Assembly: GCA_965229085.1 (NCBI GenBank)
Contig: OZ245859.1
Coordinates: 1,140,207 to 1,204,206 of the forward strand
Source of the DNA: Kaistia sp.
GTDB lineage: Bacteria > Pseudomonadota > Alphaproteobacteria > Rhizobiales > Kaistiaceae
Length of the DNA: 64,000 nt
Direction of reading: 5' to 3'
Of this stretch, positions 1 through 64,000 are shown one piece after another. Positions within the stretch are counted from its first letter, which is position 1. The number at the start of each line of letters is the position of its first letter. The notes under the pieces were generated by a model. The model made no database searches. It was not told where the DNA came from and worked only from the letters and a program-made list of their open reading frames with translations. Made by a program: the position numbers and the translations under genes.

Positions 1-612
1 ATGGCGGCGCGCTATGCCCGCGGCCAATGGAAGGCGCTGTTCTATCTCGGCATCATGCTGCCGCTCTGGTCTAGCTATCTGGTCAAGGTCTATGCCTGGA
101 AGCTGATCCTCGCCAAGGAAGGCATCCTCTCCTGGCTGTTCGCGAAGCTTCATCTGACGCCGCTTCTCGACGCCCTGCTCGCCCTGCCCGGCATCGGCGG
201 CAACTCGCTCTCGGTCAGTTCGATCGGGACCTTCCTCGTCTTCGTCTATATCTGGCTGCCCTATATGATCCTGCCGACGCAGGCGGCGCTGGAGCGGGTG
301 CCGATCAACCTGATCGATGCCAGTTCGGATCTCGGCGGTGTCCCGGCGCAGACCTTCCGCCATGTCATCCTGCCCCTCGCCTTTCCCGGCATTGTCGCCG
401 GCTCGATCTTCACCTTCTCGCTGACGCTGGGCGACTACATCATCCCGCAGATCGTCGGCACCTCGCGCCTCTTCATCGGCCAGGCCGTCTACACGCAGCA
501 GGGCACGGCGGGAAACATTCCCCTCGCCGCTGCATTCACCGTGGTCCCGATCGTCATCATGGGGCTCTATCTGACCATCGCCCGCAAGCTCGGAGCTTTC
601 GATGCGCTCTGA
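1..612 (+). CDS. Polyamine/amine ABC transporter permease (PotB/YdcU-like), probably 5'-truncated by the window edge
   Basis: [14 protein letters not shown] and EAA-type motif ([10 protein letters not shown]...TFRHVILPL); overlaps the next permease and lies upstream of patD as in ydcSTUV-ydcW. Confidence 0.85.
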
Positions 613-1414
613 CGGCACAAGCGCCCCGCTCGGCCTCCGCCTCGCTGCCGGAGCCGGCCTCCTCTATCTGCTCGCGCCGCTGGCGCTGATCTTCGTCTAT
701 GCCTTCACCACCGAGGAGAAGAGCTTCGTCTGGCCGCCGCCGGGGCTGACGCTGAAATGGTTCGCGATCGCCTGGGCGAGGCCCGACATTTCCGCCGCGC
801 TGCTACTTTCGGTCGAGGTGGCAGCGGTCTCGACTGCGATCGCGCTGGTGCTCGGAACGCTGACCGCCGCCGCCGTCAGCCGCTCGCGCTTTTTCGGCCG
901 CGAGACGATCTCGCTGCTCGTCATCCTGCCGATCGCGCTCCCCGGCATCATCACCGGCATCGCGCTCCGCTCGGCCTTTTCGACCTTCGCGATCCCGTTC
1001 TCGTTCTGGACCATCGTTCTGGGCCATGCGACCTTCTGCATCGTCGTCGTCTACAATAATGCGGTCGCCCGCTTCCGGCGAACCTCTGGCTCGCTGGTCG
1101 AGGCTTCGATGGATCTCGGCGCCGACGGCTTCCAGACCTTCCGCCATGTCGTGCTGCCCAATATCGGCACGGCGCTGCTCGCGGGCGGAATGCTGGCTTT
1201 CGCGCTTTCCTTCGACGAGGTGATCGTCACCACCTTCACCGCGGGCCAGCAGCAGACGCTGCCGCTCTGGATGCTGGAAGAGCTGATCCGGCCGCGCCAG
1301 CGGCCCGTGACCAATGTCGTGGCGATGTTCGTGGTGGCGGTAACGTTCCTGCCGATACTCGCCGCCTTCTATCTCACGCGCGACGGCGACCAGGTCGCCG
1401 GCGCCGGCAAATAA
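602..1414 (+). CDS. Polyamine/amine ABC transporter permease (PotC/YdcV-like)
   Basis: Hydrophobic helices; EASMDLGA...TFRHVVLP; [16 protein letters not shown]. Confidence 0.88.
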
Positions 1415-1429
1415 CCCCAGGAGTCCAAA

Positions 1430-2857
1430 ATGCAGACCAGCATGCTGATCGGATCGCGCTTCGAGACTGGCACCGAGGCCGAGGAGCTGGTGCTGAACCC
1501 GCGTACCGGCGCCGTGATTGCAAGGATCCCGGAAGCCTCGGCGGCGCAGGTCGACGCGGCTGTCGCCGCCGCGCGCAAGGCCTTCGCCTCGTGGTCGCGG
1601 ACGACGCCCTCGCAGCGATCCGCCCTCCTCCTCAAGATTGCCGCCGACATCGAGGCCGACGCTGCCGCCTTCGCCGCGATCGAGGCCGAGAATTGCGGCA
1701 AGCCGATCAATGCGGTGCTGAACGACGAGCTGCCGGCCATCGTCGATTGCTACCGCTTCTTCGCCGGCGCGGTCCGGACCATGCACGGTCAGATCGCCGG
1801 CGAGTACTTGCCCGGCCACACCTCGATGATCCGCCGCGATCCGATCGGCGTCGTCGGCTCGATCGCGCCGTGGAACTATCCGCTGATGATGATGGCGTGG
1901 AAGCTGGCGCCGGCGCTGGCCGCCGGCAACACGGTCGTGTTCAAGCCGTCGGAACAGACGCCCCTGACGGCGCTCCGGCTCGCCGAAACGCTGGCCGCCG
2001 TGCTGCCCGAAGGTGTCGTCAACATCGTCACCGGCCGCGGCGCGACGGTCGGCAACACGCTGATCAACCACCCCGGCGTCGACATGATCTCCGTCACCGG
2101 CGATATCGGCACGGGCAAGAAGGTGATCCAGGCGGCCGCCTCGACGGTGAAGCGCACCCATCTCGAGCTCGGCGGCAAGGCACCCGTGATCGTCTTCGAC
2201 GATGCCGATCTCGACGCCGTCGTGAACGGGCTGCGCGCCTTCGGCTACTACAATGCCGGCCAGGACTGCACCGCGGCCTGCCGCATCTATGCCGGGCCCA
2301 AGATCCACGACCGCCTCGTCGCCGACCTCGCCTCGGCCGTCTCGACGCTCACTTTCGACAATGCCGACGACACGAAGAACGAGCTCGGCCCGCTGATCTC
2401 GGCGCGCCAGCGCGACCGAGTGCAGGGCTTCGTCGAACGCGCCGCAGCCGAGAAGCATATCGAGATCGCGACTGGCGGGCGCCCTGGCGCCGGCTCCGGT
2501 TTCTACTTCGAGCCAACGGTGATCGCGGGAACACTCCAGAGCGACGAGATCGTCCGCCGCGAGGTGTTCGGTCCGGTCGTCTCGGTGACGCGGTTCACGG
2601 ATCCTGACGATGCCGTCCTCTGGGCGAACGATTCAGACTACGGCCTCGCCTCCTCGGTCTGGACCAAGGATATCGATCGGGCGATGCAGACCGCCGCGCG
2701 GCTCCAATATGGCTGCACCTGGGTCAACACCCATTTCATGCTGGTCAGCGAGATGCCGCATGGCGGCCTCAAGCAGTCCGGCTACGGCAAGGACCTCTCA
2801 TCCTATGCGCTCGAGGACTACACCGTCGTCCGCCATGTCATGATCGCGCATGGGTAG
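1430..2857 (+). CDS. patD: Gamma-aminobutyraldehyde dehydrogenase (PatD/YdcW)
   Basis: ALDH motifs [24 protein letters not shown] (catalytic Cys), EVFGPV; follows the polyamine ABC permeases. Confidence 0.85.
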
Positions 2858-2897
2858 ACTGACACCAGCGCGGCGACAGCGTAATTTCAGTCACCGA

Positions 2898-3695
2898 TCA
2901 TCCCTTGGAGAGCCCTAGATTCCTAAGTGTATTCACACATTCGGTCGGCGTCGCCTGCGGATCGCAGGGAGCAGGCGGAGGTGGTAGAGGCCTGCTGAAG
3001 TCGTGAGGCTCGAAACTGACGGTGATCGTGTTGCCGGTCTTGCTGGTCGACGACCCGCTCGGCGTGACGACGACGGGTGCGAGGCCAAGGCTGACCGATC
3101 CGCCCACCGTCGTCGCCCAGGTGATACCGAGCGTGAACGTATTCCCTGTGGCCGAGCCTTTCCGAATCTGGAAACACGCATCCGTTTTTTGGTCTCCGGC
3201 GGCCAGAGATGCCTGCCAAAGGTTGATCAGGGCGACCGCCAAGGGCGCGGTCTTCAGATCCGCGGGATGGAAGTCGCGTCCGGGATTGGCGCGCAGAACC
3301 TTCACGTCGAGCACGAGCTTCTGACTGTCGGTCGTCACCTGCGATGCTCCGGCCTTGGCTCCGATCGTGCCGAAGCTGGTCGGGACCGGTTCGAGCGCGA
3401 TATCAATGCCGGCCGTCCCCTCGGATTCTGACGTCAGCTCCAGCGTCGCCGTACTGATATCGAGCCCGATCATTCCATTGCCACAGTTCTTGGTTCTGGA
3501 GTCGGCGAAGATGCGGGTATAGCCGTAAGGTGACCGTTGATAGGCGGTGTAAACGCCGATCTGCCGCTTGGCCTCGAAGAGGACGCCGGAAATCTGGGAG
3601 ATCGGTATCGGCCTGACGTCGCGAAGAGACGTCGTCGCACAGCCGGCCAGTTGCAAAGCCGCCAATCCTGCGGCAGTGATCGATGTTATCCTCAT
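2898..3695 (-). CDS. Hypothetical lipoprotein with two internally repeated alpha/beta segments (Trypco2-like by eye)
   Basis: ATG at 3695 gives MRITSITAAGLAALQLAGC (lipobox LAGC); two similar helix + strand-rich repeats; Pro-rich C-terminus. Confidence 0.6.
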   Translation of the reverse strand: MRITSITAAGLAALQLAGCATTSLRDVRPIPISQISGVLFEAKRQIGVYTAYQRSPYGYTRIFADSRTKNCGNGMIGLDISTATLELTSESEGTAGIDIALEPVPTSFGTIGAKAGASQVTTDSQKLVLDVKVLRANPGRDFHPADLKTAPLAVALINLWQASLAAGDQKTDACFQIRKGSATGNTFTLGITWATTVGGSVSLGLAPVVVTPSGSSTSKTGNTITVSFEPHDFSRPLPPPPAPCDPQATPTECVNTLRNLGLSKG

Positions 3696-3856
3696 GTCAG
3701 CCCCCCACTTATATGAGAGCCGATATGCTACTCTTGACTTTAATATTGTATAGATAGTCAAGTAAAAATTGTTCGTCGGCTTGTCACGCGCAGATACGCT
3801 ACAGCTGCACGTCGCATCTAGTTCTCCGATGTCCGCTCGGTAATCCTGGATCTTGA

Positions 3857-4987
3857 CTAAAGCACGCGGCGGCCCTGCACCCAGATGGCGCGGATCACCG
3901 GGACGCCGCCGACCAGCGACAGGCGGACGAGATCGGCCCGGAGGCCCGGCGCGATACGGCCGCGATCGGCGAAGCCGAGCGCATCGGCCGGTTGCGCCGT
4001 CACGAGCCCGATCGCCGCGGGGAGCGGGATGCCGCGCCGGGCGAGGATAAAGGGCGCCTGCAAAAGGCTGGTCGGCACGTAATCGGATGTCAGGATGTCG
4101 AGCAGCCCAGCATCCGCGAGCTCGGCGGCGCCGACATTGCCGGAATGTGAGCCGCCGAGAACGATATTGGGCGCGCCCATGACGATGGCCATGCCGCGCG
4201 CGCGGGCCGCTTCGGCGGCCGCGAAGGTCGTCGGAAACTCGCTGATCGCGATGCCGAGGCGCTCGGCTTCGTCGATATCGGCGAGGCTCGTATCGTCATG
4301 GCTGGCAAGGCGAATGGCGCGCTCTGCCGCCGCCGCCGCAATGGCCTCGCGGCTCGCCGGGACATAGTGCGCCTGATGCGCGCGCCGCTCATCCATGTAG
4401 GCAGCAAACTCCTCATCCGACCAGACGCGCGCATTCTTCTTGCGGCGGAATTCGCGGTAGAGCCCGACATCGTGCCACTGACGCTGGCCGGGTGTGTGGT
4501 CCATCATGCTCATCAGACGGAGGCCCGGGTTGTCGACATGGCGGAAAGCGATGTCGAGCAGCGCCGGGTCCGATAATTCACAGCGGAAATGGAAATAGTG
4601 ATCGACGCGCAAGAGGTCGGCCGCGCGCGCCTCCGTCAGCCCGCCGATCGCCGCATCCAGCATCGCCGTCCGCGCGCCGCGGCTGTCGTAATCGCCGAGC
4701 GAGAGCGAATCGAGCACGGTCGTGATGCCGGCACCGAGCACCTGCCAGTCATGCGCCAGCACAGCGCCGAGCGTCGACGGCCATTTGACGCCCGGGCGCG
4801 GCTGGAAATGGTGCTCGATATTGTCGGTGTGGATGTCGATCAGGCCGGGGATGAGGAAATCCGCCTCGGCCGGGGCCTGACGCTCTTCGCCCTCGACGAG
4901 CGCGATGTGATCACCATCCAGCGTGACGCTGCCGAAGACGATGCGATCGTCGAGCACGATATTGAGCGGTTCGGGAATGAGCGGCAT
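3857..4987 (-). CDS. phnM: Alpha-D-ribose 1-methylphosphonate 5-triphosphate diphosphatase (PhnM family), orphan
   Basis: PGLIDIHTDNIEHHFQPRPGVKWP, MDHTPGQRQW, ASHDD, SEFPTT, MGAPNIVLGGSHSGN, LTSDYVP, GRIAPGLRADLV. Confidence 0.9.
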   Translation of the reverse strand: MPLIPEPLNIVLDDRIVFGSVTLDGDHIALVEGEERQAPAEADFLIPGLIDIHTDNIEHHFQPRPGVKWPSTLGAVLAHDWQVLGAGITTVLDSLSLGDYDSRGARTAMLDAAIGGLTEARAADLLRVDHYFHFRCELSDPALLDIAFRHVDNPGLRLMSMMDHTPGQRQWHDVGLYREFRRKKNARVWSDEEFAAYMDERRAHQAHYVPASREAIAAAAAERAIRLASHDDTSLADIDEAERLGIAISEFPTTFAAAEAARARGMAIVMGAPNIVLGGSHSGNVGAAELADAGLLDILTSDYVPTSLLQAPFILARRGIPLPAAIGLVTAQPADALGFADRGRIAPGLRADLVRLSLVGGVPVIRAIWVQGRRVL

Positions 4988-5195
4988 GGATCTCGGGCCT
5001 GAGGCAAGGGACGGCGGGGCGGCGCGGGCTCGGCGCCTCAACGGCGGACCCAGAATCGTCCGCTTGCGCCGAGACTAACCGCTGTCGCCGTGTCGTCTTT
5101 ATGACGCATACCGGGCAACCAACAACCATCGCCACTCCGTCTGGCCCCGGAGACGCGCTGTCACCGAGGCCAAGCCACGACCGAAGCCGAGTGCG

Positions 5196-6092
5196 CTAGT
5201 CTCGGGAAAGCTCCAGCCGCGCGAGATCCTCGACCAAAGTCGGGCCAGTCGGGGTCCAGCCAAGCTTCTGGCGCGTTTCAGCGCTGGAGGCTGGCATGTC
5301 GAGCTCGGCAAAATGTGCCATCCAGCCGAAATAGGCAGGCGCCTCGGCCGCTTCGATCGACTGCACCGGCAGGCCGAGGCGCTGGCCGATCGTCTCGGCG
5401 ATGTCTCGCATCGCGACGCCCTCCTCCGCGACGGCGTGATAGCGCGCGCCCGGCTCGGCCCGCTCGACGGCCAGCCGGTAGAGCCGCGCGACATCGACGA
5501 CGTGAGCCGCCGGCCAGCGGCTGCTGCCCTCGCCGAGATAGCTGCACACGCCCTTGTCGCGGTACATCGCGATCACCGGCGTGATCAGCCCCTGCGTGAC
5601 CGGATCATGCACCTGCGGCAAGCGCACCACGGACACGTTGCCCCCTTCAGCGGCCACGAGGTTTGCCGCCTCCTCCGTGGCCGCGCGCGGATGGGTCGCC
5701 GATCCGACGATCGGGTTGCCCTCCAAGGCCGGCTGCCCGGGCACCGTGTTGGCGATCGGCGTCCCCGAGGTCACGATCAGCGGGCGGTCCGAGCCGGCGA
5801 GCGCGGCACCGAGCGTCGCGATGACCGCGCGGTCGTCCTCGCAGTTCTGCACGAACCGCGAAAAATCATGGTTGAAGGCAAGGTGGATCACGGCGTCGGC
5901 GCGGGCGGCGCCCTCGCGAAGGCTGTCTGGCTCCGCAATCGATCCCCGATAAAGTTCGGCGCCGGTGGCCGCGAGGGCCGCCGCCTTCGCCTCCGATCTG
6001 TAGACGCCGATGACCTGATGGCCAGCTGCGATCAGGTCATCGACCACACGCGAACCGATATTTCCCGTCGCGCCCGTCACGAATACACGCAT
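5196..6092 (-). CDS. NAD-dependent epimerase/dehydratase (atypical SDR)
   Basis: MRVFVTGATGNIG Rossmann motif; HLAFNHDFS; VRLPQVH. Confidence 0.85.
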   Translation of the reverse strand: MRVFVTGATGNIGSRVVDDLIAAGHQVIGVYRSEAKAAALAATGAELYRGSIAEPDSLREGAARADAVIHLAFNHDFSRFVQNCEDDRAVIATLGAALAGSDRPLIVTSGTPIANTVPGQPALEGNPIVGSATHPRAATEEAANLVAAEGGNVSVVRLPQVHDPVTQGLITPVIAMYRDKGVCSYLGEGSSRWPAAHVVDVARLYRLAVERAEPGARYHAVAEEGVAMRDIAETIGQRLGLPVQSIEAAEAPAYFGWMAHFAELDMPASSAETRQKLGWTPTGPTLVEDLARLELSRD

Positions 6093-6184
6093 CTGAACAC
6101 TCTCCGCTTCTGGTTCTGACGAGTTTCGGCCACCGCATTATCGTGGTAAAGTTGGGACATCATCATAGTAAGATCGATACCCGG

Positions 6185-7018
6185 ATGAGCGAACAGACCT
6201 CCATCGGCACCGAACTCGGCGCTTATCTGCGCGACCGACGCATGAAGCTCGACCCGGCCGCCTTCGGCTTTTCCGCCGAGCGCCGGCGCACGCCGGGTCT
6301 GCGCCGCGAGGAGGTGGCGCAGCGGGCCAATATCAGCCCCACCTGGTACACCTGGCTCGAACAAGGCCGTGGCGGCGCGGCCTCGGCCGATGTGCTCGAC
6401 CGGATCGCCCGCGCCCTGATGCTGACCGATATCGAGCGCGAACATCTCTTTCTGCTCGGTCTCGGCCATCCGCCCGAGGCGCGCTTCCGCAATAGCGACG
6501 GCGTCACGCCACGCTTGCAGCGCGTGCTTGATGCGCTCGACCCGACGCCGGCAATCATCCGCACTGCGCTCTGGGACGTCGTGGCGTGGAACCGCGCGGC
6601 GACCGTGATGCTGATCGACTATGCGGCACTGCCGCAGGACCGGCGCAACATCCTACGCTTCATTTTCCTCGATCCGCGCTCGCGCGCCGAACAGCTGGAT
6701 TGGCAAAGCGTCGCGCGCTTCGTTGTCGGGGCGTTCCGGATCGAGGCGTCGCGGGCGGGCGCGAGCGCCGCGGTCGAGCCGCTGGTGGCGGAACTCAGCG
6801 CTCTCAGTCCTGAATTCAAGGCTTTGTGGAGCGCCAACGAGATCAGTTCCGGGCACCACGACGCCATCAAGCATATCCGCCATTCAAAGCTTGGACCGCT
6901 CGCCTTCGAGTACTCGAACTTCGCCGTCGACGGCCGGATCGACCTCACGATGGTCATCTACAATCCCGCCACGCCCGATGACGCCGAGAAGATCAGGACC
7001 GTGATGGAGGGGTCGTAG
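6185..7018 (+). CDS. XRE-HTH transcriptional regulator with MmyB-like ligand-binding domain
   Basis: RRRTPGLRREEVAQRANISPTWYTWLEQGR; divergent from the SDR. Confidence 0.9.
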   Translation: MSEQTSIGTELGAYLRDRRMKLDPAAFGFSAERRRTPGLRREEVAQRANISPTWYTWLEQGRGGAASADVLDRIARALMLTDIEREHLFLLGLGHPPEARFRNSDGVTPRLQRVLDALDPTPAIIRTALWDVVAWNRAATVMLIDYAALPQDRRNILRFIFLDPRSRAEQLDWQSVARFVVGAFRIEASRAGASAAVEPLVAELSALSPEFKALWSANEISSGHHDAIKHIRHSKLGPLAFEYSNFAVDGRIDLTMVIYNPATPDDAEKIRTVMEGS

Positions 7019-7035
7019 CCGGCGGTCTGGCGCTG

Positions 7036-7092
7036 TGTTTTCGCATCGGATTCGTCCGAAAACCGGATTCCAAGTGTCGGTCCGATGCTCTG
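7036..7092. repeat. Short palindromic intergenic repeat of Rhizobiales type (degenerate)
   Basis: Minus strand AGAGCATCGGACCGACACTTGGAATCCGGTTTTCGGACGAATCCGATGCGAAAAC, with GCATCGGA (7043-7050)/TCCGATGC (7081-7088) inverted arms; resembles (from memory) the dispersed AGAGCAT...CCGGTTTTCGG repeats of rhizobia and Brucella. Confidence 0.5.
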
Positions 7093-7104
7093 GCGCTGCG
7101 CCAG

Positions 7105-7141
7105 AATCAAAACGCCCGCCACGTCGAGGACGTGGCGGGCG
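7105..7141 (-). terminator. Intrinsic terminator of tRNA-Met copy 1
   Basis: 13-bp stem CGCCCGCCACGTC/GACGTGGCGGGCG (7113-7141) followed on the minus strand by TTTTGATTCT. Confidence 0.85.
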
Positions 7142-7145
7142 AATT

Positions 7146-7222
<77 letters not shown>

Positions 7223-7231
7223 AAAGGAGGA

Positions 7232-7265
7232 GGCGCCTTGTATGCCGGCTCTCCACCGAAGGCAA
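7232..7265 (-). promoter_or_regulatory. Putative sigma70 promoter of tRNA copy 1
   Basis: TTGCCT(7265-7260)-17 bp-TACAAG(7242-7237)-GCGCC discriminator. Confidence 0.6.
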
Positions 7266-7282
7266 CCCCCCTTTTGCGGCAG

Positions 7283-7777
7283 CTAACCGTTCGCTGCCTG
7301 TCCGTCCAACCAGGCAGCGAGGCCATCCAGCGTCTGCAACCCGTATTCCACCGCGCCGAAACCGATGACCACCCGGCGCCGTTCGCGGCTCGGGTGGAGC
7401 TGGCGCATGGTCAGCACCGTCTTGCCGTCGGCCTGCTCGTCGAAGGTCACCGTGACGCGGAAACGGTCGGGGTCGTCGTCGCGCGGCGTGCCGTAATCCA
7501 TCACGATCCTCTCGTTCGGCACGATCTCCAGAAAGCGCACCATGTTCGGGAAGCGGCGGTGTTCGCCCTCGAACTCGCCCACCATGTCGAACCTCCAGAC
7601 ACCGCCCTCGCGGATATCGGCCTCATGGGTCTCGATGCCGAGGCCCTTCGGGCCGTACCATTCGGCCAGCGCCTTGGGGTTCATCCAGGCGGCAAAGACC
7701 TTCTTGCGCGGGTGGTTGAGCACCTTGACCAAGACGACTTCGCGATCGAGCGACCAGGTCTCAAAAAGCTTGTCCAT
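7283..7777 (-). CDS. SRPBCC/AHSA1 (START-like) ligand-binding protein
   Basis: VFAAWMNPKALAEWYGP, DIREGGVWRF, PNERIV; overlaps the end of the ArsR gene (alternative start 7786). Confidence 0.85.
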   Translation of the reverse strand: MDKLFETWSLDREVVLVKVLNHPRKKVFAAWMNPKALAEWYGPKGLGIETHEADIREGGVWRFDMVGEFEGEHRRFPNMVRFLEIVPNERIVMDYGTPRDDDPDRFRVTVTFDEQADGKTVLTMRQLHPSRERRRVVIGFGAVEYGLQTLDGLAAWLDGQAANG

Positions 7778-8117
7778 GCCCTTCATCCTCCTCCCCCGCC
7801 GTGTCCAGATAGACTTCGAGGCGATCCAGCCGCTCCGCCCAGCGACGGCGCTCGGTTTCGATCCAGTCCGCCGCCTCGTTGAAGCGTGACCGCTCCAGGC
7901 GGCACCAGCGACTGCGACCGCGCTTCTCGCTGGCAATCAAGCCACAGTCTTCCAGCACCTTGAGATGCTGAGCGAAGGAGGGCAGCGCCATGTCGAAAGG
8001 CTCGGCCAGGGCGCTGACCGGCAATTCGCCATCGACAAGCCGCGACACGACCGCACGGCGCGTCGGGTCGCTCAAAGCGTGGAAAGCGCGGTCGAGGGGT
8101 GTCGCATGGTGGGCCAT
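7761..8117 (-). CDS. ArsR/SmtB family transcriptional regulator
   Basis: FHALSDPTRRAVVSRL, QHLKVLEDCGLI, KRGRSRWC. Confidence 0.9.
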   Translation of the reverse strand: MAHHATPLDRAFHALSDPTRRAVVSRLVDGELPVSALAEPFDMALPSFAQHLKVLEDCGLIASEKRGRSRWCRLERSRFNEAADWIETERRRWAERLDRLEVYLDTAGEEDEGHGQAF

Positions 8118-8153
8118 GGCTTCAGTAAAGCGTCCTGGCGCGCTCCGTCAAGG

Positions 8154-8211
8154 ATAGGAAGGCACTTGCCTTATCATCGAGTCCTTAATATGAAGGTATT
8201 TGCCTTAGTAT
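8154..8211. promoter_or_regulatory. Two tandem imperfect palindromes, putative ArsR operators
   Basis: ATAGGAAG-GCACTTGC-CTTATCAT (8154-8177) and ATATGAAG-GTATTTGC-CTTAGTAT (8188-8211); 19/24 identical to each other. Confidence 0.65.
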
Positions 8212-8263
8212 AAGATGGTTTCGGCTCCGGGGCGGCCGTGCATGCAGGCATAGGGAGAACGCC

Positions 8264-8911
8264 GTGGCAGTTCGTGTCGACCTCATGATCTCGCTCGATG
8301 GTTTCGCGACGACCACCGACCAGACACCCGAAATCCCGTTTGGGGAGGACTGGCCGCGTCTCGTCGGCGCCTATGCCGCGACCCGAACATTCCGGGAGCG
8401 CGTGTTCCAGGACAAGACGGGAGCCGGCACGACAGGCATCGACGACACTTATGCGAAGGCGTATTTCGCCGATGTGGGTGCCGAGATCATGGGCGCCGGC
8501 ATGTTCGGACTGCACAGCGTCCCCGATGATCCCGATTGGCGCGGCTGGTGGGGCGAGGAGCCGCCGTTCCGGTGTCCGGTCTTCGTCCTCACGCATCGCC
8601 CGCGGCCTTCAATGGCGATGGCCGGCGGGACGGTGTTCCATTTCCTCGATACCGACATCGAAGACGCGCTCCGGAAGGCTGTCGAGGCGGCAGGCGGGAA
8701 GGACGTCCGCATCGGCGGCGGCCCGAACGTTGCCCGCGCTTTTCTCAAGGCAGGCCTTGTCGACCGACTTCACGTTTCCATCACGCCGATCCTTCTTGGC
8801 CGCGGCATCCGCCTCTGGGACGACCTGCGCGGCCTGGAGGCTGGCTATACCGTCAAGGCCGAAGCGGCAGAGAGCGGCACGCTTCATCTCACATTCCAGC
8901 GCGACCGTTGA
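8264..8911 (+). CDS. Dihydrofolate reductase-fold / RibD C-terminal domain protein
   Basis: MISLDGF, PPFRCPVFVLTH, DVRIGGG, ITPILLGRG. Confidence 0.85.
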   Translation: MAVRVDLMISLDGFATTTDQTPEIPFGEDWPRLVGAYAATRTFRERVFQDKTGAGTTGIDDTYAKAYFADVGAEIMGAGMFGLHSVPDDPDWRGWWGEEPPFRCPVFVLTHRPRPSMAMAGGTVFHFLDTDIEDALRKAVEAAGGKDVRIGGGPNVARAFLKAGLVDRLHVSITPILLGRGIRLWDDLRGLEAGYTVKAEAAESGTLHLTFQRDR

Positions 8912-9050
8912 TTGGCGGCGATCCGCGCAACGATCGATCCTATCGGAGGATCACCCGGCACGGCGGCGCAGACGAGCGGCAATGACGTACCAATGAACTG
9001 TCGTGGCCGTCCGGCCGTAGAAGCCTTGGAAACAAGCGAGCGGGGCGGTC

Positions 9051-9779
9051 ATGACGGCGAAGGTTCTCATCTATGGCGGCAGCGGGGCGATCGGCGCTGC
9101 GACGGCGCGGGCGCTGACACGAAAGGGCATGGCCTGCCATATCGTCGGACGGGATGCGGCACGGCTCGAAGCGATTGCGGAGGAGATCGGCGCCAGCGTC
9201 ACGATTGCCGATGTCGAACAGGCGGATGGGTTCGCGCGTGCGGCCAGCGATGCAGATGCCCCGCTGGCCGGGCTCATCTATGCGGTTGGCACCATCACGC
9301 TGAAGCCGCTCGGCCGCCTCACCGCGGCCGATTTCGAGCGCGACTTCCGCATCAATGCCGAGGGCGCCGCCCTCGCCGTCCAGGCTGCGCTGCCGGCGTT
9401 GAAGGCCTATACGGACACCGCATCGGTGGTGCTCTTCTCGAGCGTCGCGGTCGGCCAGGGCTTCGCATCGCATGCCTCGATCGCAATGGCGAAGGGCGCC
9501 GTCGAAGGCCTGACGCGGGCGCTTGCGGCTGAACTCGCACCGAAGATCCGTGTGAACGCCATCGCGCCGTCGCTGACCCGCACGCCGCTCGCCCGCGCCT
9601 TCACCGACAACGCGCCGATGGCCGCCTCGATCGCGCAGCTCCATGCGCTCGGCCGGCTCGGCGAAGCCGCGGACAGCGCCGCCCTCGCCGCCTTCCTCGT
9701 TTCCGAGGAGGCAGGCTGGATCACCGGGCAGGTCATCGGCGTCGATGGCGGCCGCTCGACCCTGCGCACGAAAGGCTGA
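9051..9779 (+). CDS. Short-chain dehydrogenase/reductase (YxxxK Tyr replaced)
   Basis: GGSGAIG, IAMAKGAVEGLTRALAAELAP, RVNAIAP, GWITGQVIGVDGG. Confidence 0.85.
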   Translation: MTAKVLIYGGSGAIGAATARALTRKGMACHIVGRDAARLEAIAEEIGASVTIADVEQADGFARAASDADAPLAGLIYAVGTITLKPLGRLTAADFERDFRINAEGAALAVQAALPALKAYTDTASVVLFSSVAVGQGFASHASIAMAKGAVEGLTRALAAELAPKIRVNAIAPSLTRTPLARAFTDNAPMAASIAQLHALGRLGEAADSAALAAFLVSEEAGWITGQVIGVDGGRSTLRTKG

Positions 9780-9809
9780 GCCGGACTGGTGGCATGATCC
9801 AGGCGAGAG

Positions 9810-10586
9810 TCAGCCCGGTGCGTGATCACCCGCAACGAAGAGGGGGATGCCTGACGATGCGAGGGCGTCAGCGACAGCGGCGTCGGGGGCGCTGCCGGTG
9901 ACGATGCCGTCGAACCGGTCGAGCGTTGCAAGGTGATAGAGCGCCGAGCGACCGAACTTGCCATGATCGACGAGGAGATATTTGCGGGTTGCCGAGGCGA
10001 TCATCAACCGCTTGATCTGCAACACCTCCTGATCCTGATGGTAGGCGGACAGGCCAAGGATCGAGGATGAGGAAATGAACGCGACATCGGCCCGCAAGCC
10101 GCGCAGCGTCTCCTCGGCCAGGAGACCGAAAAAGCCGTTGAAGCGTTCGCTGTACTGGCCGCCCAGCGTGATCAGCGTGATGCCGAGCTGCCCCGCCAGC
10201 GCCTGCATCACGGTCATGTTGTTGGTGATGACGGTCAGCGGCCGCATCCCCGCCAGATGCCGCGCGAGGCTGCCGGTCGTGGAGCCGTCATCAATCAACA
10301 CCGTCTGGCCGGGCTCGGTGAAGCGCATCGCGAATGTGGCGATGCGCGCCTTTTCCTCGGCTGCCAGGGTCGTGCGATAGCGGTAGTCGCTCTCGAAATT
10401 CGCGCTGGCCTCAATGGTGGCGCCGCCGCGAATCCGGCGCAGCAGGCCCGCGCCCTCAAGATCTTCGAGATCGCGGTGGACCGTCATCTTCGAGACCTGA
10501 AATTCCGCCGCCAGCGCCTCGATCGTCACCGACCCCTTGGCCATCAACTGGTTGACGATCATCTGACGCCGGGCGTCCTGTCTCAT
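9810..10586 (-). CDS. DeoR/GlpR family regulator (EryR-like position)
   Basis: VSKMTVHRDLEDLE HTH; IDDGSTT; VITN; LGG; divergent from tpiB/eryH-eryI. Confidence 0.9.
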   Translation of the reverse strand: MRQDARRQMIVNQLMAKGSVTIEALAAEFQVSKMTVHRDLEDLEGAGLLRRIRGGATIEASANFESDYRYRTTLAAEEKARIATFAMRFTEPGQTVLIDDGSTTGSLARHLAGMRPLTVITNNMTVMQALAGQLGITLITLGGQYSERFNGFFGLLAEETLRGLRADVAFISSSSILGLSAYHQDQEVLQIKRLMIASATRKYLLVDHGKFGRSALYHLATLDRFDGIVTGSAPDAAVADALASSGIPLFVAGDHAPG

Positions 10587-10857
10587 GGCTGGCTCGCTGC
10601 TCAATTCAACACGTCACTCTACCGTTGTTGATCCACTTATCTGCAATCCCGTCATCGAGCCATGTCGGGCCTGACAGTCCGCGCCGCACGCCGCCAGCGC
10701 TAGGATGGAGACGGAGACGTTCCAAAAGATCGCTTCATGATCACCGCGTGGGACGCGCGGCCAAGATAACATCACTTCATCACAATCTCACACGAAACGG
10801 CTTGATATTGGGATCGTCGATGTTAGGTTCTCGTCGCTCGCTATAGGGGGACCGACA

Positions 10858-11628
10858 ATGGGCGATGCTGCTGAGGTTTGGATCGGCACCAGTTGGAAGA
10901 TGAACAAGACGCTGGCCGAGGCGAAGGCTTTCGCGGCTGGCCTTGTGGCGTCCGAAGCAAGTCGCGACCAACGGATCCAGCGTTTCGTCATTCCCCCGTT
11001 CACCGCCGTGCGCGAGGTGAAGAGCCTCTTGTCCGATACGTCGGTGAAGGTCGGCGCGCAGACCATGCATTGGGATGATCGCGGCGCATGGACCGGCGAG
11101 ATTTCGCCCCTCATGCTGAGGGATTGCGGCCTTGATATCGTCGAGCTCGGCCACTCCGAACGGCGCGAGCATTTCGGCGAGACGGACCGCACGGTCGGCC
11201 TGAAGACGGAAGCGGCCGTCCGCCACGGTCTCGTGCCGCTGATCTGCATCGGCGAGACACTTGCCGAGCGGGAAGCCGGCCGCGCCAGTGAGGTGCTGGA
11301 CCGGCAGGTGCGCGCTGCGCTCGGGCTTCTCACGGGCGAACAGCAATCAGCCCCGGTGCTTCTTGCCTATGAGCCGGTCTGGGCGATCGGCGAGCACGGC
11401 ATTCCCGCGACATCGGACTATGCCGACGCTCGGCAGGCCGAAATCATCGCGGTCGCCAGGGATGTGCTCGGCCGCCACGTAAGCTGCCTCTATGGCGGAT
11501 CGGTCAATCCGGGCAATTGCCGGGAACTCATCGCCTGTCCGCATATCGACGGCCTCTTCATCGGCCGCTCGGCCTGGGATGTCGCCGGCTATCTCGCCAT
11601 TCTCGACGCATGTTCAACCACCATCTGA
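10858..11628 (+). CDS. eryH: Triosephosphate isomerase-like L-erythrulose-1-phosphate isomerase (EryH/TpiB type)
   Basis: [11 protein letters not shown] (TpiB-type N-terminus), [21 protein letters not shown]; co-transcribed with RpiB. Confidence 0.8.
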
Positions 11629-11638
11629 GGAATTTGCC

Positions 11639-12094
11639 ATGAAGATCGCCGTTGCCGGAGACAGCGCAGGAGAAGGCCTCTCCAAGATCATCGCCGACCA
11701 TCTCAAGGGACGCTTCGATGTATCCGAGGTGTCGAACACAGAGGCAGGTCCCGACCCGTTCTATGCAGATCTCGCCGACCGCGTCGCCTCGGGTGTGCTC
11801 GACGGGACCTATGACAAGGCGATCCTGATCTGCGGCACCGGGATCGGCGTCTCGATTTCGGCCAACAAGGTGCCCGGAATTCGCGCCGCCCTGACGCATG
11901 ACACCTATTCGGCGGAGCGTGCGGCGCTGTCCAACAATGCGCAGATCATCACCATGGGCGCGCGCGTCATCGGCTCGGAGCTCGCCAAGGCGATCGCCGA
12001 CGCCTTCCTCGCGCAAACCTTCGATGAAAAAGGCCGCTCGGCCGGCAATGTCGATGCGATCAACGCGGTCGACGCCAAATACAACGCCCGCTGA
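11639..12094 (+). CDS. eryI: RpiB/LacAB family isomerase (D-erythrulose-4-phosphate isomerase EryI/DerI type)
   Basis: [49 protein letters not shown], closely matching the Brucella/rhizobial EryI pattern as recalled. Confidence 0.82.
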
Positions 12095-12103
12095 TTACAG
12101 CCA

Positions 12104-12133
12104 AAGCCGGGGCGGCCCCCCCCTCCCCGGCTT
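12104..12133. terminator. GC-rich hairpin between convergent eryI and SorC regulator
   Basis: AAGCCGGGG (12104-12112)/CCCCGGCTT (12125-12133); weak U-tract. Confidence 0.4.
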
Positions 12134-12206
12134 CCTGCGAGCGCAGGGCCTCAGCGCGCTTCAAGCGCCTCGGCGGTTCGCGATGGGTGCGAGACAGCGC
12201 GTGGCC

Positions 12207-13196
12207 TCAAGCCTCAGCCAGCAGTTGGCGGGCTGTATCGACGTCGGTCACCAGATCGGTCGGATAGCCGCCCTTCAACGCCGCCGAGATCGCGGCGATC
12301 TTGCGGGCTCCGCCGGCGACGCAGAGGCGATAGGGAATCGACTTCAGTTCGTCGAGCGCGATACCGACCATTCGATCCTGAATTCCGCCTGACACCGGGC
12401 GTCCGTCCGCATCAATGAACCGGCCGATGATGGCGGCAACCGCGCCATTGGCGACGAACGAATCGATCGTCGCGTTGTCGAGCAATTCCGCCTGGCGCAC
12501 CGTCGCCTGCGGGCCAAGGTCGCCCACGCCGAACAGGATGCGATTGGCCGATCGGACAATCGAAAACTGCCTGCTGATGGCCGGCTCGGCCAGGAGCTGA
12601 TCGCGCAGCAACGCTGTCGACAGGATCGCCGGAGCCATCAAGTTGACGCATCGCGCGGCAATGCGGTTGGCCAGCAGCGAAGAGCAAAGCTCTGGCGAAA
12701 ACGCGGTGGAGAGGCCAGTCGCCGACCCCGCCACCTGCACCACCGTCAGCGGACTGACCGGAGCCGTCAACGAGATCGCCCGCGCTGCCTCGAGCACCGT
12801 TCGGCCCCAGGCAACGCCGATGACATCGCCGGCCGATACATGATCGGCCAGGACCAGCGCAGCCGCCTCGCCCAAGCGACGCTCAAGCGCCTCGCCGTCC
12901 ATCGTCGGAATGACGATGGCGGATTCAAGTCCAAACCGCCGGACCAATGCCCGTGAGAGCTGCGCTCGGCTGGCAACGACTGTGTTGATGCGTATCGAGA
13001 CGATGCCTCGGCTCCGCGCCTCTTGCAGCATCTTGATAATCGTCACTCTGGATACGCCGATGATCTGTGCAATCTCGTTCTGCGTCAGCTCATCGACATA
13101 ATACATCCAGGCCGCCCACACGGTCGCATCTTCAAACTCAACCGGAATGCTTGCTGCGGCTGTCGATTGCGGCTGGTTGTGGTTGGCGGTGTCCAT
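12207..13196 (-). CDS. SorC/DeoR sugar-binding transcriptional regulator #1
   Basis: WAAWMYYVDELTQNEIA HTH; GVAWGRT; VAGGARKIAAISAALKGG; LVTD. Confidence 0.92.
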   Translation of the reverse strand: MDTANHNQPQSTAAASIPVEFEDATVWAAWMYYVDELTQNEIAQIIGVSRVTIIKMLQEARSRGIVSIRINTVVASRAQLSRALVRRFGLESAIVIPTMDGEALERRLGEAAALVLADHVSAGDVIGVAWGRTVLEAARAISLTAPVSPLTVVQVAGSATGLSTAFSPELCSSLLANRIAARCVNLMAPAILSTALLRDQLLAEPAISRQFSIVRSANRILFGVGDLGPQATVRQAELLDNATIDSFVANGAVAAIIGRFIDADGRPVSGGIQDRMVGIALDELKSIPYRLCVAGGARKIAAISAALKGGYPTDLVTDVDTARQLLAEA

Positions 13197-13250
13197 GAAC
13201 GAGTTCTCATCAAACTCGCCGCATGTGTCAAGCAAGGTCCAATCGGCGTA

Positions 13251-13278
13251 TTGACATATGTCGCGACACAGTTATCAT
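13251..13278 (+). promoter_or_regulatory. Putative sigma70 promoter overlapped by palindromic operator
   Basis: TTGACA(13251-13256)-16 bp-TATCAT(13273-13278); perfect palindrome GACATATGTC at 13253-13262. Confidence 0.6.
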
Positions 13279-13307
13279 TTGTTTCAAGAAAATTGGGAGC
13301 GAACGAC

Positions 13308-14654
13308 ATGCAGGACGGCGCCGTGGCGACGCGAGACGCGCAGCAGGGATGGACGGCGTTGATCGACGACATCGTCGCTGGTCGCTGGATCAATCCCGAG
13401 ACTGGCCGCGCCGCGACCGTCCCCTATGAATCGATCGTGTTTGAGGTTTCGCTCGAAGGCCGCGAGGCCGATCTCGTGCAGTCGATGCGGCTCGGCTCGT
13501 CCCTCGCCGTCGTTTGCGACGAAGCCACCTATGAGGCCATGGGGCGGCGGGTGGCGACGGCCGTTGGCGCGCTCGGCCCTGTCAAGACGCTGGTCCTCGA
13601 CCATCCGCATGCAGATCTCGCCACAGTCGACGTGCTGAAGGAGAAGCTTGCCGGCGTCGAGGGCGTGATCGCGGTCGGCTCCGGAACGCTCAACGACCTC
13701 TGCAAATATGTGACCTACCAGGACGGCCGGCGATACTGCGTCTTCGGCACGGCCGGTTCGATGAACGGCTATACGTCGACGACGGCGTCCATGACGCTGG
13801 AGTCGGGGTTGAAGGTCTCGCTGCCGGCACATGCCCCGCGCGGCTTCTTCGTCGATCTCTCGGTCTCGGCCGCGGCCCCTGCTTTTCTCAACGCCGCCGG
13901 ATTTGGTGACTGCCTGGCGCGATCCGTCGCGCAGGTCGACTGGTGGATGTCGCACAGGCTGCTCGGGACGGACTATCTGCACGCGCCCTTCCTCATTCAG
14001 GAGAAGGACGAGGCGATCCTCAACAGCATGGCCGCGGCGCTGCGCGGCGGCGACATCGCGGCCGTCGCCTATCTCTATCGGGTACTGACCCTCTGCGGTC
14101 TCGGCGTTTCCCTGACGGGCGTCTCCAATCACGGTTCGATGGGTGAGCACCAGATTTCGCATTACATCGACTGCTTCGCCGGCGAGCGCCATCCAGGCAC
14201 CTTGCACGGCCAGCAGGTCGGCGTCGCCTCGCTGTCCATGGCGCGCCTGCAGCAGCGGATGCTCGCGAGTGACGCCCCGCCCAGGATCGGCGCGACTGAG
14301 ATCGACCAGGACGACATGATCAGGCGGATGGGTCCGAAGATCGCCCCGCAATGCCTCGCCGAATGGCAGCGCAAGGCCTTCGATGCAGCCGGAGCGGACG
14401 CACTGAATGCGCGCCTTGAGGCCATCTGGCCCGAATTGCGCGAGGAGCTTCAGGCCTTCGTGATCCCGGCGGCAGAGATGGAGCAGTTGCTGAGGGATGC
14501 CGGCGGGCCGACGACGGCGGCGGAACTCGGCGTTCCCCAGGACCTCTATCGCGAAGCGATCGTGCATAGCCGCGAAATGCGCAACCGCTTCTCGTTCCTC
14601 GATCTTGCCGCCGACGCTGGCGATCTCGAAGCGTTTGCGGCCGGCGAAGTCTGA
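13308..14654 (+). CDS. sn-glycerol-1-phosphate dehydrogenase-like (EgsA/AraM family) polyol-phosphate dehydrogenase
   Basis: AVGSGTLNDLCKY, GTAGSMNGYTS, GFGD, GEHQISH, LHGQQVG metal ligands. Confidence 0.8.
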   Translation: MQDGAVATRDAQQGWTALIDDIVAGRWINPETGRAATVPYESIVFEVSLEGREADLVQSMRLGSSLAVVCDEATYEAMGRRVATAVGALGPVKTLVLDHPHADLATVDVLKEKLAGVEGVIAVGSGTLNDLCKYVTYQDGRRYCVFGTAGSMNGYTSTTASMTLESGLKVSLPAHAPRGFFVDLSVSAAAPAFLNAAGFGDCLARSVAQVDWWMSHRLLGTDYLHAPFLIQEKDEAILNSMAAALRGGDIAAVAYLYRVLTLCGLGVSLTGVSNHGSMGEHQISHYIDCFAGERHPGTLHGQQVGVASLSMARLQQRMLASDAPPRIGATEIDQDDMIRRMGPKIAPQCLAEWQRKAFDAAGADALNARLEAIWPELREELQAFVIPAAEMEQLLRDAGGPTTAAELGVPQDLYREAIVHSREMRNRFSFLDLAADAGDLEAFAAGEV

Positions 14655-14682
14655 TTTCCTCGATCCAGCAAGGCGCGACGTC

Positions 14683-16239
14683 ATGAGCGCAGTCTATGAC
14701 CTGGCCATTATCGGCGGCGGCATCAACGGTTGCGGCATCGCACGCGATGCCGCCGGCCGGGGCCTGCACGTGCTGCTGGCCGAACAGTCGGATCTCGGAT
14801 CGGCGACCTCCTCCGCGTCCACCAAGCTTATCCATGGCGGGCTGCGCTATCTCGAGCATTACGAGTTCAAGCTGGTCCGGCATGCGCTGACGGAGCGCGA
14901 GCGGCTTTGGCAGATCGCGCCGCACATCATCTGGCCGCTGCGTTTCGTCCTGCCCTACCGCGACACTCTGCGGCCGGCCTGGCTGCTCCGATTGGGGCTG
15001 TTTCTCTACGACCACATTGGCGGCCGCAAACGCCTGCCAGCCTCGCGCACGCTGCGCCTGTCCGGATCGCCGCTGGGCGCGCCGCTGCGCGGCGACATCA
15101 CGCTCGGCTTCGAATATTCCGACTGCTGGGTGCAGGACAATCGCCTGGTGGTGCTGAATGCCCGCGATGCCGCCGATCGGGGCGCCGATATTCGTGTGCG
15201 AACCGAATGCGTCGGCGCGCGTCGGGTCGGCGCACTCTGGGAAGTCGATCTCGTCGATCGCCAGACGGGCAAGGCCTCGACGATCACCGCCCGCGTGCTG
15301 GTCAATGCCGCCGGACCCTGGGTCGACCGCGTCGCCAAGATCGCAGTGGGACCCTCCGCGCGCGCTTCCATCCGTCTTGTGCAGGGCTCGCATATCGTCG
15401 TGCCGCGGCTCGCGAACCACGATCGCTGCTACATTTTCCAGAACGCCGACAAGCGCATCGTCTTCGCCATTCCCTACGAGGCGGACTTCACGCTGATCGG
15501 CACAACCGACCGCGACTTCAAGGGAGACCTCGACCGCGTGGCGGCATCCGAGGAGGAGATTGCCTATCTCTGTGCCTCGGCGAGCGACTACTTCAAGGCC
15601 CCGGTGCGGCGCGAGGACGTGACATGGAGCTATTCCGGCGTCCGCCCGCTCTATGATGACGGCGCCGCGGCCGCGCAGGAAGCGACGCGCGACTATGTGC
15701 TGAAGCTCGAGGCCGAGCCTGGACAAGCGCCGCTTCTCAGCATTTTCGGCGGCAAGATCACGACCTATCGCTGCCTCGCGGAAGACGTGCTCGCCAAGCT
15801 CGCCGCGATCCTTCCGGAAGCCGGACGGCATGTCGGCTGGACCGCGACGCAGCCGCTGCCAGGCGGGAATTTCCCGATCGATGGCGCGGGCAATCTCGCG
15901 GAGGCGCTGAAGCGCGCGCACCCATTCCTGACCGACGCGCAGGCGGAACGGTTTGTCCGCCACTACGGCACGCTCAGTCACCGCATTCTCGGCAAGGCCG
16001 AAACCGCCACCGATCTCGGCCGGGACTTCGGCGGCGGACTGAGCGCGGCCGAGGTCGACTATCTGATGCAAAGCGAATTTGCCCGAACCGCCGAAGATGT
16101 CGTCTGGCGGCGGACAAAGTCGGGGCTGCGCATGAGCGCGGAGGAAATTGCGGCGCTCGATGGCTGGATGAGGGCGCACGCCATCACCGGGGACGCGCCG
16201 ACGCAGCACGCAGAGACAAGACGGCGGGCGATCGCCTGA
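14683..16239 (+). CDS. glpD: FAD-dependent glycerol-3-phosphate dehydrogenase (GlpD family)
   Basis: IIGGGINGCGIARDAAGRG, SSASTKLIHGGLRYLE, SYSGVRPL, GGKITTYR, DVVWRRTK. Confidence 0.85.
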   Translation: MSAVYDLAIIGGGINGCGIARDAAGRGLHVLLAEQSDLGSATSSASTKLIHGGLRYLEHYEFKLVRHALTERERLWQIAPHIIWPLRFVLPYRDTLRPAWLLRLGLFLYDHIGGRKRLPASRTLRLSGSPLGAPLRGDITLGFEYSDCWVQDNRLVVLNARDAADRGADIRVRTECVGARRVGALWEVDLVDRQTGKASTITARVLVNAAGPWVDRVAKIAVGPSARASIRLVQGSHIVVPRLANHDRCYIFQNADKRIVFAIPYEADFTLIGTTDRDFKGDLDRVAASEEEIAYLCASASDYFKAPVRREDVTWSYSGVRPLYDDGAAAAQEATRDYVLKLEAEPGQAPLLSIFGGKITTYRCLAEDVLAKLAAILPEAGRHVGWTATQPLPGGNFPIDGAGNLAEALKRAHPFLTDAQAERFVRHYGTLSHRILGKAETATDLGRDFGGGLSAAEVDYLMQSEFARTAEDVVWRRTKSGLRMSAEEIAALDGWMRAHAITGDAPTQHAETRRRAIA

Positions 16240-16317
16240 GGAGGCTTTTGCTCAACAAGAAGAACGACAAACGCGGACCAGAAACCGCCAGTCGACCTGA
16301 TCGGGAGGAACGTTCAG

Positions 16318-17043
16318 ATGACCCATCTACCCCTAGTCGCGATTACCGGCGCCAGTTCCGGAATTGGCGAAGCCGTGGCCAAGGCGTTTTCAGCCGCCGG
16401 CCATCCGGTCCTGATGATGGCCCGCCGGCTTGACCGCATGGAGGCGTTGAAGCTTCCGAACGCGATCTGCCGCAAGGTCGATGTCCGCGAGCGCGGCGAG
16501 ATCGCCGCAGCCGTTGCCGATGCCGAAGCGCTCTACGGTCCCGTCGACATGATGTTCTGCAATGCGGGGATCGCGAGGCTCGGCGACATCGGCAAGCAGG
16601 ATCCGGCCGAGTGGGACGAGATGATCGACATCAACGTCAAGGGCGTCATGAACACCGTCCATGCCGTGATGGCCGGCATGATGCAGCGCCGGCATGGCAC
16701 GCTGTTCATGATGAGCTCGATCGCCGGGCGAAAGGTTTATCCCGATCACACAGTCTATTGCGGCAGCAAGTTCTTCGTCCACGGCGTCGCAGAGAGCCTG
16801 CGGGAATATCTGTCGGCCTATGACATACGCGTCGCGGTGCTCTCGCCCGGCATCATCGAGACGGAAGTGCTCGACCATGTGACCGACAAAGATACGCTCG
16901 CCAACTATCGCAACAACAAGATGGCAATCGGCGGCGGCATCGGGCCGGAGCATCTCGCCGAGCTGATGCTCGCGACCTATCGGATGCCGCAGACCGTGCT
17001 GGTGCAGGAAATCTGCATGACGCCGACGCGGCAGAAATACTGA
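16318..17043 (+). CDS. Short-chain dehydrogenase/reductase (YdfG-like)
   Basis: TGASSGIG, NAG, SSIAG, YCGSK. Confidence 0.88.
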   Translation: MTHLPLVAITGASSGIGEAVAKAFSAAGHPVLMMARRLDRMEALKLPNAICRKVDVRERGEIAAAVADAEALYGPVDMMFCNAGIARLGDIGKQDPAEWDEMIDINVKGVMNTVHAVMAGMMQRRHGTLFMMSSIAGRKVYPDHTVYCGSKFFVHGVAESLREYLSAYDIRVAVLSPGIIETEVLDHVTDKDTLANYRNNKMAIGGGIGPEHLAELMLATYRMPQTVLVQEICMTPTRQKY

Positions 17044-17148
17044 TGCGTCCGCCTTCCTGCCCGTCCCCTGACCGCTTCCAAGCGGTGGATGGGCAGGAGA
17101 AGCAAGACGTCCCCTTCCCTCGCAGTGACTTGTTTTGGAGCACCCCGC

Positions 17149-19197
17149 ATGAAATCGCGCTGGTCGGATTCGGAATTTAAGACCGTCGTCGACGGCTATG
17201 TGAGATCCGGTCTCAACGCCGATCTGGCGACACGCGTCTACACGACAAGGCTGCTCGGCATCGACCCGGAACTCGTCCTGCATGGTGGCGGCAATACGTC
17301 GGTCAAAACCGTTCTGACGGAAGCGGACGGCAGCGAAGTGCCGGTCATCTGCGTCAAGGGCAGCGGCTGGGATATGGGCACGATCGAGCCGGCGGGGCTT
17401 CCGGCGGTGCGGCTGGCGGAGCTCGCGGCCCTCGCCCGCTTCGATACGTTGTCAGACATGGAAATGGTGCGCCAGCAGCGCCGTCTGTTGATGGACCCCG
17501 CCGCGCCGAACCCGAGTGTCGAGGCCATCCTGCATGCCCTCATTCCGGCCCGGCATGTCGACCACACCCATGCCAACGCCATCGTCTCGCTGACCAACCA
17601 GCCGAACGGCGAGGCGCTGGTCCGCGAACTCTTCCCCGACAGCATCATCGTTCCCTATGTGATGCCCGGCTTCGATCTGGCCAAGGCCTGCGCCAAGGCG
17701 CTCACCGAAGCGCCCGGTGCGACCAGCATGATCCTGCTAAAGCATGGCATCTTCACATGGTCTGACGATGCGCGCGAAACCTATGAGGCGATGATCGACT
17801 TCGTCGATCGCGCCGAGCGCCGTCTTGAGAAAGGTCGCGCGCGGCCGTTCGGAGCCGCATCGCAGCCGGCCGACCTCGCGGCGCCTGCTGATATCATGCC
17901 GATCCTGCGCGGGCGGCTGGCACAGGCGGGAGCGACCGAAGGCACCTTCAAGCGGATGGTGCTCACCTTCCGCAGCAGCCCTCAGATCCTCGATCTCTGC
18001 AACGCCCCCAACGCGGCCGACCTCGTCTCGCGCGGCAATGCGACGCCCGAGCATGTCATCCACATCAAGCGCAAGGGCCTCGCCCTCCCCGCGCCGCAGA
18101 TCGGCAAGCTGGATGTCTTCGCGGCGGAGCTCGACCGAGCGCTCGCCGACTATGTCGCCGATTACACCGCCTATTTCCAACGCAACAATGACCGGGTCGG
18201 CGGAGACCGCGTCATGCTCGACCCACTGCCACGCGTCTTCTACGTCGCCGGGCTCGGCATCTTCGCCGCCGGTCCGTCAGCGAAGGGCGCCAAAGTTGCC
18301 GCCGACGTCGCCGAAGCCACCGTCGACGTGATCACCAAGGCGGAGGGGATCGATGGCTGGGAGCCCCTGCCCGAAGCGGACCTGTTCGATATCGAATATT
18401 GGTCGCTGGAACAGGCGAAACTGGCCAAGCAGGCGGAGAAGCCACTGTCGCGCCAGATTGCCATCGTCACCGGCGGCGCCGGCGGATTGGGGCTGGCTGT
18501 CGCCAAGGCGCTGCGTGAGGAAGGTGCCGAGGTTGCGATCCTCGATATCGCCGCCGAGAGCGTCACGGCGGCAGCCAAGTCGATCGGCGCCATGGGTCTG
18601 CGCTGCGACGTCACGGACGCTGCCGCCGTGGACGATGCCGTTGCCTCGGTCGTCGCAGCCCTCGGGGGCGTGGATATCCTGATCTCCAACGCCGGCGCGG
18701 CGTTCCAGGGGGCGCTGACCAGCGTTTCCGACGAGACTTTCCACAAGGCGTTCGACCTGAATTTCTGGGCTCACCACTACATGGCGCGCGCTGTCGTTCG
18801 CGTCATGGAGACCCAGCAGACCGGCGGCGCGCTGGTGTTCAACGTCTCGAAGCAAGCCGTCAATCCCGGCGCGGATTTCGGCCCCTACGGGACGTCGAAG
18901 GCCGCTCTGATGGCGTTGATGCGGCAATATGCAGTGGAGCATGGCGCCTCGGGGATCACGTCGAACGCCGTCAATGCCGACCGTATCCGAACAGGACTGA
19001 TGACCGACGAGATGGTGGCCGACCGCAGCAGGGCACGGGGTCTGACGCCGGAATCCTATATGCGCGGCAATTTGCTGAAGCGCGAAGTGCTGACAGGCGA
19101 CGTGGCGGCGGCCTTCGTTCATCTGGCAAAGGCCCGCACCAGCACCGGTGCGGTCCTGACGGTCGATGGCGGCAACGTCGCAGCGATGATGCGGTAG
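17149..19197 (+). CDS. Bifunctional class II aldolase / short-chain dehydrogenase, paralog A
   Basis: HGGGNTSVK, VKGSGWD, PSVEAILH, DHTHAN, LKHG; C-terminal TGGAGGLG, NAG, YGTSK. Confidence 0.88.
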   Translation: MKSRWSDSEFKTVVDGYVRSGLNADLATRVYTTRLLGIDPELVLHGGGNTSVKTVLTEADGSEVPVICVKGSGWDMGTIEPAGLPAVRLAELAALARFDTLSDMEMVRQQRRLLMDPAAPNPSVEAILHALIPARHVDHTHANAIVSLTNQPNGEALVRELFPDSIIVPYVMPGFDLAKACAKALTEAPGATSMILLKHGIFTWSDDARETYEAMIDFVDRAERRLEKGRARPFGAASQPADLAAPADIMPILRGRLAQAGATEGTFKRMVLTFRSSPQILDLCNAPNAADLVSRGNATPEHVIHIKRKGLALPAPQIGKLDVFAAELDRALADYVADYTAYFQRNNDRVGGDRVMLDPLPRVFYVAGLGIFAAGPSAKGAKVAADVAEATVDVITKAEGIDGWEPLPEADLFDIEYWSLEQAKLAKQAEKPLSRQIAIVTGGAGGLGLAVAKALREEGAEVAILDIAAESVTAAAKSIGAMGLRCDVTDAAAVDDAVASVVAALGGVDILISNAGAAFQGALTSVSDETFHKAFDLNFWAHHYMARAVVRVMETQQTGGALVFNVSKQAVNPGADFGPYGTSKAALMALMRQYAVEHGASGITSNAVNADRIRTGLMTDEMVADRSRARGLTPESYMRGNLLKREVLTGDVAAAFVHLAKARTSTGAVLTVDGGNVAAMMR

Positions 19198-19268
19198 CGA
19201 GCGGCCAACCGGGAGGCGGGGCCGATCCCGATCGATCGGTCCTTGACTCCTGACACAGCGCGCTCATG

Positions 19269-19305
19269 CTTTACAAAAGTCTTTGGTATTGTTTCTTGTG
19301 TAAAG
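19269..19305. promoter_or_regulatory. Imperfect inverted repeat upstream of the CUT1 ABC operon, putative operator
   Basis: CTTTACAAAAG-15 bp-CTTGTGTAAAG (10/11 match) in an AT-rich intergenic region. Confidence 0.45.
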
Positions 19306-19552
19306 GCGTTTTGCCCCGGCTTCCGGCGCTAAGCGCCAGAGCCGGGGAACAGCAACGAAGAGACAGAGGAACCTGATAGCCAGCAAACTTACCCAGCGTC
19401 GATGCAGCAGGAGGATCGCACCGACGATGTGTAGCCGACAAAAAAACTGGCAGGTGCGGAGCTGATCGGTAGATCAAGCTCCGTACAAAGCAAAAACAAT
19501 AAGAAAATTCCGTTCGGAGATAACGCTCGCTTATGAGCCATTGGAGGAAACA

Positions 19553-20923
19553 ATGAAGAGAATAGCTACCACTGCATTGGCGCTGGCCATGTCCGGTTTG
19601 TCCGGCGCGGCTATTGCCGCAGATTATGAGAAGGCGGTCGCCGACTCCGTCGCCACCTACGCAGCCCCCGGCGCGTTCGATGGCGTGACGATCAATGTCG
19701 CCTGCCGCAGCCTGCCTGCGATGGACTTCATCGCCAGCCACAAGGACATCTTCGAGAAGGCCACGGGCGCGACGATCAAGTTCACCAACTATCCGGAGAA
19801 CGATCTGCGCAGCAAGATCGTGGCCGATGCCTCGAATAAGGTTGGCGGCTTCCAGATTTACTGCCTCGACAACAACTACATCCCGCTATTCGCCTCCAAC
19901 AAGTGGGTGGCTCAGATCGATTCGGCGATCAAGCCGGACTACAAGCTCGATGACGTGTTTGACAGCCTGAAGACGTCCTATTCCTGGCAGGGCGGCCTCT
20001 ACGGCCTGCCGATCTATTCGGAAGTGACGCTTCTCTACTATCGCAAGGATCTTCTCGACGCCGCCGGCATCATGCCGCCCAAGACGCTCGACGAACTCGA
20101 GGCCGCCGCTGCCAAGCTGACCAAGCCGCCGCAGACCTTCGGTATCGCGTTGCGCGGCCTGCGTGGCGAGGGCATGAACGCCTATACGTGGACCGAGTGG
20201 ATGCGGTCCTATGGCGCCAACTTCCTCGATGCCAACATGCATCCGGTGTTCAATTCGCCTGAGGCCATCGAGGGCACCGAGCACTATTCCAACCTGATCA
20301 ACAAGTATGGCTCGCCGGGCAACGGCACCTGGGGCTGGGACAAGGTTTCCTCGGCCTTCGCGGCCGGCCGGGTCGCGATGATCGTGGAATCGAGTGCTTT
20401 CTACCCGGTCTTCAACGATCCGAAGCAGTCCAGCGTCGTCGGCAAGGTTGGCTATGAAGTGGTTCCGGCAGGCCCCAAGGGCGCCTTCCCGGCCAACTAC
20501 TCGATCGGCCTCGCCATTCCCTCGACCATCGACCCGGCGAGCAAGACCTTCGCCGCGGCGACCGCCTTCCTGCAGTGGGCTACGTCGCAGGAGATGGAGT
20601 TCGCCCGTACCGACAAGGATATCGGCAATGAGGACCGCAAGTCGGTCAACCAGTCCGACCTCTTGAAGAGCAAGATCGACGCTGGCTACATCAAGGCCGT
20701 GCAGGACGGCCAGGCGATCACCAAGACCCATTATCGCCCGATGATCCCGCAGTGGCGCGAGATGGGCGACATCATCGGCGCCGAGATCGAGTCGAGCTTC
20801 ACGGGTGGCAAGAGTGCCAAGGAAGCCCTCGACGCGGCGGCCGACCAGGTGACCGCTCGCTTCAAGAGCCAGGGCGTGCTCGACACGCCGCGCGCCTATC
20901 CGGAAATCTTCCCGGACAAGTAA
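19553..20923 (+). CDS. Sugar/polyol ABC transporter substrate-binding protein (CUT1, family 1)
   Basis: Signal peptide MKRIATTALALA...AIA; YGLPIYSEVTLLYYRKDLL; FAAGRVAMI; RBS GGAGG. Confidence 0.9.
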   Translation: MKRIATTALALAMSGLSGAAIAADYEKAVADSVATYAAPGAFDGVTINVACRSLPAMDFIASHKDIFEKATGATIKFTNYPENDLRSKIVADASNKVGGFQIYCLDNNYIPLFASNKWVAQIDSAIKPDYKLDDVFDSLKTSYSWQGGLYGLPIYSEVTLLYYRKDLLDAAGIMPPKTLDELEAAAAKLTKPPQTFGIALRGLRGEGMNAYTWTEWMRSYGANFLDANMHPVFNSPEAIEGTEHYSNLINKYGSPGNGTWGWDKVSSAFAAGRVAMIVESSAFYPVFNDPKQSSVVGKVGYEVVPAGPKGAFPANYSIGLAIPSTIDPASKTFAAATAFLQWATSQEMEFARTDKDIGNEDRKSVNQSDLLKSKIDAGYIKAVQDGQAITKTHYRPMIPQWREMGDIIGAEIESSFTGGKSAKEALDAAADQVTARFKSQGVLDTPRAYPEIFPDK

Positions 20924-20964
20924 GCGGACACGGACGCCTCGCAACGAGACGCCTGCCACGGCTT

Positions 20965-20988
20965 CCGCCGCCCCTCAGGGGGCGGCGG
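20965..20988 (+). other. Stem-loop after the SBP gene (mRNA stabiliser/attenuator-like)
   Basis: CCGCCGCCCC-TCAG-GGGGCGGCGG. Confidence 0.5.
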
Positions 20989-21139
20989 GATGCGGGTGTG
21001 AGGCTGGGTTCTGCCGGTGATCTCAAGGCCGAACCCGCGTCTGACGCCGGCACGACGTCCAAGTCCGGTCCGGGCCTCCATCGTTCCGGCCCGCCTTGAT
21101 CGGCGTCCCCCTTCCTGCACGCTCATAGGAAACTGACCC

Positions 21140-22072
21140 ATGCTCGCCAATGCGAACCTCGAGAGCGGCAGTTCGGCTTTGCCGCCGGCCAAGACCCGTT
21201 TCCGGCCGTCCCGCTGGCTGGTGCCCCTTCCGGGCTATCTGCTGCTTGCCGTCCTGACGCTGCCGCCGTTCCTCTATGGCGTCTATCTCTCGCTGGTCGA
21301 CATCGACATCGCCATTCCCAACCGCCCGGTCAGCTTCATCGGTCTGGCCAACTACCGCGAAATCCTGTTCAACCCGGCGGGCCAGAACGCGATCTTCAAC
21401 ACGCTGATCCTGTCCTTCTCGTCGACAATCGCGGCGGTGCTTTTCGGCATGGTGGTCGCCTATCTGATCGCCTTCTTCGCCGGGCGCTTCTCGGGCCTGG
21501 TCGTCGTCTTCGTGCTCATTCCGCTGTCAGTCTCGCCGGTTGCCGTCGCGCTGGTGTTCAGCCTGATGCTGGACCCGCTCTATGGGCCGATCCCACAGGT
21601 CATCTATTCGCTGACCGGATCGCTGATCGCGCCGACCTCCAATATCCTCGGGGCGCGTCTGGTCATCATCCTGCTGCAGGCCTGGCAGTGGTCGCCCATC
21701 GCGGTGATCCTGCTGCTCGGCGGCATCCAGAGCCTGCCACGCGAGCCCGTCGAGGCGGCGCTGATCGATGGCGCATCGCTCTGGCAGATCATCCGCAAGG
21801 TGCATATGCCGCTGCTGCGGCCGCTGATCGCCGTCACCGCCATTTTTGAATTCATCCTGTGCAGCCAGGTCTTCGCCGCCACGCAGCTCCTGACCAATGG
21901 CGGTCCCGGGACGTCGACGGTCGATCTCTCGCTGTTCATCTACAAGGTCGGCATCGCCGAATCCGGGCAGGTCTCGCTCGCTGCGGCCGCCGGCATCATC
22001 GCCCTCATCATGGGGCTGCTGAGCGCCGCGCTGTGGCTTCGCGTCACCAAGTGGGAAAAGGAGATCTACTGA
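21140..22072 (+). CDS. CUT1 ABC transporter permease (MalF-like)
   Basis: IGLANY, WQWSP, EAALIDGA, NGGPG. Confidence 0.9.
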   Translation: MLANANLESGSSALPPAKTRFRPSRWLVPLPGYLLLAVLTLPPFLYGVYLSLVDIDIAIPNRPVSFIGLANYREILFNPAGQNAIFNTLILSFSSTIAAVLFGMVVAYLIAFFAGRFSGLVVVFVLIPLSVSPVAVALVFSLMLDPLYGPIPQVIYSLTGSLIAPTSNILGARLVIILLQAWQWSPIAVILLLGGIQSLPREPVEAALIDGASLWQIIRKVHMPLLRPLIAVTAIFEFILCSQVFAATQLLTNGGPGTSTVDLSLFIYKVGIAESGQVSLAAAAGIIALIMGLLSAALWLRVTKWEKEIY

Positions 22073-22941
22073 TGGCTGCCTCTGATACCCCCACCAACGC
22101 CTCGCCGCTCGCCGTAGGCCAGATCGGACCGGTCGGCACCTGGATCGGCCGCATCTGCCTCATTCTCGCGCTCGCGATCTGGGTCGGGCCGCTCTACTGG
22201 CTCATCAACACCGCGCTCAAGGTCAAGGTTCAGATCCAGAGCGCGGCGCCGGTCTGGTTTCCCGATCCGATCACATTCGAGAACATCCAGTGGGTGCTCG
22301 ATAATCTCGACCAGGGGGCATTCTTCCGCAGCATCCGGGTTGTCAGCGTCTCTGTCGGCATCGCCATGTTCTTCGGACCGCTGATGGCCTACGCGCTGTC
22401 GCGCTTCAAGACGCGCTACAACGGCCAGCTCGAGAACTGGATCATCTCGACGCGCATGACGCCGCCGGCGGCAATGATCATGCCCTATTACTTCCTGGCG
22501 CTGCATACCGGGCTGATGAACAACGAGTTCGGCCTGATCATCGTCTATGTTGCGATCAATCTGCCGCTTGCCGTCTGGATCATGCTCGCCTTCCTGCGCT
22601 CCATGCCGGACGATGCGGAAGAGGCCGCGCTCATCGACGGCTGCAGTGTCTGGCAGGCGTTCTTCCTGATCGTACTACCGACACTCAAGCAGTCCATCAT
22701 CTCGGGCGGCCTGCTCGTTCTGATCCTGGCCTGGAACGAGTTCTTCATCGCCTTCGTCCTGATGTCGTCCAACATCACATTCCCGGTTCAGGTCGGCAGC
22801 TTCCTCGCCGTCGGCCTCAATCCCGAATATGGACACATGGCGGCCGCCGGGCTTCTGCTGTCGCTGCCGCCCATCCTGATCGCGGTCATCTTCCGGAAAT
22901 CCCTGCTGACAGGCGTTCATGCCTTCTCGGGAGGCAAGTGA
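22072..22941 (+). CDS. CUT1 ABC transporter permease (MalG-like)
   Basis: EEAALIDG, ILAWNEF; TGATG coupling to the previous gene. Confidence 0.9.
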   Translation: MAASDTPTNASPLAVGQIGPVGTWIGRICLILALAIWVGPLYWLINTALKVKVQIQSAAPVWFPDPITFENIQWVLDNLDQGAFFRSIRVVSVSVGIAMFFGPLMAYALSRFKTRYNGQLENWIISTRMTPPAAMIMPYYFLALHTGLMNNEFGLIIVYVAINLPLAVWIMLAFLRSMPDDAEEAALIDGCSVWQAFFLIVLPTLKQSIISGGLLVLILAWNEFFIAFVLMSSNITFPVQVGSFLAVGLNPEYGHMAAAGLLLSLPPILIAVIFRKSLLTGVHAFSGGK

Positions 22942-24482
22942 TGCAAGATCTGGTTGTCGGCATCGATTCCTCGACCTCGGCGACGAAGGCGATCGCCTGG
23001 GATATCGACGGGCGGGCGGTGGCCGAGGGACGCGCCGCCATCCCGCTCTCCAATCCCAAGGTCGGCCATTTCGAGCAGGACCCCGCTGACTGGTGGGGTT
23101 CGACGGTCACGGCGCTCGGGCAGTTGACCGCAAAGGTCGACGCATCGCGCATTGCCGGGGTCGCGATCTCGAACCAGCGCGAGACATTCGCTCTGTTCAC
23201 CAACACCGGCGAGGCCGTGCGGCCGGGGCTGACCTGGCTCGACGACAGGGCGACGCCGCAGCAGCACAGCTTCGGCGCCCTGTTCGGCGCCGACGAGATC
23301 CGCTCCGTCACGGGCAAGCCGCTGGACGTCATTCCCTCCCTTTACCGGATGATCTGGTTGAAGGAGCACGAACCCGAGGCACTCGATCGCGCGGACCGCT
23401 ATGCCGATGTCCACGCCTTCCTGACGTTCCAACTCACCGGCGCCTGGCTGACTTCGATAGCCTCCGCCGATCCGAGCGGCATGGTCGACATGCGCGCGGG
23501 ACAATGGTCGGAGGATGTGCTGACCGCCGCCGGACTGCCGATGCGGCTGATGCCGGACGTCCGCCGGCCTGGAACCCGTCTCGGCGAGGTCAGCGCTGCC
23601 GGGGCGGCGGCGACCGGACTTCTGGCCGGAACGCCTGTCATCGCCGGCGGTGGCGACGGCCAATGCGCGGGCACCGGCGCCGGCGTGCTCGGCACCGGTC
23701 GCGGCTATATCAATCTGGGAACTGCGCTCGTCGCCGGGACCTTCGGCCGCGCCTATGCCCACGACCTCGGCTTCAGGACGGAGATCGCGATCGCCGAGGA
23801 GGGGTATATTTTCGAGACCTGCCAACGCTCGGGCACGTTCCTCGTCGACTGGCTCACGCAGGAGATGATGGGCGTGCCGGCTTCCGGCAGGTCGGCCTTC
23901 CTGGCCGCTATGGAAGCTGAGGCTTCGGCAAGCCCGATCGGCGCCGGCGGCGTGATGCTGCTGCCCTATTGGCAGGGCTCGATGACGCCACATTGGGACA
24001 GCGCGGCGCGCGGCGTCATTGCGGGTCTTTCGGGTTCGACGCGGCGTGGCGATCTCTACCGCGCCCTGCTGGAAGGGCTCGCGCTCGATCTCGCCGTGTC
24101 GCTTACCAAGGCGATGGCGGCGACGGGGCAGCCGATCGACCGCTTCCAGGCCATCGGCGGCGGAGCCAGTTCCGACCTCTTTCTACGGATCCTGGCCGAC
24201 GTGCTGGATCGCCCCATCGACCGCTCGGCCGCGAAGGAGGCTTCATCGCTGGGCGCCGCCATGGCGGCGGCGAAGGGCGTCGGCTGGTTTGCAACGATCG
24301 ACGAGGCATCCGCCGCGATGGGCGGCCGCGTCGTTGCCACCTTCCTGCCGGAGCCGCGCAACGTCGCCGCCTACAAGGCGCTCGGCGCGATCTATGACGA
24401 ACTCTGGCCGCTGCTGCGAAGCTGGAATCAAAGGCGCGCCGATCTCGTGGCTGCACTCGCGGCTTCCGAGCCCACCGGTTGA
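22941..24482 (+). CDS. FGGY-family carbohydrate kinase (xylulokinase-like)
   Basis: GIDSSTSATKA, SNQRETF, TWLDDR, GGGDGQC, GTA, AIGGG. Confidence 0.9.
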   Translation: MQDLVVGIDSSTSATKAIAWDIDGRAVAEGRAAIPLSNPKVGHFEQDPADWWGSTVTALGQLTAKVDASRIAGVAISNQRETFALFTNTGEAVRPGLTWLDDRATPQQHSFGALFGADEIRSVTGKPLDVIPSLYRMIWLKEHEPEALDRADRYADVHAFLTFQLTGAWLTSIASADPSGMVDMRAGQWSEDVLTAAGLPMRLMPDVRRPGTRLGEVSAAGAAATGLLAGTPVIAGGGDGQCAGTGAGVLGTGRGYINLGTALVAGTFGRAYAHDLGFRTEIAIAEEGYIFETCQRSGTFLVDWLTQEMMGVPASGRSAFLAAMEAEASASPIGAGGVMLLPYWQGSMTPHWDSAARGVIAGLSGSTRRGDLYRALLEGLALDLAVSLTKAMAATGQPIDRFQAIGGGASSDLFLRILADVLDRPIDRSAAKEASSLGAAMAAAKGVGWFATIDEASAAMGGRVVATFLPEPRNVAAYKALGAIYDELWPLLRSWNQRRADLVAALAASEPTG

Positions 24483-25342
24483 TGGCCGAAACAGTGAGAT
24501 CCAGCATGCAACCGATCGACGCCCTCCCCGCCTCCGTCTGCCGCAACCTCATCGGCGTCCTGACCGATATCGACGACACGATCACCACGGAAGGCCACCT
24601 CCCCTCCGCCGCCTATGCCATGCTGGAGCGGCTGAAAGAGGCCGGACTGCTGGTCATCCCGATCACCGGTCGCCCGGCCGGCTGGTGCGATATGATTGCA
24701 CGCTTCTGGCCGGTTGACGGCGTCGTGGGCGAAAACGGCGCCTTCTCGTTCCGCTATGATCACGGCGCGCGGCGCATGGAACGCCAGTTCGTCGCCTCGG
24801 AGGCAGAGCGAAAGGAAAGCCGTGGCCGGCTCGCCGTCCTCGCCGAGAAGATCTTGGCCGAGGTGCCGGGATCGGCCGTCGCCTCCGATCAACTCTACCG
24901 CGAAGCGGATCTCGCCATCGATTTTTGCGAAGACGTGCCGCCGCTGGACAGAGCGGATATTGATCGCATCCTCGCCCTTTTCGATGAGGCGGGCGCGGTT
25001 GCGAAGGCGTCGTCGATCCATGTCAACGGCTGGTTCGGCGGCTGGGACAAGCTGTCGATGACGCGGCTCTTCCTCGCCGACGCCTTCGGCATCGACATCG
25101 ACGCGGCGCGTGAGCGCTTCATCTTCTGTGGCGACAGCCCCAATGACGTGCCGATGTTCTCGTTCTTTCCTTCGGCATGCGGCGTCGCCAACATCATCGA
25201 CTTCGCCGACAGCCTCGCGGCTGAGCCGGCCTATGTCGCGAGGTCACGCGGCGCGCAAGGCTTCGTCGAGATCGCAACGCATATCCTGGCGGCAAGACAG
25301 GATGCCCCCGCCGCATCCGAATTCGACAAGGGAGGGCGCTGA
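24482..25342 (+). CDS. HAD-IIB family phosphatase
   Basis: DIDDT, TGRP, GENG, GDSPND motifs. Confidence 0.85.
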   Translation: MAETVRSSMQPIDALPASVCRNLIGVLTDIDDTITTEGHLPSAAYAMLERLKEAGLLVIPITGRPAGWCDMIARFWPVDGVVGENGAFSFRYDHGARRMERQFVASEAERKESRGRLAVLAEKILAEVPGSAVASDQLYREADLAIDFCEDVPPLDRADIDRILALFDEAGAVAKASSIHVNGWFGGWDKLSMTRLFLADAFGIDIDAARERFIFCGDSPNDVPMFSFFPSACGVANIIDFADSLAAEPAYVARSRGAQGFVEIATHILAARQDAPAASEFDKGGR

Positions 25343-25343
25343 C

Positions 25344-26435
25344 ATGGCATCCGTCACCATCAACAATATCCGCAAGAACTACGGATCGCTGGAAGTCGTG
25401 CATGGTCTCAACCTGCAGATTCCCGATGGCCAGTTCGTGGTGCTGCTGGGGCCGTCGGGCTGCGGAAAGTCCACCTTGCTCAGGATGATCGCCGGGCTCG
25501 AATCCGTCACGTCGGGCACGATTTCCATCGGGCCTCAGGTCGTCAACGATATGCATCCCAAGGATCGCAATATCGCGATGGTGTTCCAGAACTATGCGCT
25601 CTACGCGCATATGAACGTCTTCGACAACATGGCCTTCTCGATGCGGCTGAAGAAGACCAGCGAGGCTGACATCAAGAAGCGGGTCGATGCGGCCGCGGCG
25701 ATCCTGGGGCTCGAACCCTATCTCGAGCGCCTGCCGCGTCAGCTTTCCGGCGGACAGCGCCAGCGCGTCGCCATGGGCCGGGCCATCGTGCGCGATCCGC
25801 ATGTATTCCTGTTCGATGAGCCGCTCTCCAATCTCGATGCCAAGCTGCGCGTGCAGATGCGCACCGAGATCAAGGAACTGCACCAGCGCCTGAAGACCAC
25901 CACGGTTTATGTCACGCATGATCAGATCGAAGCCATGACGATGGCCGATGTCGTGGTGATCATGCGGGACGGCCATATCGAGCAGGTCGGGCGGCCGCTC
26001 GATATCTATGACAATCCCCGCAACCTCTTCGTCGCCGAGTTCATCGGCTCGCCCGGCATCAACCTGATCGAGGGCGAGATTTCAGGCAACAATGGCGAGC
26101 CCGTGGTCCGAGCCGGCGCAACGCTCTGGCCGTTGCCGGCCGCTGCGGCCGCCCTCGTCCGGCCAGGACAGAAGATCATCTACGGCATCAGGCCGGAGCA
26201 TCTTTCACCTGTCATGGCGGACCAGGCCGGCGGCGGCGGCATCGCTGCGCGGGTTTCGGTGGTGGAGCCGACGGGTTCCGAAATCCACATCTATGCCGAC
26301 ACGGAAGGGCACGAAGTCTGTACGATTTCGCGCGACCGGCTCGGCTGGGCGCCGGGCTCCGATATCAGGCTGACGCCGATGCTCGATCGGGTCCATTTGT
26401 TCGATCGCGAGAGCCGGAGCGCCATTCATGCCTGA
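25344..26435 (+). CDS. CUT1 ABC transporter ATPase (MalK/UgpC-like)
   Basis: GPSGCGKS, LSGGQRQRVAMGRA, FLFDEPLSNLDAKLR, TOBE tail. Confidence 0.95.
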   Translation: MASVTINNIRKNYGSLEVVHGLNLQIPDGQFVVLLGPSGCGKSTLLRMIAGLESVTSGTISIGPQVVNDMHPKDRNIAMVFQNYALYAHMNVFDNMAFSMRLKKTSEADIKKRVDAAAAILGLEPYLERLPRQLSGGQRQRVAMGRAIVRDPHVFLFDEPLSNLDAKLRVQMRTEIKELHQRLKTTTVYVTHDQIEAMTMADVVVIMRDGHIEQVGRPLDIYDNPRNLFVAEFIGSPGINLIEGEISGNNGEPVVRAGATLWPLPAAAAALVRPGQKIIYGIRPEHLSPVMADQAGGGGIAARVSVVEPTGSEIHIYADTEGHEVCTISRDRLGWAPGSDIRLTPMLDRVHLFDRESRSAIHA

Positions 26436-27477
26436 GATCGTCATCCTCGGCGCCGGCGTCATGGGCAGCGCCATGTCGATGCCGGCGGCTGCCGGCGGCG
26501 CCAGCGTCGCGCTGGTCGGGACGCATCTCGACACGGAGATCATCCGCTCGGTGTCCGGCAATGGCTGGCATCCACGGCTCGGCGTGACACTGCCGGCCGA
26601 GGTGAAGGCCCATCAGTGGACCGAACTCGGCGCCGCCCTCGCCAAGGCGCCCGACCTCGTGATCCTCGGGGTCTCCTCAGCGGGTATCGACTGGGCGATC
26701 GACCGGCTTGTCGAAACCCTGTCGCGGCCGACACCGATCCTGATGATCACCAAGGGGCTCGCAACGGACGGCACCACGATTGAAGTGCTGCCGGCCCGGG
26801 TTAAGCGTGAAATCAGCCGCCGCAGCGGCTTCGATGTTCCCGTCATGGCCGTGGGCGGACCCTGCATCGCGGGCGAGCTGGCGGCAATGCGGGACACGTC
26901 GGTCGTCATCGCCGGCGATATCAGGTCCGAGGTTGACCGAGCCCTCGCCTTGCTGCGCTCGCCCTATTATCACGCGCGCGCCACGGACGATGTCCTCGGC
27001 GTCGAGGTCTGCGCCGCGTTCAAGAATTTCTATGCGATTTCCGTCGGCTCTGTCGGAGGACAGTTGGAGCGCAGCGGCAAGGCGTCCAACGCCGCGCTGA
27101 TGCACAATCTCGCCGCTTCGACCTTCACCCAGGCGCTCAGGGAAATGCACGAACTCGTCGTCGCGCTCGGTGGCGACCCGGCCACCGTGCCCGGGCTGGC
27201 CGGAGCGGGTGATCTCTATGTGACCTGCCAAGCTGGCCGCAATGGCAGGATGGGGCGCCTGCTCGGACTTGGACTGCCCTATTCAGAGGCGAAATCCGAC
27301 CACATGCCGACCGATACCGTTGAAGGCGCCAATCTGGCGCTGGAGCTCGGGCAAACGATCGAGCTGATGATGGCAGATGGCCGCCTCACCGCCGACAAGA
27401 TGCCGCTGACACGTGCGATCGTCGCAGCCATCTGCCGGGACGAACCGCTGATCCTGGACTTCGCACGGTTTCACTGA
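26428..27477 (+). CDS. NAD(P)H-dependent glycerol-3-phosphate dehydrogenase-like (GpsA family)
   Basis: GAGVMG, TKG, GPCIAGEL, FKN, GLAGAGDLYVTC, GRN, VEG. Confidence 0.8.
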   Translation: MPEIVILGAGVMGSAMSMPAAAGGASVALVGTHLDTEIIRSVSGNGWHPRLGVTLPAEVKAHQWTELGAALAKAPDLVILGVSSAGIDWAIDRLVETLSRPTPILMITKGLATDGTTIEVLPARVKREISRRSGFDVPVMAVGGPCIAGELAAMRDTSVVIAGDIRSEVDRALALLRSPYYHARATDDVLGVEVCAAFKNFYAISVGSVGGQLERSGKASNAALMHNLAASTFTQALREMHELVVALGGDPATVPGLAGAGDLYVTCQAGRNGRMGRLLGLGLPYSEAKSDHMPTDTVEGANLALELGQTIELMMADGRLTADKMPLTRAIVAAICRDEPLILDFARFH

Positions 27478-27695
27478 CGGTCGTCCCGCCTCAACGAGTG
27501 CATGCGCGGCCAGTTTCGGTTGGCCGCGCATGTTCGATTCATCTGTTTCGCCGACGCCGAATGGAGCAGGATATCGGCGCTCTTGAACCTTGCACCGCAA
27601 TCGGAGATAGACGGCAGGAGGGAGCTGCGAGCGGCCCGTTTGCCAGGTTTTGACGGCGTGGGTCCTTCGCATCGCGGAGCGGGAAAGGCCGGCCG

Positions 27696-28655
27696 TTGCC
27701 AAACGAATCCGACAGTGATTTCGGTACGTTGCGAGAGCAGGCCCGCGTTGCGTGGCTCTATTTCACCGGCGGCCTCACGCAGAAGGAAATCGCCGACCAG
27801 CTTGGCATCACACGCCTCAAGGTCAACCAGATCATAGGCGCTGTCAGGGCGGATGGTTCGGTTCGAATCGACGTCGACCTCCCGCTGATCGACTGCGTTC
27901 AGCTTGAGGAAGCGCTGAAGGAGAAATTCGGCCTCAGCGACGCTGTCGTCGTCCCGACCGTCGGTGACCTCTCCGAGCAGCAGCGCACGATCGGCGAAGC
28001 CGGCGGCACCATGGTCAATGATCTGATCGGCGGCCGCGATCTCGGGATCGGGATCGGCTGGGGTCACACGCTGAGCTTTGCCACGCGCCGGCTGACCGCC
28101 AAAGCGAGCCCCAATTCATGGGTGGTCAGCCTGACGGGAGGCTTCACGCGCGCCTCAGGCAACAACACGTTTGAAATCGCAACGTCGGTCGCCCGGGCGC
28201 TCAATGTCGAGTGCCACTACATCACCGCGCCGATCTATTGCTCCAGCACCGAGAGCCGCGAGACTCTGCTGCACAATGACGAGATCGCCGACGTGCTCGC
28301 CCGCACCGAAATCGCCGAGGTGGCGCTGATTTCCTGCGGCGATCTTTCCGAGCGGTCGCCGATCGTCTCACTCCGGATCGTCAAGGACAATATCGACGAT
28401 CTTCTGCGCCTCGGCGCGGTCGGGGAGATCCTTGGCTGCTTCCTGGCGGCCGACGGTCGCCCGGTCGAGCACTTCCTGAACGACAGCATCATGGCCATGT
28501 CGCTGGAGGCGCTCAAGCTGAAGCCGATATCGGTGCTGGTTGCCGGGGGCATCCACAAGGCGCCGGTCATCTATGCCGCGCTTCGCGGCAAATACGTCAA
28601 CCGCCTCGTCACCGACGAGCTCGTGGCGCGCGTCCTGCTCGAACGCGCGCCCTGA
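27696..28655 (+). CDS. SorC/DeoR sugar-binding transcriptional regulator #2 (TTG start)
   Basis: ARVAWLYFTGGLTQKEIA, GIGWGHT, VAGG, LVTDE. Confidence 0.88.
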   Translation: MPNESDSDFGTLREQARVAWLYFTGGLTQKEIADQLGITRLKVNQIIGAVRADGSVRIDVDLPLIDCVQLEEALKEKFGLSDAVVVPTVGDLSEQQRTIGEAGGTMVNDLIGGRDLGIGIGWGHTLSFATRRLTAKASPNSWVVSLTGGFTRASGNNTFEIATSVARALNVECHYITAPIYCSSTESRETLLHNDEIADVLARTEIAEVALISCGDLSERSPIVSLRIVKDNIDDLLRLGAVGEILGCFLAADGRPVEHFLNDSIMAMSLEALKLKPISVLVAGGIHKAPVIYAALRGKYVNRLVTDELVARVLLERAP

Positions 28656-28687
28656 TTTCCTGCTGCCGCGGCGGCCGCAGCGCTCCG

Positions 28688-30466
28688 TCAGCCGCGTGAA
28701 CGCAACGCGGCATCCAGCGCTTCGGTCATGGCCTTCAAGGTCACGAAGGTCGAGGCTGCACCGGGGTCGATGTGACCGATCGAGCGATCGCCGAGCTTTG
28801 CGGCCCGGCCACGGCGCGCGGCGATCGTTGCGGTTGCGTTCATCCCGGCCTCGGCTCCAGCCGTCGCAGCCTGCATGGTCTCGAGCGACGAGGCACCCTT
28901 CGCGACGGCTTCCCTCGCCCGCTCGGCTGCCGGAACCCAGGCATCGACCATCGTCTTGTCGCCGGGCTCCGTGCGGCCGCGCTCGCGAATGCCGCCGGAC
29001 GCAGCCTCGATCCAGGCCGCAACCGCGTTGGCATCGAGGTTCAGGCGATCGCTGACGGCTGTGCCAGCGCGCAGGAATGCCGTCGCATAGAGCGGCCCCG
29101 ACGACGCACCGACAGCATCGAGGAACGTCTTGGCCATCCGCTTGCACGTCGCTTCGATCGTCTCGCCTTCGGGCGCGGCCGCCAGAGCCTTCGCGACAGC
29201 CGTCCAGCCGATCTCCATGGTGACGCCGTGATCGCCGTCGCCGATGACGCCGTCGAGCTCGCTCAGCCAATCGCGCTTGGCGATGATGGCGAGGCCGACA
29301 TTCTCCATCATGCGGCGGAAGATGGCCGGCGTGATGTCGCCGGATGTCTTCAAGGGCAGATCCGAGGCAGCAGATCCGTCCGACGCCGCGTCGGCACGCA
29401 TCGCCGTGCTGCTTGCATGAGCCGAGTGGCGTCCTGAGGCCTGCGCGAGCGTCTCGCCCACCCTGAGGGCAACGCTGTGGCAGGGATGATCAAGCAGCGG
29501 CTTCAATTCCGCATCGAGCTTCATCAGCGTGATGGAGGCGCCGGCCATTTCAAGCGAGGTCGCGTATTCGCCGACCCAGCTATGATGGATACGGATGCCC
29601 CGCTCTTCGAGCAGCAGGCGCGCCTTCCTGTGAAGGAGGTAAAGCTCGATATAGGTCGTGGCGCCGAGGCCGTTGACCAGCAGCGCAACTTCGTCGCCTG
29701 CGGCAATCGTCAGATCCGCGAGGATCGTCTCGACAAGATCCGTTGCAACCTCGTCGGCACTTTCGATATGCGCGCGACGAACGCCCGGCTCGCCATGCAG
29801 GCCCATGCCGATTTCCATCTCGTCGTCGCCGATCTCAAAATTCAGCTTGCCCGTCTGCGGCAGGGAACAGGCAGACAGCGCGACGCCCATGGTGCGCGTC
29901 ATGGCGTTGGCATGGCGGGCGAGCCGGTACACTTCGTCGATGCCCATCATGCGGTCGGACGCAGCGCCAGCCACCTTGAAAACGAAGAAATCGCCCGCAA
30001 TCCCTCGCCGCTCGCCAATGCGGTCCTTAGGCGCCGATGCGACGTCGTCGGTCACCGCGATGCTGCGCACGGGCGTGCCGCCGCGGCTCAGCTCGTCGAC
30101 GGCCATGTCGAAGTTCATGACGTCGCCGTTATAGTTGCCATAGAGGAAGACGATGCCGGCTCCGTTGTCGACCTGGCGCGCCGCATCGAGAATGAAAGCG
30201 GGCGACGGCGACGCAAAGACGTTCCCGATGGCGCTGGCATCAGCGAGCCCGCGCCCGACATAGCCGGCAAAGGCAGGCTCGTGTCCGGAGCCGCCGCCGA
30301 CGACGACGCCGACCTTCCCCGCGCGGGGACCATTGACCGCGACAATGGCGCGGCCCGTCGTTCCCGCACCGCGCAGGATGTCGGGATGGGCACCGAGCAT
30401 GCCCTCGATCATTTCCGGGATGATGCGATCAACCGCGTTGATCAGCTTCTTGGTCTTTGAGGTCAT
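28688..30466 (-). CDS. Fused DhaK-DhaL (DAK1/DAK2) ketose kinase #1 (triose/tetrulose kinase family)
   Basis: GGGSGHEP, NYNGD, GLHGEPG; DhaL part GDGDHG, GPLY, GDKTMVD, GRAAKLG, DPGA. Confidence 0.9.
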   Translation of the reverse strand: MTSKTKKLINAVDRIIPEMIEGMLGAHPDILRGAGTTGRAIVAVNGPRAGKVGVVVGGGSGHEPAFAGYVGRGLADASAIGNVFASPSPAFILDAARQVDNGAGIVFLYGNYNGDVMNFDMAVDELSRGGTPVRSIAVTDDVASAPKDRIGERRGIAGDFFVFKVAGAASDRMMGIDEVYRLARHANAMTRTMGVALSACSLPQTGKLNFEIGDDEMEIGMGLHGEPGVRRAHIESADEVATDLVETILADLTIAAGDEVALLVNGLGATTYIELYLLHRKARLLLEERGIRIHHSWVGEYATSLEMAGASITLMKLDAELKPLLDHPCHSVALRVGETLAQASGRHSAHASSTAMRADAASDGSAASDLPLKTSGDITPAIFRRMMENVGLAIIAKRDWLSELDGVIGDGDHGVTMEIGWTAVAKALAAAPEGETIEATCKRMAKTFLDAVGASSGPLYATAFLRAGTAVSDRLNLDANAVAAWIEAASGGIRERGRTEPGDKTMVDAWVPAAERAREAVAKGASSLETMQAATAGAEAGMNATATIAARRGRAAKLGDRSIGHIDPGAASTFVTLKAMTEALDAALRSRG

Positions 30467-30560
30467 CGGGGATTCCGTCCAGACGGGCGTGGGCGAGGCA
30501 TGAAGTGAGGGTGGCCAGCTTGCCGCGCGCTCCCGGATGGGGCCGGCGCGCGTTGGCCGG

Positions 30561-31526
30561 CTAGATCGTTTCCTTGCGCAGATAGCGCCGCGAGATCGCA
30601 TCGAAAGAAATGGCCAGAACGACGATGGCGCCGCTGACGATACCCTGCCAGTAGGGCGACACGCCGAACAGCACGATGATGTTCTCGATGATGCCGATGA
30701 TGCAGGCGCCGAAGATGGCGCCGAGCGGCGTTCCGATACCGCCCGTCGTCGCCACGCCGCCAATGACGGCCGCGGCGATCGGTGCAAGCACCCAGGTCTC
30801 GCCGATGGAGGGCTGCGCCGTGCCGAGGCGCGCAACCATCAAGATGCCGGCAAGAGCCGACAGAAACCCGGCCAGCGTGAAGACCAGCACCCGGATGCGA
30901 TTGACCTTGATGCCGAGCATTCGCGCGGCGGCGGCGTTGTTGCCGATGGCATACATATAGCGCCCGAAGGGTGTCTTCGCCGCGAGGAAGGTCACGATTA
31001 CCAGCGCGATCAACATGATCACGAAGGGAACCGGCAGGCCAAGGATGTCACCGCGGCCGAGAAACTGAATCTCCTTGGGAATGCCGGTGATGGCAACGCC
31101 GCGCGTCAGCACAAGGTTGGCGCCGCCGATGACGCCGGCCGTGCCGATGGTGAGGACGAGGGAATGCAGTCCGAGCGCGGACACCAGAAAGCCGTTGAAG
31201 AACCCGAGCGCTGCGCCGAGCGCGAGTGCGAGCGGCAGGGCGACAATCGGCGGCCAGCCGAATGTCACCATCAACATGCCCGCCACGACACCGCAAAGAC
31301 CGCCGACCACGCCCAGCGAAAGATCGAGCTCTCCGATGATCATCAGACTGGCCTGGCCGATGGTCACCAGACCGACGAATGCCAGAGCCCTTGCGACGAC
31401 CGACAGATTGTATCCGGTCAGAAAATAGGGCGACAACAGCGCGGATATGCCGAAAATCACCACGAGAATGACGAACACGCCGGCGAGAGGGTTGGTCGCC
31501 AGTGCGGAAAAGAGCCTACGCAGCAT
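30561..31526 (-). CDS. CUT2 sugar ABC permease (RbsC-like)
   Basis: GELDLSLG, TPFGRYMYAIGNN, AAVIGG. Confidence 0.9.
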   Translation of the reverse strand: MLRRLFSALATNPLAGVFVILVVIFGISALLSPYFLTGYNLSVVARALAFVGLVTIGQASLMIIGELDLSLGVVGGLCGVVAGMLMVTFGWPPIVALPLALALGAALGFFNGFLVSALGLHSLVLTIGTAGVIGGANLVLTRGVAITGIPKEIQFLGRGDILGLPVPFVIMLIALVIVTFLAAKTPFGRYMYAIGNNAAAARMLGIKVNRIRVLVFTLAGFLSALAGILMVARLGTAQPSIGETWVLAPIAAAVIGGVATTGGIGTPLGAIFGACIIGIIENIIVLFGVSPYWQGIVSGAIVVLAISFDAISRRYLRKETI

Positions 31527-33021
31527 TCTTATGGCCTTTCGCACCGAAAATGGCGCCAACGAGGGTTTCATTGTCCGTTGTCGCAGTGACGAACTCACCG
31601 CTGATGACGCCTGAATGCATCGTGATGATGCGCGTCGAGCATTTGCGCAGTTCTGTCATTTCGGACGATATCAGGATGATGCCGATGCCATCCTCCGCCA
31701 AAGTCTTCATGATGCGGTATATTTCCGCTTTGGTTCGTACATCGATTCCCTTGGTGGGCTCGTCGAAGATGATCAGCTTCGGCCGGCGCGCCATTGCCCG
31801 TCCGATGATGGCTTTTTGCTGGTTGCCGCCCGAGAGATGAGCGATCTCCTTGGCCATGCTCGACGTCTTGATGCCATAGGCGGCGATCACGTCGGCGACG
31901 GCCGCCTTTTCCTTCCGCGCGGAGATGCTGAACCCGGCTGTCTGGTCGTGAATGGCCATGCCGATATTGTCGCGCAGCGACATCTTGGCGAAGATGCCGT
32001 GATGCTTGCGCTCTTCTGACAGGTAGATCATCCCGGCCTTGACCGATATCGCAGGGTCGCCCAGCCGCAGCGGCTCGCCGCAGAAGCGCACCGAACCCGA
32101 CTTTGCCTTTCGGAAGCCGAAAATGGTCTGCATCAGTTCCGATCGGCCCGCGCCGACCAGCCCGGCAAAGCCGAGGATCTCGCCGCGCTCCAGCATGAAA
32201 CTGGCATTGTTGAATTGCCGTCCGGTGAGCCCGTCGACCTCGAGGATCGGCCCACCCGATCGATCGAGCGCGACTTCCGGGCGAAATGTCGCGTCCAGCC
32301 GCAGAATTTCGCCGGACATCGCCTGGATCAGCCCCTCGACATCCGTATCGGCGATCCGCCCCGCGGTGACCTTCTCGCCATTGCGCAGGACCGTGTAGTC
32401 GTCGCCAATCTCGAAGACTTCATCCATCTTGTGGGAGATGAAGACGATCGCAAGGCCAGCATCGCGAAAGCCTCGCACGACTTTGAACACACGCTCGACT
32501 TCGGTCGGCGTAAGAGACGATGTCGGCTCGTCGAGAAAAAGGACTTTCATTTCCTTATTGGTCGACGCGCGCGCGATCTGCAGCAATTGCTGGTCCGGCA
32601 CGGATATGGTGCGGACGAGGTCGGTCGGCTTGGCGCGAATTCCAAAGCGATCCAGATAGTCCTTTGCCTCTGCCTCGATCTTCCGCCGATGAAACAGGGC
32701 GCCGCCATGGCCGGTCCGGCTGTAAGGCAGGAAGAGGTTCTCGGCGACGCTCATATGCGGGAACAGGCTGAGTTCCTGCGGCACATAAGCGATGGTGCGG
32801 AAGAGATCGGGAACGGTAGCCGGATCGCGTCCATCGATCGAGAGCGTCCCGCGGCTCGGCGCATAGGCACCCGTCAGGAGCTTGACGAGGGTCGACTTCC
32901 CTGCCCCGTTTTCGCCGGCGAGAATATGAACGCGCCCAAGCTCGATCGCTATATCGACATTGTCGAGAGCCGTGACGCCCGGAAAGTCACGGCCAAGATT
33001 CCTGGCTTCCAGATAGGCCAT
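31516..33021 (-). CDS. CUT2 sugar ABC ATPase (RbsA-like)
   Basis: GENGAGKST, DEPT, SGGNQQK, SSEMTEL. Confidence 0.93.
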   Translation of the reverse strand: MAYLEARNLGRDFPGVTALDNVDIAIELGRVHILAGENGAGKSTLVKLLTGAYAPSRGTLSIDGRDPATVPDLFRTIAYVPQELSLFPHMSVAENLFLPYSRTGHGGALFHRRKIEAEAKDYLDRFGIRAKPTDLVRTISVPDQQLLQIARASTNKEMKVLFLDEPTSSLTPTEVERVFKVVRGFRDAGLAIVFISHKMDEVFEIGDDYTVLRNGEKVTAGRIADTDVEGLIQAMSGEILRLDATFRPEVALDRSGGPILEVDGLTGRQFNNASFMLERGEILGFAGLVGAGRSELMQTIFGFRKAKSGSVRFCGEPLRLGDPAISVKAGMIYLSEERKHHGIFAKMSLRDNIGMAIHDQTAGFSISARKEKAAVADVIAAYGIKTSSMAKEIAHLSGGNQQKAIIGRAMARRPKLIIFDEPTKGIDVRTKAEIYRIMKTLAEDGIGIILISSEMTELRKCSTRIITMHSGVISGEFVTATTDNETLVGAIFGAKGHKNAA

Positions 33022-33133
33022 CGCATCACCCCGGATCGATCTAGGTAAAATCGAGTCACTCCCGCCGCCGCAACGATACGACGGCAGGAGCGCACGAAGG
33101 AGGGGTTTCGCGTGTGCGTCACACCCCCACTTT

Positions 33134-34078
33134 TTACTTGGGGAGATTGTCCTTGTTCAGGACGGCGATGCCGGTGTCGATATATTTCGGCGTCGCGGCG
33201 CCGGTCGCCTTCTGCCACATCGTCATAACGGCCCAATAGCCCTGCATTTCGGGCTTGGTCGACGACGTGCTGTCGGCAACGCCGTCGCGGATCATCTGCA
33301 GCATCTCGGGCAGGTCATCCATGCCGACCAGCGTCACCTGGCCGGTCTTGCCGGCTTCCTTGATCGCCTGGCCGATGCCGATCGGACCGGACGCGTCAGA
33401 AGCAACCCAGCCCTTCAGGTTCGGATGAGCCTGCATGATGGCAGCCGCCTGCTTCTGCGCCTGCTCGATGTCGTCATTGTCGATGCCGGTCGCGACGACC
33501 TTGATCTTCGGATACTGGCTGAAGAACTTCTGGTGGCAATCGGCGCGGATCTTGTGGTTGGGAGCGCTCGGCACACCCATCATGATTGCGACTTCGCCTT
33601 CTTCCTTCAGAAGCTCGACGAGGCGGCGGGCAGCGATCTCGGCCTGCTCGCAGAAGTCATTGCCGATGCTGGTGAGATTCATATCGGCCGGCGCGACCGA
33701 ATCGAACACGGTCACCGGGATATTCTGACCGACCGCCTCTTCGAGCGAAGCGCGATTGCCGGCGGCGTCGAGAAGATCGATGGCGATACCATCGGGATGA
33801 GTCGCGATCGAGCTTTCGAGGATCTGGTTCTGCTGGACAACGTCCGCCTGCTGGGGCGCGCTGTAGTCAATGGTGATCTTGGAGCCCGTCTGTGCTTCGA
33901 TCGCCTTGGCGGCCTGCTTGGCTCCATTGTTCACCTTGTCGAACCAAGGATGAACAACCTTCGGAATAATGACGAAGCGATAGCTGTCCTTCTTGGTCAT
34001 GCCCTCATTACTTTGGGCAAAGGCGGCAGTCGAGACAAGCAAAGTTGCGGCAATAGCAAGCCGCACGGCATTCTTCAT
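33134..34078 (-). CDS. CUT2 sugar ABC substrate-binding protein
   Basis: Signal peptide; IPKVVHPWF; VFDS; family-2 periplasmic fold. Confidence 0.9.
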   Translation of the reverse strand: MKNAVRLAIAATLLVSTAAFAQSNEGMTKKDSYRFVIIPKVVHPWFDKVNNGAKQAAKAIEAQTGSKITIDYSAPQQADVVQQNQILESSIATHPDGIAIDLLDAAGNRASLEEAVGQNIPVTVFDSVAPADMNLTSIGNDFCEQAEIAARRLVELLKEEGEVAIMMGVPSAPNHKIRADCHQKFFSQYPKIKVVATGIDNDDIEQAQKQAAAIMQAHPNLKGWVASDASGPIGIGQAIKEAGKTGQVTLVGMDDLPEMLQMIRDGVADSTSSTKPEMQGYWAVMTMWQKATGAATPKYIDTGIAVLNKDNLPK

Positions 34079-34182
34079 GGTTTCCTCCCAAGAAAGACAA
34101 TGACCGGCTGTTGGCGCGGATATCGAGGCGTTGTGGGCTCGATAGAGCCCGGCCCGTCATTCACAAGAAGGACGCTATCATA

Positions 34183-34200
34183 TGTATTTTCGAAAATACA
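34183..34200. promoter_or_regulatory. Perfect 18-bp palindrome upstream of the CUT2/DAK operon
   Basis: TGTATTTTCGAAAATACA equals its own reverse complement; overlaps TATCATATGT (34176-34185). Confidence 0.6.
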
Positions 34201-34359
34201 AATATATTTCGGTCGACCGAGCGTCCTGACGCCCACACGTCGACGCGGTCGCCATTGCCGTGATCGCGGGCCGAGACGGCCAGCCGGCGATGTCGGCACC
34301 CGGCATGAAACCGGGTGCCGACAGGATGTGGGGCTCAGTTCAGCCGCCGATGGCGGCGC

Positions 34360-36411
34360 TCACCGCATCATCGCCGCGACATTGCCGCCGTCGACGGTCA
34401 GCACGGCCCCGGTCGACGCCCGTGACGTCAGCAGCGCCAGCCCTGCCTCGGCCACATCACGTGCCGTGACCTCGCGATGCAGCAGGTTGCCGCGCATATA
34501 GTGTTCGGGCGTGACGCCACGCGCCCGCGCGCGCTCGGCAACCATCGCATCGGTCATCAGGCCGGTGCGAATGCGGTCGGGGTTGATCGCATTGACCGTG
34601 ATCCCGTCGGCCGCATGCTCCAGCGCATACTGGCGCATGAGCGCCATGAGCGCAGCCTTCGAGGTGCCGTAGGGACCGAAGTCCGGCCCGGGATTGACGG
34701 CCTGCTTGCTGACATTGAAGAGGATGGCCCCGCCCGTCCCCTGCTTGCGCATCACCTGCACGACGGCGCGGGCGCAATAGTGATGCGCCCAGAAGTTGAG
34801 ATCGAACGCGGCTTTGAAGTCGCTGTTGGACACGTCGAGCAATGCCCCCTGCCATGCGGCGCCGGCATTGGAGACGAGGATATCGACCCCGCCGAACGCT
34901 TCGGCCACCCGCGCAATCGTGGCATCCACCGCGGCCGCATCCGTCAGGTCACAGGCAAGGCCGATGCCGCCGAGGCGCTTCGCCTCGCCTTCCACGCGCG
35001 CCGCGTCGATGTCGATCAGGGCGATTTCAGCGCCTTCGCTGCGCAGCAATTCCGCCATGGCAAGCCCGAGCCCGCCTGCCCCGCCCGTGATGACCGCGAC
35101 CTGGCGGGTCAGCGGCTTCTCGACCTGCTTGGCGAGCTTCGCCTGCTCAAGGGACCAGTATTCGATGTCGAACAGGTCCTCCTCCGAGAGAGCCTCGAAG
35201 CTGTCGATCCCCTCCGCGCCGCGGATCACGGCGATCGTCGCCTCGGCCACATCGGCGCCGATGCGCGCCGCCTTGCGGGTCGGGCCAGCGGCGAAGACGC
35301 CGAGACCCTCGACATAGAAGACCCTCGGCATCGGATCCAGCATCGTCTTGCCGCCACCGACGCGCTGGTTGTTGCGATCGAAATAGGCCTGATAGTCGGC
35401 CACGTAGTCGGCAATCCGGGCCTTGGCGATGTCTGCCCAACCAGCGAGATCGCCCGCTATGGGCGCCGGCAGGCTGATGCCGAACCGCTTGATGTGGATG
35501 ACGTGCTCGGGGGTCGCATTGCCGCGCCGCACGAGATCGCCAACATTCGGCGCCGCGCAGAAATCGAGGATGTCCGCATTGCTGCGGTGCTCCAGGACGA
35601 AGCGGCGCGGCCGCCCTTCCTGCTTGCCCGGCAGCGATATCGCGCCGCGCAGGATTGGAGCGATATCGGCCGGCGATGCGAGTGGCAGGGCGGGCGCGGA
35701 AGCCGTGCCAAAGGGCTTCGGATTGCCCTCCGCGATACGCCTTTCCGCGCGGTCGATCGCCTCGATCATCGCCTCATAGGCAACGCGCGGGTCTTCCGAC
35801 CATGTGAAGATCCCGTGCTTCAACAGGATCATTCCCGGCGCGTCGGGGCGCTCCGAAAACGCCTTGAGGCAGGCCTTCGACAGATCGAACCCAGGCATCA
35901 CATAGGGCACCACGATCATCTCGGGGAACAAGGCCCGTATGATCGCCTCGCCCCGCGGCTGGTTGGTCAGTGCGACGATGGCGTTGGCGTGGGTATGATC
36001 CACATGCCTGAACGGCAGGATCGCGTGCAGAATGGCCTCGACGGATGGATTGGGCGCGCTCGGATCGAGCAGCAGGCGCCGCTGCAGCATCACCATATCG
36101 TCGTCGGAAAGGCTCTCGTAGTTGACCATCGCCCGCAACGGTTCCAGGCGGAGCGCCGGCAGGCCGGGCGGCTCGATCTGGCCCATGTCCCAGCCGCTGC
36201 CCTTGACGCACAGCACCTCGACCGGCGTGCCGTCATGATCGTTCATGACTGTCTTGACGGATGTGTTGCCTCCGCCATGCAGCACCAGGTTGGGCTGCGA
36301 ACCAAGCAGGCGCGTCGTGTAGGTGCGGATGGCGACATCGCGGTTGATGCCCGCCTTCTCATAGCGCGAGACGACGGCTTCGAATTCGGCGTCAGACCAA
36401 CTGGATTTCAT
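34360..36411 (-). CDS. Bifunctional class II aldolase / short-chain dehydrogenase, paralog B
   Basis: Same motifs as paralog A (HGGGNTSVK, PSVEAILH, DHTHAN, NATPEHVIHIKR, YGTSK). Confidence 0.88.
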   Translation of the reverse strand: MKSSWSDAEFEAVVSRYEKAGINRDVAIRTYTTRLLGSQPNLVLHGGGNTSVKTVMNDHDGTPVEVLCVKGSGWDMGQIEPPGLPALRLEPLRAMVNYESLSDDDMVMLQRRLLLDPSAPNPSVEAILHAILPFRHVDHTHANAIVALTNQPRGEAIIRALFPEMIVVPYVMPGFDLSKACLKAFSERPDAPGMILLKHGIFTWSEDPRVAYEAMIEAIDRAERRIAEGNPKPFGTASAPALPLASPADIAPILRGAISLPGKQEGRPRRFVLEHRSNADILDFCAAPNVGDLVRRGNATPEHVIHIKRFGISLPAPIAGDLAGWADIAKARIADYVADYQAYFDRNNQRVGGGKTMLDPMPRVFYVEGLGVFAAGPTRKAARIGADVAEATIAVIRGAEGIDSFEALSEEDLFDIEYWSLEQAKLAKQVEKPLTRQVAVITGGAGGLGLAMAELLRSEGAEIALIDIDAARVEGEAKRLGGIGLACDLTDAAAVDATIARVAEAFGGVDILVSNAGAAWQGALLDVSNSDFKAAFDLNFWAHHYCARAVVQVMRKQGTGGAILFNVSKQAVNPGPDFGPYGTSKAALMALMRQYALEHAADGITVNAINPDRIRTGLMTDAMVAERARARGVTPEHYMRGNLLHREVTARDVAEAGLALLTSRASTGAVLTVDGGNVAAMMR

Positions 36412-36448
36412 GTTTGCTCTCTCTGGCAATCGCATCGCGCAACGCATA

Positions 36449-36512
36449 CGCCCACGGGACAATATGTCAATTGTCATGACATGATGACAATTGACATATT
36501 GTCCCGTGGGCG
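36449..36512. repeat. Perfect 29-bp inverted repeat with 6-bp spacer in a divergent promoter region
   Basis: CGCCCACGGGACAATATGTCAATTGTCAT (36449-36477) -GACATG- ATGACAATTGACATATTGTCCCGTGGGCG (36484-36512). Confidence 0.95.
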
Positions 36513-36574
36513 CGGTTGGCAGGCTAGGGATTCTGTGCCAAGAACCTGAGGTTGCGAGGGGGTTGATACAGCGC

Positions 36575-37537
36575 ATGACATCTGACGCGATCGTTCCGGC
36601 GGAGTTCGACGATGTCGTCGTCTGGGCGGCCTGGCTCTATTATGAAGAGCAGCTGAACCAGAGCGAGATCGCCGCGCAGCTCGGCGTGTCCCGCGCGACG
36701 ATCGTCAACTACTTGCAGGAAGCCCGCGAACGCGGCGCCGTACGCATTGTCATGAGCGCGGAGGTGATGGCGCGCAGCGGCGTGGCACGGGCGCTGGCGG
36801 CGCGTTTCGGGCTCGAGGAAGCGCTGGTTATTCCGCGCAATCCGAAGGCCGACGCCGGCGAGCGTCTTCCCGCGCTTGGAGCCGCCGGTGCGCGGCAGCT
36901 TGAACGCATGATCACGCCGGGCGAGACGATTTGCGTCTCCTGGGGGCGGACGGTCCTCGCCGTCGCCGATGCCATCGCGCTGTCCCGTCCTGTCGCGGGG
37001 CTGAGCGTCGTCCAGGTCACGGGCTCGGCGATGGGCAAACGGGAATTCTCGTCCGAGCTTTGCACGGCGATCATGGCGCGCAATCTTGGCGCGACCAGCT
37101 TCAACATGCATGCACCGGCGGTGCTGAGCAGCGCGGAACTCTGCCTTGCCCTGCGAAACGAGCCTGTCCTGCAGCATCAGTTCGATCTGATCCGGCAGGC
37201 AAAGACCATCGTCTTCGGCGTCGGTGGGTTGGGGCCTGAAAGCACGATGCGCTTTGCCGATGTGACAACGGACGCCGAAATCGACGCCTATGCGGCCAAC
37301 GGCGCGAAGGCTGTTCTGATCTGCCGCTTCCTCGACGCCGAGGGGCAACAGGTCACACGCGACTTCGACCGGCGCACGATCGGGATCGAACTGCCGGAGC
37401 TCCGCGCCATCCCGCGACGGCTCTGCGTCGCGGGCGGAACATGGAAGATCGACGCTCTGAAGGCGACGCTGAACGGCGGCTTTGCGACCCATCTCGTCAC
37501 CGATATGGAAACCGCCGAGGGGCTGCTTGCCAGTTAG
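36575..37537 (+). CDS. SorC/DeoR sugar-binding transcriptional regulator #3
   Basis: WAAWLYYEEQLNQSEIA, CVSWGRT, VAGG, LVTD. Confidence 0.92.
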   Translation: MTSDAIVPAEFDDVVVWAAWLYYEEQLNQSEIAAQLGVSRATIVNYLQEARERGAVRIVMSAEVMARSGVARALAARFGLEEALVIPRNPKADAGERLPALGAAGARQLERMITPGETICVSWGRTVLAVADAIALSRPVAGLSVVQVTGSAMGKREFSSELCTAIMARNLGATSFNMHAPAVLSSAELCLALRNEPVLQHQFDLIRQAKTIVFGVGGLGPESTMRFADVTTDAEIDAYAANGAKAVLICRFLDAEGQQVTRDFDRRTIGIELPELRAIPRRLCVAGGTWKIDALKATLNGGFATHLVTDMETAEGLLAS

Positions 37538-38478
37538 TGCCGGATCGGCGTCGTGTTCATGAAATCCAGCGTCTCCCGGAACGAACGGATACCGGCATCC
37601 GAGCCGAGGCCCGTCGCGACGAGCGCCGCCGAAGCCTGAGCGAAATTGAGCGCCGTCTTCAAATCCATCTTGTGATGGAGCGCGGTGATGAACCCGGCGT
37701 CGAACGCATCGCCGCAACCGGTCGTATCGACCACCTGAATGTCGAAGGCGGGCTGGCGAACCACCTGCCCGCCATGGTCCATGAAGCAGACGCCGTCGCC
37801 TCCTAGAGTGAAGACGCAGTGCTTCACACCCCGTTCAATGAAGAAGCGCCCGGCAGCCTCGACCTCGGCCTCGCCGGAAATCAGGCGCGCCTCTTCGATC
37901 GAGGGCATGAAGTAGTCAATATTGGCCAGAAGCGGCGCGATCAGCCCGAGCGTTCCCGGATTGGCGCCGAGGAGATCGAATGTCACGGTTCGTCCGCGGC
38001 GCTTGGCCTCGGCCAGCAACCGCGCGCTCGGCTCGCCATCGAGCTTTGCCAGCAGGCCGGTGCCCCCAAGATGGATGATCGGAGGGGCCAGCACAGCGTC
38101 CAGCGCCGCATCGGGGACCTCAAAGTGGTCGGACGCGCCGCGCTGATGCAGCGCCGGTCGATCGCCGTTTCGCCGGACGTTCAGGATCGTCGCGGATGTC
38201 GGAACACCCTTGAGCTGCTGCATCTGCCCGGTATCGACGCCGAACTTGCGGAGCGTCGACAGGACGAAGTCAGCCTTTTCGTCGTCCCCGACGGCGCCGA
38301 CGGCCAGGCAGTTCAGCCCGAGCTTGGCGAGATCGACGACGGTTCCGCCGGCCGTGCCAGCAACGGTCAGCCGGATTTCCTCTATGAACTCGACATTGCC
38401 GCCGGCAGGGATCGCATCGACAGGCCGCCCGAGCACATCAAGAATATAGAGACCGATGACCGAGACATCGTGGCTCAT
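37534..38478 (-). CDS. PfkB/ribokinase-family carbohydrate kinase
   Basis: AGTAGG, VGDDEKA, PSIEEA, VDTTGCGDAF. Confidence 0.9.
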   Translation of the reverse strand: MSHDVSVIGLYILDVLGRPVDAIPAGGNVEFIEEIRLTVAGTAGGTVVDLAKLGLNCLAVGAVGDDEKADFVLSTLRKFGVDTGQMQQLKGVPTSATILNVRRNGDRPALHQRGASDHFEVPDAALDAVLAPPIIHLGGTGLLAKLDGEPSARLLAEAKRRGRTVTFDLLGANPGTLGLIAPLLANIDYFMPSIEEARLISGEAEVEAAGRFFIERGVKHCVFTLGGDGVCFMDHGGQVVRQPAFDIQVVDTTGCGDAFDAGFITALHHKMDLKTALNFAQASAALVATGLGSDAGIRSFRETLDFMNTTPIRH

Positions 38479-38516
38479 GTTTTCCCCCAAAGATCAGTTG
38501 TGAGCTCCGCGACGGT

Positions 38517-39545
38517 TCAGCCGCGACTGCGAAGCGCGAAAATCGTTCCTGCCAGCAGAATGAACGCCCCGACAATAGCCAGTTGCAGCGTGCTGGGAAT
38601 GCCCACGAAGATCAGCACGTTGCTGACGATCGTGATCAGCAGAACGCCGAGCAGCGTGCCGATGACGGTGCCCGAGCCGCCGGTGATCCGCGCGCCGCCG
38701 AGCACCACAGCCGCAATGACCTCGAGCTCCATCCCCGAAAGGTCGAACGGATTGGCGAGGCGGTTGCTGGCGACATGCACGATGCCTGCGACGCCCGCCA
38801 GAAGCCCGGCCCAGCCGAATACGAACAACCGTACCCGGAAGAGATTGAACCCCAACCGCTCAGCGATGGCCGGATTACCGCCGACGGCGAAGATCGCCCG
38901 GCCAATCAGCGTGCGCTCGAGGATGAACCAGGTCACCAGCGCCGCCAGGGCGAGCACGAGCACGGTCGCCGGCAGCATCGAGATCGCGCCGTCTGCGCCG
39001 ACATGCGTGTAGAGCGAGGCCTTGCCGAAGGCGTCCATCGCGGCGGGAATGTTCATGAACAGCGCCGTGCCGACGAAGGTCAGGAGAAAGCTGCGGATGA
39101 TGTATTGCGTGCCGATCGTCACGATCAGGGACGGCGCACGCAGGACATGAACGAGCAGGCCGTTCACGACGCCAAACGCGGCTCCGCCCATCGCGGCCAG
39201 GGGCAGAATGATCCAGAGCGGCATGCCGGGAAAGACGTTCGTCACCAGCATCGTCAGCGCATACATCACGAAGGCTGCGATCGCCGTAAACGACACGTCG
39301 ATGCCGCCGGCCGCCAGCACGACGAGCACGCCGAGGGCGAACAGCCCGCGCACGACCGATGCGCGCAGGATGTCGAACAGATTGTTGACCGCGAGAAAGT
39401 CCGGGTTGGCGATCGCGACGACGATGATGGTCAGGATCGTCAGCGCCAGCGTGAACAGCTCTGGCCTGCGCTTCATCAGCTCCCAGGCTCGTGCCACGGG
39501 GCTTTTTATCGTGGCGTCCGCGGGGTGAGCGGCCATATCGGTCAT
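38517..39545 (-). CDS. CUT2 sugar ABC permease
   Basis: GGIDVSF, GRAIFAVGGN, AAVVLGG. Confidence 0.9.
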   Translation of the reverse strand: MTDMAAHPADATIKSPVARAWELMKRRPELFTLALTILTIIVVAIANPDFLAVNNLFDILRASVVRGLFALGVLVVLAAGGIDVSFTAIAAFVMYALTMLVTNVFPGMPLWIILPLAAMGGAAFGVVNGLLVHVLRAPSLIVTIGTQYIIRSFLLTFVGTALFMNIPAAMDAFGKASLYTHVGADGAISMLPATVLVLALAALVTWFILERTLIGRAIFAVGGNPAIAERLGFNLFRVRLFVFGWAGLLAGVAGIVHVASNRLANPFDLSGMELEVIAAVVLGGARITGGSGTVIGTLLGVLLITIVSNVLIFVGIPSTLQLAIVGAFILLAGTIFALRSRG

Positions 39546-41128
39546 TGTGCGCCTTCCTTCAGGCCGTCGCCGTCACTGGCCATGGCCTGATAGATCGTGT
39601 CTTCGCTGACTTGGTCCGCCGCATAGGTGGCGACGATGGCCCCTTGCCGCATGACCGAGATCCGGTCGCAGTTCTGGATGAGTTCCGGCAGATCGTCGCT
39701 GATGATGACGACGGCCATGCCCTCGTCGGCGAGCCGCTGAATGATGCGAAAGATCGTATCCTTCGAGCCGACATCGACACCGACGGTCGGGCCATGCAGG
39801 ATCAGGAGGCGCGGCTCGATGGTCAGCCAGCGCCCGATCAGAACCCGTTGCTGGTTGCCGCCGGAGAGAGACTGCACCGGCACGGTCACGTCGGGGGCGA
39901 CCACCTGCAGATCGGCGACGGTCTTTTCCGCCAGCTTGCGGGCCCTTCGCGCACTGATCATGCCAAGCGCGCCGCAGAGGCGGTCAAGCACCGGCAGGGT
40001 GATGTTGTCCTGAATGGGCTTCTCGAGGAAGAGGCCCTCGGTGAGCCGATCCTCGGGCACATAGCCGATGCCCTCGCGGATCGCATCGGCAGGGCTCTGT
40101 GGTGCAATGGCCTTGCCGTCGAGCCGCATACGCCCCTGATCGGCCGGCGCCACGCCTGCCAGAGCCAGCGCCAGTTCGTTTCGCCCGGAGTCGAGCAGTC
40201 CCGTGAAGCCCAGGATTTCGCCGCGGCGGACGGAGAAGGTCAGGCCGCTGAACGCGGTGCCTGCGCCGAGATTCTCGACCTCCAGCAAGGTCGTGCCGAG
40301 CTTCGGTTCGGTCCGGTACCGGGCCTCGCTAATCTCGCGACCGGTCATCCAATGGCTGAAGTCCGCCTTGGCATGGGTGGCGACGTCGAGCTCAGCGACC
40401 TTCTCGCCATCGCGCATGACGATGGCGTGGCCGCCCAGCGACTTGCACTCGTCCAGCTTGTGGGTGACGAACAGGACGGCGACCCCGCGATCCAGCAGAC
40501 TGCGAACGACGCGCAGCAAGTTGTCGACTTCCTGCCGGGTCAAGGACGTCGTTGGCTCGTCCATGATCACCATGCGCGCCTCCGCGGCGATGGCGCGTGC
40601 GATGGCGACCAACTGGCGCGTGGCGAGTGGCAGAGTGTCGGTGCGGCGCGCAAGGAAGGCGCGGTCGGTCGGGAGGTTGACTTGCGCCAGCGCGAGCGCC
40701 GCGGTCCGGTAGAGCTCCGCGACATCCAGCCGCCGCATCAGGGCACCGCCCGCCGCGACGAGTTGCCGGGTCAGCGCGACATTGTCGGCCACCGAGAGAT
40801 TGGGGAGCAGCGAAAGATCCTGGTAGACCGTCTCGATCCCGGCCTTCAGAGCGCCGATTGCGCCAAGATCGCCGGCGACAGTCCCCGTCGGCACGCCGCC
40901 GATCAGGATCTGCCCTTCATCGGCGCTTTGCGCGCCCGAGATGATCTTGATCAGCGTGGACTTGCCACAGCCGTTCTCGCCCATCAGGTGATAAATCTGG
41001 CCAGACCGGATCGTCAGGCTGACATTCTTCAGCGCCCGCACGCCGCCGAACGACTTGCGTACGTTGCGGATCTCGAGAAATGCCGGGACTTGCCCTGCCT
41101 GAGGATCGCTGGACTGCTGGGACTGCAT
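39542..41128 (-). CDS. CUT2 sugar ABC ATPase
   Basis: GENGCGKST, MDEPTTSL, SGGNQQ, degenerate second Walker B (HGPTVGVD). Confidence 0.92.
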   Translation of the reverse strand: MQSQQSSDPQAGQVPAFLEIRNVRKSFGGVRALKNVSLTIRSGQIYHLMGENGCGKSTLIKIISGAQSADEGQILIGGVPTGTVAGDLGAIGALKAGIETVYQDLSLLPNLSVADNVALTRQLVAAGGALMRRLDVAELYRTAALALAQVNLPTDRAFLARRTDTLPLATRQLVAIARAIAAEARMVIMDEPTTSLTRQEVDNLLRVVRSLLDRGVAVLFVTHKLDECKSLGGHAIVMRDGEKVAELDVATHAKADFSHWMTGREISEARYRTEPKLGTTLLEVENLGAGTAFSGLTFSVRRGEILGFTGLLDSGRNELALALAGVAPADQGRMRLDGKAIAPQSPADAIREGIGYVPEDRLTEGLFLEKPIQDNITLPVLDRLCGALGMISARRARKLAEKTVADLQVVAPDVTVPVQSLSGGNQQRVLIGRWLTIEPRLLILHGPTVGVDVGSKDTIFRIIQRLADEGMAVVIISDDLPELIQNCDRISVMRQGAIVATYAADQVSEDTIYQAMASDGDGLKEGAQ

Positions 41129-41221
41129 CGCCGTGTCCTGATGTGGTCTGCCTGTTTGCAAGGCCGCGATCGTTCGCGGCCTTGCCTGTCATCGATCCGC
41201 TTGAGGGATCAGAACGGGTAA

Positions 41222-42220
41222 TCAGAAAGGATACTTGGAGAAGTCGTCCTTGCCGACATCGACCCAGGCCTGACCCTGGATCAGGATGCCCTTGCCGGGT
41301 CCCTTGGTGACCTTGACGGCATTGTAGCCGGGAACGCCGAGATCCATTCCGTCAGTGATCGGCTTGCCGTCGAGCACCATCTTGGAGACGACGTTCATGA
41401 CGTAGCCGGCGTCCTTCGGATCCCAGAAATAGATCCGGTTGACCGCGCCCGACTTCAGGTAAGGACCGCTGTCCTTGGGCAGACCGAGGCCATAGACGCA
41501 GATCTTGCCCTGAAGGCCGGCTTCCTCGACCGCACGGCCGATGCCGATCACGTCGATGGCCGACGAGCCCTGGAAGCCCTTGATGTCGGGATGCAGGCGC
41601 AGGATTTCCTTGGCCTTCTCATAGGCGCGGTTCGCGTCGTTGAACGACTCGTTCTTCGCCGAAACCAGTTCCATCTCAGGATACTGCTTGGCGTTTTCCG
41701 CGCCGGCATCGACCCACTGGTTATGCGTCAGGCTGCCGAGCGAGCCGACGAACGTCGTCCACTTGCCCTTCTTGCCCATGCATTCTGCGAGGCCCTCGTT
41801 GATGCGGCGGCCGAAGGCTGCGTTGTCGAAAGCCTCGATGTCGGCGTCCGCATTGACGATCGTGCTGCCTTCATGCGCGATGACCTTGATGCCGCGCTGC
41901 TGTGCACGACGCAAAACGCCTTCAAGCGCCGAGGGGTCCATCGGAACGACTGCGATCGCCGAAACGTCGCGCGCCACGAGGTCCTCGATGATACGCGACT
42001 GCTGCGCCGCATCAGCCTTGGCCGGTCCGATCTGGCTGACCGAGAGCTCGGGATTGTCCTTGCCGAAGGCGTCGACGCCCTCGTTCATGCGGATGAACCA
42101 GTTCTCACCGGTAACCTTCACGACGGTCGTGATATTCGGCTTGTCAGCGGCCGCAGCCGCGCCGGTCGCCAGGATTCCCATCAGGGCAACGCTGCCTGCC
42201 AGTCTCGCGATCAGACTCAT
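41222..42220 (-). CDS. CUT2 substrate-binding protein of the LsrB/RhaS-like clade
   Basis: VVKVTGENWF, ADAAQQ, HNQW, FWDPKDAG. Confidence 0.85.
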   Translation of the reverse strand: MSLIARLAGSVALMGILATGAAAAADKPNITTVVKVTGENWFIRMNEGVDAFGKDNPELSVSQIGPAKADAAQQSRIIEDLVARDVSAIAVVPMDPSALEGVLRRAQQRGIKVIAHEGSTIVNADADIEAFDNAAFGRRINEGLAECMGKKGKWTTFVGSLGSLTHNQWVDAGAENAKQYPEMELVSAKNESFNDANRAYEKAKEILRLHPDIKGFQGSSAIDVIGIGRAVEEAGLQGKICVYGLGLPKDSGPYLKSGAVNRIYFWDPKDAGYVMNVVSKMVLDGKPITDGMDLGVPGYNAVKVTKGPGKGILIQGQAWVDVGKDDFSKYPF

Positions 42221-42291
42221 GTCTCACTCCTCCAGTGTCTTGAACACTTCTTGGTCCATCCCGCGCGTCACCCCTTCAGGGGGCGCGCTTC

Positions 42292-43275
42292 TTAGCGCCT
42301 GGCACGAAGCCAGGGCGTAAGATCCACTCGCGCCGACGCCAGAAGGGCGAGCAGCAGCGCACCCCAGGCCAGGTCGCGGAAAAAGTTCGAAATCTGCATG
42401 AAGTTGAAAAGGCTCGAGAGCGTCTGCAGCGCAGTCGCCGCCAGGAGCACGCACAGCACCTTGCCGTAGCCGCCCTCGGGCTTAACCCCGCCAAGCACGG
42501 CGATCAGGATGGCGATCAGCACATAGGAGCTGCCGTAATCCCATTTCACCGACGAGTTGCGCGAGGCGATCACGACCCCTGCGATCGAGGCGAGCACGCC
42601 GCAGATCGTATAGGTGACGATGATCATCCGCCGCTCCGAGATCCCGCCATAGCGAGCGGCTTTGGCGTTGCTGCCCAGAAGCATGAGCTTCACGCCAAAG
42701 GGCGTGTATTTCAGCAGGAACCCCAGCAGCGCCGCAATCACGACAAACAGCGTGAAGCAGAGCGGAACGCCGAGAACCGGCAGGTTGCCGAAGTCGTCGA
42801 GCGGCGGGATGTAGCCCATGCTTACCGCGGAGCCGTTTGTCAGGAAGACGGCGATGCCGGTGAACAGAAGCTGGGTTCCCAGCGTCGCGATGAGCGGCGT
42901 CAATCCCGCCAACGAAATCACGATCCCGTTGATGAGCCCGCCGACCAGTCCGACAGCGAGCGCAATGCCCGCGAAGGTCCAGGCGAACAGCATCGGCGAA
43001 GCGTCCGGCGCGATCATCGACTTGGTCAGGAGGAAGGCGACGATCCCGGCGAGATTCGCGAGGGCGATGCCCGAAAGGTCAATGCCGCCATTGCCTGAGA
43101 TCATCGCCAGCGTCACGCCCAGCGCCAGCAGTCCGAGCTCAGGCACCTGCGCCGCCATCGACTGCAGGTTGTAGCTGTCAATGAAGTTGTGCCCGGCAAG
43201 CACGGCACCTGCCACAAGCACGACGACATTGATCGACGCCAGGAACAGCGTCTGGCGATCAAAAGCAGATGACAC
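42292..43275 (-). CDS. CUT2 sugar ABC permease (GTG start)
   Basis: GGAGG RBS before GTG 43275; GGIDLS, TPFG...LGSNAKAARYGG, AVLGG. Confidence 0.85.
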   Translation of the reverse strand: MSSAFDRQTLFLASINVVVLVAGAVLAGHNFIDSYNLQSMAAQVPELGLLALGVTLAMISGNGGIDLSGIALANLAGIVAFLLTKSMIAPDASPMLFAWTFAGIALAVGLVGGLINGIVISLAGLTPLIATLGTQLLFTGIAVFLTNGSAVSMGYIPPLDDFGNLPVLGVPLCFTLFVVIAALLGFLLKYTPFGVKLMLLGSNAKAARYGGISERRMIIVTYTICGVLASIAGVVIASRNSSVKWDYGSSYVLIAILIAVLGGVKPEGGYGKVLCVLLAATALQTLSSLFNFMQISNFFRDLAWGALLLALLASARVDLTPWLRARR

Positions 43276-43337
43276 TTCAATCCTCCCGAGCGACCAGGCG
43301 TTGCCACCCGGTCGTTTCCGTATTTCGCCGCGAACAG

Positions 43338-43369
43338 TGTCAATTGTCAATGATAATTGACGTATGTCA
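43338..43369. promoter_or_regulatory. Putative SorC-family operator/promoter
   Basis: TGTCAATTGTCA (identical 12-mer to the 36449 repeat arm) and TTGACGTATGTCA. Confidence 0.6.
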
Positions 43370-43394
43370 CCATTCGCCTTGAGCCCATCCTCAG

Positions 43395-45455
43395 TCAGGC
43401 CCCCGGCCCCAGAACCGTCACGGCGGGCGACCGGCAGGGGTGGTGGAGCAAAGAGGTCAGTTCGTCGTCCAGATGCAGCAGGGTGAGCGACACCCCCTCC
43501 ATATCGAGGGACGTGTAGTAGGGGCCGACAAGGCTCGCATCGACGATGAGGCCATGCGCCTTCAGGCGCTGCCGGACCCGACGGTGCAGGATGTAGAGTT
43601 CCATGGCCGGTGTGCCGCCGAGCGAGTTCACCAGCACTGCGACGCGGTCGCCATGCACCGGCTTCATTTCGGCAAGGATTCGGTCGAGCAGCAGATCGGC
43701 ACAGTCGTCGGCCGAAGCGAGCGCCCGGCGCACCACACCGGGCTCGCCATGCACGCCAACGCCAAGTTCCATGTCTTCGGGACCAAGTTCGAAACTGGGC
43801 CGACGCGTATCCAGAAGGCGCGCCGGCTCGAGAGCGAGGCCCATCGTGTAGGTGCGTGAGGCGGCGCGCCGGGTGATGAACTCGCACGCCTCCAGGCTCA
43901 GCATCCGGTCGGCCGCCGCCCCGGCAATCTTGAAGACGAAGATGTTCCCCGCCACGCCCCGTCGCGAGGCCCGTGATTCCAGAGGGGCTGAAGCGATGTC
44001 GTCGATGGTGACGATCTGGCGAACGCGCAGGCCTTCGGCCTCGGCGATCTCGGCGGCCATCTCGAAGTTCATGACGTCGCCGGAGAAGTTGCCATAGATA
44101 TAGAGCAGCCCTGCCCCGCCGTTCACGGCGCGACTTGCGGCCAGGATGGGCCCGGGCGGGGGCGCCGCGAAGATGTTCCCCACGGCCGCCGCGTCCGCAA
44201 GCCCACGGCCGACGAAGCCCCAGAAGCCCGGCTCGTGGCCTGATCCGCCGCCGATCACGATGCCCACCTTGCCGGGCCGGGGTGCGGCCGCCGCCATCAC
44301 CGCGCGCGGCGAGCCGGGCACAGGAACAATCAACGACTCATGCGCGAGAAGCGCGCCGGCGAGGCATTCGTCCACGGCGTCCTGCGGCGCATTGATCAGC
44401 TTCTTGGCGTGGCTCCGCGCCATGGCCGGCAAGGAAGACGGCGCCTCCGCGCGCCGCAGCGGCTCGATCCAGCCCTCGGCGTTCAGGATGCCCCGGCCGG
44501 TCGCCGTATCCGTCACCAGCACATTCACATGCTTGGCCCGAAGCGCGGCGAGGATCGCGGCGATCTTGTCGATACCGCCGGCAACGGCGATGCGCTGCGG
44601 AATCCGGCGGAGCATCTCGAGGTCGAGACCGATCGTCCGGTCATGCAGCGGCCCCATGACCGGCTCGCCACGCGCCGAAATGAAGCGCCCGACAATGCTG
44701 CCAACGGCGGCATGGTAATAGGAATGCTGGTCGACGCCGTCGAGAAAGCCACTTGTGTGGATCGTGCTTTCCGGGCGCAGCGATGAGATGCCCATGACGA
44801 TCCGGTCCGCCTCGGCCAGGATCGCCATCTGTTCCGCGAGGACAGGCTCGCGCAGCAGCATTTCGCGCATCTCGGGCGAGGACACGATGGCCGGAGCCGA
44901 GAGCGGAATGCACCGCGCCGTCAAGGCCTCGGCGAGACGCGAGGCGCAGGCTTCCGGCGTCCATGGGATACGCGCCGTCGTCCCGCCAGTCGCCTGGACC
45001 ACGCGCAGATCGGCCAATCCAGGATGGTCTAGGGCATCGGCCAGAGCCAGAACCGTCCGGCCCCAGGTCACGGCGATGGTGTCGCCAGGCCGGACGAAGC
45101 TCTTGAGGACCTGTGCCCCTGCCGCCCCCAGCCGTGCGATCAGCGGGCGGTCGCCACCGTCGGTCGGAATGACGAGACAATCCTGCAGGCCGAAGTGGCC
45201 CTTCAGCGCCTGAGCGATGGAAAGCTCGCGAAAGCGATCCGGAGCAATCTCGATATTGACGATGCCACGGATGCGGGCGTCGGCGAGATAGGTGTTCACC
45301 GAGGCGCGGGAAAGGCCCATCTTCTCGGCGATCTCGCCCTGCGTCAGGCCTTCCTCGTAATAGAGCCAGGCAGCCCACAGCAAGGTGTCGTCGCCAAACC
45401 GCAAGGGCATGGCGACCGTCGCGTCGCTTTCGGACTTCTGTGGTTGGCGCGCCAT
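43395..45455 (-). CDS. SorC-family regulator fused to a C-terminal DhaK domain
   Basis: One uninterrupted 687-aa frame: WAAWLYYEEGLTQGEIA...VAGG...LVTD, then KKLINAP...GGGSGHEP...NFSGD...GVHGEPG. Confidence 0.9.
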   Translation of the reverse strand: MARQPQKSESDATVAMPLRFGDDTLLWAAWLYYEEGLTQGEIAEKMGLSRASVNTYLADARIRGIVNIEIAPDRFRELSIAQALKGHFGLQDCLVIPTDGGDRPLIARLGAAGAQVLKSFVRPGDTIAVTWGRTVLALADALDHPGLADLRVVQATGGTTARIPWTPEACASRLAEALTARCIPLSAPAIVSSPEMREMLLREPVLAEQMAILAEADRIVMGISSLRPESTIHTSGFLDGVDQHSYYHAAVGSIVGRFISARGEPVMGPLHDRTIGLDLEMLRRIPQRIAVAGGIDKIAAILAALRAKHVNVLVTDTATGRGILNAEGWIEPLRRAEAPSSLPAMARSHAKKLINAPQDAVDECLAGALLAHESLIVPVPGSPRAVMAAAAPRPGKVGIVIGGGSGHEPGFWGFVGRGLADAAAVGNIFAAPPPGPILAASRAVNGGAGLLYIYGNFSGDVMNFEMAAEIAEAEGLRVRQIVTIDDIASAPLESRASRRGVAGNIFVFKIAGAAADRMLSLEACEFITRRAASRTYTMGLALEPARLLDTRRPSFELGPEDMELGVGVHGEPGVVRRALASADDCADLLLDRILAEMKPVHGDRVAVLVNSLGGTPAMELYILHRRVRQRLKAHGLIVDASLVGPYYTSLDMEGVSLTLLHLDDELTSLLHHPCRSPAVTVLGPGA

Positions 45456-46114
45456 CACAGCGCCGCCCGTTCGCGTCGCTGCATCGCATCACGCAAGGCA
45501 GCGATGATGATCGTCGCCGAGGCAGCGCCGGGATCGACATGGCCGAGCGTGCGCTGCCCGAGGCGCGCGGCGCGCCCGACGGATGCGACCATGGCCCGCG
45601 TCGCCTCGCGCCCCTCTTCCGCCGCGAGCAAGGCTGCATCGAGGCAGGCAAGCGGACCCAATCCCTCTGCCTGCGCCTGCTGTACTGCCCACGCCGCGGG
45701 CGACCAGACATCGAGCATGGTCTTGTCGCCGGGCTGCGCCTTGCCCCGCTGGCGGATGCCTTCTTCGAAGGCGGGAATGAGGTCCGGGATGGATTCAGCG
45801 GCTATGTCGCGCTGGCCGGCAAACAACTGGCCCGCCCGCATGAACGCGCTTGCATAGAGCGGACCCGTGGTCGCGCCGACGGCACCGAGAAAGGACTGCG
45901 CTGCAACCGGGAAAAGATCGCCTGCCGCAGCCCCGCTCATGGCGGCAGCAGAACTGGCGCGAACCACGGCGGCGAAACCTTCGGCCATCGAGTTGCCGTG
46001 ATCGGCATCCCCGATGACCCCATCGAGCACGCCGAGCTCGGTTCGCGCCTCCGTCAACCTGGCGGCGATGGCGCGAAACAAGTCCGTAATCTGATCCGCA
46101 TTCAAGCGCGCCAT
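45455..46114 (-). CDS. dhaL: Stand-alone DhaL (DAK2) subunit
   Basis: LDGVIGDADHG, GPLY, GDKTMLD, GRAARLG, DPGA. Confidence 0.88.
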   Translation of the reverse strand: MARLNADQITDLFRAIAARLTEARTELGVLDGVIGDADHGNSMAEGFAAVVRASSAAAMSGAAAGDLFPVAAQSFLGAVGATTGPLYASAFMRAGQLFAGQRDIAAESIPDLIPAFEEGIRQRGKAQPGDKTMLDVWSPAAWAVQQAQAEGLGPLACLDAALLAAEEGREATRAMVASVGRAARLGQRTLGHVDPGAASATIIIAALRDAMQRRERAAL

Positions 46115-46128
46115 GGCGATGGCTCCCC

Positions 46129-47868
46129 TCAGGACAGACGCTTCTCGAACGCGTCGCCCAGCGTCACGAGGATGAGGCAGCATGAGGTGGCGCCGGCGTC
46201 CGGAACGCCGCGCGACCGCTCGCCGAGACGGCTCGCCCGGCCTACCCTGGCCACGAGATCGACGGTGCTGTCGCGTCCCTGTTCGGCCGCCAGACGCATC
46301 GCCTGCAGCGCCGCAGCGAAGCCTTGCGACTTCGTCGCGTCGAAGGCCGCCACGGCTGGCACAAGCGTATCGATCAGCGTCTTGTCGCCGACATTGGCCG
46401 AGCCGGTGCGGCGGACGCCTGCAAGGCCTGCGTTCAAAAGCGCCGAGAAGCCATCCGCGTCGACAGCGCTGTGACCTGCGATGGCAGTCGCCATCTCCTG
46501 GAACATGAAGCCGTAGAGCGGCCCCATCGATCCGCCGATTTCCGACATCAGGACGTCCGACAGCACGCTGAGCGCCTGGTCGAGGCTGAGGTCCTTGCCC
46601 TCGATCCGCTCGGCAGCGCGGCCAAACCCCTTGGCCATGTTGATCCCGTGGTCGCCATCGCCGATCAACCCATCGATTTCCGACAGATGCGCCTTGTTGG
46701 CGACGATCACCGCTGCCAGCTCGGCGACAATGGCGTGCGACCCGGCATTGCGCACCGAAGGGCCGTTGATCACCACATCAGTTGCAACGGCCGACTGTGC
46801 CCCGTGATGCGAAACCCGGGTCTTGCGCACACCGGCTTCAGCCGCATCGCCCACGGGCGCAGCAACCGTTCCGGTCGTCAAGCCCGGCGCCAGCGCCTCG
46901 AGATCGAGGAGAGCCTTCGTCTCCTCGTCGAGAGCAATAACGGTCAAGGTCGCGCCGACCATCTCCAGCGAGGTGAAGTAGTTGCCGACGAACGCCTTAT
47001 GGACACGCATTCCCCGCGCCTCGAGCCCCGTCTCGATCCGGTCATAGAGCACATAGAGTTCGTTGACCGGCGTCGCTCCGAGGCCCGAAAGGAGAACCGC
47101 GACTTCGGTCCCCGGCGCCAGACCATGATCATCCATGACAATGGCCAACATGTCGTCGGCCACAGCGTCCGCGCTCTTCAGCGCCTCAACCCGCGTGCCG
47201 GGCTCACCGTGATGGCCGATACCGACCTCCATGGTTCCCGGCGCGATCTGGAAATTCGGATGGCCAACGCCCGGCAGCGTGCAGGGACCAAGGCCGACGC
47301 CGACCGAGCGGCAGGCGTCGATCGCCTTCTGCGCCGCGGCCTTCACTTCGGCGAGCGAACCACCTTGCGCGGCCTTGGCACCGCCGATCTTCCACATGAA
47401 GATCTCGCCCGCGACGCCGCGCCTTTTGGCGCGCTCAGCGGGGGATGCGGAACAAACATCATCATTGGCAACAACGGTCGCGACCTCGATACCGTCAGCG
47501 GCGACCATCTCGGCCGCCATCTTCACGTTCATGTTGTCGCCGGCATAATTGCCATAGAGCACCGCGACGCCGGCGCCGCCATCGGCGGCCCGGATCGCAT
47601 CGGCGAAGCTCTTCGCGGTCGGCGAGGAAAACAGCTCCCCCACGGCCACGGCATCGACGAGATTGCGGCCGGTATAGCCGATGAAGGCCGGCTCATGACC
47701 CGATCCACCGCCGGTCACAATCCCGACGCGGCCCGTACGCGGCGCCGCCGTCGACACCACAACCCGCGGGTTCGTGGGGTCAAGCCGAACGAGGTCCCGG
47801 TGGGCCTTGACGAAGCCGGCTACGGTCTCGTCGACCAGATCGTCCGGATCATTGATGAACCGCTGCAT
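46129..47868 (-). CDS. Fused DhaK-DhaL ketose kinase #2
   Basis: GGGSGHEP, NYAGD, GHHGEPG; GDGDHG, GDKTLID, GRASRLG, DAGA. Confidence 0.9.
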   Translation of the reverse strand: MQRFINDPDDLVDETVAGFVKAHRDLVRLDPTNPRVVVSTAAPRTGRVGIVTGGGSGHEPAFIGYTGRNLVDAVAVGELFSSPTAKSFADAIRAADGGAGVAVLYGNYAGDNMNVKMAAEMVAADGIEVATVVANDDVCSASPAERAKRRGVAGEIFMWKIGGAKAAQGGSLAEVKAAAQKAIDACRSVGVGLGPCTLPGVGHPNFQIAPGTMEVGIGHHGEPGTRVEALKSADAVADDMLAIVMDDHGLAPGTEVAVLLSGLGATPVNELYVLYDRIETGLEARGMRVHKAFVGNYFTSLEMVGATLTVIALDEETKALLDLEALAPGLTTGTVAAPVGDAAEAGVRKTRVSHHGAQSAVATDVVINGPSVRNAGSHAIVAELAAVIVANKAHLSEIDGLIGDGDHGINMAKGFGRAAERIEGKDLSLDQALSVLSDVLMSEIGGSMGPLYGFMFQEMATAIAGHSAVDADGFSALLNAGLAGVRRTGSANVGDKTLIDTLVPAVAAFDATKSQGFAAALQAMRLAAEQGRDSTVDLVARVGRASRLGERSRGVPDAGATSCCLILVTLGDAFEKRLS

Positions 47869-48049
47869 CACCACTCCCGCAAATCAACATACCGGCAGAG
47901 CACCCAGCGCACAGTTTCAGCGCCGGAACGAGCGCATGCAGAATCTCTCCTGCCTCGCGACAGGCGCTCCAGGAAGCTGTGCCGGATGTCCTCCTCCGAC
48001 GTCGCCGACAATTTCCGCGACGCTCTGAATTATGTAATTTGCGCAGAAT

Positions 48050-48063
48050 TTATCATATGTCAA
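48050..48063 (-). promoter_or_regulatory. Putative SorC-family operator upstream of the DAK operon
   Basis: Minus strand TTGACATATGATAA, matching the motif at 13251 and 36491. Confidence 0.5.
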
Positions 48064-48443
48064 TGGCGACCTAAACTATGTAAAGCGCCATGGCCTGCAC
48101 GTGGTGATAGGCCGGCTGAAGGCGCAGGATCGCGCGCCAAGCGGCATGAACTGGAGTGGTTTCAACGCGCTGTGCGCCGTGCAGGCCAATGCCAGGGCAG
48201 CACCGCCGTCCCGCTTTGCGAGGAGCCCGAGGGACAAGCGCGACCAGCGGCCGAGCACGGCGCTACTGATCTCGATCCGGCCTGGTCGGCGACAGCGACA
48301 GCATGGAGCCGGCATTCAGGCCCGCCCGAGCGCAAGCCGGCAACGCCTTAGTGATGAATGCCCGGCAGCGGGCGCGACGGCCGCTCCGGCAAGAGCGCTC
48401 GATCACGGCACCCGGAGCGCAAGGGCGGCCACGACCGCAACAA

Positions 48444-49151
48444 TCAAGCCTTGGCGAAAACGGCGCTGCGCTTGTTGCGGAGATGCTGAAAGAGGATTTC
48501 GCTGAGCTCCGCGCCTTGGCGGCGACGCAACGCGTCGAGGATCGCCTCGTGTTCACGCATTGCCTCGCTCCAGCGATCGCGGCTGCGCGCGGAATTGGCC
48601 GAGAAGCGGGCGCGGCGCAGGCGGCCGGTCATGGCGGCATAACTGGCCTGCAGCATGCTGTTGCGCGCGGCGCGGACGATCGCCTGATGGATCATCTGGT
48701 TGAACTGGAAATAGCCGTGCATGTCGCGACGAAGGTAGCAGCCATACATCTCGTAGTGCAGCTTCTCGATCTCGACGACCTCGTCATCCGTGATGGCCTC
48801 GCAAGCCAGCCGACCGGCCAGCGATTCGAGACCGCCCATCACATCGAACAATTCCATCAGATCCTGCTCGCTCAGCGCACGCACGCGGGCGCCTCTGTTG
48901 GGCAGCAGTTCGAGCAGGCCCTCGGCAGCCAGGACCTTCAACGCCTCGCGCAAAGGGGTGCGTGAAATGCCGAGCATCTCGCAGAGCTCGCGCTCGGGGA
49001 CACGCTCGCCCTCACCGAGACTGCCCTCGACAAGGTAGTCGCGAAGCCGAGCGAGAATCTCGTCATGCAGCGAGGCCGCATTGCGCGCTGGCTCACCCTC
49101 CGGCGCCTCGTCGCTCGAACTCTGTGCAGTGGATGCTGTCGATTTAATCAT
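48444..49151 (-). CDS. GntR-family (FCD) transcriptional regulator
   Basis: ERELCEMLGISRTPLREALKVL, EHEAILDAL. Confidence 0.93.
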   Translation of the reverse strand: MIKSTASTAQSSSDEAPEGEPARNAASLHDEILARLRDYLVEGSLGEGERVPERELCEMLGISRTPLREALKVLAAEGLLELLPNRGARVRALSEQDLMELFDVMGGLESLAGRLACEAITDDEVVEIEKLHYEMYGCYLRRDMHGYFQFNQMIHQAIVRAARNSMLQASYAAMTGRLRRARFSANSARSRDRWSEAMREHEAILDALRRRQGAELSEILFQHLRNKRSAVFAKA

Positions 49152-49294
49152 GATTGCTCAATTGTATCGCATTCAATTCATTTCGTCCAACAAATACTTA
49201 AAAATTCAATGTTCTTCTTGATCCCCTAAAAAATGAATGCATTATTGCCTCCAACGCGCCGGCAGATTGACGACAAAGGTTTCGGAGACGAGTG

Positions 49295-50488
49295 ATGACA
49301 GAGCGTTCTGGGCCGCATTTCCTGCAAATTCCAGGCCCAAGCCCGGTTCCGGAACGCATATTGGCGGCCATTGGCAGCCAGGTGATTGATCATCGCGGCC
49401 CGGAATTCAAAAAGCTCGGACAGACCGTGCTTGAAGGCTGCAAAATTGCATTCAAAACCTCCGGACCGGTTATCATCTATCCATCGTCCGGAACGGGGGC
49501 GTGGGAAGCAGCCATCGTCAACACGCTGTCACCCGGCGACACCGTGCTGATGGTCGAGACCGGACATTTCGCGACGCTTTGGCACCAGATGGCGGTGCGG
49601 CTCGGCCTCGACGTTGAATTCATTCCGGGCGACTGGCGGCATGGCGTCGATGCGGCCCTGCTGGAGAGCCGGCTCGCCGAAGATCGCTCCGCGACGATCA
49701 AGGCGGTCATGGTCGTCCACAACGAAACCTCGACAGGTGTAACGAGCGATATCGCAGCCGTCCGCCGCGCGATCGACAGTGCGGGCCATCCCGCGCTGCT
49801 GATGGTCGATACGATTTCATCGCTCGGATCGGCGGACTACCGCCATGACGAGTGGGGTGTCGACGTGACGGTGAGCTGCTCCCAGAAGGGTCTGATGCTG
49901 CCGCCTGGCCTCGGCTTCAATGCGATCTCGCAGAAGGCGCTCGCCGCTTCGAAAGCCAACGGACTGCGGCGCTCTTATTGGGACTGGGAAGAGATGCTGA
50001 AGCCCAATGCCAACGGCTTCTTCCCTTATACGCCGGCGACCAACCTGCTCTATGGCCTCAAAGAGGCCTTGGCCATGCTGATGGAAGAGGGCCTCGATAA
50101 CGTCTTCGCACGGCATAAGCGTCTCGCCGCAGCCACACGGGCCGCCGTGCGGGCCTGGGGCCTCGAGATCCTCTGCCTCAACCCCGCCGAGTATTCGCCG
50201 GTCCTCACGGCAGTTCTGATGCCCGAGGGCCATGACGCCGATCGCTTCCGCGCGGTGGTGCTGGAAGAGACCAACATGTCGCTTGGCGCGGGTCTTGCCA
50301 AGTTGGCTGGCAAGGTCTTCCGGATCGGCCATCTCGGCGCCTGCAACGAGTTGATCCTGATGGGCGCGCTATCGGGAGTCGAATTGGGCCTGGCTGCAGC
50401 AGGCGTTCCCTATCGACCCGGCGGGATCGCAGCAGCGCTTGAGGAACTGAAACGCGGCGGGCCGTCGCAGGCTTCTGCCGGCGCGTGA
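49295..50488 (+). CDS. Class V PLP aminotransferase (serine/alanine-glyoxylate type)
   Basis: IPGP, SSGTGAWEAA, HNETSTG, VDTISS, SQKGLMLPPG, FRIGHLG. Confidence 0.9.
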   Translation: MTERSGPHFLQIPGPSPVPERILAAIGSQVIDHRGPEFKKLGQTVLEGCKIAFKTSGPVIIYPSSGTGAWEAAIVNTLSPGDTVLMVETGHFATLWHQMAVRLGLDVEFIPGDWRHGVDAALLESRLAEDRSATIKAVMVVHNETSTGVTSDIAAVRRAIDSAGHPALLMVDTISSLGSADYRHDEWGVDVTVSCSQKGLMLPPGLGFNAISQKALAASKANGLRRSYWDWEEMLKPNANGFFPYTPATNLLYGLKEALAMLMEEGLDNVFARHKRLAAATRAAVRAWGLEILCLNPAEYSPVLTAVLMPEGHDADRFRAVVLEETNMSLGAGLAKLAGKVFRIGHLGACNELILMGALSGVELGLAAAGVPYRPGGIAAALEELKRGGPSQASAGA

Positions 50489-50579
50489 CCGCACACGGCA
50501 CAGTGAGAGTTGAGCGTCCGGCAGGCCCATCTTCCAACGGCCACACCGGATGACGGACAAAGGCAAGGAGCGGACCAGC

Positions 50580-51659
50580 ATGCGTATCGATGCCCACAAG
50601 GTCTTGATGAACAGTCCGAGCGACGTATCGGCGCTCGACGCTATGATCGCTGCCGGCACGCTGAACCCGGCTGAAATCGTTGCCGTGATCGGCAAGACCG
50701 AAGGCAATGGCGGCGCGAACGACTTCACGCGGGGCTTTGCGACACTCTCGTTCACGCTGACGCTGGCACGGCATCTGAACATCTCCCCCGACGCTGTCGC
50801 GAAGCGCATTGCCTTTGTGTGGTCCGGCGGCACCGAAGGGGTCCTCAGCCCGCATGCGACCGTGTTCACCCGCAGCGAGGGCGCTCCCACCGGCGGCAAG
50901 CGGCTGGCGCTCGGCATTGCGCTGACGCGGGACTTCGCCGGGGAAGAGGTCGGCACCATGATCGAGGTGCTGGAAGTCGCCGACGCCGTGCGGCGCGCGC
51001 TTGCAGAGGCCGGCATCGCCTCGCCGGCCGACGTCCACTATGTGCAGGTCAAGGGGCCGCTCCTGACCCCTGCCCTCATCGCCGACGCCGACCGTCGCGG
51101 CGCGGCGGTCGTGACGCGCGACCCTAATGGCTCCAAGCCGTTTGCGCGCGGCGCGACCGCGCTCGGCGTGGCCCTGGCGCTCGGCGAGATCGAGGAGGCC
51201 GCCCTGTCCGACGGGATGATCGCCCGCGACATGAGCCTCTATTCCTCCGTCGCCAACACGTCGGCCGGGGGCGAATTGCGCAATTGCGAGATCCTGCTGT
51301 TCGGAAACTCGGCCAGCGCCGGCGGTGATCTCTCGATCGGGCATGCCGTGCTGAAGGATGTGGTGGATGCCGATGCCATCCGCCGCGCCGCGAGGAATGC
51401 CGGCGGCGAGGCGAGCGACATCGTGTCGATCTTCGCGAAGGCCGAGGCACCGCCCGGCGGCCTCTTGCGCGGCAGGCGGACGACGATGCTGTCCGATGCC
51501 GACATCAACTATGAGCGACACGCGCGCGCCGCGCTCGGCGCCGTCATCGCTTCGGTGACCGACGACAGCGCGATCTTCGTCTCCGGCGGCACGGAACACC
51601 AATGCGCGCCGGGAGAGGCGCCGATCGCCGCCATCGTGCGGATCGCATCACCGTCATGA
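50580..51659 (+). CDS. Ring-opening amidohydrolase, cyanuric acid hydrolase/barbiturase (AtzD) family
   Basis: GKTEGNGGANDFTR, SGGTEGVLSPH, VQVKGPLLT, ARGATALG, TSAGGEL, RHAR, VSGGTEHQ. Confidence 0.88.
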   Translation: MRIDAHKVLMNSPSDVSALDAMIAAGTLNPAEIVAVIGKTEGNGGANDFTRGFATLSFTLTLARHLNISPDAVAKRIAFVWSGGTEGVLSPHATVFTRSEGAPTGGKRLALGIALTRDFAGEEVGTMIEVLEVADAVRRALAEAGIASPADVHYVQVKGPLLTPALIADADRRGAAVVTRDPNGSKPFARGATALGVALALGEIEEAALSDGMIARDMSLYSSVANTSAGGELRNCEILLFGNSASAGGDLSIGHAVLKDVVDADAIRRAARNAGGEASDIVSIFAKAEAPPGGLLRGRRTTMLSDADINYERHARAALGAVIASVTDDSAIFVSGGTEHQCAPGEAPIAAIVRIASPS

Positions 51660-51750
51660 ACCCAGCCGCTCCGCGCAAGGCGGGGCGACTGCAATGCTTC
51701 TTCGGGAACAGTGAAAAGGCCCGGAAACCGGGCCATAGCAGGAGAATGAC

Positions 51751-52770
51751 ATGAGCTTGAACCGATCCCTTCCGACCGTCCGCGCGACACTCGCGGTCGC
51801 CCTCCTTCTTGGCTCCTCGGCGCTCGCCACCTCGGCCATGGCCGAGGACAAGGCAGCGATCCTGCTGCCCGGCAGCATCAACGACCAGAGCTGGAACGCG
51901 CTCGGCTATTCCATCCTGACCAGCCTCAAGTCGCATGGCTTCGAGACGGCCTATACCGAGAATGTCGCCGACGCCGATGAGGCCGAAGCGCTGCGCGGCT
52001 ATGCCAATCAGGGCTTCAAGATCGTAATGGGCCATTCCGGCCGCTTCGTCTCGGCCATGGAGCAGGTCGCGCCGGACTTTCCGCAGACCCAGTTCATCGC
52101 CGTCAGCGGCAATGAGGGCGCCCCGCCGAACGTGATGTCGGTCGACTATAACAACGCCCAGTTCGGCTGCCAGCTCGGTCTGCTCGCCGCGCGCATGAGC
52201 AAGACGCACAAGGTCGCCGGCGTCTATGGCCTCGAAGGCGTTCCCAACATCACCGCACAGGCCGGCGCCTTCCGCATCTGCGCCGCCAAGGCGGGCGCCG
52301 AAGTGACGATCCTCTATGTCAAGGACATGGAAGACGCCGCCGCATCGAAGGAAGCGGCCCTTTCGCTGATCGCAGGCGGCGCCGACGTTCTCACGGGCAA
52401 GCTCAACGCCGCCATTTCCGGCATCGTCGCTGCTGCCAAGGAAAAGAACGTCTATGTGACGGGTCGCGGTTTCGACCAGACGAAGCTCGCGCCCGACAAT
52501 GTGCTCACCAATATCGTCGAGGATTGGCCGGCGATGTTCGGCAAGACGGCTGACGATGTGAAGGCCGGCAAGCTGTTCGGGACGTTCCTGCAGTATGGCT
52601 ACGACACCGCGCCGGTGACGGGTTCGTCGCTGCTCTACGCCGAAGGCAAGCCCTTTAACCCTGTCGTTCCGGCGGCGGTGGCCAAGGAAGTCGAAGATAT
52701 GGCGGCCGCGTTCCAGTCCGGCGCGCTGAAGGTCGAGCCGACCCGCGACGACGCGCGCAGCGGCAGCTGA
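51751..52770 (+). CDS. BMP/PnrA-family ABC substrate-binding protein (nucleoside/nucleobase type)
   Basis: PGSINDQSWNA, YANQG, KVAGVYG, GADV; signal peptide. Confidence 0.88.
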   Translation: MSLNRSLPTVRATLAVALLLGSSALATSAMAEDKAAILLPGSINDQSWNALGYSILTSLKSHGFETAYTENVADADEAEALRGYANQGFKIVMGHSGRFVSAMEQVAPDFPQTQFIAVSGNEGAPPNVMSVDYNNAQFGCQLGLLAARMSKTHKVAGVYGLEGVPNITAQAGAFRICAAKAGAEVTILYVKDMEDAAASKEAALSLIAGGADVLTGKLNAAISGIVAAAKEKNVYVTGRGFDQTKLAPDNVLTNIVEDWPAMFGKTADDVKAGKLFGTFLQYGYDTAPVTGSSLLYAEGKPFNPVVPAAVAKEVEDMAAAFQSGALKVEPTRDDARSGS

Positions 52771-52915
52771 GCCGTCGCGCTCAGGCTATCAAGCACCCTC
52801 GGCCGGGGACACTTTCTCCGGCCGATTGTCCCGCGGGGCCATCCCCCGGGAGCCTGGCATGGGAGCTCCTTTCGGAGCCCCAGCCCCACGACAAGCCTGC
52901 GACGGAGATGCACGC

Positions 52916-54406
52916 GTGGCACCCCTTTTGGAAATGCGCGGGATCGTGCGCTCGTTCGGCGAGGTCCGGGCGAACGACAATATCGATCTCACCGTGCATT
53001 CCGGCGAAATCCTCGGGCTTCTGGGCGAGAACGGCTCTGGCAAGAGCACCTTGATGAAGATCCTCTACGGCATGTTGCCGCCGGATTCCGGCGACATCCG
53101 CTTCCGGGGTCTCCCGCTTGCCGCCCATACGCCCGCGGCCGCGATCGCCGCCGGCATCGCCATGATCCACCAGCACTTCATGCTGGTCGAAGCGATGACC
53201 GTGACCGAGAATATCCTGCTCGGCTGGCCTGGCGCGGGCCAGTTGCTGAAACCGAAGGCAATGGCGGCTCATATCCGCGAGGCCAGCCAGCGCTTCGGCC
53301 TCGATCTGGATCCCGACGTGCGGATCTCGAGCTTGCCGCTCGGGCGCCGCCAGCGGGTCGAAATCCTGAAGGCGATCCTGCGCAATGCCGAGCTGCTGAT
53401 CCTGGACGAGCCAACCTCCAACCTCGCCCCGGTCGAGGTGCGCGAACTGCTCGATATCATGCGGCGCCTTCGGCTCGAGGGTAAAGGCATCGTCTTCATC
53501 AGCCACAAGCTGCCGGAAGTGCTCGACGTCTGTGACCGCGTCGTCGTGCTGCGGGCCGGCAAGCTCGCCGGCGCCGCCGCCGTTGCCGATGTCGGCCGCG
53601 AGCAACTGGCGGAAATGATGGTCGGCCGCAGCGTGCCGATGCCGCGCGTCGTCGTGGATGACCAGCCGCGCGGCCCGCTGCTCCTCAGCGTGCGCGGCAT
53701 GCAGGCCCAAGGTCTCACCCCGCTGACATTCGATCTGCGCGGCGGGGAGATCCTGGGCATTGCGGGCGTCGACGGCAACGGACAGCTTGAGCTGGCCGAA
53801 GCGTTGGCAGGCCTCAGACCCATCGATGCCGGCGTCGTCATGATCGGCAACGCGGACGCGACGCTGAGCAAGGTCGCCGATCGCGTCCGGATGGGCATGG
53901 CCTATCTGCCGGCCGACCGGTCGCACACCGCGCTCGTCAAATCGATGTCGGTGCAGGACAATCTGATGCTGCGCGACAGCAACCGCGCACCCTACGGCAA
54001 CACGGTGCACCTGACCCCGCGCGAAGGCCATGTCAGGGCCCGCGCGCTGATGACGCAATTCGACGTGCGCGCGCCGGACCCGGACTTTCTCGTCGGCAAG
54101 CTCTCGGGCGGCAACCAGCAGAAGATCGTCATCGCCCGCGAGCTCGACCGCAAGCCGAGCGTGGTCGTCGCACACCAATCGACCTGGGGCCTCGATCCCG
54201 GCGCGACCCGCTTCGTGCTCGACCAGATGCTGGCTCTGCGCCAGCAAGGGGCGGCCATTCTCTACATATCCTCGGAGCTGGAGGAGATCCTCTCGATCAG
54301 CGACCGAATCGCCGTGATGGCGGGCGGCGGCTTCGCGGGCTTCATCCCCAATCGCAATGTTGACCTTCGGCAAATCGGCCTCTGGATGTCCGGGAGACAC
54401 GAATGA
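52916..54406 (+). CDS. ABC ATPase of nucleoside (NupA/YufO-like) transporter (GTG start)
   Basis: RANDNID, GENGSGKST, MIHQHFML, DEPT, SGGNQQK. Confidence 0.9.
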   Translation: MAPLLEMRGIVRSFGEVRANDNIDLTVHSGEILGLLGENGSGKSTLMKILYGMLPPDSGDIRFRGLPLAAHTPAAAIAAGIAMIHQHFMLVEAMTVTENILLGWPGAGQLLKPKAMAAHIREASQRFGLDLDPDVRISSLPLGRRQRVEILKAILRNAELLILDEPTSNLAPVEVRELLDIMRRLRLEGKGIVFISHKLPEVLDVCDRVVVLRAGKLAGAAAVADVGREQLAEMMVGRSVPMPRVVVDDQPRGPLLLSVRGMQAQGLTPLTFDLRGGEILGIAGVDGNGQLELAEALAGLRPIDAGVVMIGNADATLSKVADRVRMGMAYLPADRSHTALVKSMSVQDNLMLRDSNRAPYGNTVHLTPREGHVRARALMTQFDVRAPDPDFLVGKLSGGNQQKIVIARELDRKPSVVVAHQSTWGLDPGATRFVLDQMLALRQQGAAILYISSELEEILSISDRIAVMAGGGFAGFIPNRNVDLRQIGLWMSGRHE

Positions 54407-55458
54407 GCGACACATCCAAGGCCGCGACGCCAGGTCGGCCGCTGCGGATCACGCTCAGCGGGCATGGGCTCGGCGTCGACATTGCGCTGGCACTGCTTCT
54501 GTCGATCATCTGCGCGGCAATCCTGATCGCCCTCGCCGGCCATAGCCCGCTGGCCGGCTTCCTCGCCATCCTGCAAGGCGCCTTTGGCGATGCCCATCAG
54601 ATCGGCGCCTCGCTCAATCGGTCGACGCCCTATCTTTTGTCTGGTGTCGGTGTGGCGCTCTGCTTCCGGGCCGGAATCATCAATCTCGGCGCGGAAGGCC
54701 AGATTGCACTGGGCGGAGCCGGGGCGGCGGCGATGGCGCTGGCCTTTCCCGGCGCGCCGGCGATCATTGCGATTCCCCTGTCGCTCGCGGCGGGCGCGCT
54801 GGCCGGCGCCGCATGGTCCGGCGTCGCCACCGTCATCCACCTCAAGCGGCGGGTGCACGAGGTTCTGGCGACGCTGCTCCTGAACTTCATCGCGGTCCTG
54901 CTGGTGCAGCAATTGCTGGCCGGTCCGCTTGGCCAGTTCGGTGCGGGCTTCCTTCAATCACCGCTGATGCCCCATCCAGCATGGCTGCCCAAGGCCCCGA
55001 ATTTCGACGCCCATATCGGCATTCTGATCGCCGTCGCCGCCGCCGCCGCCGCGTCCTTCCTGATCTGGCGCACCCCCTTCGGCTTCGCGTTGCGGGTCGC
55101 GGGTTCCTCGCGCCTCGCCGCGACCTATGCCGGCTTCTCGCTCGATCGCCTCACATGGGGCGCGATGCTGCTGGCCGGCGCACTGGCTGGCCTTGCCGGC
55201 GGCGTCGAGGTGCTCGGCATTCATCGGCGCCTTATCGAAGGGTTTTCGCTCGGTTTCGGCTTCAAGGCGGTGACGGTCGCGCTGCTTGGCGCGACGGAGC
55301 CTCTGGCGATCATCCCGGCCGCGCTGTTCATCGGTTTTCTGGAAACCGGCTCGCTCGCGATGCAGCGTCAGATTGGCGTGCCAACAGCGCTCGTCACAGT
55401 GATGGAGGGGCTGACCATGGTCTTTGTTCTGGTCGCAATGTCGGGACGACGCACATGA
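54403..55458 (+). CDS. Nucleoside-type ABC permease (NupB-like)
   Basis: FRAGIINLGAEGQ, EVLATLLLNF, GFKAVTVALLG. Confidence 0.9.
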   Translation: MSDTSKAATPGRPLRITLSGHGLGVDIALALLLSIICAAILIALAGHSPLAGFLAILQGAFGDAHQIGASLNRSTPYLLSGVGVALCFRAGIINLGAEGQIALGGAGAAAMALAFPGAPAIIAIPLSLAAGALAGAAWSGVATVIHLKRRVHEVLATLLLNFIAVLLVQQLLAGPLGQFGAGFLQSPLMPHPAWLPKAPNFDAHIGILIAVAAAAAASFLIWRTPFGFALRVAGSSRLAATYAGFSLDRLTWGAMLLAGALAGLAGGVEVLGIHRRLIEGFSLGFGFKAVTVALLGATEPLAIIPAALFIGFLETGSLAMQRQIGVPTALVTVMEGLTMVFVLVAMSGRRT

Positions 55459-56369
55459 TCGAATTTCTCGCGGCAGCCATCCGCATTGCGACGCCGATCC
55501 TCCTGGCGGGCCTTGGCGGCATTCTTTCGGAACGAGCCGGCGTGTTCGCCGTTGGGCTCGAGGGCATGATGCTGCTCGGCGCGTTCGGTGCGACCATCGG
55601 GACATGGATCGGCGGCAGTTCGCCGCTCGGCCTCGTCTTCGCGTTGATTGGCGGCGCGGCCATGGGTCTGGTCGTTGCCATCGTCGCGGTGCGCTTTCGC
55701 GCCGACAACATGGTGACCGGCCTCGCGGCCAATATCGTTGCCATGGGGCTGACCAGCTATCTGCTGCGGATCATCGCCTCATCGGGCAAGCCGGTGGCGA
55801 TCCAGAACGAATTGCTGCCGGTGTGGCCGGTTCCCGGGCTCTCCGAACTTCCCGGCGTCGGTCCGCTGCTGTTCACGCATCCTCCCCTGACCTATCTCAC
55901 CATCATCCTCTGCATCGCCTTCACCTTCCTGCTCAACCGGACGCAGATAGGCCTGACGCTCCGCGCAACCGGCGAGAATCCGGAGGTCGTCTATGCCTCG
56001 GGCGTCAATCCGCTCAAGATCCGGATGCTGGCGGTGGTCGCGTGCGGCGCTGTGGCCGGTCTCGGAGGCGCCGTGTTGTCGATGCAGCAGGTTGGAACCT
56101 TCACGGACGGCATGACGAGCGGCCGCGGTTATCTGGCGCTTGCGGCGCTTATCGTCGGCCGCTGGACGCCCTGGGGCACGGCGGCTGCCTGCCTGGTCTT
56201 TGGCGCGGCCGAGGCGTTCGAGCTTCGCCTGCAAGGCTTCGGTATTCCAATCAGTTCGTATGTGATGCAAATGGTGCCCTATCTCATCGGCATCGGCGTT
56301 CTCGCCAGTCTCGGCCGGAATGCGCGCCTGCCGGCCGCAATCGGCAAGCCGCTTTCCCGCAATAGCTGA
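55455..56369 (+). CDS. Nucleoside-type ABC permease (NupC-like)
   Basis: SERAGVFAVGLEG, LRATGENP, GRGYLALAALIVGRW. Confidence 0.9.
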   Translation: MIEFLAAAIRIATPILLAGLGGILSERAGVFAVGLEGMMLLGAFGATIGTWIGGSSPLGLVFALIGGAAMGLVVAIVAVRFRADNMVTGLAANIVAMGLTSYLLRIIASSGKPVAIQNELLPVWPVPGLSELPGVGPLLFTHPPLTYLTIILCIAFTFLLNRTQIGLTLRATGENPEVVYASGVNPLKIRMLAVVACGAVAGLGGAVLSMQQVGTFTDGMTSGRGYLALAALIVGRWTPWGTAAACLVFGAAEAFELRLQGFGIPISSYVMQMVPYLIGIGVLASLGRNARLPAAIGKPLSRNS

Positions 56370-56378
56370 GGCGATCCG

Positions 56379-57731
56379 ATGCCCCTCTCCATCACCGACC
56401 TCGCCAAGGCCCTTGCGAGCGGAGCCGTTACGGCCGAGCGAGTGCTCGACGATTGCCTTACGGCCATCGCAGACCGCGACGGCGCGCTGAACAGCTTTGT
56501 TCATGTCGATCAGGCCGGTGCCCGCGCCGCCGCCCGCGCCAGCGACGAACGCCGCGCCGCCGGAGCCTTGCTCTCGCCGCTCGACGGCATCCCGCTTTCG
56601 GTCAAGGACAACCTCCTGGTCGAAGGAATGCCGGCGACATGGGGCAGCCGTGCCTTCGCTGACTTCGTCCCAGCGGGCGACGAGTTGCCGGTGGCGCGCC
56701 TGCGCGCAGCGGGCGCGGTGCTGGTCGGAAAAACCAATGTCCCCGAGCTGACGCTTGAGGGGTATACGCGCAACGAGCTGTTCGGCGTCACGCGCAACCC
56801 GTTCGACGCAAGACTGACGCCGGGCGGCTCATCAGGCGGCGCGGCGGCCAGCGTTGCGGCGGGATTTGTGCCGGCGGCCATCGGCACCGATGGCGGCGGC
56901 TCGATCCGGCGGCCGGCCTGTCACACCGGCCTGGTCGGCTGGAAGCCCTCCATCGGTCATATTCCCCGGCGCGACGGCTTTCCGGCCATCCTCACGGACT
57001 TCGAGACCATCGGAACGCTGACGACAACAGTCGGCGACGCGATGCTGATGGACGCTGTCCTTTCCGGCCCCGACAATGGCGACCGTCATTCGCTGCCGCC
57101 GCCAACGACACCGCGCCTGCCGACGCCCGCCCGTATTCTCTTTATTCCGCGCTTCGGCACCGCGCCGGTCGATCCCGAAGTCGCTGCCACGACCAGTGCT
57201 TTCGCCGACCAACTCGCAAGCCTCGGCCACCACGTCGAGCGCGGCGAGGTCTTTTTCGATCTCGACAGCTTCGCCAGCATCTGGCGCGTGGTGTCGCGTT
57301 CCGGCGTCGCCTGGCTGATGCGACAGCCGCAATGGAACCTTCGCGAACTGGCAGGCGCGTCAGTTCAGGCCATGGCCGAGGACGGCTATACGATCAGCGG
57401 TGCCGACTATTTCGAAGCGCTCGACCGGGTGACGGCCCTCCGCCGACACTGCGACGCGCTCTTGTCGCGCTACGACTATGTGCTGACACCGACCGCCGCC
57501 GCCCTGCCCTGGCCGGCCGAAAATCCCTATCCCGATATCATCGACGGCCGCGCCGCCGGTCCGCGCGATCACGCTGTTTTCACCGGCTGGGTCAACGCCG
57601 CGGGACTGCCTGCCATCAGCCTGCCGGCGGGTCAGTCGGCCAGCGGAATGCCGATCGGCGTGCAACTCGTCGGCGGATTCGGCCATGACCGCGACCTCCT
57701 CGCCTTCGCGCGAGACCTCTCTGGCATCTGA
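56379..57731 (+). CDS. Amidase-signature family amidase
   Basis: GIPLSVKDN (Lys), GGSSGG (cis-Ser), GTDGGGSIRRPA (Ser nucleophile). Confidence 0.92.
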   Translation: MPLSITDLAKALASGAVTAERVLDDCLTAIADRDGALNSFVHVDQAGARAAARASDERRAAGALLSPLDGIPLSVKDNLLVEGMPATWGSRAFADFVPAGDELPVARLRAAGAVLVGKTNVPELTLEGYTRNELFGVTRNPFDARLTPGGSSGGAAASVAAGFVPAAIGTDGGGSIRRPACHTGLVGWKPSIGHIPRRDGFPAILTDFETIGTLTTTVGDAMLMDAVLSGPDNGDRHSLPPPTTPRLPTPARILFIPRFGTAPVDPEVAATTSAFADQLASLGHHVERGEVFFDLDSFASIWRVVSRSGVAWLMRQPQWNLRELAGASVQAMAEDGYTISGADYFEALDRVTALRRHCDALLSRYDYVLTPTAAALPWPAENPYPDIIDGRAAGPRDHAVFTGWVNAAGLPAISLPAGQSASGMPIGVQLVGGFGHDRDLLAFARDLSGI

Positions 57732-57754
57732 TTCGTTCTGAAGGCTTGAACACC

Positions 57755-58519
57755 ATGCTGCCTGACGTCATTCGCGAAGCTGCCCTGTTGCTGGCCGAAG
57801 CGCGCCGAACCGGCGTTCCGCTGGACCGCCTGCCGGATCACGCCATCCCCGCCGATGCAGAGGACGCCTTCGCGATCCAGCAGGCGATTTCCCGGCTGGC
57901 GGATGACGATGCCGTCGGCTTCAAAGCGGCGCTCAATGCGCAATTCGGTGTGCTCTATGCTGGCCTGCTGCGCTCGCGGGTCCACCCAGACCAGGCGGTG
58001 ATCGCATCCGAAGGCATGACGATGATCGGCGTCGAAGCCGAGATCGCTTTCCGCTTCGACCGTGACGTGCCGCCACGCGCCGAAGCCTATGCACCCGAGG
58101 AGATCGCGGCCCTCGTCTCGGCGCTCCCTGCCATCGAGACGCTCGATACGCGCTTCCGCGATTTCGACGGAACATCGGTGATCGCCAAGGCGGCGGACTT
58201 CATGTCGAACGGCTGCTTTGTCGCCGGCAGTCCCCGAAGCGACTGGCGGAGCCTCGACCTCTCGGCCATCGAGGTCATACTGCGCATCGACGGCGTGGAG
58301 AGGGTGCGCCATCGCGGCGGCCATCCAAGCGTCGATCCGTTGCTGCCGGCCATCGCCCTTGCCAACCGCCTGCGCCTGACCAACGGGATTGCGGCCGGGA
58401 CGATCGTCACCACCGGGACCTATACCGGGACGATCTTCGTCGCGCGCGACAGCCTTATCGAGGTCACCTTCGCTGGCCTCGGCAGCGTTTCCTGCCGGTT
58501 TGCCGCGAACGCGCCCTAG
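57755..58519 (+). CDS. FAH-superfamily protein, 2-keto-4-pentenoate hydratase / 4-oxalocrotonate decarboxylase-like
   Basis: GFK, VEAEIAFRF, IETLDTRF, AD, GTIVTTGTYTG. Confidence 0.8.
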   Translation: MLPDVIREAALLLAEARRTGVPLDRLPDHAIPADAEDAFAIQQAISRLADDDAVGFKAALNAQFGVLYAGLLRSRVHPDQAVIASEGMTMIGVEAEIAFRFDRDVPPRAEAYAPEEIAALVSALPAIETLDTRFRDFDGTSVIAKAADFMSNGCFVAGSPRSDWRSLDLSAIEVILRIDGVERVRHRGGHPSVDPLLPAIALANRLRLTNGIAAGTIVTTGTYTGTIFVARDSLIEVTFAGLGSVSCRFAANAP

Positions 58520-58566
58520 CCGGCCGTCTCCCTGTAGGCCCCGCCGGGCAGGCCGCGACATGGCCC

Positions 58567-59472
58567 TCAACCGCTGATCTGGCTTACGAAGTCCAAAAAG
58601 GCGCGCACCCGACAGGGGCAGAGATGGCGTGACGGATAATAGGCATGGAGCGGGAGGCGCTCCTCGTTCCATTGCGGAAACAACTCGATGAGGCGACCAT
58701 CCGCCAGCATCGCATCAGTCCCGAGCGCCATCGGTTGGGCAATGCCGAGGCCGGCGATGCAAGCGGAAAGCGAGGTGGCGACATCGTTCAAGACAAGACG
58801 GCCGTTGACCTCAACGGGGAGAACGTCTCCGTCACGGTGAAATTCCCATTTGAATGGGCGGCCAGTCGTCGGATCGCGGAAGAGCAGGCACTGGTGCCGG
58901 CCATCGGCCAGTTCGGCGGGATGATCCGGTCGACCGTAGCGCTCCAGATAGGAGGGAGATGCACATGTCAGAATGCGTGTCTCCGCAAGCTTGCGTGTCA
59001 CGAGGCCGGAGGCGTCCGGCTCTCCGAACCGGATGGCGACATCAAAGCCTTCTGAGACCAGATCGCCGACGCTGTCGCGCACGACGAGATCGAGCGACAG
59101 GTTCGGATGCGCATCGAGAAAAGGTTGAAGGCGCGGCGCCAGCATAAGACTCGCAAACCAACCGTCGCAATTGACGCGCAGCCGGCCATAGACGAGTTGA
59201 TCGCCGGCGACGGCACTGCTGGCGGCTTCCGAAATGCCAACGAGCAGCGGCGCGACATCGGTGAACAGAGACCGTCCGCTCTCCGTCAGCACAGTGGATC
59301 GGGCATTGCGTTCGAACAGCCGTATACCGAGCCGCTCTTCCAGCCGCGCGATCGAGCGGCTGACGCCAGACGGCGTCAATCCCAACGCCTCGGCGGCGCG
59401 CACGAAATTGCCGGTCTCCACCACCGCGATGAAGGTGCCGATACCGCTCAACAGGCGCGAGTCGATGTTCAT
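58567..59472 (-). CDS. LysR-family regulator (CrgA/DmlR-like)
   Basis: NFVRAAEALGLTPSGVSRSIARLEERLG, DLVSEGFDVAIRFG. Confidence 0.93.
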   Translation of the reverse strand: MNIDSRLLSGIGTFIAVVETGNFVRAAEALGLTPSGVSRSIARLEERLGIRLFERNARSTVLTESGRSLFTDVAPLLVGISEAASSAVAGDQLVYGRLRVNCDGWFASLMLAPRLQPFLDAHPNLSLDLVVRDSVGDLVSEGFDVAIRFGEPDASGLVTRKLAETRILTCASPSYLERYGRPDHPAELADGRHQCLLFRDPTTGRPFKWEFHRDGDVLPVEVNGRLVLNDVATSLSACIAGLGIAQPMALGTDAMLADGRLIELFPQWNEERLPLHAYYPSRHLCPCRVRAFLDFVSQISG

Positions 59473-59579
59473 CGATGAATCCTTGTCACTCAATAGGTGA
59501 CGAGGATGCGTTTGAATCACGCTTTGTCCAGACGGTAATTCTGGGTCCGACAAATCCGCGTCGAACTCAGGAGCCCATC

Positions 59580-60302
59580 ATGTCGATGAACAACAAACGT
59601 GCGGTCATTCTCGGAGGAACATCCGGCATTGGTCTGGCGGTCGCGCAGGCCATCAAGCGAGAAGGCGGCTTACCGATCGTTGTTTCCAGCCGGCAGCCGA
59701 AGATCGACGCCGCGATCGCCGCGCTGGGCGGCCATGCGGAAGGCTATGCGACCGATGTACGGGATGAGGCGGCGATGCAGGCATTGTTCGAGCGAATTGG
59801 TACCTTTGACCATCTCGTCTTCACCGCCGGAGAAAGCCTCAAGCTGGGTCTGATCGCCGACATGCCGCTCGACGACGCCCGCACCTTTTTCGATGTGCGC
59901 TATTGGGGCGCTTACACCGCCGCAAAACATGCTGCACGGTTTATTCGACCGGGCGGCTCGATCACCTTTTCCTCCGGCATCGCCAGCCAGCGGCCGCCGC
60001 AGGCCGGATGGGCGCTCGGAGCGAGTGTCTGCGCCGCTATGGAAGGACTGACGCGGGCGCTGGCGATCGAACTGAAGCCACTGCGTGTCAACATTGTCTC
60101 GCCCGGCTTCGTGCGGACGCCGCTTTGGGATGACATCCCCGAAACCGATCGCGAGGCGATGTACAGCGCGGCGGGCGCGCATCTTCCCGTCGGCCGCGTC
60201 GGGCTGCCGGACTATCTGGCCGATGCCTATCTCTTCCTGATGAACCAGGGCTTCGCGACGGGCCAGACGGTGGTCGTCGATGGCGGCGGCGTGCTGGTCT
60301 GA
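59580..60302 (+). CDS. Short-chain dehydrogenase/reductase (lacks YxxxK)
   Basis: GGTSGIG, AAMEGLTRALAIEL, RVNIVSPG, TGQTVVVDGG. Confidence 0.85.
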   Translation: MSMNNKRAVILGGTSGIGLAVAQAIKREGGLPIVVSSRQPKIDAAIAALGGHAEGYATDVRDEAAMQALFERIGTFDHLVFTAGESLKLGLIADMPLDDARTFFDVRYWGAYTAAKHAARFIRPGGSITFSSGIASQRPPQAGWALGASVCAAMEGLTRALAIELKPLRVNIVSPGFVRTPLWDDIPETDREAMYSAAGAHLPVGRVGLPDYLADAYLFLMNQGFATGQTVVVDGGGVLV

Positions 60303-60321
60303 GCGGGCCTGTGGCTGCCCC

Positions 60322-60356
60322 AAAAAGCAAAAGGCCCGCCGGAAGGCGGGCCTTTT
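60322..60356. terminator. Bidirectional intrinsic terminator (SDR and tRNA copy 2)
   Basis: AAAAGGCCCGCC-GGAA-GGCGGGCCTTTT; the minus strand continues TTTTGCTTTTT. Confidence 0.9.
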
Positions 60357-60363
60357 ACAGGAC

Positions 60364-60440
<77 letters not shown>

Positions 60441-60487
60441 ATAAGCGCGCCGCCGAGAAGATCTCTCTTTCGCCGTCGCGCAACGGT

Positions 60488-60516
60488 CATATAGGCGCTG
60501 GGCCGCCGCGTTGGAA
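60488..60516 (-). promoter_or_regulatory. Putative sigma70 promoter of tRNA copy 2
   Basis: TTCCAA(60516-60511)-17 bp-TATATG(60493-60488). Confidence 0.45.
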
Positions 60517-60564
60517 GCCCGGCCGGGACGAATTCTCAATTCGTCCACAGGCTGGACGCCCGCC

Positions 60565-62346
60565 TCAGACGGTCGGATTGATCCGGATGCCGAGTTCGCG
60601 CAGTTGGCGTGTGCTCGCCTCGCTGGGGGCGTTCATCAGAAGGTCCTGAGCCTGCTGGTTCATCGGGAACAGCGTGATCTCGCGCAGGTTCTGCACGCCG
60701 CAGATCAGCATCACGATGCGGTCGATGCCCGGCGCCATGCCGCCATGCGGCGGTGCGCCATACTGGAAGGCGCGGTAGAGGCCGCCAAAACGCTCCTCGA
60801 CCGTCGTCTCGTCGAGCCCGACCAGACCGAACGCCTTCACCATCAGCTCCGGGATGTGATTGCGGATGCCGCCCGAGGCGATCTCGAAGCCGTTGCAGAC
60901 GAGATCATACTGATAGGCCTTGATCGTCAGCGGATCCTGATTTTCCAGCGCCTCGAGGCCGCCCTGCGGCATCGAGAACGGGTTGTGGGCGAAGTCGACC
61001 TTCTTCTCTTCCTCGCTCCATTCGTAGAACGGGAAATCGACGATCCAGGCGAGCTCGAAGCTGTTGGTATCGACAAGGCCGAGCTCGGTGCCGACGCGCG
61101 TCCGCGCATCGCCGGCAAAGCGGTAGAAGCTCTTCGGATCGCCCGCGACGAAGAAGACGGCATCGCCATCTTCGAGGCCAAGCTGCACGCGCAGCGCCTC
61201 GGTGCGGTCTTCGCCGATATTCTTCGCGACCGGACCTGCGCCTTCGAGCGCTCCGTTCTCGCTGCGCCAGAAGATATAGCCGAGACCCGGCTGACCCTGC
61301 TGCTGCGCCCAGGCGTTCATACGGTCGCAGAAAGCGCGCGAACCGCCGCCCTTGGCCGGGATCGCCCAGACTTCGGCCTTTGGATCGGCCTCGATCATGC
61401 GGGCGAACACCTTGAAGCCCGAGCCGGCGAAATGCTGCGTCACCGCCTGCATCTCGATCGGGTTGCGCAGGTCCGGCTTGTCGGAACCATAGGTGCGGAT
61501 CGCCGTGTCATAGGGGATGCGGCGGAAGGTTTCCGTGACGCTCTTGCCATCAGCGAATTCCTGGAACAGGCCGCGCATCACCGGCTCCATCGTGCCGAGA
61601 ATGTCGTCCTGCGTCACGAAGCTCATTTCGAGGTCGAGCTGGTAGAACTCGCCCGGAAGGCGGTCAGCGCGCGGGTCCTCGTCGCGGAAACAGGGCGCGA
61701 TCTGGAAATAGCGGTCGAAGCCGGCGACCATCAGCAGCTGCTTGTACTGCTGCGGCGCCTGCGGCAGGGCGTAGAACTTGCCGTTATGGATGCGCGAGGG
61801 CACGAGGAAATCGCGCGCGCCTTCGGGCGACGACGCGGTCAGGATCGGCGTCGAGAACTCGGTGAAACCGATCTCGGTCATGCGGCGGCGCATCGAGGCG
61901 ATGACCTGCGTGCGCTTCATGATGTTGGCATGCAGCGTCTCGCGGCGGAGATCGAGGAAGCGGTATTTGAGGCGCGTGTCCTCGGGATAATCGGGCTCGC
62001 CGAAGACCGGGAGCGGCAGCTCCTTGGCCGCCGAGAGCACCTCGATCTCGCTTGCGAACACCTCGACCGCGCCGGTGGCGAGGTTGGCGTTCACGGTCTC
62101 GGGGGTGCGCTTCTTCACCAGCCCGTCGATGCGCACGCACCATTCCGAGCGCAGCTGCTCCGCCGTGCGGAAGGCCGGGGAATCCGGATCGACGACGATC
62201 TGGGTCAGCCCGTAGTGATCGCGAAGGTCGATGAACAGCAGCCCGCCATGATCGCGCACCCGATGGACCCAGCCCGAAAGGCGAACGGTCTCGCCCGTCT
62301 GGGTTTCGCGGAGCTGGCCGCAGGTATGGGTGCGATAGCGATGCAT
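60565..62346 (-). CDS. aspS: Aspartate--tRNA(Asp/Asn) ligase
   Basis: [15 protein letters not shown] (His typical of non-discriminating type), [26 protein letters not shown]. Confidence 0.97.
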
Positions 62347-62626
62347 GATGATCGATCCGAATTCGGGACAGCGCGGCAGAAAACGGGCCGTCGCGCATGG
62401 GATTTGCAGCGAAGGCCAGAGCCCGCCGCACGCGCGCGGGAGAAGCGCATGCGTGTCTTTTGTTGTCAAGCAAGTCCGGGCCGACCCGAGGCACCCGGCT
62501 CGTTCGGGCGGGACCGGCGCGGCCCGCGGCGCAAAGTCCCATGAAAACGGCAGGACGGAGAGCCCCTATCGGCCAAGACCACGCTATTCTCTCGCGCGAT
62601 CATGCTCTGTTTCCGGGGGGAAATTC

Positions 62627-64000
62627 ATGGATTCCAGTAAAGGGTTCAGTCGCCGCGCGCTTCTGCTCGGGACCGCCGCGGCCGCCGGCGCGGTGATCGG
62701 CGGCCCGGGGCTCGCGGACAAGGCGGCGGCCGCCGTGACGGCGCAGTCCGCAGGCAAGCGCTGGGCCCAGCTCAGCCGCCTCATGGGCGGCGGCCTGCTC
62801 CGTCCGGGCGACAGCGGATTCGACCGCGCCGCGCTTCCCAACAATCTGCGCTTTCAGCACGTTCGTCCGGAGGGCATCGCGCTTTGCGCCTCGCCGCAAA
62901 TGGCCGCCGACGTGCTGAACTGGTGCCGGGATCACGACATGCCCTTCGTCATTCGCGGCGGCGGTCATTCCTATTCCGGCTATTCGACGACCCGTGGCCT
63001 TTTGATTGACACCTCGCCCATGCGGTCGATCGACCATGACGCGGCCACCGGACTGTTGCGGGTTGGTGCCGGCGCGACCAACACGCAGCTGTTCAAGGCG
63101 ATGCGCCGAGCCGGTCGGATCACCACGCATGGCCGCTGTCCGACCGTTGGGGTCGCGGGATTTCTGCTCGGCGGCGGCGTTGGCTTCAACATGCGCCGCT
63201 ACGGCATCGCCTCGGACCAGCTGACCGAAGCTGGGATCGTTACGGCCGATGGCAAGGTTCGCACCGTTTCCAAGGCCTCGGACGCGGATCTGTTCTGGGC
63301 ACTTCGGGGCGGCGGCGGAGGGAATTTCGGCATCAGCACCTCGTTCACGCTGCAGACCCAGCCGGTGGACGAGCAATTGACAACGTTCCGCATGGTCTGG
63401 CGCAGCCGGACGCTCAAGGCCGCGAAAGCGCTGTTCAAGGCCTGCGAAGCCGCGCCGAGAGGCTTCGGCTCGCGGATATCGCTGGGCGGCGTGACCGAAG
63501 CGCAGCAGGCGCAAGGCCGACAGGTGTCCGTGACGCTGCTCGGCCAGTATGCCGGCGGCCGCGAAGCGCTGGAGGCTATCCTGAAGCCCGTAACCGATGT
63601 CGTCGCGCCGGACTTTGCCGATATCCGGACGGGTGGATATTGGGAGGGGCTCGCATTCCTGATGGAGCCGGGGGCGCCGGCCTGGTTTCGCGAGCGCTCT
63701 GCCTTCCTCGGCTCCGTGCCAAGCGATACCTTCCTCGAGGCGGCGTTCGAGCGGCTGCGCCAATGGCCGGGGACCGGCGCGCATGGCGATCTGTTCTTCT
63801 TCCAGACCGGCGGGCGCGTGAACGAGATGGCTGCCGATGCAACGGCCTTCGTTCATCGCAGCAGCCACTGGCTGGCCGTCGTCGGCATCAGCTGGAGCGC
63901 GGACGACAACCGTCGGCCGGAAGTCGCTGCGCGCGCCAGCGACTGGCAGGACGCGTTCTTTGGCTTCGTCGCACAGGACGGCCAGGGCGCGTTCCAGAAC
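62627..64000 (+). CDS. Tat-exported FAD-binding oxidoreductase (VAO/BBE family), 3'-truncated; absent from the ORF track
   Basis: Read by hand: MDSSKGFSRRALLLGTAAAAG (twin-Arg), RGGGHSYSGYS, GRCPTVGVAGFLLGGG, DLFWALRGGGGGNFG; no stop noticed to the window end (ends ...GAFQN). Confidence 0.85.
   Translation, partial: MDSSKGFSRRALLLGTAAAAGAVIGGPGLADKAAAAVTAQSAGKRWAQLSRLMGGGLLRPGDSGFDRAALPNNLRFQHVRPEGIALCASPQMAADVLNWCRDHDMPFVIRGGGHSYSGYSTTRGLLIDTSPMRSIDHDAATGLLRVGAGATNTQLFKAMRRAGRITTHGRCPTVGVAGFLLGGGVGFNMRRYGIASDQLTEAGIVTADGKVRTVSKASDADLFWALRGGGGGNFGISTSFTLQTQPVDEQLTTFRMVWRSRTLKAAKALFKACEAAPRGFGSRISLGGVTEAQQAQGRQVSVTLLGQYAGGREALEAILKPVTDVVAPDFADIRTGGYWEGLAFLMEPGAPAWFRERSAFLGSVPSDTFLEAAFERLRQWPGTGAHGDLFFFQTGGRVNEMAADATAFVHRSSHWLAVVGISWSADDNRRPEVAARASDWQDAFFGFVAQDGQGAFQN

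What the first reader, a model, noticed from the sequence alone, without database searches (positions are those of the whole stretch)
43395..46114. Transcription factor fused to a DhaK kinase domain, with a translationally coupled DhaL partner and no DhaM
Seen: one ORF joins a complete SorC regulator (HTH plus sugar-phosphate domain) to a DhaK domain keeping the substrate-binding residues (GHEP, GD, HGEPG). The upstream dhaL overlaps it by TGATG. No DhaM/PTS phosphodonor is in the window. By eye, both halves resemble the distant fused kinase at 28688 more than the adjacent one at 46129. Established: DhaK and DhaL act as corepressor and coactivator of E. coli DhaR, and DhaQ partners DhaS in Lactococcus, always as separate proteins. 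Inference: a one-component dual sensor that binds an unphosphorylated ketose covalently in DhaK and its phosphate in SorC, with DhaL reporting ATP/ADP, or that makes its own inducer on the DNA. I know of no experimental characterisation, though similar fusions may be annotated in other rhizobia.
Basis: partly seen in the sequence, partly recalled or inferred. Interest (0 to 1): 0.75.

Follow-up and report, generated by a model that had tools for sequence, protein, structure and literature searches.

The report
SorC repressor fused to DhaK kinase domain
This is a real, common but never-studied alphaproteobacterial protein that joins a sugar-operon repressor to the sugar-binding half of a dihydroxyacetone-type kinase, has its own nucleotide-binding partner, and probably switches on a ketose/polyol uptake operon through an operator found here.

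Summary
ORF 43395-45458(-) encodes HTH + SorC sugar-binding domain + a complete DhaK domain. The dhaL gene (45455-46114) overlaps its start (GTGATG).

- **Not an artefact, not rare:** at least 120 protein clusters share the architecture. NCBI already names it [quoted passage not shown]. I found no experimental paper.
- **Conserved module:** 26 of 28 loci examined also carry a separate, slower-evolving kinase pair K1/L1 (here fused, 46129-47874) beside SorC~DhaK2 + DhaL2.
- **No DhaM:** it is absent from the window and from 27/27 related loci, against 36/52 control loci.
- **Catalytic residues:** all DhaK2 and DhaL2 catalytic residues are invariant.
- **Operator:** a 14-bp palindrome, TYGACAWWTGTCRA, often in tandem about 21 bp apart, marks the module's promoters (26 sites against 0.4 expected). 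Window sites are 48050-48063, 43357-43370 and 43337-43350.

Best reading: an autoregulated SorC-type repressor with a tethered DhaK2·DhaL2 ketose input module, probably making its own phospho-ketose inducer. This is a new variant of the known DhaK/DhaL-as-coregulator theme, of moderate interest.

The parts
48050..48063 (.). Operator-like palindrome O1 (TTATCATATGTCAA), 176 bp upstream of the K1-L1 start. It overlaps a sigma-70-like -35/-10 pair (ATGATA-16-CATAAT, 48056-48029).
   Evidence: PWM score 18.0; promoter scan; sites in the same position in L002, L028 and L081
46129..47874 (-). K1-L1: single-chain ATP-type dihydroxyacetone-kinase-family enzyme (Dak1+Dak2), the first gene of the operon and the presumed catalytic kinase
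   Evidence: NF011049 588 bits, above the 492 cut-off. Orthologues 72-88% identical in 26/28 loci, split or fused. K1 clade SH-aLRT 100.
45455..46114 (-). dhaL2: dedicated DhaL partner, 219 aa, with Asp31/Asp36/Asp38 (E. coli D30/D35/D37) and the GPLYA, GDKTM and DPGA motifs
   Evidence: The L2 clade is separate from L1. The stop overlaps the fusion's start.
43395..45458 (-). sorC~dhaK2 fusion CDS (GTG at 45458, or ATG at 45455)
45261..45401 (-). HTH DNA-binding domain (aa 20-66), the most conserved part of the protein
   Evidence: mean top-residue frequency 0.86; 14/47 positions invariant
44481..45227 (-). SorC effector-binding (Sugar-bind) domain, aa 78-326, with the WGRT, VVQATGGT, PESTIH and AGGIDK motifs
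44406..44480 (-). Variable Pro/Ala/Arg-rich linker, aa 327-351. Its internal Met346 is not conserved (1/120).
   Evidence: (pLDDT below 50 for 334-349)
43413..44405 (-). DhaK2 domain, aa 352-682. His408, Asp461 and His570 correspond to E. coli His56, Asp109 and His218.
43337..43370 (.). Tandem operator-like palindromes O2a (43357-43370, TTGACGTATGTCAC) and O2b (43337-43350, GTGTCAATTGTCAA), 20 bp apart. They lie in the 120-bp gap between the fusion's stop and the permease start and overlap a promoter-like GTGACA-16-GACAAT.
42292..43274 (-). ABC permease 1 (GTG at 43274 after GGGAGG)
41222..42220 (-). Periplasmic sugar-binding protein (Peripla_BP_4; RhaS/LsrB-like; best PDB match 5BRA)
39542..41161 (-). 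ABC ATPase (two ABC_tran domains)
38517..39545 (-). ABC permease 2
37534..38490 (-). PfkB-family sugar kinase, last gene of the string. Found beside the module only here and in L018.

Best explanation
SorC~DhaK2 is an autoregulated SorC/DeoR-type repressor of a ketose (or polyol-derived ketose) uptake and phosphorylation module.

**General part (about 0.7 likely)**
- It binds 14-bp palindromes, TYGACAWWTGTCRA, which usually occur as two or more copies about two helical turns apart. It presumably binds as the dimer-of-dimers tetramer typical of the family.
- In the window these sites overlap two promoters: P1 (in front of K1L1-dhaL2-sorC~dhaK2) and P2 (in front of the ABC transporter and pfkB).
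- The catalytic work of the pathway is done by the separate, slowly evolving K1/L1 kinase.
- The tethered DhaK2 domain and its stoichiometrically co-translated DhaL2 form the signal-input module.

**Specific mechanism I commit to (about 0.4 likely)**
- DhaK2 captures the free ketose on His570 as a hemiaminal.
- DhaL2·ATP phosphorylates it. No DhaM is involved.
- The phospho-ketose, made at high local concentration on a flexible 25-aa tether, occupies the intact SorC effector pocket.
- This loosens the tetramer/operator complex and derepresses the operon.

In short, it would be LsrR plus LsrK in one complex: a repressor that makes its own inducer even while the catalytic kinase is repressed.

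**Shown:** the architecture, conservation of the catalytic residues, the conserved module, the operator motif and its positions, and the absence of DhaM nearby.
**Inferred:** repression, tetramer binding, kinase activity of K2/L2, and product binding to the effector domain.
For: **Architecture and breadth**
- Domains. Folds: (TM-score normalised to the target: 0.84-0.93 to DhaK; about 0.9 to the DeoR and LsrR effector domains).
- All 120 best homologues have the same architecture.

**Selection on all parts**
- Mean top-residue frequency is 0.86 for the HTH, 0.77 for Sugar-bind and 0.77 for DhaK, against 0.48 for the linker.

**Catalytic residues**
- The equivalents of E. coli His56, Asp109 and His218 are invariant in 28/28 K2 domains.
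- L2 keeps LDxxIGDADHG, GPLYA, GDKTMxDxWxP and GHxDPGA.

**Conserved module**
- K1+L1+SorC~K2+L2 occurs in 26/28 loci. L2 is always adjacent, and in the eight 'upstream' loci its stop overlaps the fusion's start.
- K2, L2 and K1 trees are congruent. K2/L2 branches are 2-3 times longer than K1/L1.

**No DhaM**
- 0/27 loci carry DhaM, against 36/52 stand-alone dhaK loci found with the same query. None is in the window.
- K1/L1 orthologues switch between the split form and the classical single-chain ATP-type form.

**Operator**
- With at most 2 mismatches there are 26 sites against 0.37 in shuffles. With at most 3 there are 43 against about 9.
- The sites lie in the module's promoter regions. Tandem copies 20-23 bp apart occur in about 18 loci.
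- The fusion is the only SorC-family ORF within 10 kb in 27/27 loci.
- The sites overlap promoter-like hexamers in the window.

**Family knowledge (PMC11229326)**
- SorC repressors bind bipartite operators as tetramers.
- The DeoR half-operator, TTGAACAAAATTCAA, is of the same type as the motif found here.
- Family effectors are sugar phosphates, and DHAP is a confirmed CggR effector.

**Effector-domain motifs**
- WGRT, QxTGG, PEST, GRF and AGGxxK are shared with three stand-alone SorC paralogues in the window, which must be ligand-controlled.
Against: - No experiment exists and none was found in the literature.
- Conservation of the effector domain is also explained by its role in tetramerisation.
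- Conservation of the K2/L2 catalytic residues is also expected for a pure binding sensor. L. lactis DhaQ keeps the covalent His, and E. coli DhaL signals through its nucleotide state.
- If the product were DHAP, a central metabolite, product sensing would not be specific.
- A plain SorC repressor sensing the K1/L1 product would seem to suffice, so the selective reason for the tether is not explained.
- The AF2 model gives no confident interdomain geometry (pTM 0.53).
- The window holds three further SorC paralogues with similar HTHs and similar palindromes. Within this genome the operator assignment is therefore not exclusive.
- The whole genome could not be searched for DhaM.
Confidence: 0.45

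Rival explanations
1. Occupancy / nucleotide-state sensor (E. coli DhaR-like or L. lactis DhaQ/DhaS-like logic in cis). DNA binding is set by the state of the tethered DhaK2, that is free, ketose-bound, or docked to DhaL2·ATP or DhaL2·ADP. For example, K2 could dock onto, or dimerise across, the SorC tetramer. The SorC pocket binds nothing specific, and any phosphorylation only resets the sensor.
For: - DhaK and DhaL are established protein co-regulators. This is my own knowledge of Bächler 2005, Christen 2006 and Shi 2014; the PDB entries 4LRX, 4LRY and 2IU4 appear among the hits.
- K2/L2 evolve 2-3 times faster than K1/L1, as expected if catalytic efficiency is under relaxed selection.
- A separate catalytic pair is present in 26/28 loci.
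- A dedicated L2 is always retained.
Against: - The linker is variable, unstructured and about 25 aa long. Coupling would therefore need a docking surface, and there is no evidence for one.
- The effector-domain motifs are as conserved as in stand-alone paralogues.
- The protein does not score as a DhaQ (TIGR02362, 229 bits against a 413 cut-off).
Confidence: 0.3
2. Plain bifunctional ('Rosetta-stone') protein. K2/L2 is simply a second catalytic kinase isozyme, for instance for the other enantiomer or another ketose. It happens to be fused to the operon's ordinary SorC repressor, and there is no signalling between the halves.
For: - All catalytic residues are kept.
- K2/L2 are sister to a bona fide ATP-type kinase lineage, DAK_28688 and L027.
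- L018 has the fusion and L2 but no K1/L1 within 10 kb.
- NCBI's name calls the protein 'bifunctional'.
- Two DAK-family erythrulose kinases coexist in the M. smegmatis tetritol pathways (my own recollection of Huang et al. 2015, not checked here).
Against: - The fusion has been kept, without fission, in every one of about 120 clusters and 28 loci. In the same loci the K1-L1 pair fuses and splits freely.
- Tethering a flux-carrying enzyme to a low-copy DNA-bound tetramer is odd.
- K2/L2 evolve faster than K1/L1.
Confidence: 0.15
3. Assembly or sequencing read-through of separate sorC and dhaK genes.
For: The DhaK part begins with the canonical KKLIN N-terminus, and in this genome a Met lies 6 residues upstream.
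Against: - The open junction is present in all 120 aligned homologues from many genera and in 27 independent genome loci.
- The Met is unique to the window (1/120).
Confidence: 0.01

Closest known systems
E. coli DhaR with DhaK (co-repressor) and DhaL·ADP (co-activator) controlling dhaKLM
   Same: DhaK- and DhaL-type proteins are used as the signal input of a transcription factor. The substrate is bound covalently on a His, and the nucleotide state of DhaL is a possible signal.
   Different: - DhaR is an AAA+ enhancer-binding activator with no homologue in the window.
- In E. coli the same K/L proteins are the enzyme, and they need DhaM/PTS.
- Here a dedicated paralogous K2/L2 pair exists beside the enzyme pair, K2 is covalently fused to a SorC repressor, and DhaM is absent from the neighbourhood.
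Lactococcus lactis DhaQ/DhaS (a DhaK paralogue plus a TetR-family activator)
   Same: A DhaK paralogue is dedicated to regulation, separate from the catalytic DhaK, and keeps the covalent substrate-binding His.
   Different: - DhaQ is a free protein that pairs with a TetR regulator, and no DhaL paralogue is involved.
- The fusion scores below the DhaQ model (229 against 413 bits) and better against DhaK proper.
- The partner here is a SorC-family domain in cis, plus DhaL2.
LsrR / LsrK / LsrACDB (AI-2 uptake)
   Same: - A SorC-family repressor; LsrR is the best solved match to the N-terminal half (1.8e-34).
- A CUT2 ABC importer with two permeases and an LsrB/RhaS-like binding protein.
- The inducer is the phosphorylated form of the imported small keto-compound, made by a dedicated kinase.
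   Different: - LsrK is a free FGGY kinase. Here the kinase is DAK-type and fused or tethered to the repressor.
- The binding protein is only distantly LsrB-like.
- There are no LsrF or LsrG genes.
B. subtilis DeoR and CggR (prototype SorC repressors, PMC11229326)
   Same: - HTH plus a NagB-like effector domain.
- A palindromic TTGA-type half-operator (DeoR: TTGAACAAAATTCAA) in a bipartite operator, bound as a tetramer.
- Sugar-phosphate effectors, including DHAP for CggR.
   Different: - They have no enzyme domain.
- The position of the DeoR Schiff-base Lys (my recollection: Lys141) aligns with Thr157 here.
- The C-terminus of the effector domain carries a 330-aa DhaK domain.
ATP-dependent DAK-family ketose kinases (C. 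freundii DAK; the D- and L-erythrulose kinases of M. smegmatis, the latter from my own knowledge)
   Same: - DhaK and DhaL domains with no DhaM.
- K2/L2 are sister to such a kinase, DAK_28688.
- In Rhizobium-type loci a GolD/DthD-family polyol dehydrogenase sits directly upstream of K1.
   Different: K2 and L2 are separate chains, and K2 is fused to a repressor. The substrate is unknown.

Membership tests
SorC/DeoR-subfamily transcription regulators | N-terminal HTH followed by an effector-binding domain of about 250 aa (Pfam Sugar-bind PF04198 / IPR007324) | tested here: met
   PF04198 at 3e-59 over 252/257 profile positions, with HTH hits at aa 31-68. Matches to LsrR, DeoR and SorC structures at 1e-28 to 1e-34. 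Effector-domain TM-score normalised to the target of about 0.9.
SorC/DeoR-subfamily transcription regulators | Binds a bipartite (palindrome or repeat) operator in the promoter of the regulated operon | tested here: inconclusive
   The conserved palindrome TYGACAWWTGTCRA is enriched 70-fold and lies in the module's promoters, often in tandem at about 21 bp. The fusion is the only SorC ORF in 27/27 loci. Binding itself has not been tested.
SorC/DeoR-subfamily transcription regulators | Released from DNA by a small (usually phosphorylated) sugar effector bound in the effector domain | not testable with these tools
   Only motif conservation with ligand-controlled paralogues is available.
DhaK subunit/domain of dihydroxyacetone kinases | Full Dak1 fold | tested here: met
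   PF02733 at 7e-109 over positions 2-313 of 313. Foldseek against E. coli and L. lactis DhaK gives TM-score normalised to the target of 0.84-0.93.
DhaK subunit/domain of dihydroxyacetone kinases | Substrate His (hemiaminal), general-base His and Asp (E. coli H218, H56, D109) | tested here: met
   H570, H408 and D461 are invariant in 28/28 loci and 120/120 homologues.
DhaK subunit/domain of dihydroxyacetone kinases | Scores as an equivalog of PTS-type DhaK (TIGR02363) | tested here: not met
   351 bits against a cut-off of 406.
DhaL subunit (gene 45455-46114) | Dak2 fold, equivalog score, and the Mg/nucleotide Asp triad | tested here: met
   TIGR02365 at 161.8 bits against 138.3. D31, D36 and D38, plus the GPLYA, GDKTM and DPGA motifs, are conserved in L2.
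PTS-dependent DhaKLM kinase | A DhaM (EIIA-Man/HPr/EI-like) phosphoryl donor encoded with dhaK and dhaL | tested here: not met
   No hit in the window or in 27/27 related loci. The same query finds DhaM in 36/52 control loci. The rest of the genome could not be searched.
ATP-dependent single-chain DAK (for the neighbour at 46129-47874) | Dak1 and Dak2 in one chain, scoring above NF011049 | tested here: met
   588 bits against 492.
DhaQ-type co-activator (L. lactis) | Equivalog score to TIGR02362 and a TetR (DhaS) partner | tested here: not met
   229 bits against 413. No TetR gene lies in the module.
DhaR-controlled system | An AAA+ enhancer-binding protein, DhaR, adjacent | tested here: not met
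   tblastn with E. coli DhaR gives no hit below E = 1 in the window and none in the 27 loci.

The most novel reading that the evidence does not exclude
The complex is a repressor that enzymatically synthesises its own inducer. A DNA-bound SorC tetramer carries four tethered DhaK2·DhaL2 kinase units. These convert the first imported ketose molecules into the phospho-ketose, which then opens the repressor's own effector pocket. Induction would therefore be substrate-specific, gated by ATP, and independent of basal expression of the pathway kinase. I know of no bacterial one-component regulator described as working this way.
Probability: 0.35. Interest if true: 0.7.

Novelty: new variant of a known kind. 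Interest (0 to 1): 0.5.

Why it matters
DhaK and DhaL are the textbook case of metabolic enzyme subunits that also act as transcription co-factors, but only as free proteins (DhaR in E. coli, DhaQ/DhaS in Lactococcus). Here the same fold has been hard-wired onto a different repressor family. It keeps a private nucleotide-binding partner and sits next to a separate catalytic pair.

The system is well suited to experiment:
- two small proteins;
- a defined 14-bp operator;
- two promoters;
- three invariant catalytic residues to mutate;
- a short list of candidate ligands (DHA, erythrulose and their phosphates).

It can be used to ask how an enzyme becomes a sensor, and whether a repressor can make its own inducer. 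It would also assign a function and a regulon to a protein family that is common in rhizobia and marine Rhodobacterales and is so far annotated only by domain content.

Tried and rejected

- Whole-genome search for DhaM/PTS genes: the genome search was shut (note, 38).
- The look-up of encoding contigs for the window's own protein: not on record.

**Literature**
- Seven searches and one DOI look-up found no paper on a SorC-DhaK fusion.
- PMC4777399, on dha regulon context, does not mention it.

**Leads that did not hold**
- L027 (Lichenihabitans) looked like a possible unfused K2. It is a split DAK_28688-type K+L pair with no SorC gene.
- Internal translation start producing free DhaK2: Met346 occurs only in the window (1/120).
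- The 9-mer TTGACATAT within the window alone was only borderline enriched (8 against 2.9; 1/100 shuffles). The signal became decisive only as the 14-bp palindrome across loci.
- The AF2 model gave good domains but no trustworthy interdomain arrangement (pTM 0.53), so no structural argument about coupling is made.
- Looking for distant SorC-DhaK fusions in the 50%-identity library found only one other full-length cluster (P0124), plus fragments. Other long hits are Dak2-Dak1 permuted kinases or a Dak1-DeoC fusion.
Full report
**1.

On the minus strand, ORF 43395-45458 (687 aa from GTG; 686 aa from the ATG at 45455, as in the database protein P0004) has three parts. These are an HTH, a full SorC-family Sugar-bind domain (PF04198, aa 78-326, 3e-59) and a full Dak1 domain (PF02733, aa 368-679, 7e-109). 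Residue numbers below refer to the 687-aa form.

- The motifs GGGSGHEPG, GNFSGDVMNF and GVGVHGEPG are all present.
- The gene upstream (45455-46114, 219 aa, ATG preceded by GAGGGGAG) passes NCBI's DhaL equivalog cut-off (161.8 against 138.3 bits).
- Its TGA overlaps the fusion's start in CTGTGATGG.
- Upstream again lies a single-chain Dak1-Dak2 kinase (46129-47874), which scores 588 bits against a 492 cut-off for NF011049.
- tblastn with E. coli DhaM and DhaR finds nothing in the window.
Identity is 50.0% against 44.7% for DhaK and 42.9% against 36.2% for DhaL. Trees put K2 with DAK28-K, and L2 with DAK28-L, in clades with SH-aLRT 99.

**2. It is neither an artefact nor rare**

- The 120 best homologues (58-89% identical, 664-698 aa) all carry PF04198 + PF02733. 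Many bear the NCBI name [quoted passage not shown].
- Named sources are all Alphaproteobacteria: Paracoccus, Aureimonas, Rhizobium, Sinorhizobium and others.
- In a library clustered at 50% identity, the only other full-length fusion among the 150 best hits is one cluster (P0124). The clade is therefore narrow but populous.
- No solved structure contains both halves.
- No paper on the fusion was found.

**3. Anatomy of the protein**

- The AF2 model (pLDDT 84.5) gives three well-folded units joined by low-confidence segments at 67-74 and 334-349. The pTM of 0.53 means the relative domain positions are not defined.
- Foldseek matches the C-terminal half to E. coli and L. lactis DhaK (TM-score normalised to the target 0.84-0.93). 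It matches the N-terminal half to DeoR, SorC and LsrR.
- Across 120 homologues the HTH is the most conserved part (top-residue frequency 0.86). Sugar-bind and DhaK are equal at 0.77.
- The 25-aa linker is variable (0.48) and rich in Pro, Ala and Arg.
- The Met just before KKLIN is unique to this genome (1/120), so no conserved internal start exists.
- The equivalents of E. coli DhaK His56, Asp109 and His218 (H408, D461, H570) are invariant in all 28 loci.
- DhaL2 keeps the Mg/nucleotide Asp triad (D31, D36, D38) and the GPLYA, GDKTM and DPGA motifs.
- The effector domain keeps the WGRT, QATGG, PEST, GRF and AGGxxK motifs. It shares them with LsrR and DeoR, and with three stand-alone SorC paralogues in the window.

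**4. The conserved module**

I compared 27 related genome loci with the window.
- In 26 of the 28, SorC~K2 and L2 sit beside a second pair, K1+L1. This pair is orthologous to the window's 46129 kinase (72-88% identical) and is either split or fused.
- L2 is always adjacent to the fusion. In eight loci, including the window, it lies upstream with an overlapping stop and start; these eight form one clade (SH-aLRT 97). In twenty loci it lies just downstream.
- K1 and L1 each form their own clade with support 100. K2/L2 branches are 2-3 times longer than K1/L1 branches between the same genomes.
- No locus has a DhaM homologue (0/27). The same query finds one in 36/52 stand-alone dhaK loci from other phyla.
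- The fusion is the only SorC-family ORF within 10 kb in all 27 loci.
- Two transporter contexts occur:
  - An LsrB/RhaS-like ABC system with two permeases, as in the window.
  - In Rhizobium-type loci, an eight-gene operon: ATPase, permease, binding protein, SDR, K1, L1, SorC~K2, L2. Its SDR belongs to the GolD/DthD polyol-dehydrogenase family (399 bits against 286).
- The substrate is therefore a small ketose, either imported as such or made from a polyol. DHA or a tetrulose are the obvious candidates, but it cannot be named from sequence.

**5. A candidate operator**

- The 14-bp palindrome TYGACAWWTGTCRA occurs 26 times with at most 2 mismatches in the 28 sequences, against 0.37 in shuffles. 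With at most 3 mismatches the counts are 43 against about 9.
- Sites lie almost always just upstream of the first gene of the module, or in the divergent transporter/K1 intergenic region.
- They commonly occur as two to four copies 20-23 bp apart.
- In the window there is one site 176 bp upstream of the K1L1 start (48050-48063), overlapping a promoter-like ATGATA-16-CATAAT.
- A tandem pair (43357-43370 and 43337-43350) lies in the 120-bp gap between the fusion's stop and the permease start (GTG at 43274 after GGGAGG). It overlaps GTGACA-16-GACAAT.
- Published work on DeoR and CggR (PMC11229326) shows that SorC repressors bind bipartite operators as dimer-of-dimers tetramers. The DeoR half-operator is TTGAACAAAATTCAA, and effectors are sugar phosphates, including DHAP for CggR. 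The motif found here is of that type.
- Caveat: the window holds three other SorC paralogues with similar HTHs and similar palindromes at their own promoters (13251; 36464/36484). Cross-talk within this genome is possible.

**6. Interpretation**

I hold with about 0.7 confidence that the protein is a functional, autoregulated SorC-type repressor of this uptake and phosphorylation module, and that K2/L2 is its input device.

For how the signal enters, I favour (about 0.4) an active K2·L2 kinase that makes the phospho-ketose next to the effector pocket. The reasons:
- the catalytic residues are intact;
- L2 is obligatory;
- the linker is flexible;
- the family senses sugar phosphates;
- the LsrR/LsrK system works on the same logic.

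The main rival (about 0.3) is a sensor that reads occupancy or nucleotide state, as in E. coli DhaR or L. lactis DhaQ/DhaS, without a ligand in the SorC pocket. A plain two-function fusion without cross-talk (about 0.15) is disfavoured. The fusion is never split in about 120 clusters, whereas K1-L1 fuses and splits freely.

**7. Novelty**

DhaK and DhaL as co-regulators are established, and paralogues associated with regulators were noted long ago (my own recollection of Erni et al. 2006, not verifiable here). The covalent SorC fusion with a private DhaL beside a catalytic pair is annotated only by domain content and is uncharacterised. It is a new variant of a known kind.

An earlier follow-up in this scan, on another genome (e1-3034117), reached the same reading. 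I reproduced its main points independently, but that agreement is not independent evidence.

**8. Limits**

Noticed in passing
window 12207-13235(-) and 13251-13264: A fourth SorC-family regulator gene (about 50% identical to the one at 36575 and 43% to the fusion's SorC half). A strong copy of the same palindrome (TTGACATATGTCGC, PWM 20.6) lies 16 bp upstream of its ORF start, next to the glycerol-phosphate dehydrogenase cluster.
   Followed up: partly
window 36449-36512; SorC gene 36575-37537(+): The perfect 29-bp inverted repeat flagged by another first-stage note contains two weaker copies of the same motif type, 20 bp apart (36464 and 36484, PWM 10.6 each). The adjacent stand-alone SorC gene most likely starts at the ATG at 36575 (MTSDAIV...), not at the TTG at 36491.
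   Followed up: partly
window 27696-28655(+) and 28688-30466(-): A stand-alone SorC gene lies convergent with the DAK_28688 kinase, which is the closest relative of K2/L2. This looks like the unfused state of the same pairing. The listed 715-aa ORF is over-extended. The real start is probably the Met before SKTKKLIN (about 30466), giving 592 aa.
   Followed up: partly
window 46129-47874 compared with L001, L003, L004: The catalytic K1-L1 pair is a single chain in the window, L003 and L004. It is split into two genes in the closest relative, L001 (88% and 74% identical), and in most other loci. Fusion and fission of this pair are evolutionarily labile.
   Followed up: partly
window 37534-38490(-); L018 3401-4336: A PfkB-family kinase with no equivalog assignment ends the window's transporter operon. 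Its only counterpart near a fusion is in L018 (55% identical). L018 is the one complete locus that lacks K1/L1 and has a CUT1-type transporter instead.
   Followed up: no
L005 7353-8135, and the equivalent gene in about 20 loci: A GolD/DthD-family short-chain polyol dehydrogenase (399 bits against a 286 cut-off) lies directly upstream of K1 in Rhizobium-type operons. This hints at a tetritol or polyol to ketose to ketose-phosphate route.
   Followed up: partly
proteins P0159, P0224, P0265, P0239, P0143: Other unusual DAK-family architectures appear in the representative library. Three are chains in the permuted order Dak2-Dak1 (557-569 aa). One is a Dak1-DeoC/LacD aldolase fusion (663 aa). One is a Dak2-fragment plus Sugar-bind protein that looks like an L2-SorC read-through.
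   Followed up: no
window 41222-42220(-): The binding protein of the adjacent ABC system is closest to PDB 5BRA (2e-74). It is distantly LsrB/RhaS-like, which echoes the LsrR-like nature of the regulator.
   Followed up: no

Follow-up and report, generated by a model that had tools for sequence, protein, structure and literature searches.

The window analysed here, a stretch of 64,000 nucleotides from a Kaistia sp. contig, carries at positions 48444-58519 a regulator gene and, divergent from it, eight enzyme and transporter genes that share one orientation. The GntR/FCD-family transcriptional regulator lies on the minus strand (48444-49151). On the plus strand follow a class V aminotransferase of the serine/aspartate-glyoxylate aminotransferase group (49295-50488), an AtzD-family ring-opening amidohydrolase, here AtzD2 (50580-51659; PF09663, 466.7 bits), a BMP/PnrA-family periplasmic substrate-binding protein (51751-52770; PF02608, 120.2 bits), an ABC ATPase with two nucleotide-binding domains (52826-54406; PF00005 in two stretches, 156.6 bits), ABC permease 1 of the BPD_transp_2 type (54403-55458; PF02653, 137.7 bits), ABC permease 2 (55455-56369), an amidase-signature enzyme (56379-57731; PF01425, 322.3 bits) and a MhpD/4-oxalocrotonate-decarboxylase-like metal enzyme of the FAH family (57755-58519; PF01557, 29.7 bits). 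All the genes that the initial annotation had named were therefore found in the arrangement it described. Permease 2 was assigned in a corrected frame from its identity to orthologues (304 aa; 73% identity with a PF02653 permease in locus L060); the ORF at 55424-56365, considered for this role, was rejected as lying in the wrong frame, with no Pfam or NCBIfam match and no similarity to the orthologues. NCBIfam alignments of the ATPase started only at residue 34 and its orthologues measured 495-496 aa; the true start is probably near 52916. The permease 1 start overlapped the ATPase stop by 4 nt and an ATGA overlap linked permease 1 to permease 2. With gaps of -4 to 91 bp across the locus and ATGA overlaps at two junctions, the genes are consistent with a single operon, which ended at the FAH-like gene, the LysR gene at 58567-59553 being convergent and outside the conserved set.

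The regulator matched both of its Pfam domains (FCD 85.1 bits, GntR 60.4 bits). Orthologues with 71-80% identity were equally divergent in L004, L006, L009, L010, L012 and L048, and L060 also had a GntR/FCD gene at the divergent position, while an IclR regulator took its place in other cluster arrangements. The AT-rich region between the regulator and the aminotransferase (49152-49294), read directly, contained repeated ATTCAAT/ATTCATT words, a palindromic core (AATGCATT), inverted repeats at 49169-49178 and 49231-49240, and one promoter-like site on the minus strand (49189-49161). These features suggest a divergent promoter with a candidate operator.

AtzD2 (P0001, 359 aa) shared 44% identity with the canonical cyanuric acid hydrolase of the same genome and about 55% with the genuine enzyme from Moorella. 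Phylogenetically it fell in a widespread clade with support of 1.00, outside the one group that contains the canonical hydrolases together with Moorella 6bum and P0144, a barbiturase-like protein. The proposal of a distinct AtzD-family clade of unknown substrate was thus upheld, since the clade is separate from the characterised cyanuric acid hydrolases and barbiturases; to our knowledge, none of its members has been assayed. The clade is marked by the signature GNGGAND, VKGP, (F/Y)ARGA, (Y/F)ERHAR and SGGTEHQCxPGEAP, and retains all three Ser-Lys-Arg sets. The position named as the specificity determinant by Peat et al. 2013 (PMC3758960) was Glu in 44 of 44 clade members; all 18 canonical hydrolases carried Thr there, and barbiturase carries His. 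The diagnostic cyanuric-acid-hydrolase motif SGGxExQGPxGGGP (PMC9118981) was found in none of the 44. Beyond this Glu, 17 further residues were clade-specific (18 were listed, one merely the start Met) and mostly flanked the catalytic motifs. Several of them fell in the SGG and metal-loop segment of domain 3, which in the Moorella structure (PMC6557486) adjoins C5 of the bound barbiturate, and the residues around the pocket were smaller in this clade.

A complete canonical cyanurate locus was present 2.7 Mb away in the same genome. Its cyanuric acid hydrolase scored 547.7 bits on NF052395, with Azorhizobium 4nq3 (450 bits) as the best solved relative, and its BiuH reached 414 bits against a cut-off of 370. 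The locus further encodes a formamidase-like and a BiuH-like protein, an additional amidase and a BMP ABC system. The canonical partners thus sit elsewhere, beside a second, canonical hydrolase. The refuting test that the initial annotation had set, an efficient cyanuric acid hydrolase with biuH/atzEF elsewhere, therefore turns out to favour a separate function for AtzD2, which is not the cyanuric acid hydrolase of this genome. One could still regard AtzD2 as a second cyanuric acid hydrolase isozyme, with the amidase acting on carboxybiuret, biuret or allophanate and the aminotransferase and FAH-like genes as passengers: AtzD2 passes the NCBI equivalog NF052395 (437.7, cut-off 360), its best solved relatives are all cyanuric acid hydrolases, its three Ser, Lys and Arg are all conserved, the amidase is distantly similar to AtzE and AtzF, and a Burkholderiales module holds only the importer, hydrolase, amidase, IclR and a porin. 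We consider this improbable, given the complete canonical cluster, the absence of the diagnostic motif and the specificity Thr from the whole clade, a locus without AtzH or AtzF and without space for an AtzG-like small ORF, an aminotransferase kept through three independent rearrangements, and an FAH-like subclade that was found, among the places checked, only in AtzD2 clusters.

We compared the neighbourhoods of about 48 AtzD2 loci (about 50 genomes). The neighbours were conserved with the hydrolase, as had been predicted, with the amidase linkage surviving rearrangement: a related amidase (46-75% identity) was found in 40 of the approximately 48 loci. The Kaistia amidase keeps the Lys and Ser-Ser motifs in the alignment, shared 29% identity with the canonical-cluster amidase and scored below every NCBIfam cut-off (AtzE, 198.5 versus 425.75; allophanate hydrolase, 186.7 versus 511). 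The earlier statement that no known partner is recognisable was too strong: AtzE, AtzF and this amidase are members of one superfamily, although the amidase does stay below the cut-offs of those two families. Aminotransferase orthologues (61-84% identity) adjoined AtzD2 in 21 of the approximately 48 loci, in three gene orders. About half of the clade loci lacked this gene and most lacked the FAH-like gene, indicating that both are accessory to a hydrolase-amidase core. In other lineages, oxygenases of three families adjoined the hydrolase-amidase pair (two RutA copies in L019, a FAD monooxygenase with weak HpxO similarity and an FMO-like protein), consistent with an oxidised heterocycle as the shared intermediate.

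The importer also varied by lineage: its place was taken by a BMP ABC system, by an ECF system whose S component belongs to the YkoE family (PF09819) or by an ABC system of the NMT1 type. BMP orthologues (76-89% identity) followed AtzD2 in the group A loci. The Kaistia BMP protein, only 24% identical to that of the canonical cyanurate cluster, had AtzT of the atrazine plasmid (6pi5, 85.3 bits) as its best solved relative. The nucleoside type proposed earlier for the importer is at most putative.

Both accessory enzymes were encoded by single-copy genes. The aminotransferase, with an SQK motif carrying the PLP lysine, reached 454 bits against NCBIfam BhcA (cut-off 650); its best solved relative was the Arabidopsis serine-glyoxylate aminotransferase 6pk1 (361.7 bits), and it scored 137 bits to PucG and 96.8 bits to ureidoglycine aminotransferase. 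The FAH-like protein (71.9 bits to DmpH, cut-off 350) retained three metal-binding Glu (VEAEI, AIE) and had Gly at the site of an Asp in MhpD and NahK. Only 373 relatives were retrieved at E<=1e-10 in a word-limited search. Those of 51-55% identity whose surroundings were fetched lay within AtzD2 clusters (3 of 3), six more apparently shared a source assembly with an AtzD2 protein, and relatives of 47% identity adjoined an HpcH/HpaI aldolase and TRAP transporters. The FAH-like protein thus looks to belong to a small, cluster-dedicated subclade, and the aminotransferase looks dedicated too.

The ring opener followed by an amidase parallels barbiturase followed by ureidomalonase (PMC3758960), and a proteobacterial version of the oxidative pyrimidine pathway could be imagined, in which AtzD2 is a barbiturase and the amidase a ureidomalonase releasing urea and malonate. 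The RutA copies adjoining the cluster in L019 and the monooxygenases beside others would suit it. So would the alternative importers, since we take the YkoE-family S component and the NMT1/THI5-like binding protein to represent pyrimidine-precursor transporter families. However, AtzD2 lies outside the barbiturase clade and lacks the barbiturase signature (Asn, His, Lys, Val, Ser), keeping Arg, Arg, Gly and Gly; a transaminase and a 2-oxo-acid enzyme are superfluous for malonate; and no uracil dehydrogenase was seen in AtzD2 clusters. We judge this pathway very improbable.

Other oxidised rings of the purine or pyrimidine kind, for example oxonate (5-azaorotate), orotate or ureides of the allantoin or parabanate type, are unlikely substrates, if somewhat easier to accommodate. 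The aminotransferase might then be PucG/HpxJ-like, acting on ureidoglycine/oxalurate, or use aspartate/oxaloacetate, the amidase might resemble oxalurate or allantoate amidohydrolase, and the FAH-like protein might be a ureidoglycolate lyase or oxaloacetate decarboxylase. FAH-family oxaloacetate decarboxylases and an FAH-type ureidoglycolate lyase have been described, which favours such roles, as does the aspartate-glyoxylate enzyme BhcA being the best family match of the aminotransferase. Moreover, known ureide pathways pair class V aminotransferases with amidase-family enzymes (PMC12625717), and the cyanurate/biuret genes, present in this genome, act on urate-oxidation products (PMC7948467). 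Against this, the aminotransferase is far nearer to serine-glyoxylate aminotransferase than to PucG or ureidoglycine aminotransferase, the intact three-fold Arg/Ser/Lys site is a better match for a six-membered 2,4,6-trioxo ring than for hydantoins or rings with a carboxyl group, and elsewhere the genome encodes a canonical HIU hydrolase as well as the large subunit of a xanthine dehydrogenase.

With middling confidence, we favour a regulated operon for the uptake and breakdown of a cyclic ureide, a cyclic amide rich in nitrogen; cyanuric and barbituric acid are both improbable as this compound. The BMP-type ABC system would import the ring compound and AtzD2, a serine-lysine hydrolase, would open it, the three-fold Ser/Lys/Arg site being retained for a 2,4,6-trioxo-type ring in a remodelled pocket. 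The amidase-signature enzyme would split the resulting acyl-urea to urea or ammonia; a urease-type motif is present in the genome. In the subclade that includes the Kaistia window, and there only, the leftover carbon skeleton may pass into an alpha-amino/alpha-keto acid pair: the glyoxylate-type aminotransferase would yield a keto acid, or aminate one, which the metal-dependent MhpD-like enzyme would then decarboxylate, hydrate or tautomerise. Cyanurate gives only CO2 and NH3 and leaves no carbon skeleton for a transaminase, so the conserved transaminase and 2-oxo-acid enzyme argue for a ring with carbon outside the ureido carbonyls. Together with the invariant Glu and the smaller pocket residues, this makes the suggested ring with an amino- or keto-bearing carbon reasonable, although the carbon-skeleton argument is valid for the subclade only, as many loci lack both genes. 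On the other hand, the full Arg triad, absent in barbiturase, favours a symmetric triazine over a pyrimidine. Our leading guess, a tentative one, is a C5-functionalised barbiturate (5-amino, 5-hydroxy or 5-oxo: uramil, dialurate, alloxan), whose breakdown would run through aminomalonate or ketomalonate to CO2 and either glycine or glyoxylate; we know of no mechanistic precedent for FAH-family decarboxylation of ketomalonate (alpha-keto-malonate). The legume glycosides proposed earlier as a source of isouramil-derived compounds are a poor match for carriers that come from soil metagenomes, the Verrucomicrobiota and the marine genera Roseibium and Oricola.

Among known systems, AtzD2 shares the Toblerone fold with AtzD, TrzD and the Moorella and Azorhizobium cyanuric acid hydrolases (EC 3.5.2.15; 4bvq, 5t13, 6bum and 4nq3, 284-378 bits), as well as the three Ser-Lys dyads, three Arg, the Gly-Gly after the third Ser and the metal-ligating Glu. 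It differs in the metal loop (QCxPGEAP versus QGPxGGGP) and, next to catalytic residues, by Cys to Gly twice, Val to Ala and Met to Trp. Unlike those hydrolases it is linked to an aminotransferase and an FAH-like enzyme, whereas biuH, trtB and atzEGHF are not linked to it, such genes going with the canonical paralogue. The barbiturase-ureidomalonase system of Rhodococcus erythropolis (5hwe) follows the same logic, a ring opener of this family and then a urea-freeing amidase, and the AtzD2 substrate is likewise probably a carbon-containing trioxo ring; however, AtzD2 scores only 277 bits to barbiturase, its phylogenetic position differs, and the aminotransferase and FAH-like steps are extra. 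The atzDGEHF operon of Pseudomonas sp. ADP (carboxybiuret route) also joins a ring opener and an amidase-signature enzyme, and AtzT, from the same plasmid, resembles the binding protein described here, but in our locus the amidase is under the AtzE cut-off and AtzG, AtzH and AtzF are absent. The aminotransferase resembles Arabidopsis AGT1 (6pk1) and BhcA by its scores and has the PLP lysine motif, although it is below the BhcA cut-off and set in a ring-catabolic operon, unlike the aminotransferases of the serine or beta-hydroxyaspartate cycles. Finally, the FAH-like protein shares the fold family, the three metal-binding Glu and a similar length with MhpD, NahK and HpcG, while its scores stay low (about 50 bits against these structures, about 70 bits against their NCBIfam models), and its gene stands outside their aromatic meta-cleavage context.

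The gene set assigned to the operon in the initial annotation was present, as ORF listing and profile searches revealed. Beyond a divergent GntR/FCD regulator gene (48444-49151, minus strand), eight genes were co-oriented on the plus strand with an intergenic spacing of -4 to 91 bp. The first two encoded a class V aminotransferase (49295-50488) and a ring-opening amidohydrolase of the AtzD/TrzD family, hereafter AtzD2 (50580-51659; PF09663, 466.7 bits, E=6.4e-140). Genes for a BMP-family binding protein (51751-52770; PF02608), a double ABC ATPase (52826-54406) and a pair of BPD_transp_2 permeases followed, and the last two genes specified an enzyme with the amidase signature (56379-57731; PF01425, 322.3 bits) and a weak-scoring FAH-like protein resembling MhpD/4-oxalocrotonate decarboxylase (57755-58519). 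The importer, composed of the PF02608 binding protein, the double ATPase and the two permeases, was thus of the BMP/PnrA ABC type. The second permease gene had been listed as an ORF at 55424-56365, which proved to be a wrong-frame artefact with neither a family match nor similarity to orthologues; the true gene occupied 55455-56369, its start overlapped the first permease by ATGA and its product was 73% identical to the PF02653 permease of a related locus (L060). A convergent LysR gene (58567-59553) lay outside the conserved unit. The 143-bp divergent gap between the GntR and aminotransferase genes was AT-rich; at 49160-49245 it carried repeats of the words ATTCAAT/ATTCATT as well as a palindromic core, AATGCATT, and this region is a candidate GntR operator. 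A scan of the window and five related loci for RNA elements, riboswitches among them, found none that would name the ligand; its sole matches were a fluoride riboswitch in L056, far downstream of the cluster there, and a tRNA gene of the window (60367-60440, minus strand; Rfam 59 bits), just 3' of an SDR gene. Two long ORFs close to this tRNA, at 60511-62544 (plus strand) and 60565-62469 (minus strand), had no family match. Directly upstream of the GntR gene, the window carried dihydroxyacetone-kinase genes (43395-47874, minus strand; fused Dak1-Dak2 at 46129-47874), none of which was seen in the related loci examined.

AtzD2 belonged to the AtzD/TrzD/barbiturase Toblerone-fold family (TIGR02714, 438.2 bits) and exceeded the cut-off of the NCBIfam equivalog NF052395 (437.7 vs 360 bits). 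It kept the three Ser-Lys dyads (GKTEG/SGGTEG, VKGP/TSAGGE and AKAEA/SGGTEHQ) and the Arg residues that separate cyanuric acid hydrolases from barbiturase (AtzD R194 and R324; FTR, FARG and RHAR). The C-terminal motif S-G-G-x-E-x-Q-G-P-x-G-G-G-P, described as diagnostic of cyanuric acid hydrolases by Wackett's group (PMC9118981), was found in none of the 44 members of the AtzD2 clade, AtzD2 itself having SGGTEHQCAPGEAP. The specificity signature of cyanuric acid hydrolases (Arg195, Thr321, Arg325, Gly345 and Gly346; Peat 2013, PMC3758960) also failed, as AtzD2 presented Arg, Glu, Arg, Gly and Gly. The position of AtzD Thr321, equivalent to barbiturase His324, has been named a specificity determinant (Peat et al., PMC3758960); it was Glu in 44/44 clade members and Thr in 18/18 canonical sequences, and the Glu signature of AtzD2 was unlike that of any of the six groups in PMC3758960. 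The barbiturase signature (Asn195, His321, Lys325, Val345 and Ser/Ala346) and placement in the barbiturase clade both failed: AtzD2 showed FARG, ERHAR and SGGTEHQ and branched elsewhere, while a barbiturase-like protein included in the tree (P0144, 685 bits to barbiturase 5hwe) showed LSNG, HRQIK and SVSAAHQ. The AtzD2 clade as a whole retained the three Ser-Lys dyads and all three Arg, the second of which is Asn in barbiturase. That the operon constitutes a proteobacterial barbiturase route thus appeared very unlikely.

A tree was built from full-length representatives at 50% identity, 47 genome-locus sequences, the second AtzD-family copy of the Kaistia genome, Moorella 6bum and P0144. AtzD2 and its relatives formed one clade (support 1.00) outside the group that held all canonical hydrolases and barbiturase, in a midpoint-rooted tree whose root is uncertain. 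The clade is large, ranging over Alphaproteobacteria, Burkholderiales, Verrucomicrobiota and Chloroflexi. The best 120 protein clusters in the public collection were all at least 75% identical to AtzD2, with sources including Ancalomicrobiaceae, Azospirillaceae, Roseiarcus, Bauldia and Segnochrobactrum, and clade members were named 'cyanuric acid amidohydrolase' or 'ring-opening amidohydrolase' there. At 19 positions, a residue conserved in at least 95% of the clade was rare in canonical sequences; one of these positions was just the start Met, and the other 18 mostly flanked the catalytic motifs. From canonical to clade sequences, the changes were GNG[C>G][V>A]ND, [M>W]SGGTEG, VK[C>G]P, [S>A]RGA, SAG[V>G]E, [T>E]RHAR and SGG[A>T]EHQ[G>C]xPG[G>E]AP. 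Structures of the Moorella enzyme show ligand contacts by the Gly45 carbonyl and the Ser347-Gly348 strand, with the C5 carbon of bound barbiturate lying beside Gly348 (PMC6557486); it is this domain-3 neighbourhood that was rewritten in AtzD2. Metal binding may have persisted, given that the metal-ligating Glu (AKAEA) was retained and that backbone carbonyls supply most of the remaining ligands. From these substitutions we infer that the catalytic machinery was conserved and the specificity changed. A roomier pocket with a new carboxylate would suit a hydrogen-bond donor or a cationic substituent on a ring atom.

A search of the 4.76-Mb genome revealed the second AtzD-family gene at 3.94 Mb, 2.7 Mb away from AtzD2, in a cluster of its own (L003, C1:3930001-3950000). 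Its product scored 547.7 bits on NF052395, carried the motifs GNGNVND, IKCP, TRHAR and SGGAEHQGPDGGGP, and was nearest to the crystallised Azorhizobium enzyme (450 bits). Around this canonical hydrolase were a BMP binding protein, permeases, an ABC ATPase, another amidase, BiuH (414 bits vs a cut-off of 370) and a BiuH-like protein (258 bits), possibly triuret-hydrolase-like, a neighbourhood that matched the published 'via biuret' route of cyanurate. The cluster also encoded a formamidase-like protein of the nitrilase family (563 bits), for which we know of no role in the published cyanurate pathway. Identities between the two clusters were 44% for the hydrolases, 29% for the amidases and 24% for the BMP proteins. 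The initial annotation had regarded an efficient cyanuric acid hydrolase with biuH or atzEF elsewhere as adverse to its proposal. BiuH was indeed encoded elsewhere but was paired with its own hydrolase, which argues for a different job of AtzD2. Linkage to biuH/trtB or atzEG(H)F was absent from the window operon and from 50 related loci. That AtzD2 is a second cyanurate isozyme, as its equivalog score and retained Arg residues could suggest, is therefore improbable.

To characterise the neighbourhood of the AtzD2 clade, we compared 50 loci from species-representative genomes by tblastn and added further loci with called genes. Since simple ORF calling dropped genes in the lower-GC loci, the synteny counts rest on tblastn and called genes. 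The expected conservation of neighbours with the hydrolase was borne out for the amidase, a relative of which (46-75% identity) was found in 40 of about 48 loci, either adjacent or with transporter genes between. It held only in part for the aminotransferase (61-84% identity), present in 21 loci, and many clade members, including Rhizobium and Allorhizobium loci, lacked both this gene and the FAH-like gene nearby. A Burkholderiales module, for example, comprised importer, AtzD2, amidase, IclR and porin. The core thus consists of the hydrolase-amidase pair, to which the aminotransferase and FAH-like genes are accessory. The aminotransferase occurred in three arrangements. In the first, GntR was divergent from aminotransferase, AtzD2, ABC importer and amidase, and in the second, IclR was divergent from AtzD2, ABC importer, amidase and aminotransferase, both followed by the FAH-like gene where the locus showed it. 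In the third, GntR was divergent from aminotransferase, ECF importer and AtzD2, with a second AtzD paralogue and an amidase on the opposite strand. Importer and regulator are replaceable between loci: a BMP ABC importer was present in most of them, an ECF system (PF09819 YkoE-family S component, fused double ATPase and CbiQ-family T component) in four Rhizobium/Bradyrhizobium loci and, in Roseibium and Oricola, an ABC importer whose binding protein was NMT1/THI5-like, while the regulator was GntR in some loci and IclR in others. Oxygenases adjoined the core in some lineages, namely two RutA copies, an FAD monooxygenase weakly similar to HpxO and an FMO-like protein. The RutA (pyrimidine monooxygenase) pair, tandem paralogues both above the equivalog cut-off, directly followed the AtzD2-ABC-amidase unit of a Rhizobiales isolate (L019:17668-19936). 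Two different non-canonical AtzD paralogues per cluster were observed in Rhizobium and Bradyrhizobium (L024, L027, L029 and L033) and likewise in Oricola and Roseibium (L036, L038 and L040); one was AtzD2 and the other had a (Q)RHIR signature and ended in ...GPDGGGL. These clusters carried an amidase, and the marine genera added an FAD monooxygenase with weak HpxO similarity.

The window amidase had the Lys, cis-Ser and Ser motifs of the amidase signature (SVKDN, GGSSGG and GGSIRRPA). It fell below the cut-offs for both AtzE, the 1-carboxybiuret hydrolase (TIGR02715, 198.5 vs 425.75), and AtzF, the allophanate hydrolase (TIGR02713, 186.7 vs 511). A small AtzG-like ORF or AtzH inside the operon was discarded, as a small partner gene of the AtzG type would not fit into intergenic gaps that never exceed 91 bp. 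The aminotransferase and the FAH-like gene were each single-copy in the Kaistia genome. BhcA was the top-scoring family for the aminotransferase, below its cut-off (NF045640, 454.1 vs 650 bits), and the protein reached 361.7 bits to serine-glyoxylate aminotransferase and only 137 bits to PucG. Given this proximity to serine-glyoxylate aminotransferase and BhcA and the distance from PucG, glyoxylate/glycine is a likely co-substrate pair. A PucG-like aminotransferase belongs to a reading in which the operon would serve other oxidised purine or pyrimidine rings, such as oxonate, orotate or allantoin-type ureides, and to which we give a low probability. The FAH-like protein scored below the equivalog cut-offs of the MhpD/4-oxalocrotonate decarboxylase group (71.9 vs 350.55 and 68.4 vs 350 bits). 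Its metal-binding Glu triad (VEAEI, AIE) aligned with MhpD and NahK, whereas in the FG.L.AD segment it had Gly in place of the Asp of MhpD and NahK, as judged from two aligned structures. Its family was small (373 relatives at E<=1e-10 in a word-limited search). Among relatives of 51-55% identity, the three whose surroundings were fetched all sat in AtzD2 clusters, and for six further relatives the longest source contig equalled in size that of an AtzD2 protein. Relatives of 47% identity adjoined HpcH/HpaI aldolase, 2-hydroxyacid dehydrogenase and TRAP transporters, neighbours that point to 2-oxo-acid chemistry. Such relatives at L054:10001-10762 and L055:10001-10753 lay in a conserved cluster that also encoded dienelactone hydrolase and SnoaL-like proteins, with Dak1 and Dak2 genes next in L055.

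The most economical reading of the operon is a four-step scheme. A planar N-heterocycle would be imported, the best solved relative of the binding protein being AtzT of the atrazine plasmid; AtzD2 would open the ring; the amidase would cleave the acyl-urea left by ring opening; and, in the subclade of the window, the carbon skeleton would be processed via an alpha-amino/alpha-keto acid pair. Motif or tblastn scans of the genome for urease, allophanate hydrolase and allantoin genes found a urease alpha-subunit motif encoded elsewhere. The presence of a conserved transaminase and a 2-oxo-acid enzyme argues for additional carbon in the ring, because cyanurate breakdown yields only CO2 and NH3. 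Of the 2,4,6-trioxo rings, a C5-amino barbiturate alone would directly give an alpha-amino acid (aminomalonate); C5-oxo and C5-hydroxy barbiturates would give ketomalonate or tartronate. Our guess for the substrate is such a C5-functionalised barbiturate, in agreement with the idea of the initial annotation. To our knowledge, FAH-type decarboxylation of ketomalonate has no precedent, and an alternative with known chemistry would be an aspartate-dependent amination pulled by oxaloacetate decarboxylation. We tentatively propose, at a rather low probability, that the AtzD2 clade hydrolyses uramil (5-aminobarbiturate) or close C5-oxidised barbiturates and that the operon is a new pyrimidine-catabolic branch. 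Uramil and these barbiturates could stem from urate oxidation, or from 5,6-diaminouracil-type overflow and damage products that riboflavin and purine metabolism generate. There was no need to invoke AtzD2 as an alternative 5-hydroxyisourate (HIU) hydrolase, since a purine-catabolic region of the genome (C1:508000-518000) encodes a canonical transthyretin-type HIU hydrolase (ending YRGS), together with the large subunit of xanthine dehydrogenase and a third ABC importer of the BMP type.

If uramil were the substrate, the operon would encode three undescribed activities, namely uramil ring opening, an aminomalonate:glyoxylate aminotransferase and a metal-dependent ketomalonate or oxaloacetate decarboxylase, and the end products of the new pyrimidine branch would be urea, glycine and CO2. 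In the literature searched, we found nothing on the AtzD2 clade or its operon, although a clade member may already have been assayed, and nothing on how bacteria degrade uramil, dialurate or alloxan. If the substrate of AtzD2 differs from cyanurate, surveys that take such genes as a measure of cyanurate or s-triazine degradation potential overestimate it, and a route common in soil, by which a nitrogen-rich ring compound is scavenged, would so far have gone undescribed. With its conserved partners, the clade offers a candidate pathway concrete enough to be tested, and carriers in culture are available for genetics. Altogether, in a conserved operon for which we found no prior description, a known fold and a known chemistry are probably applied to a new substrate.
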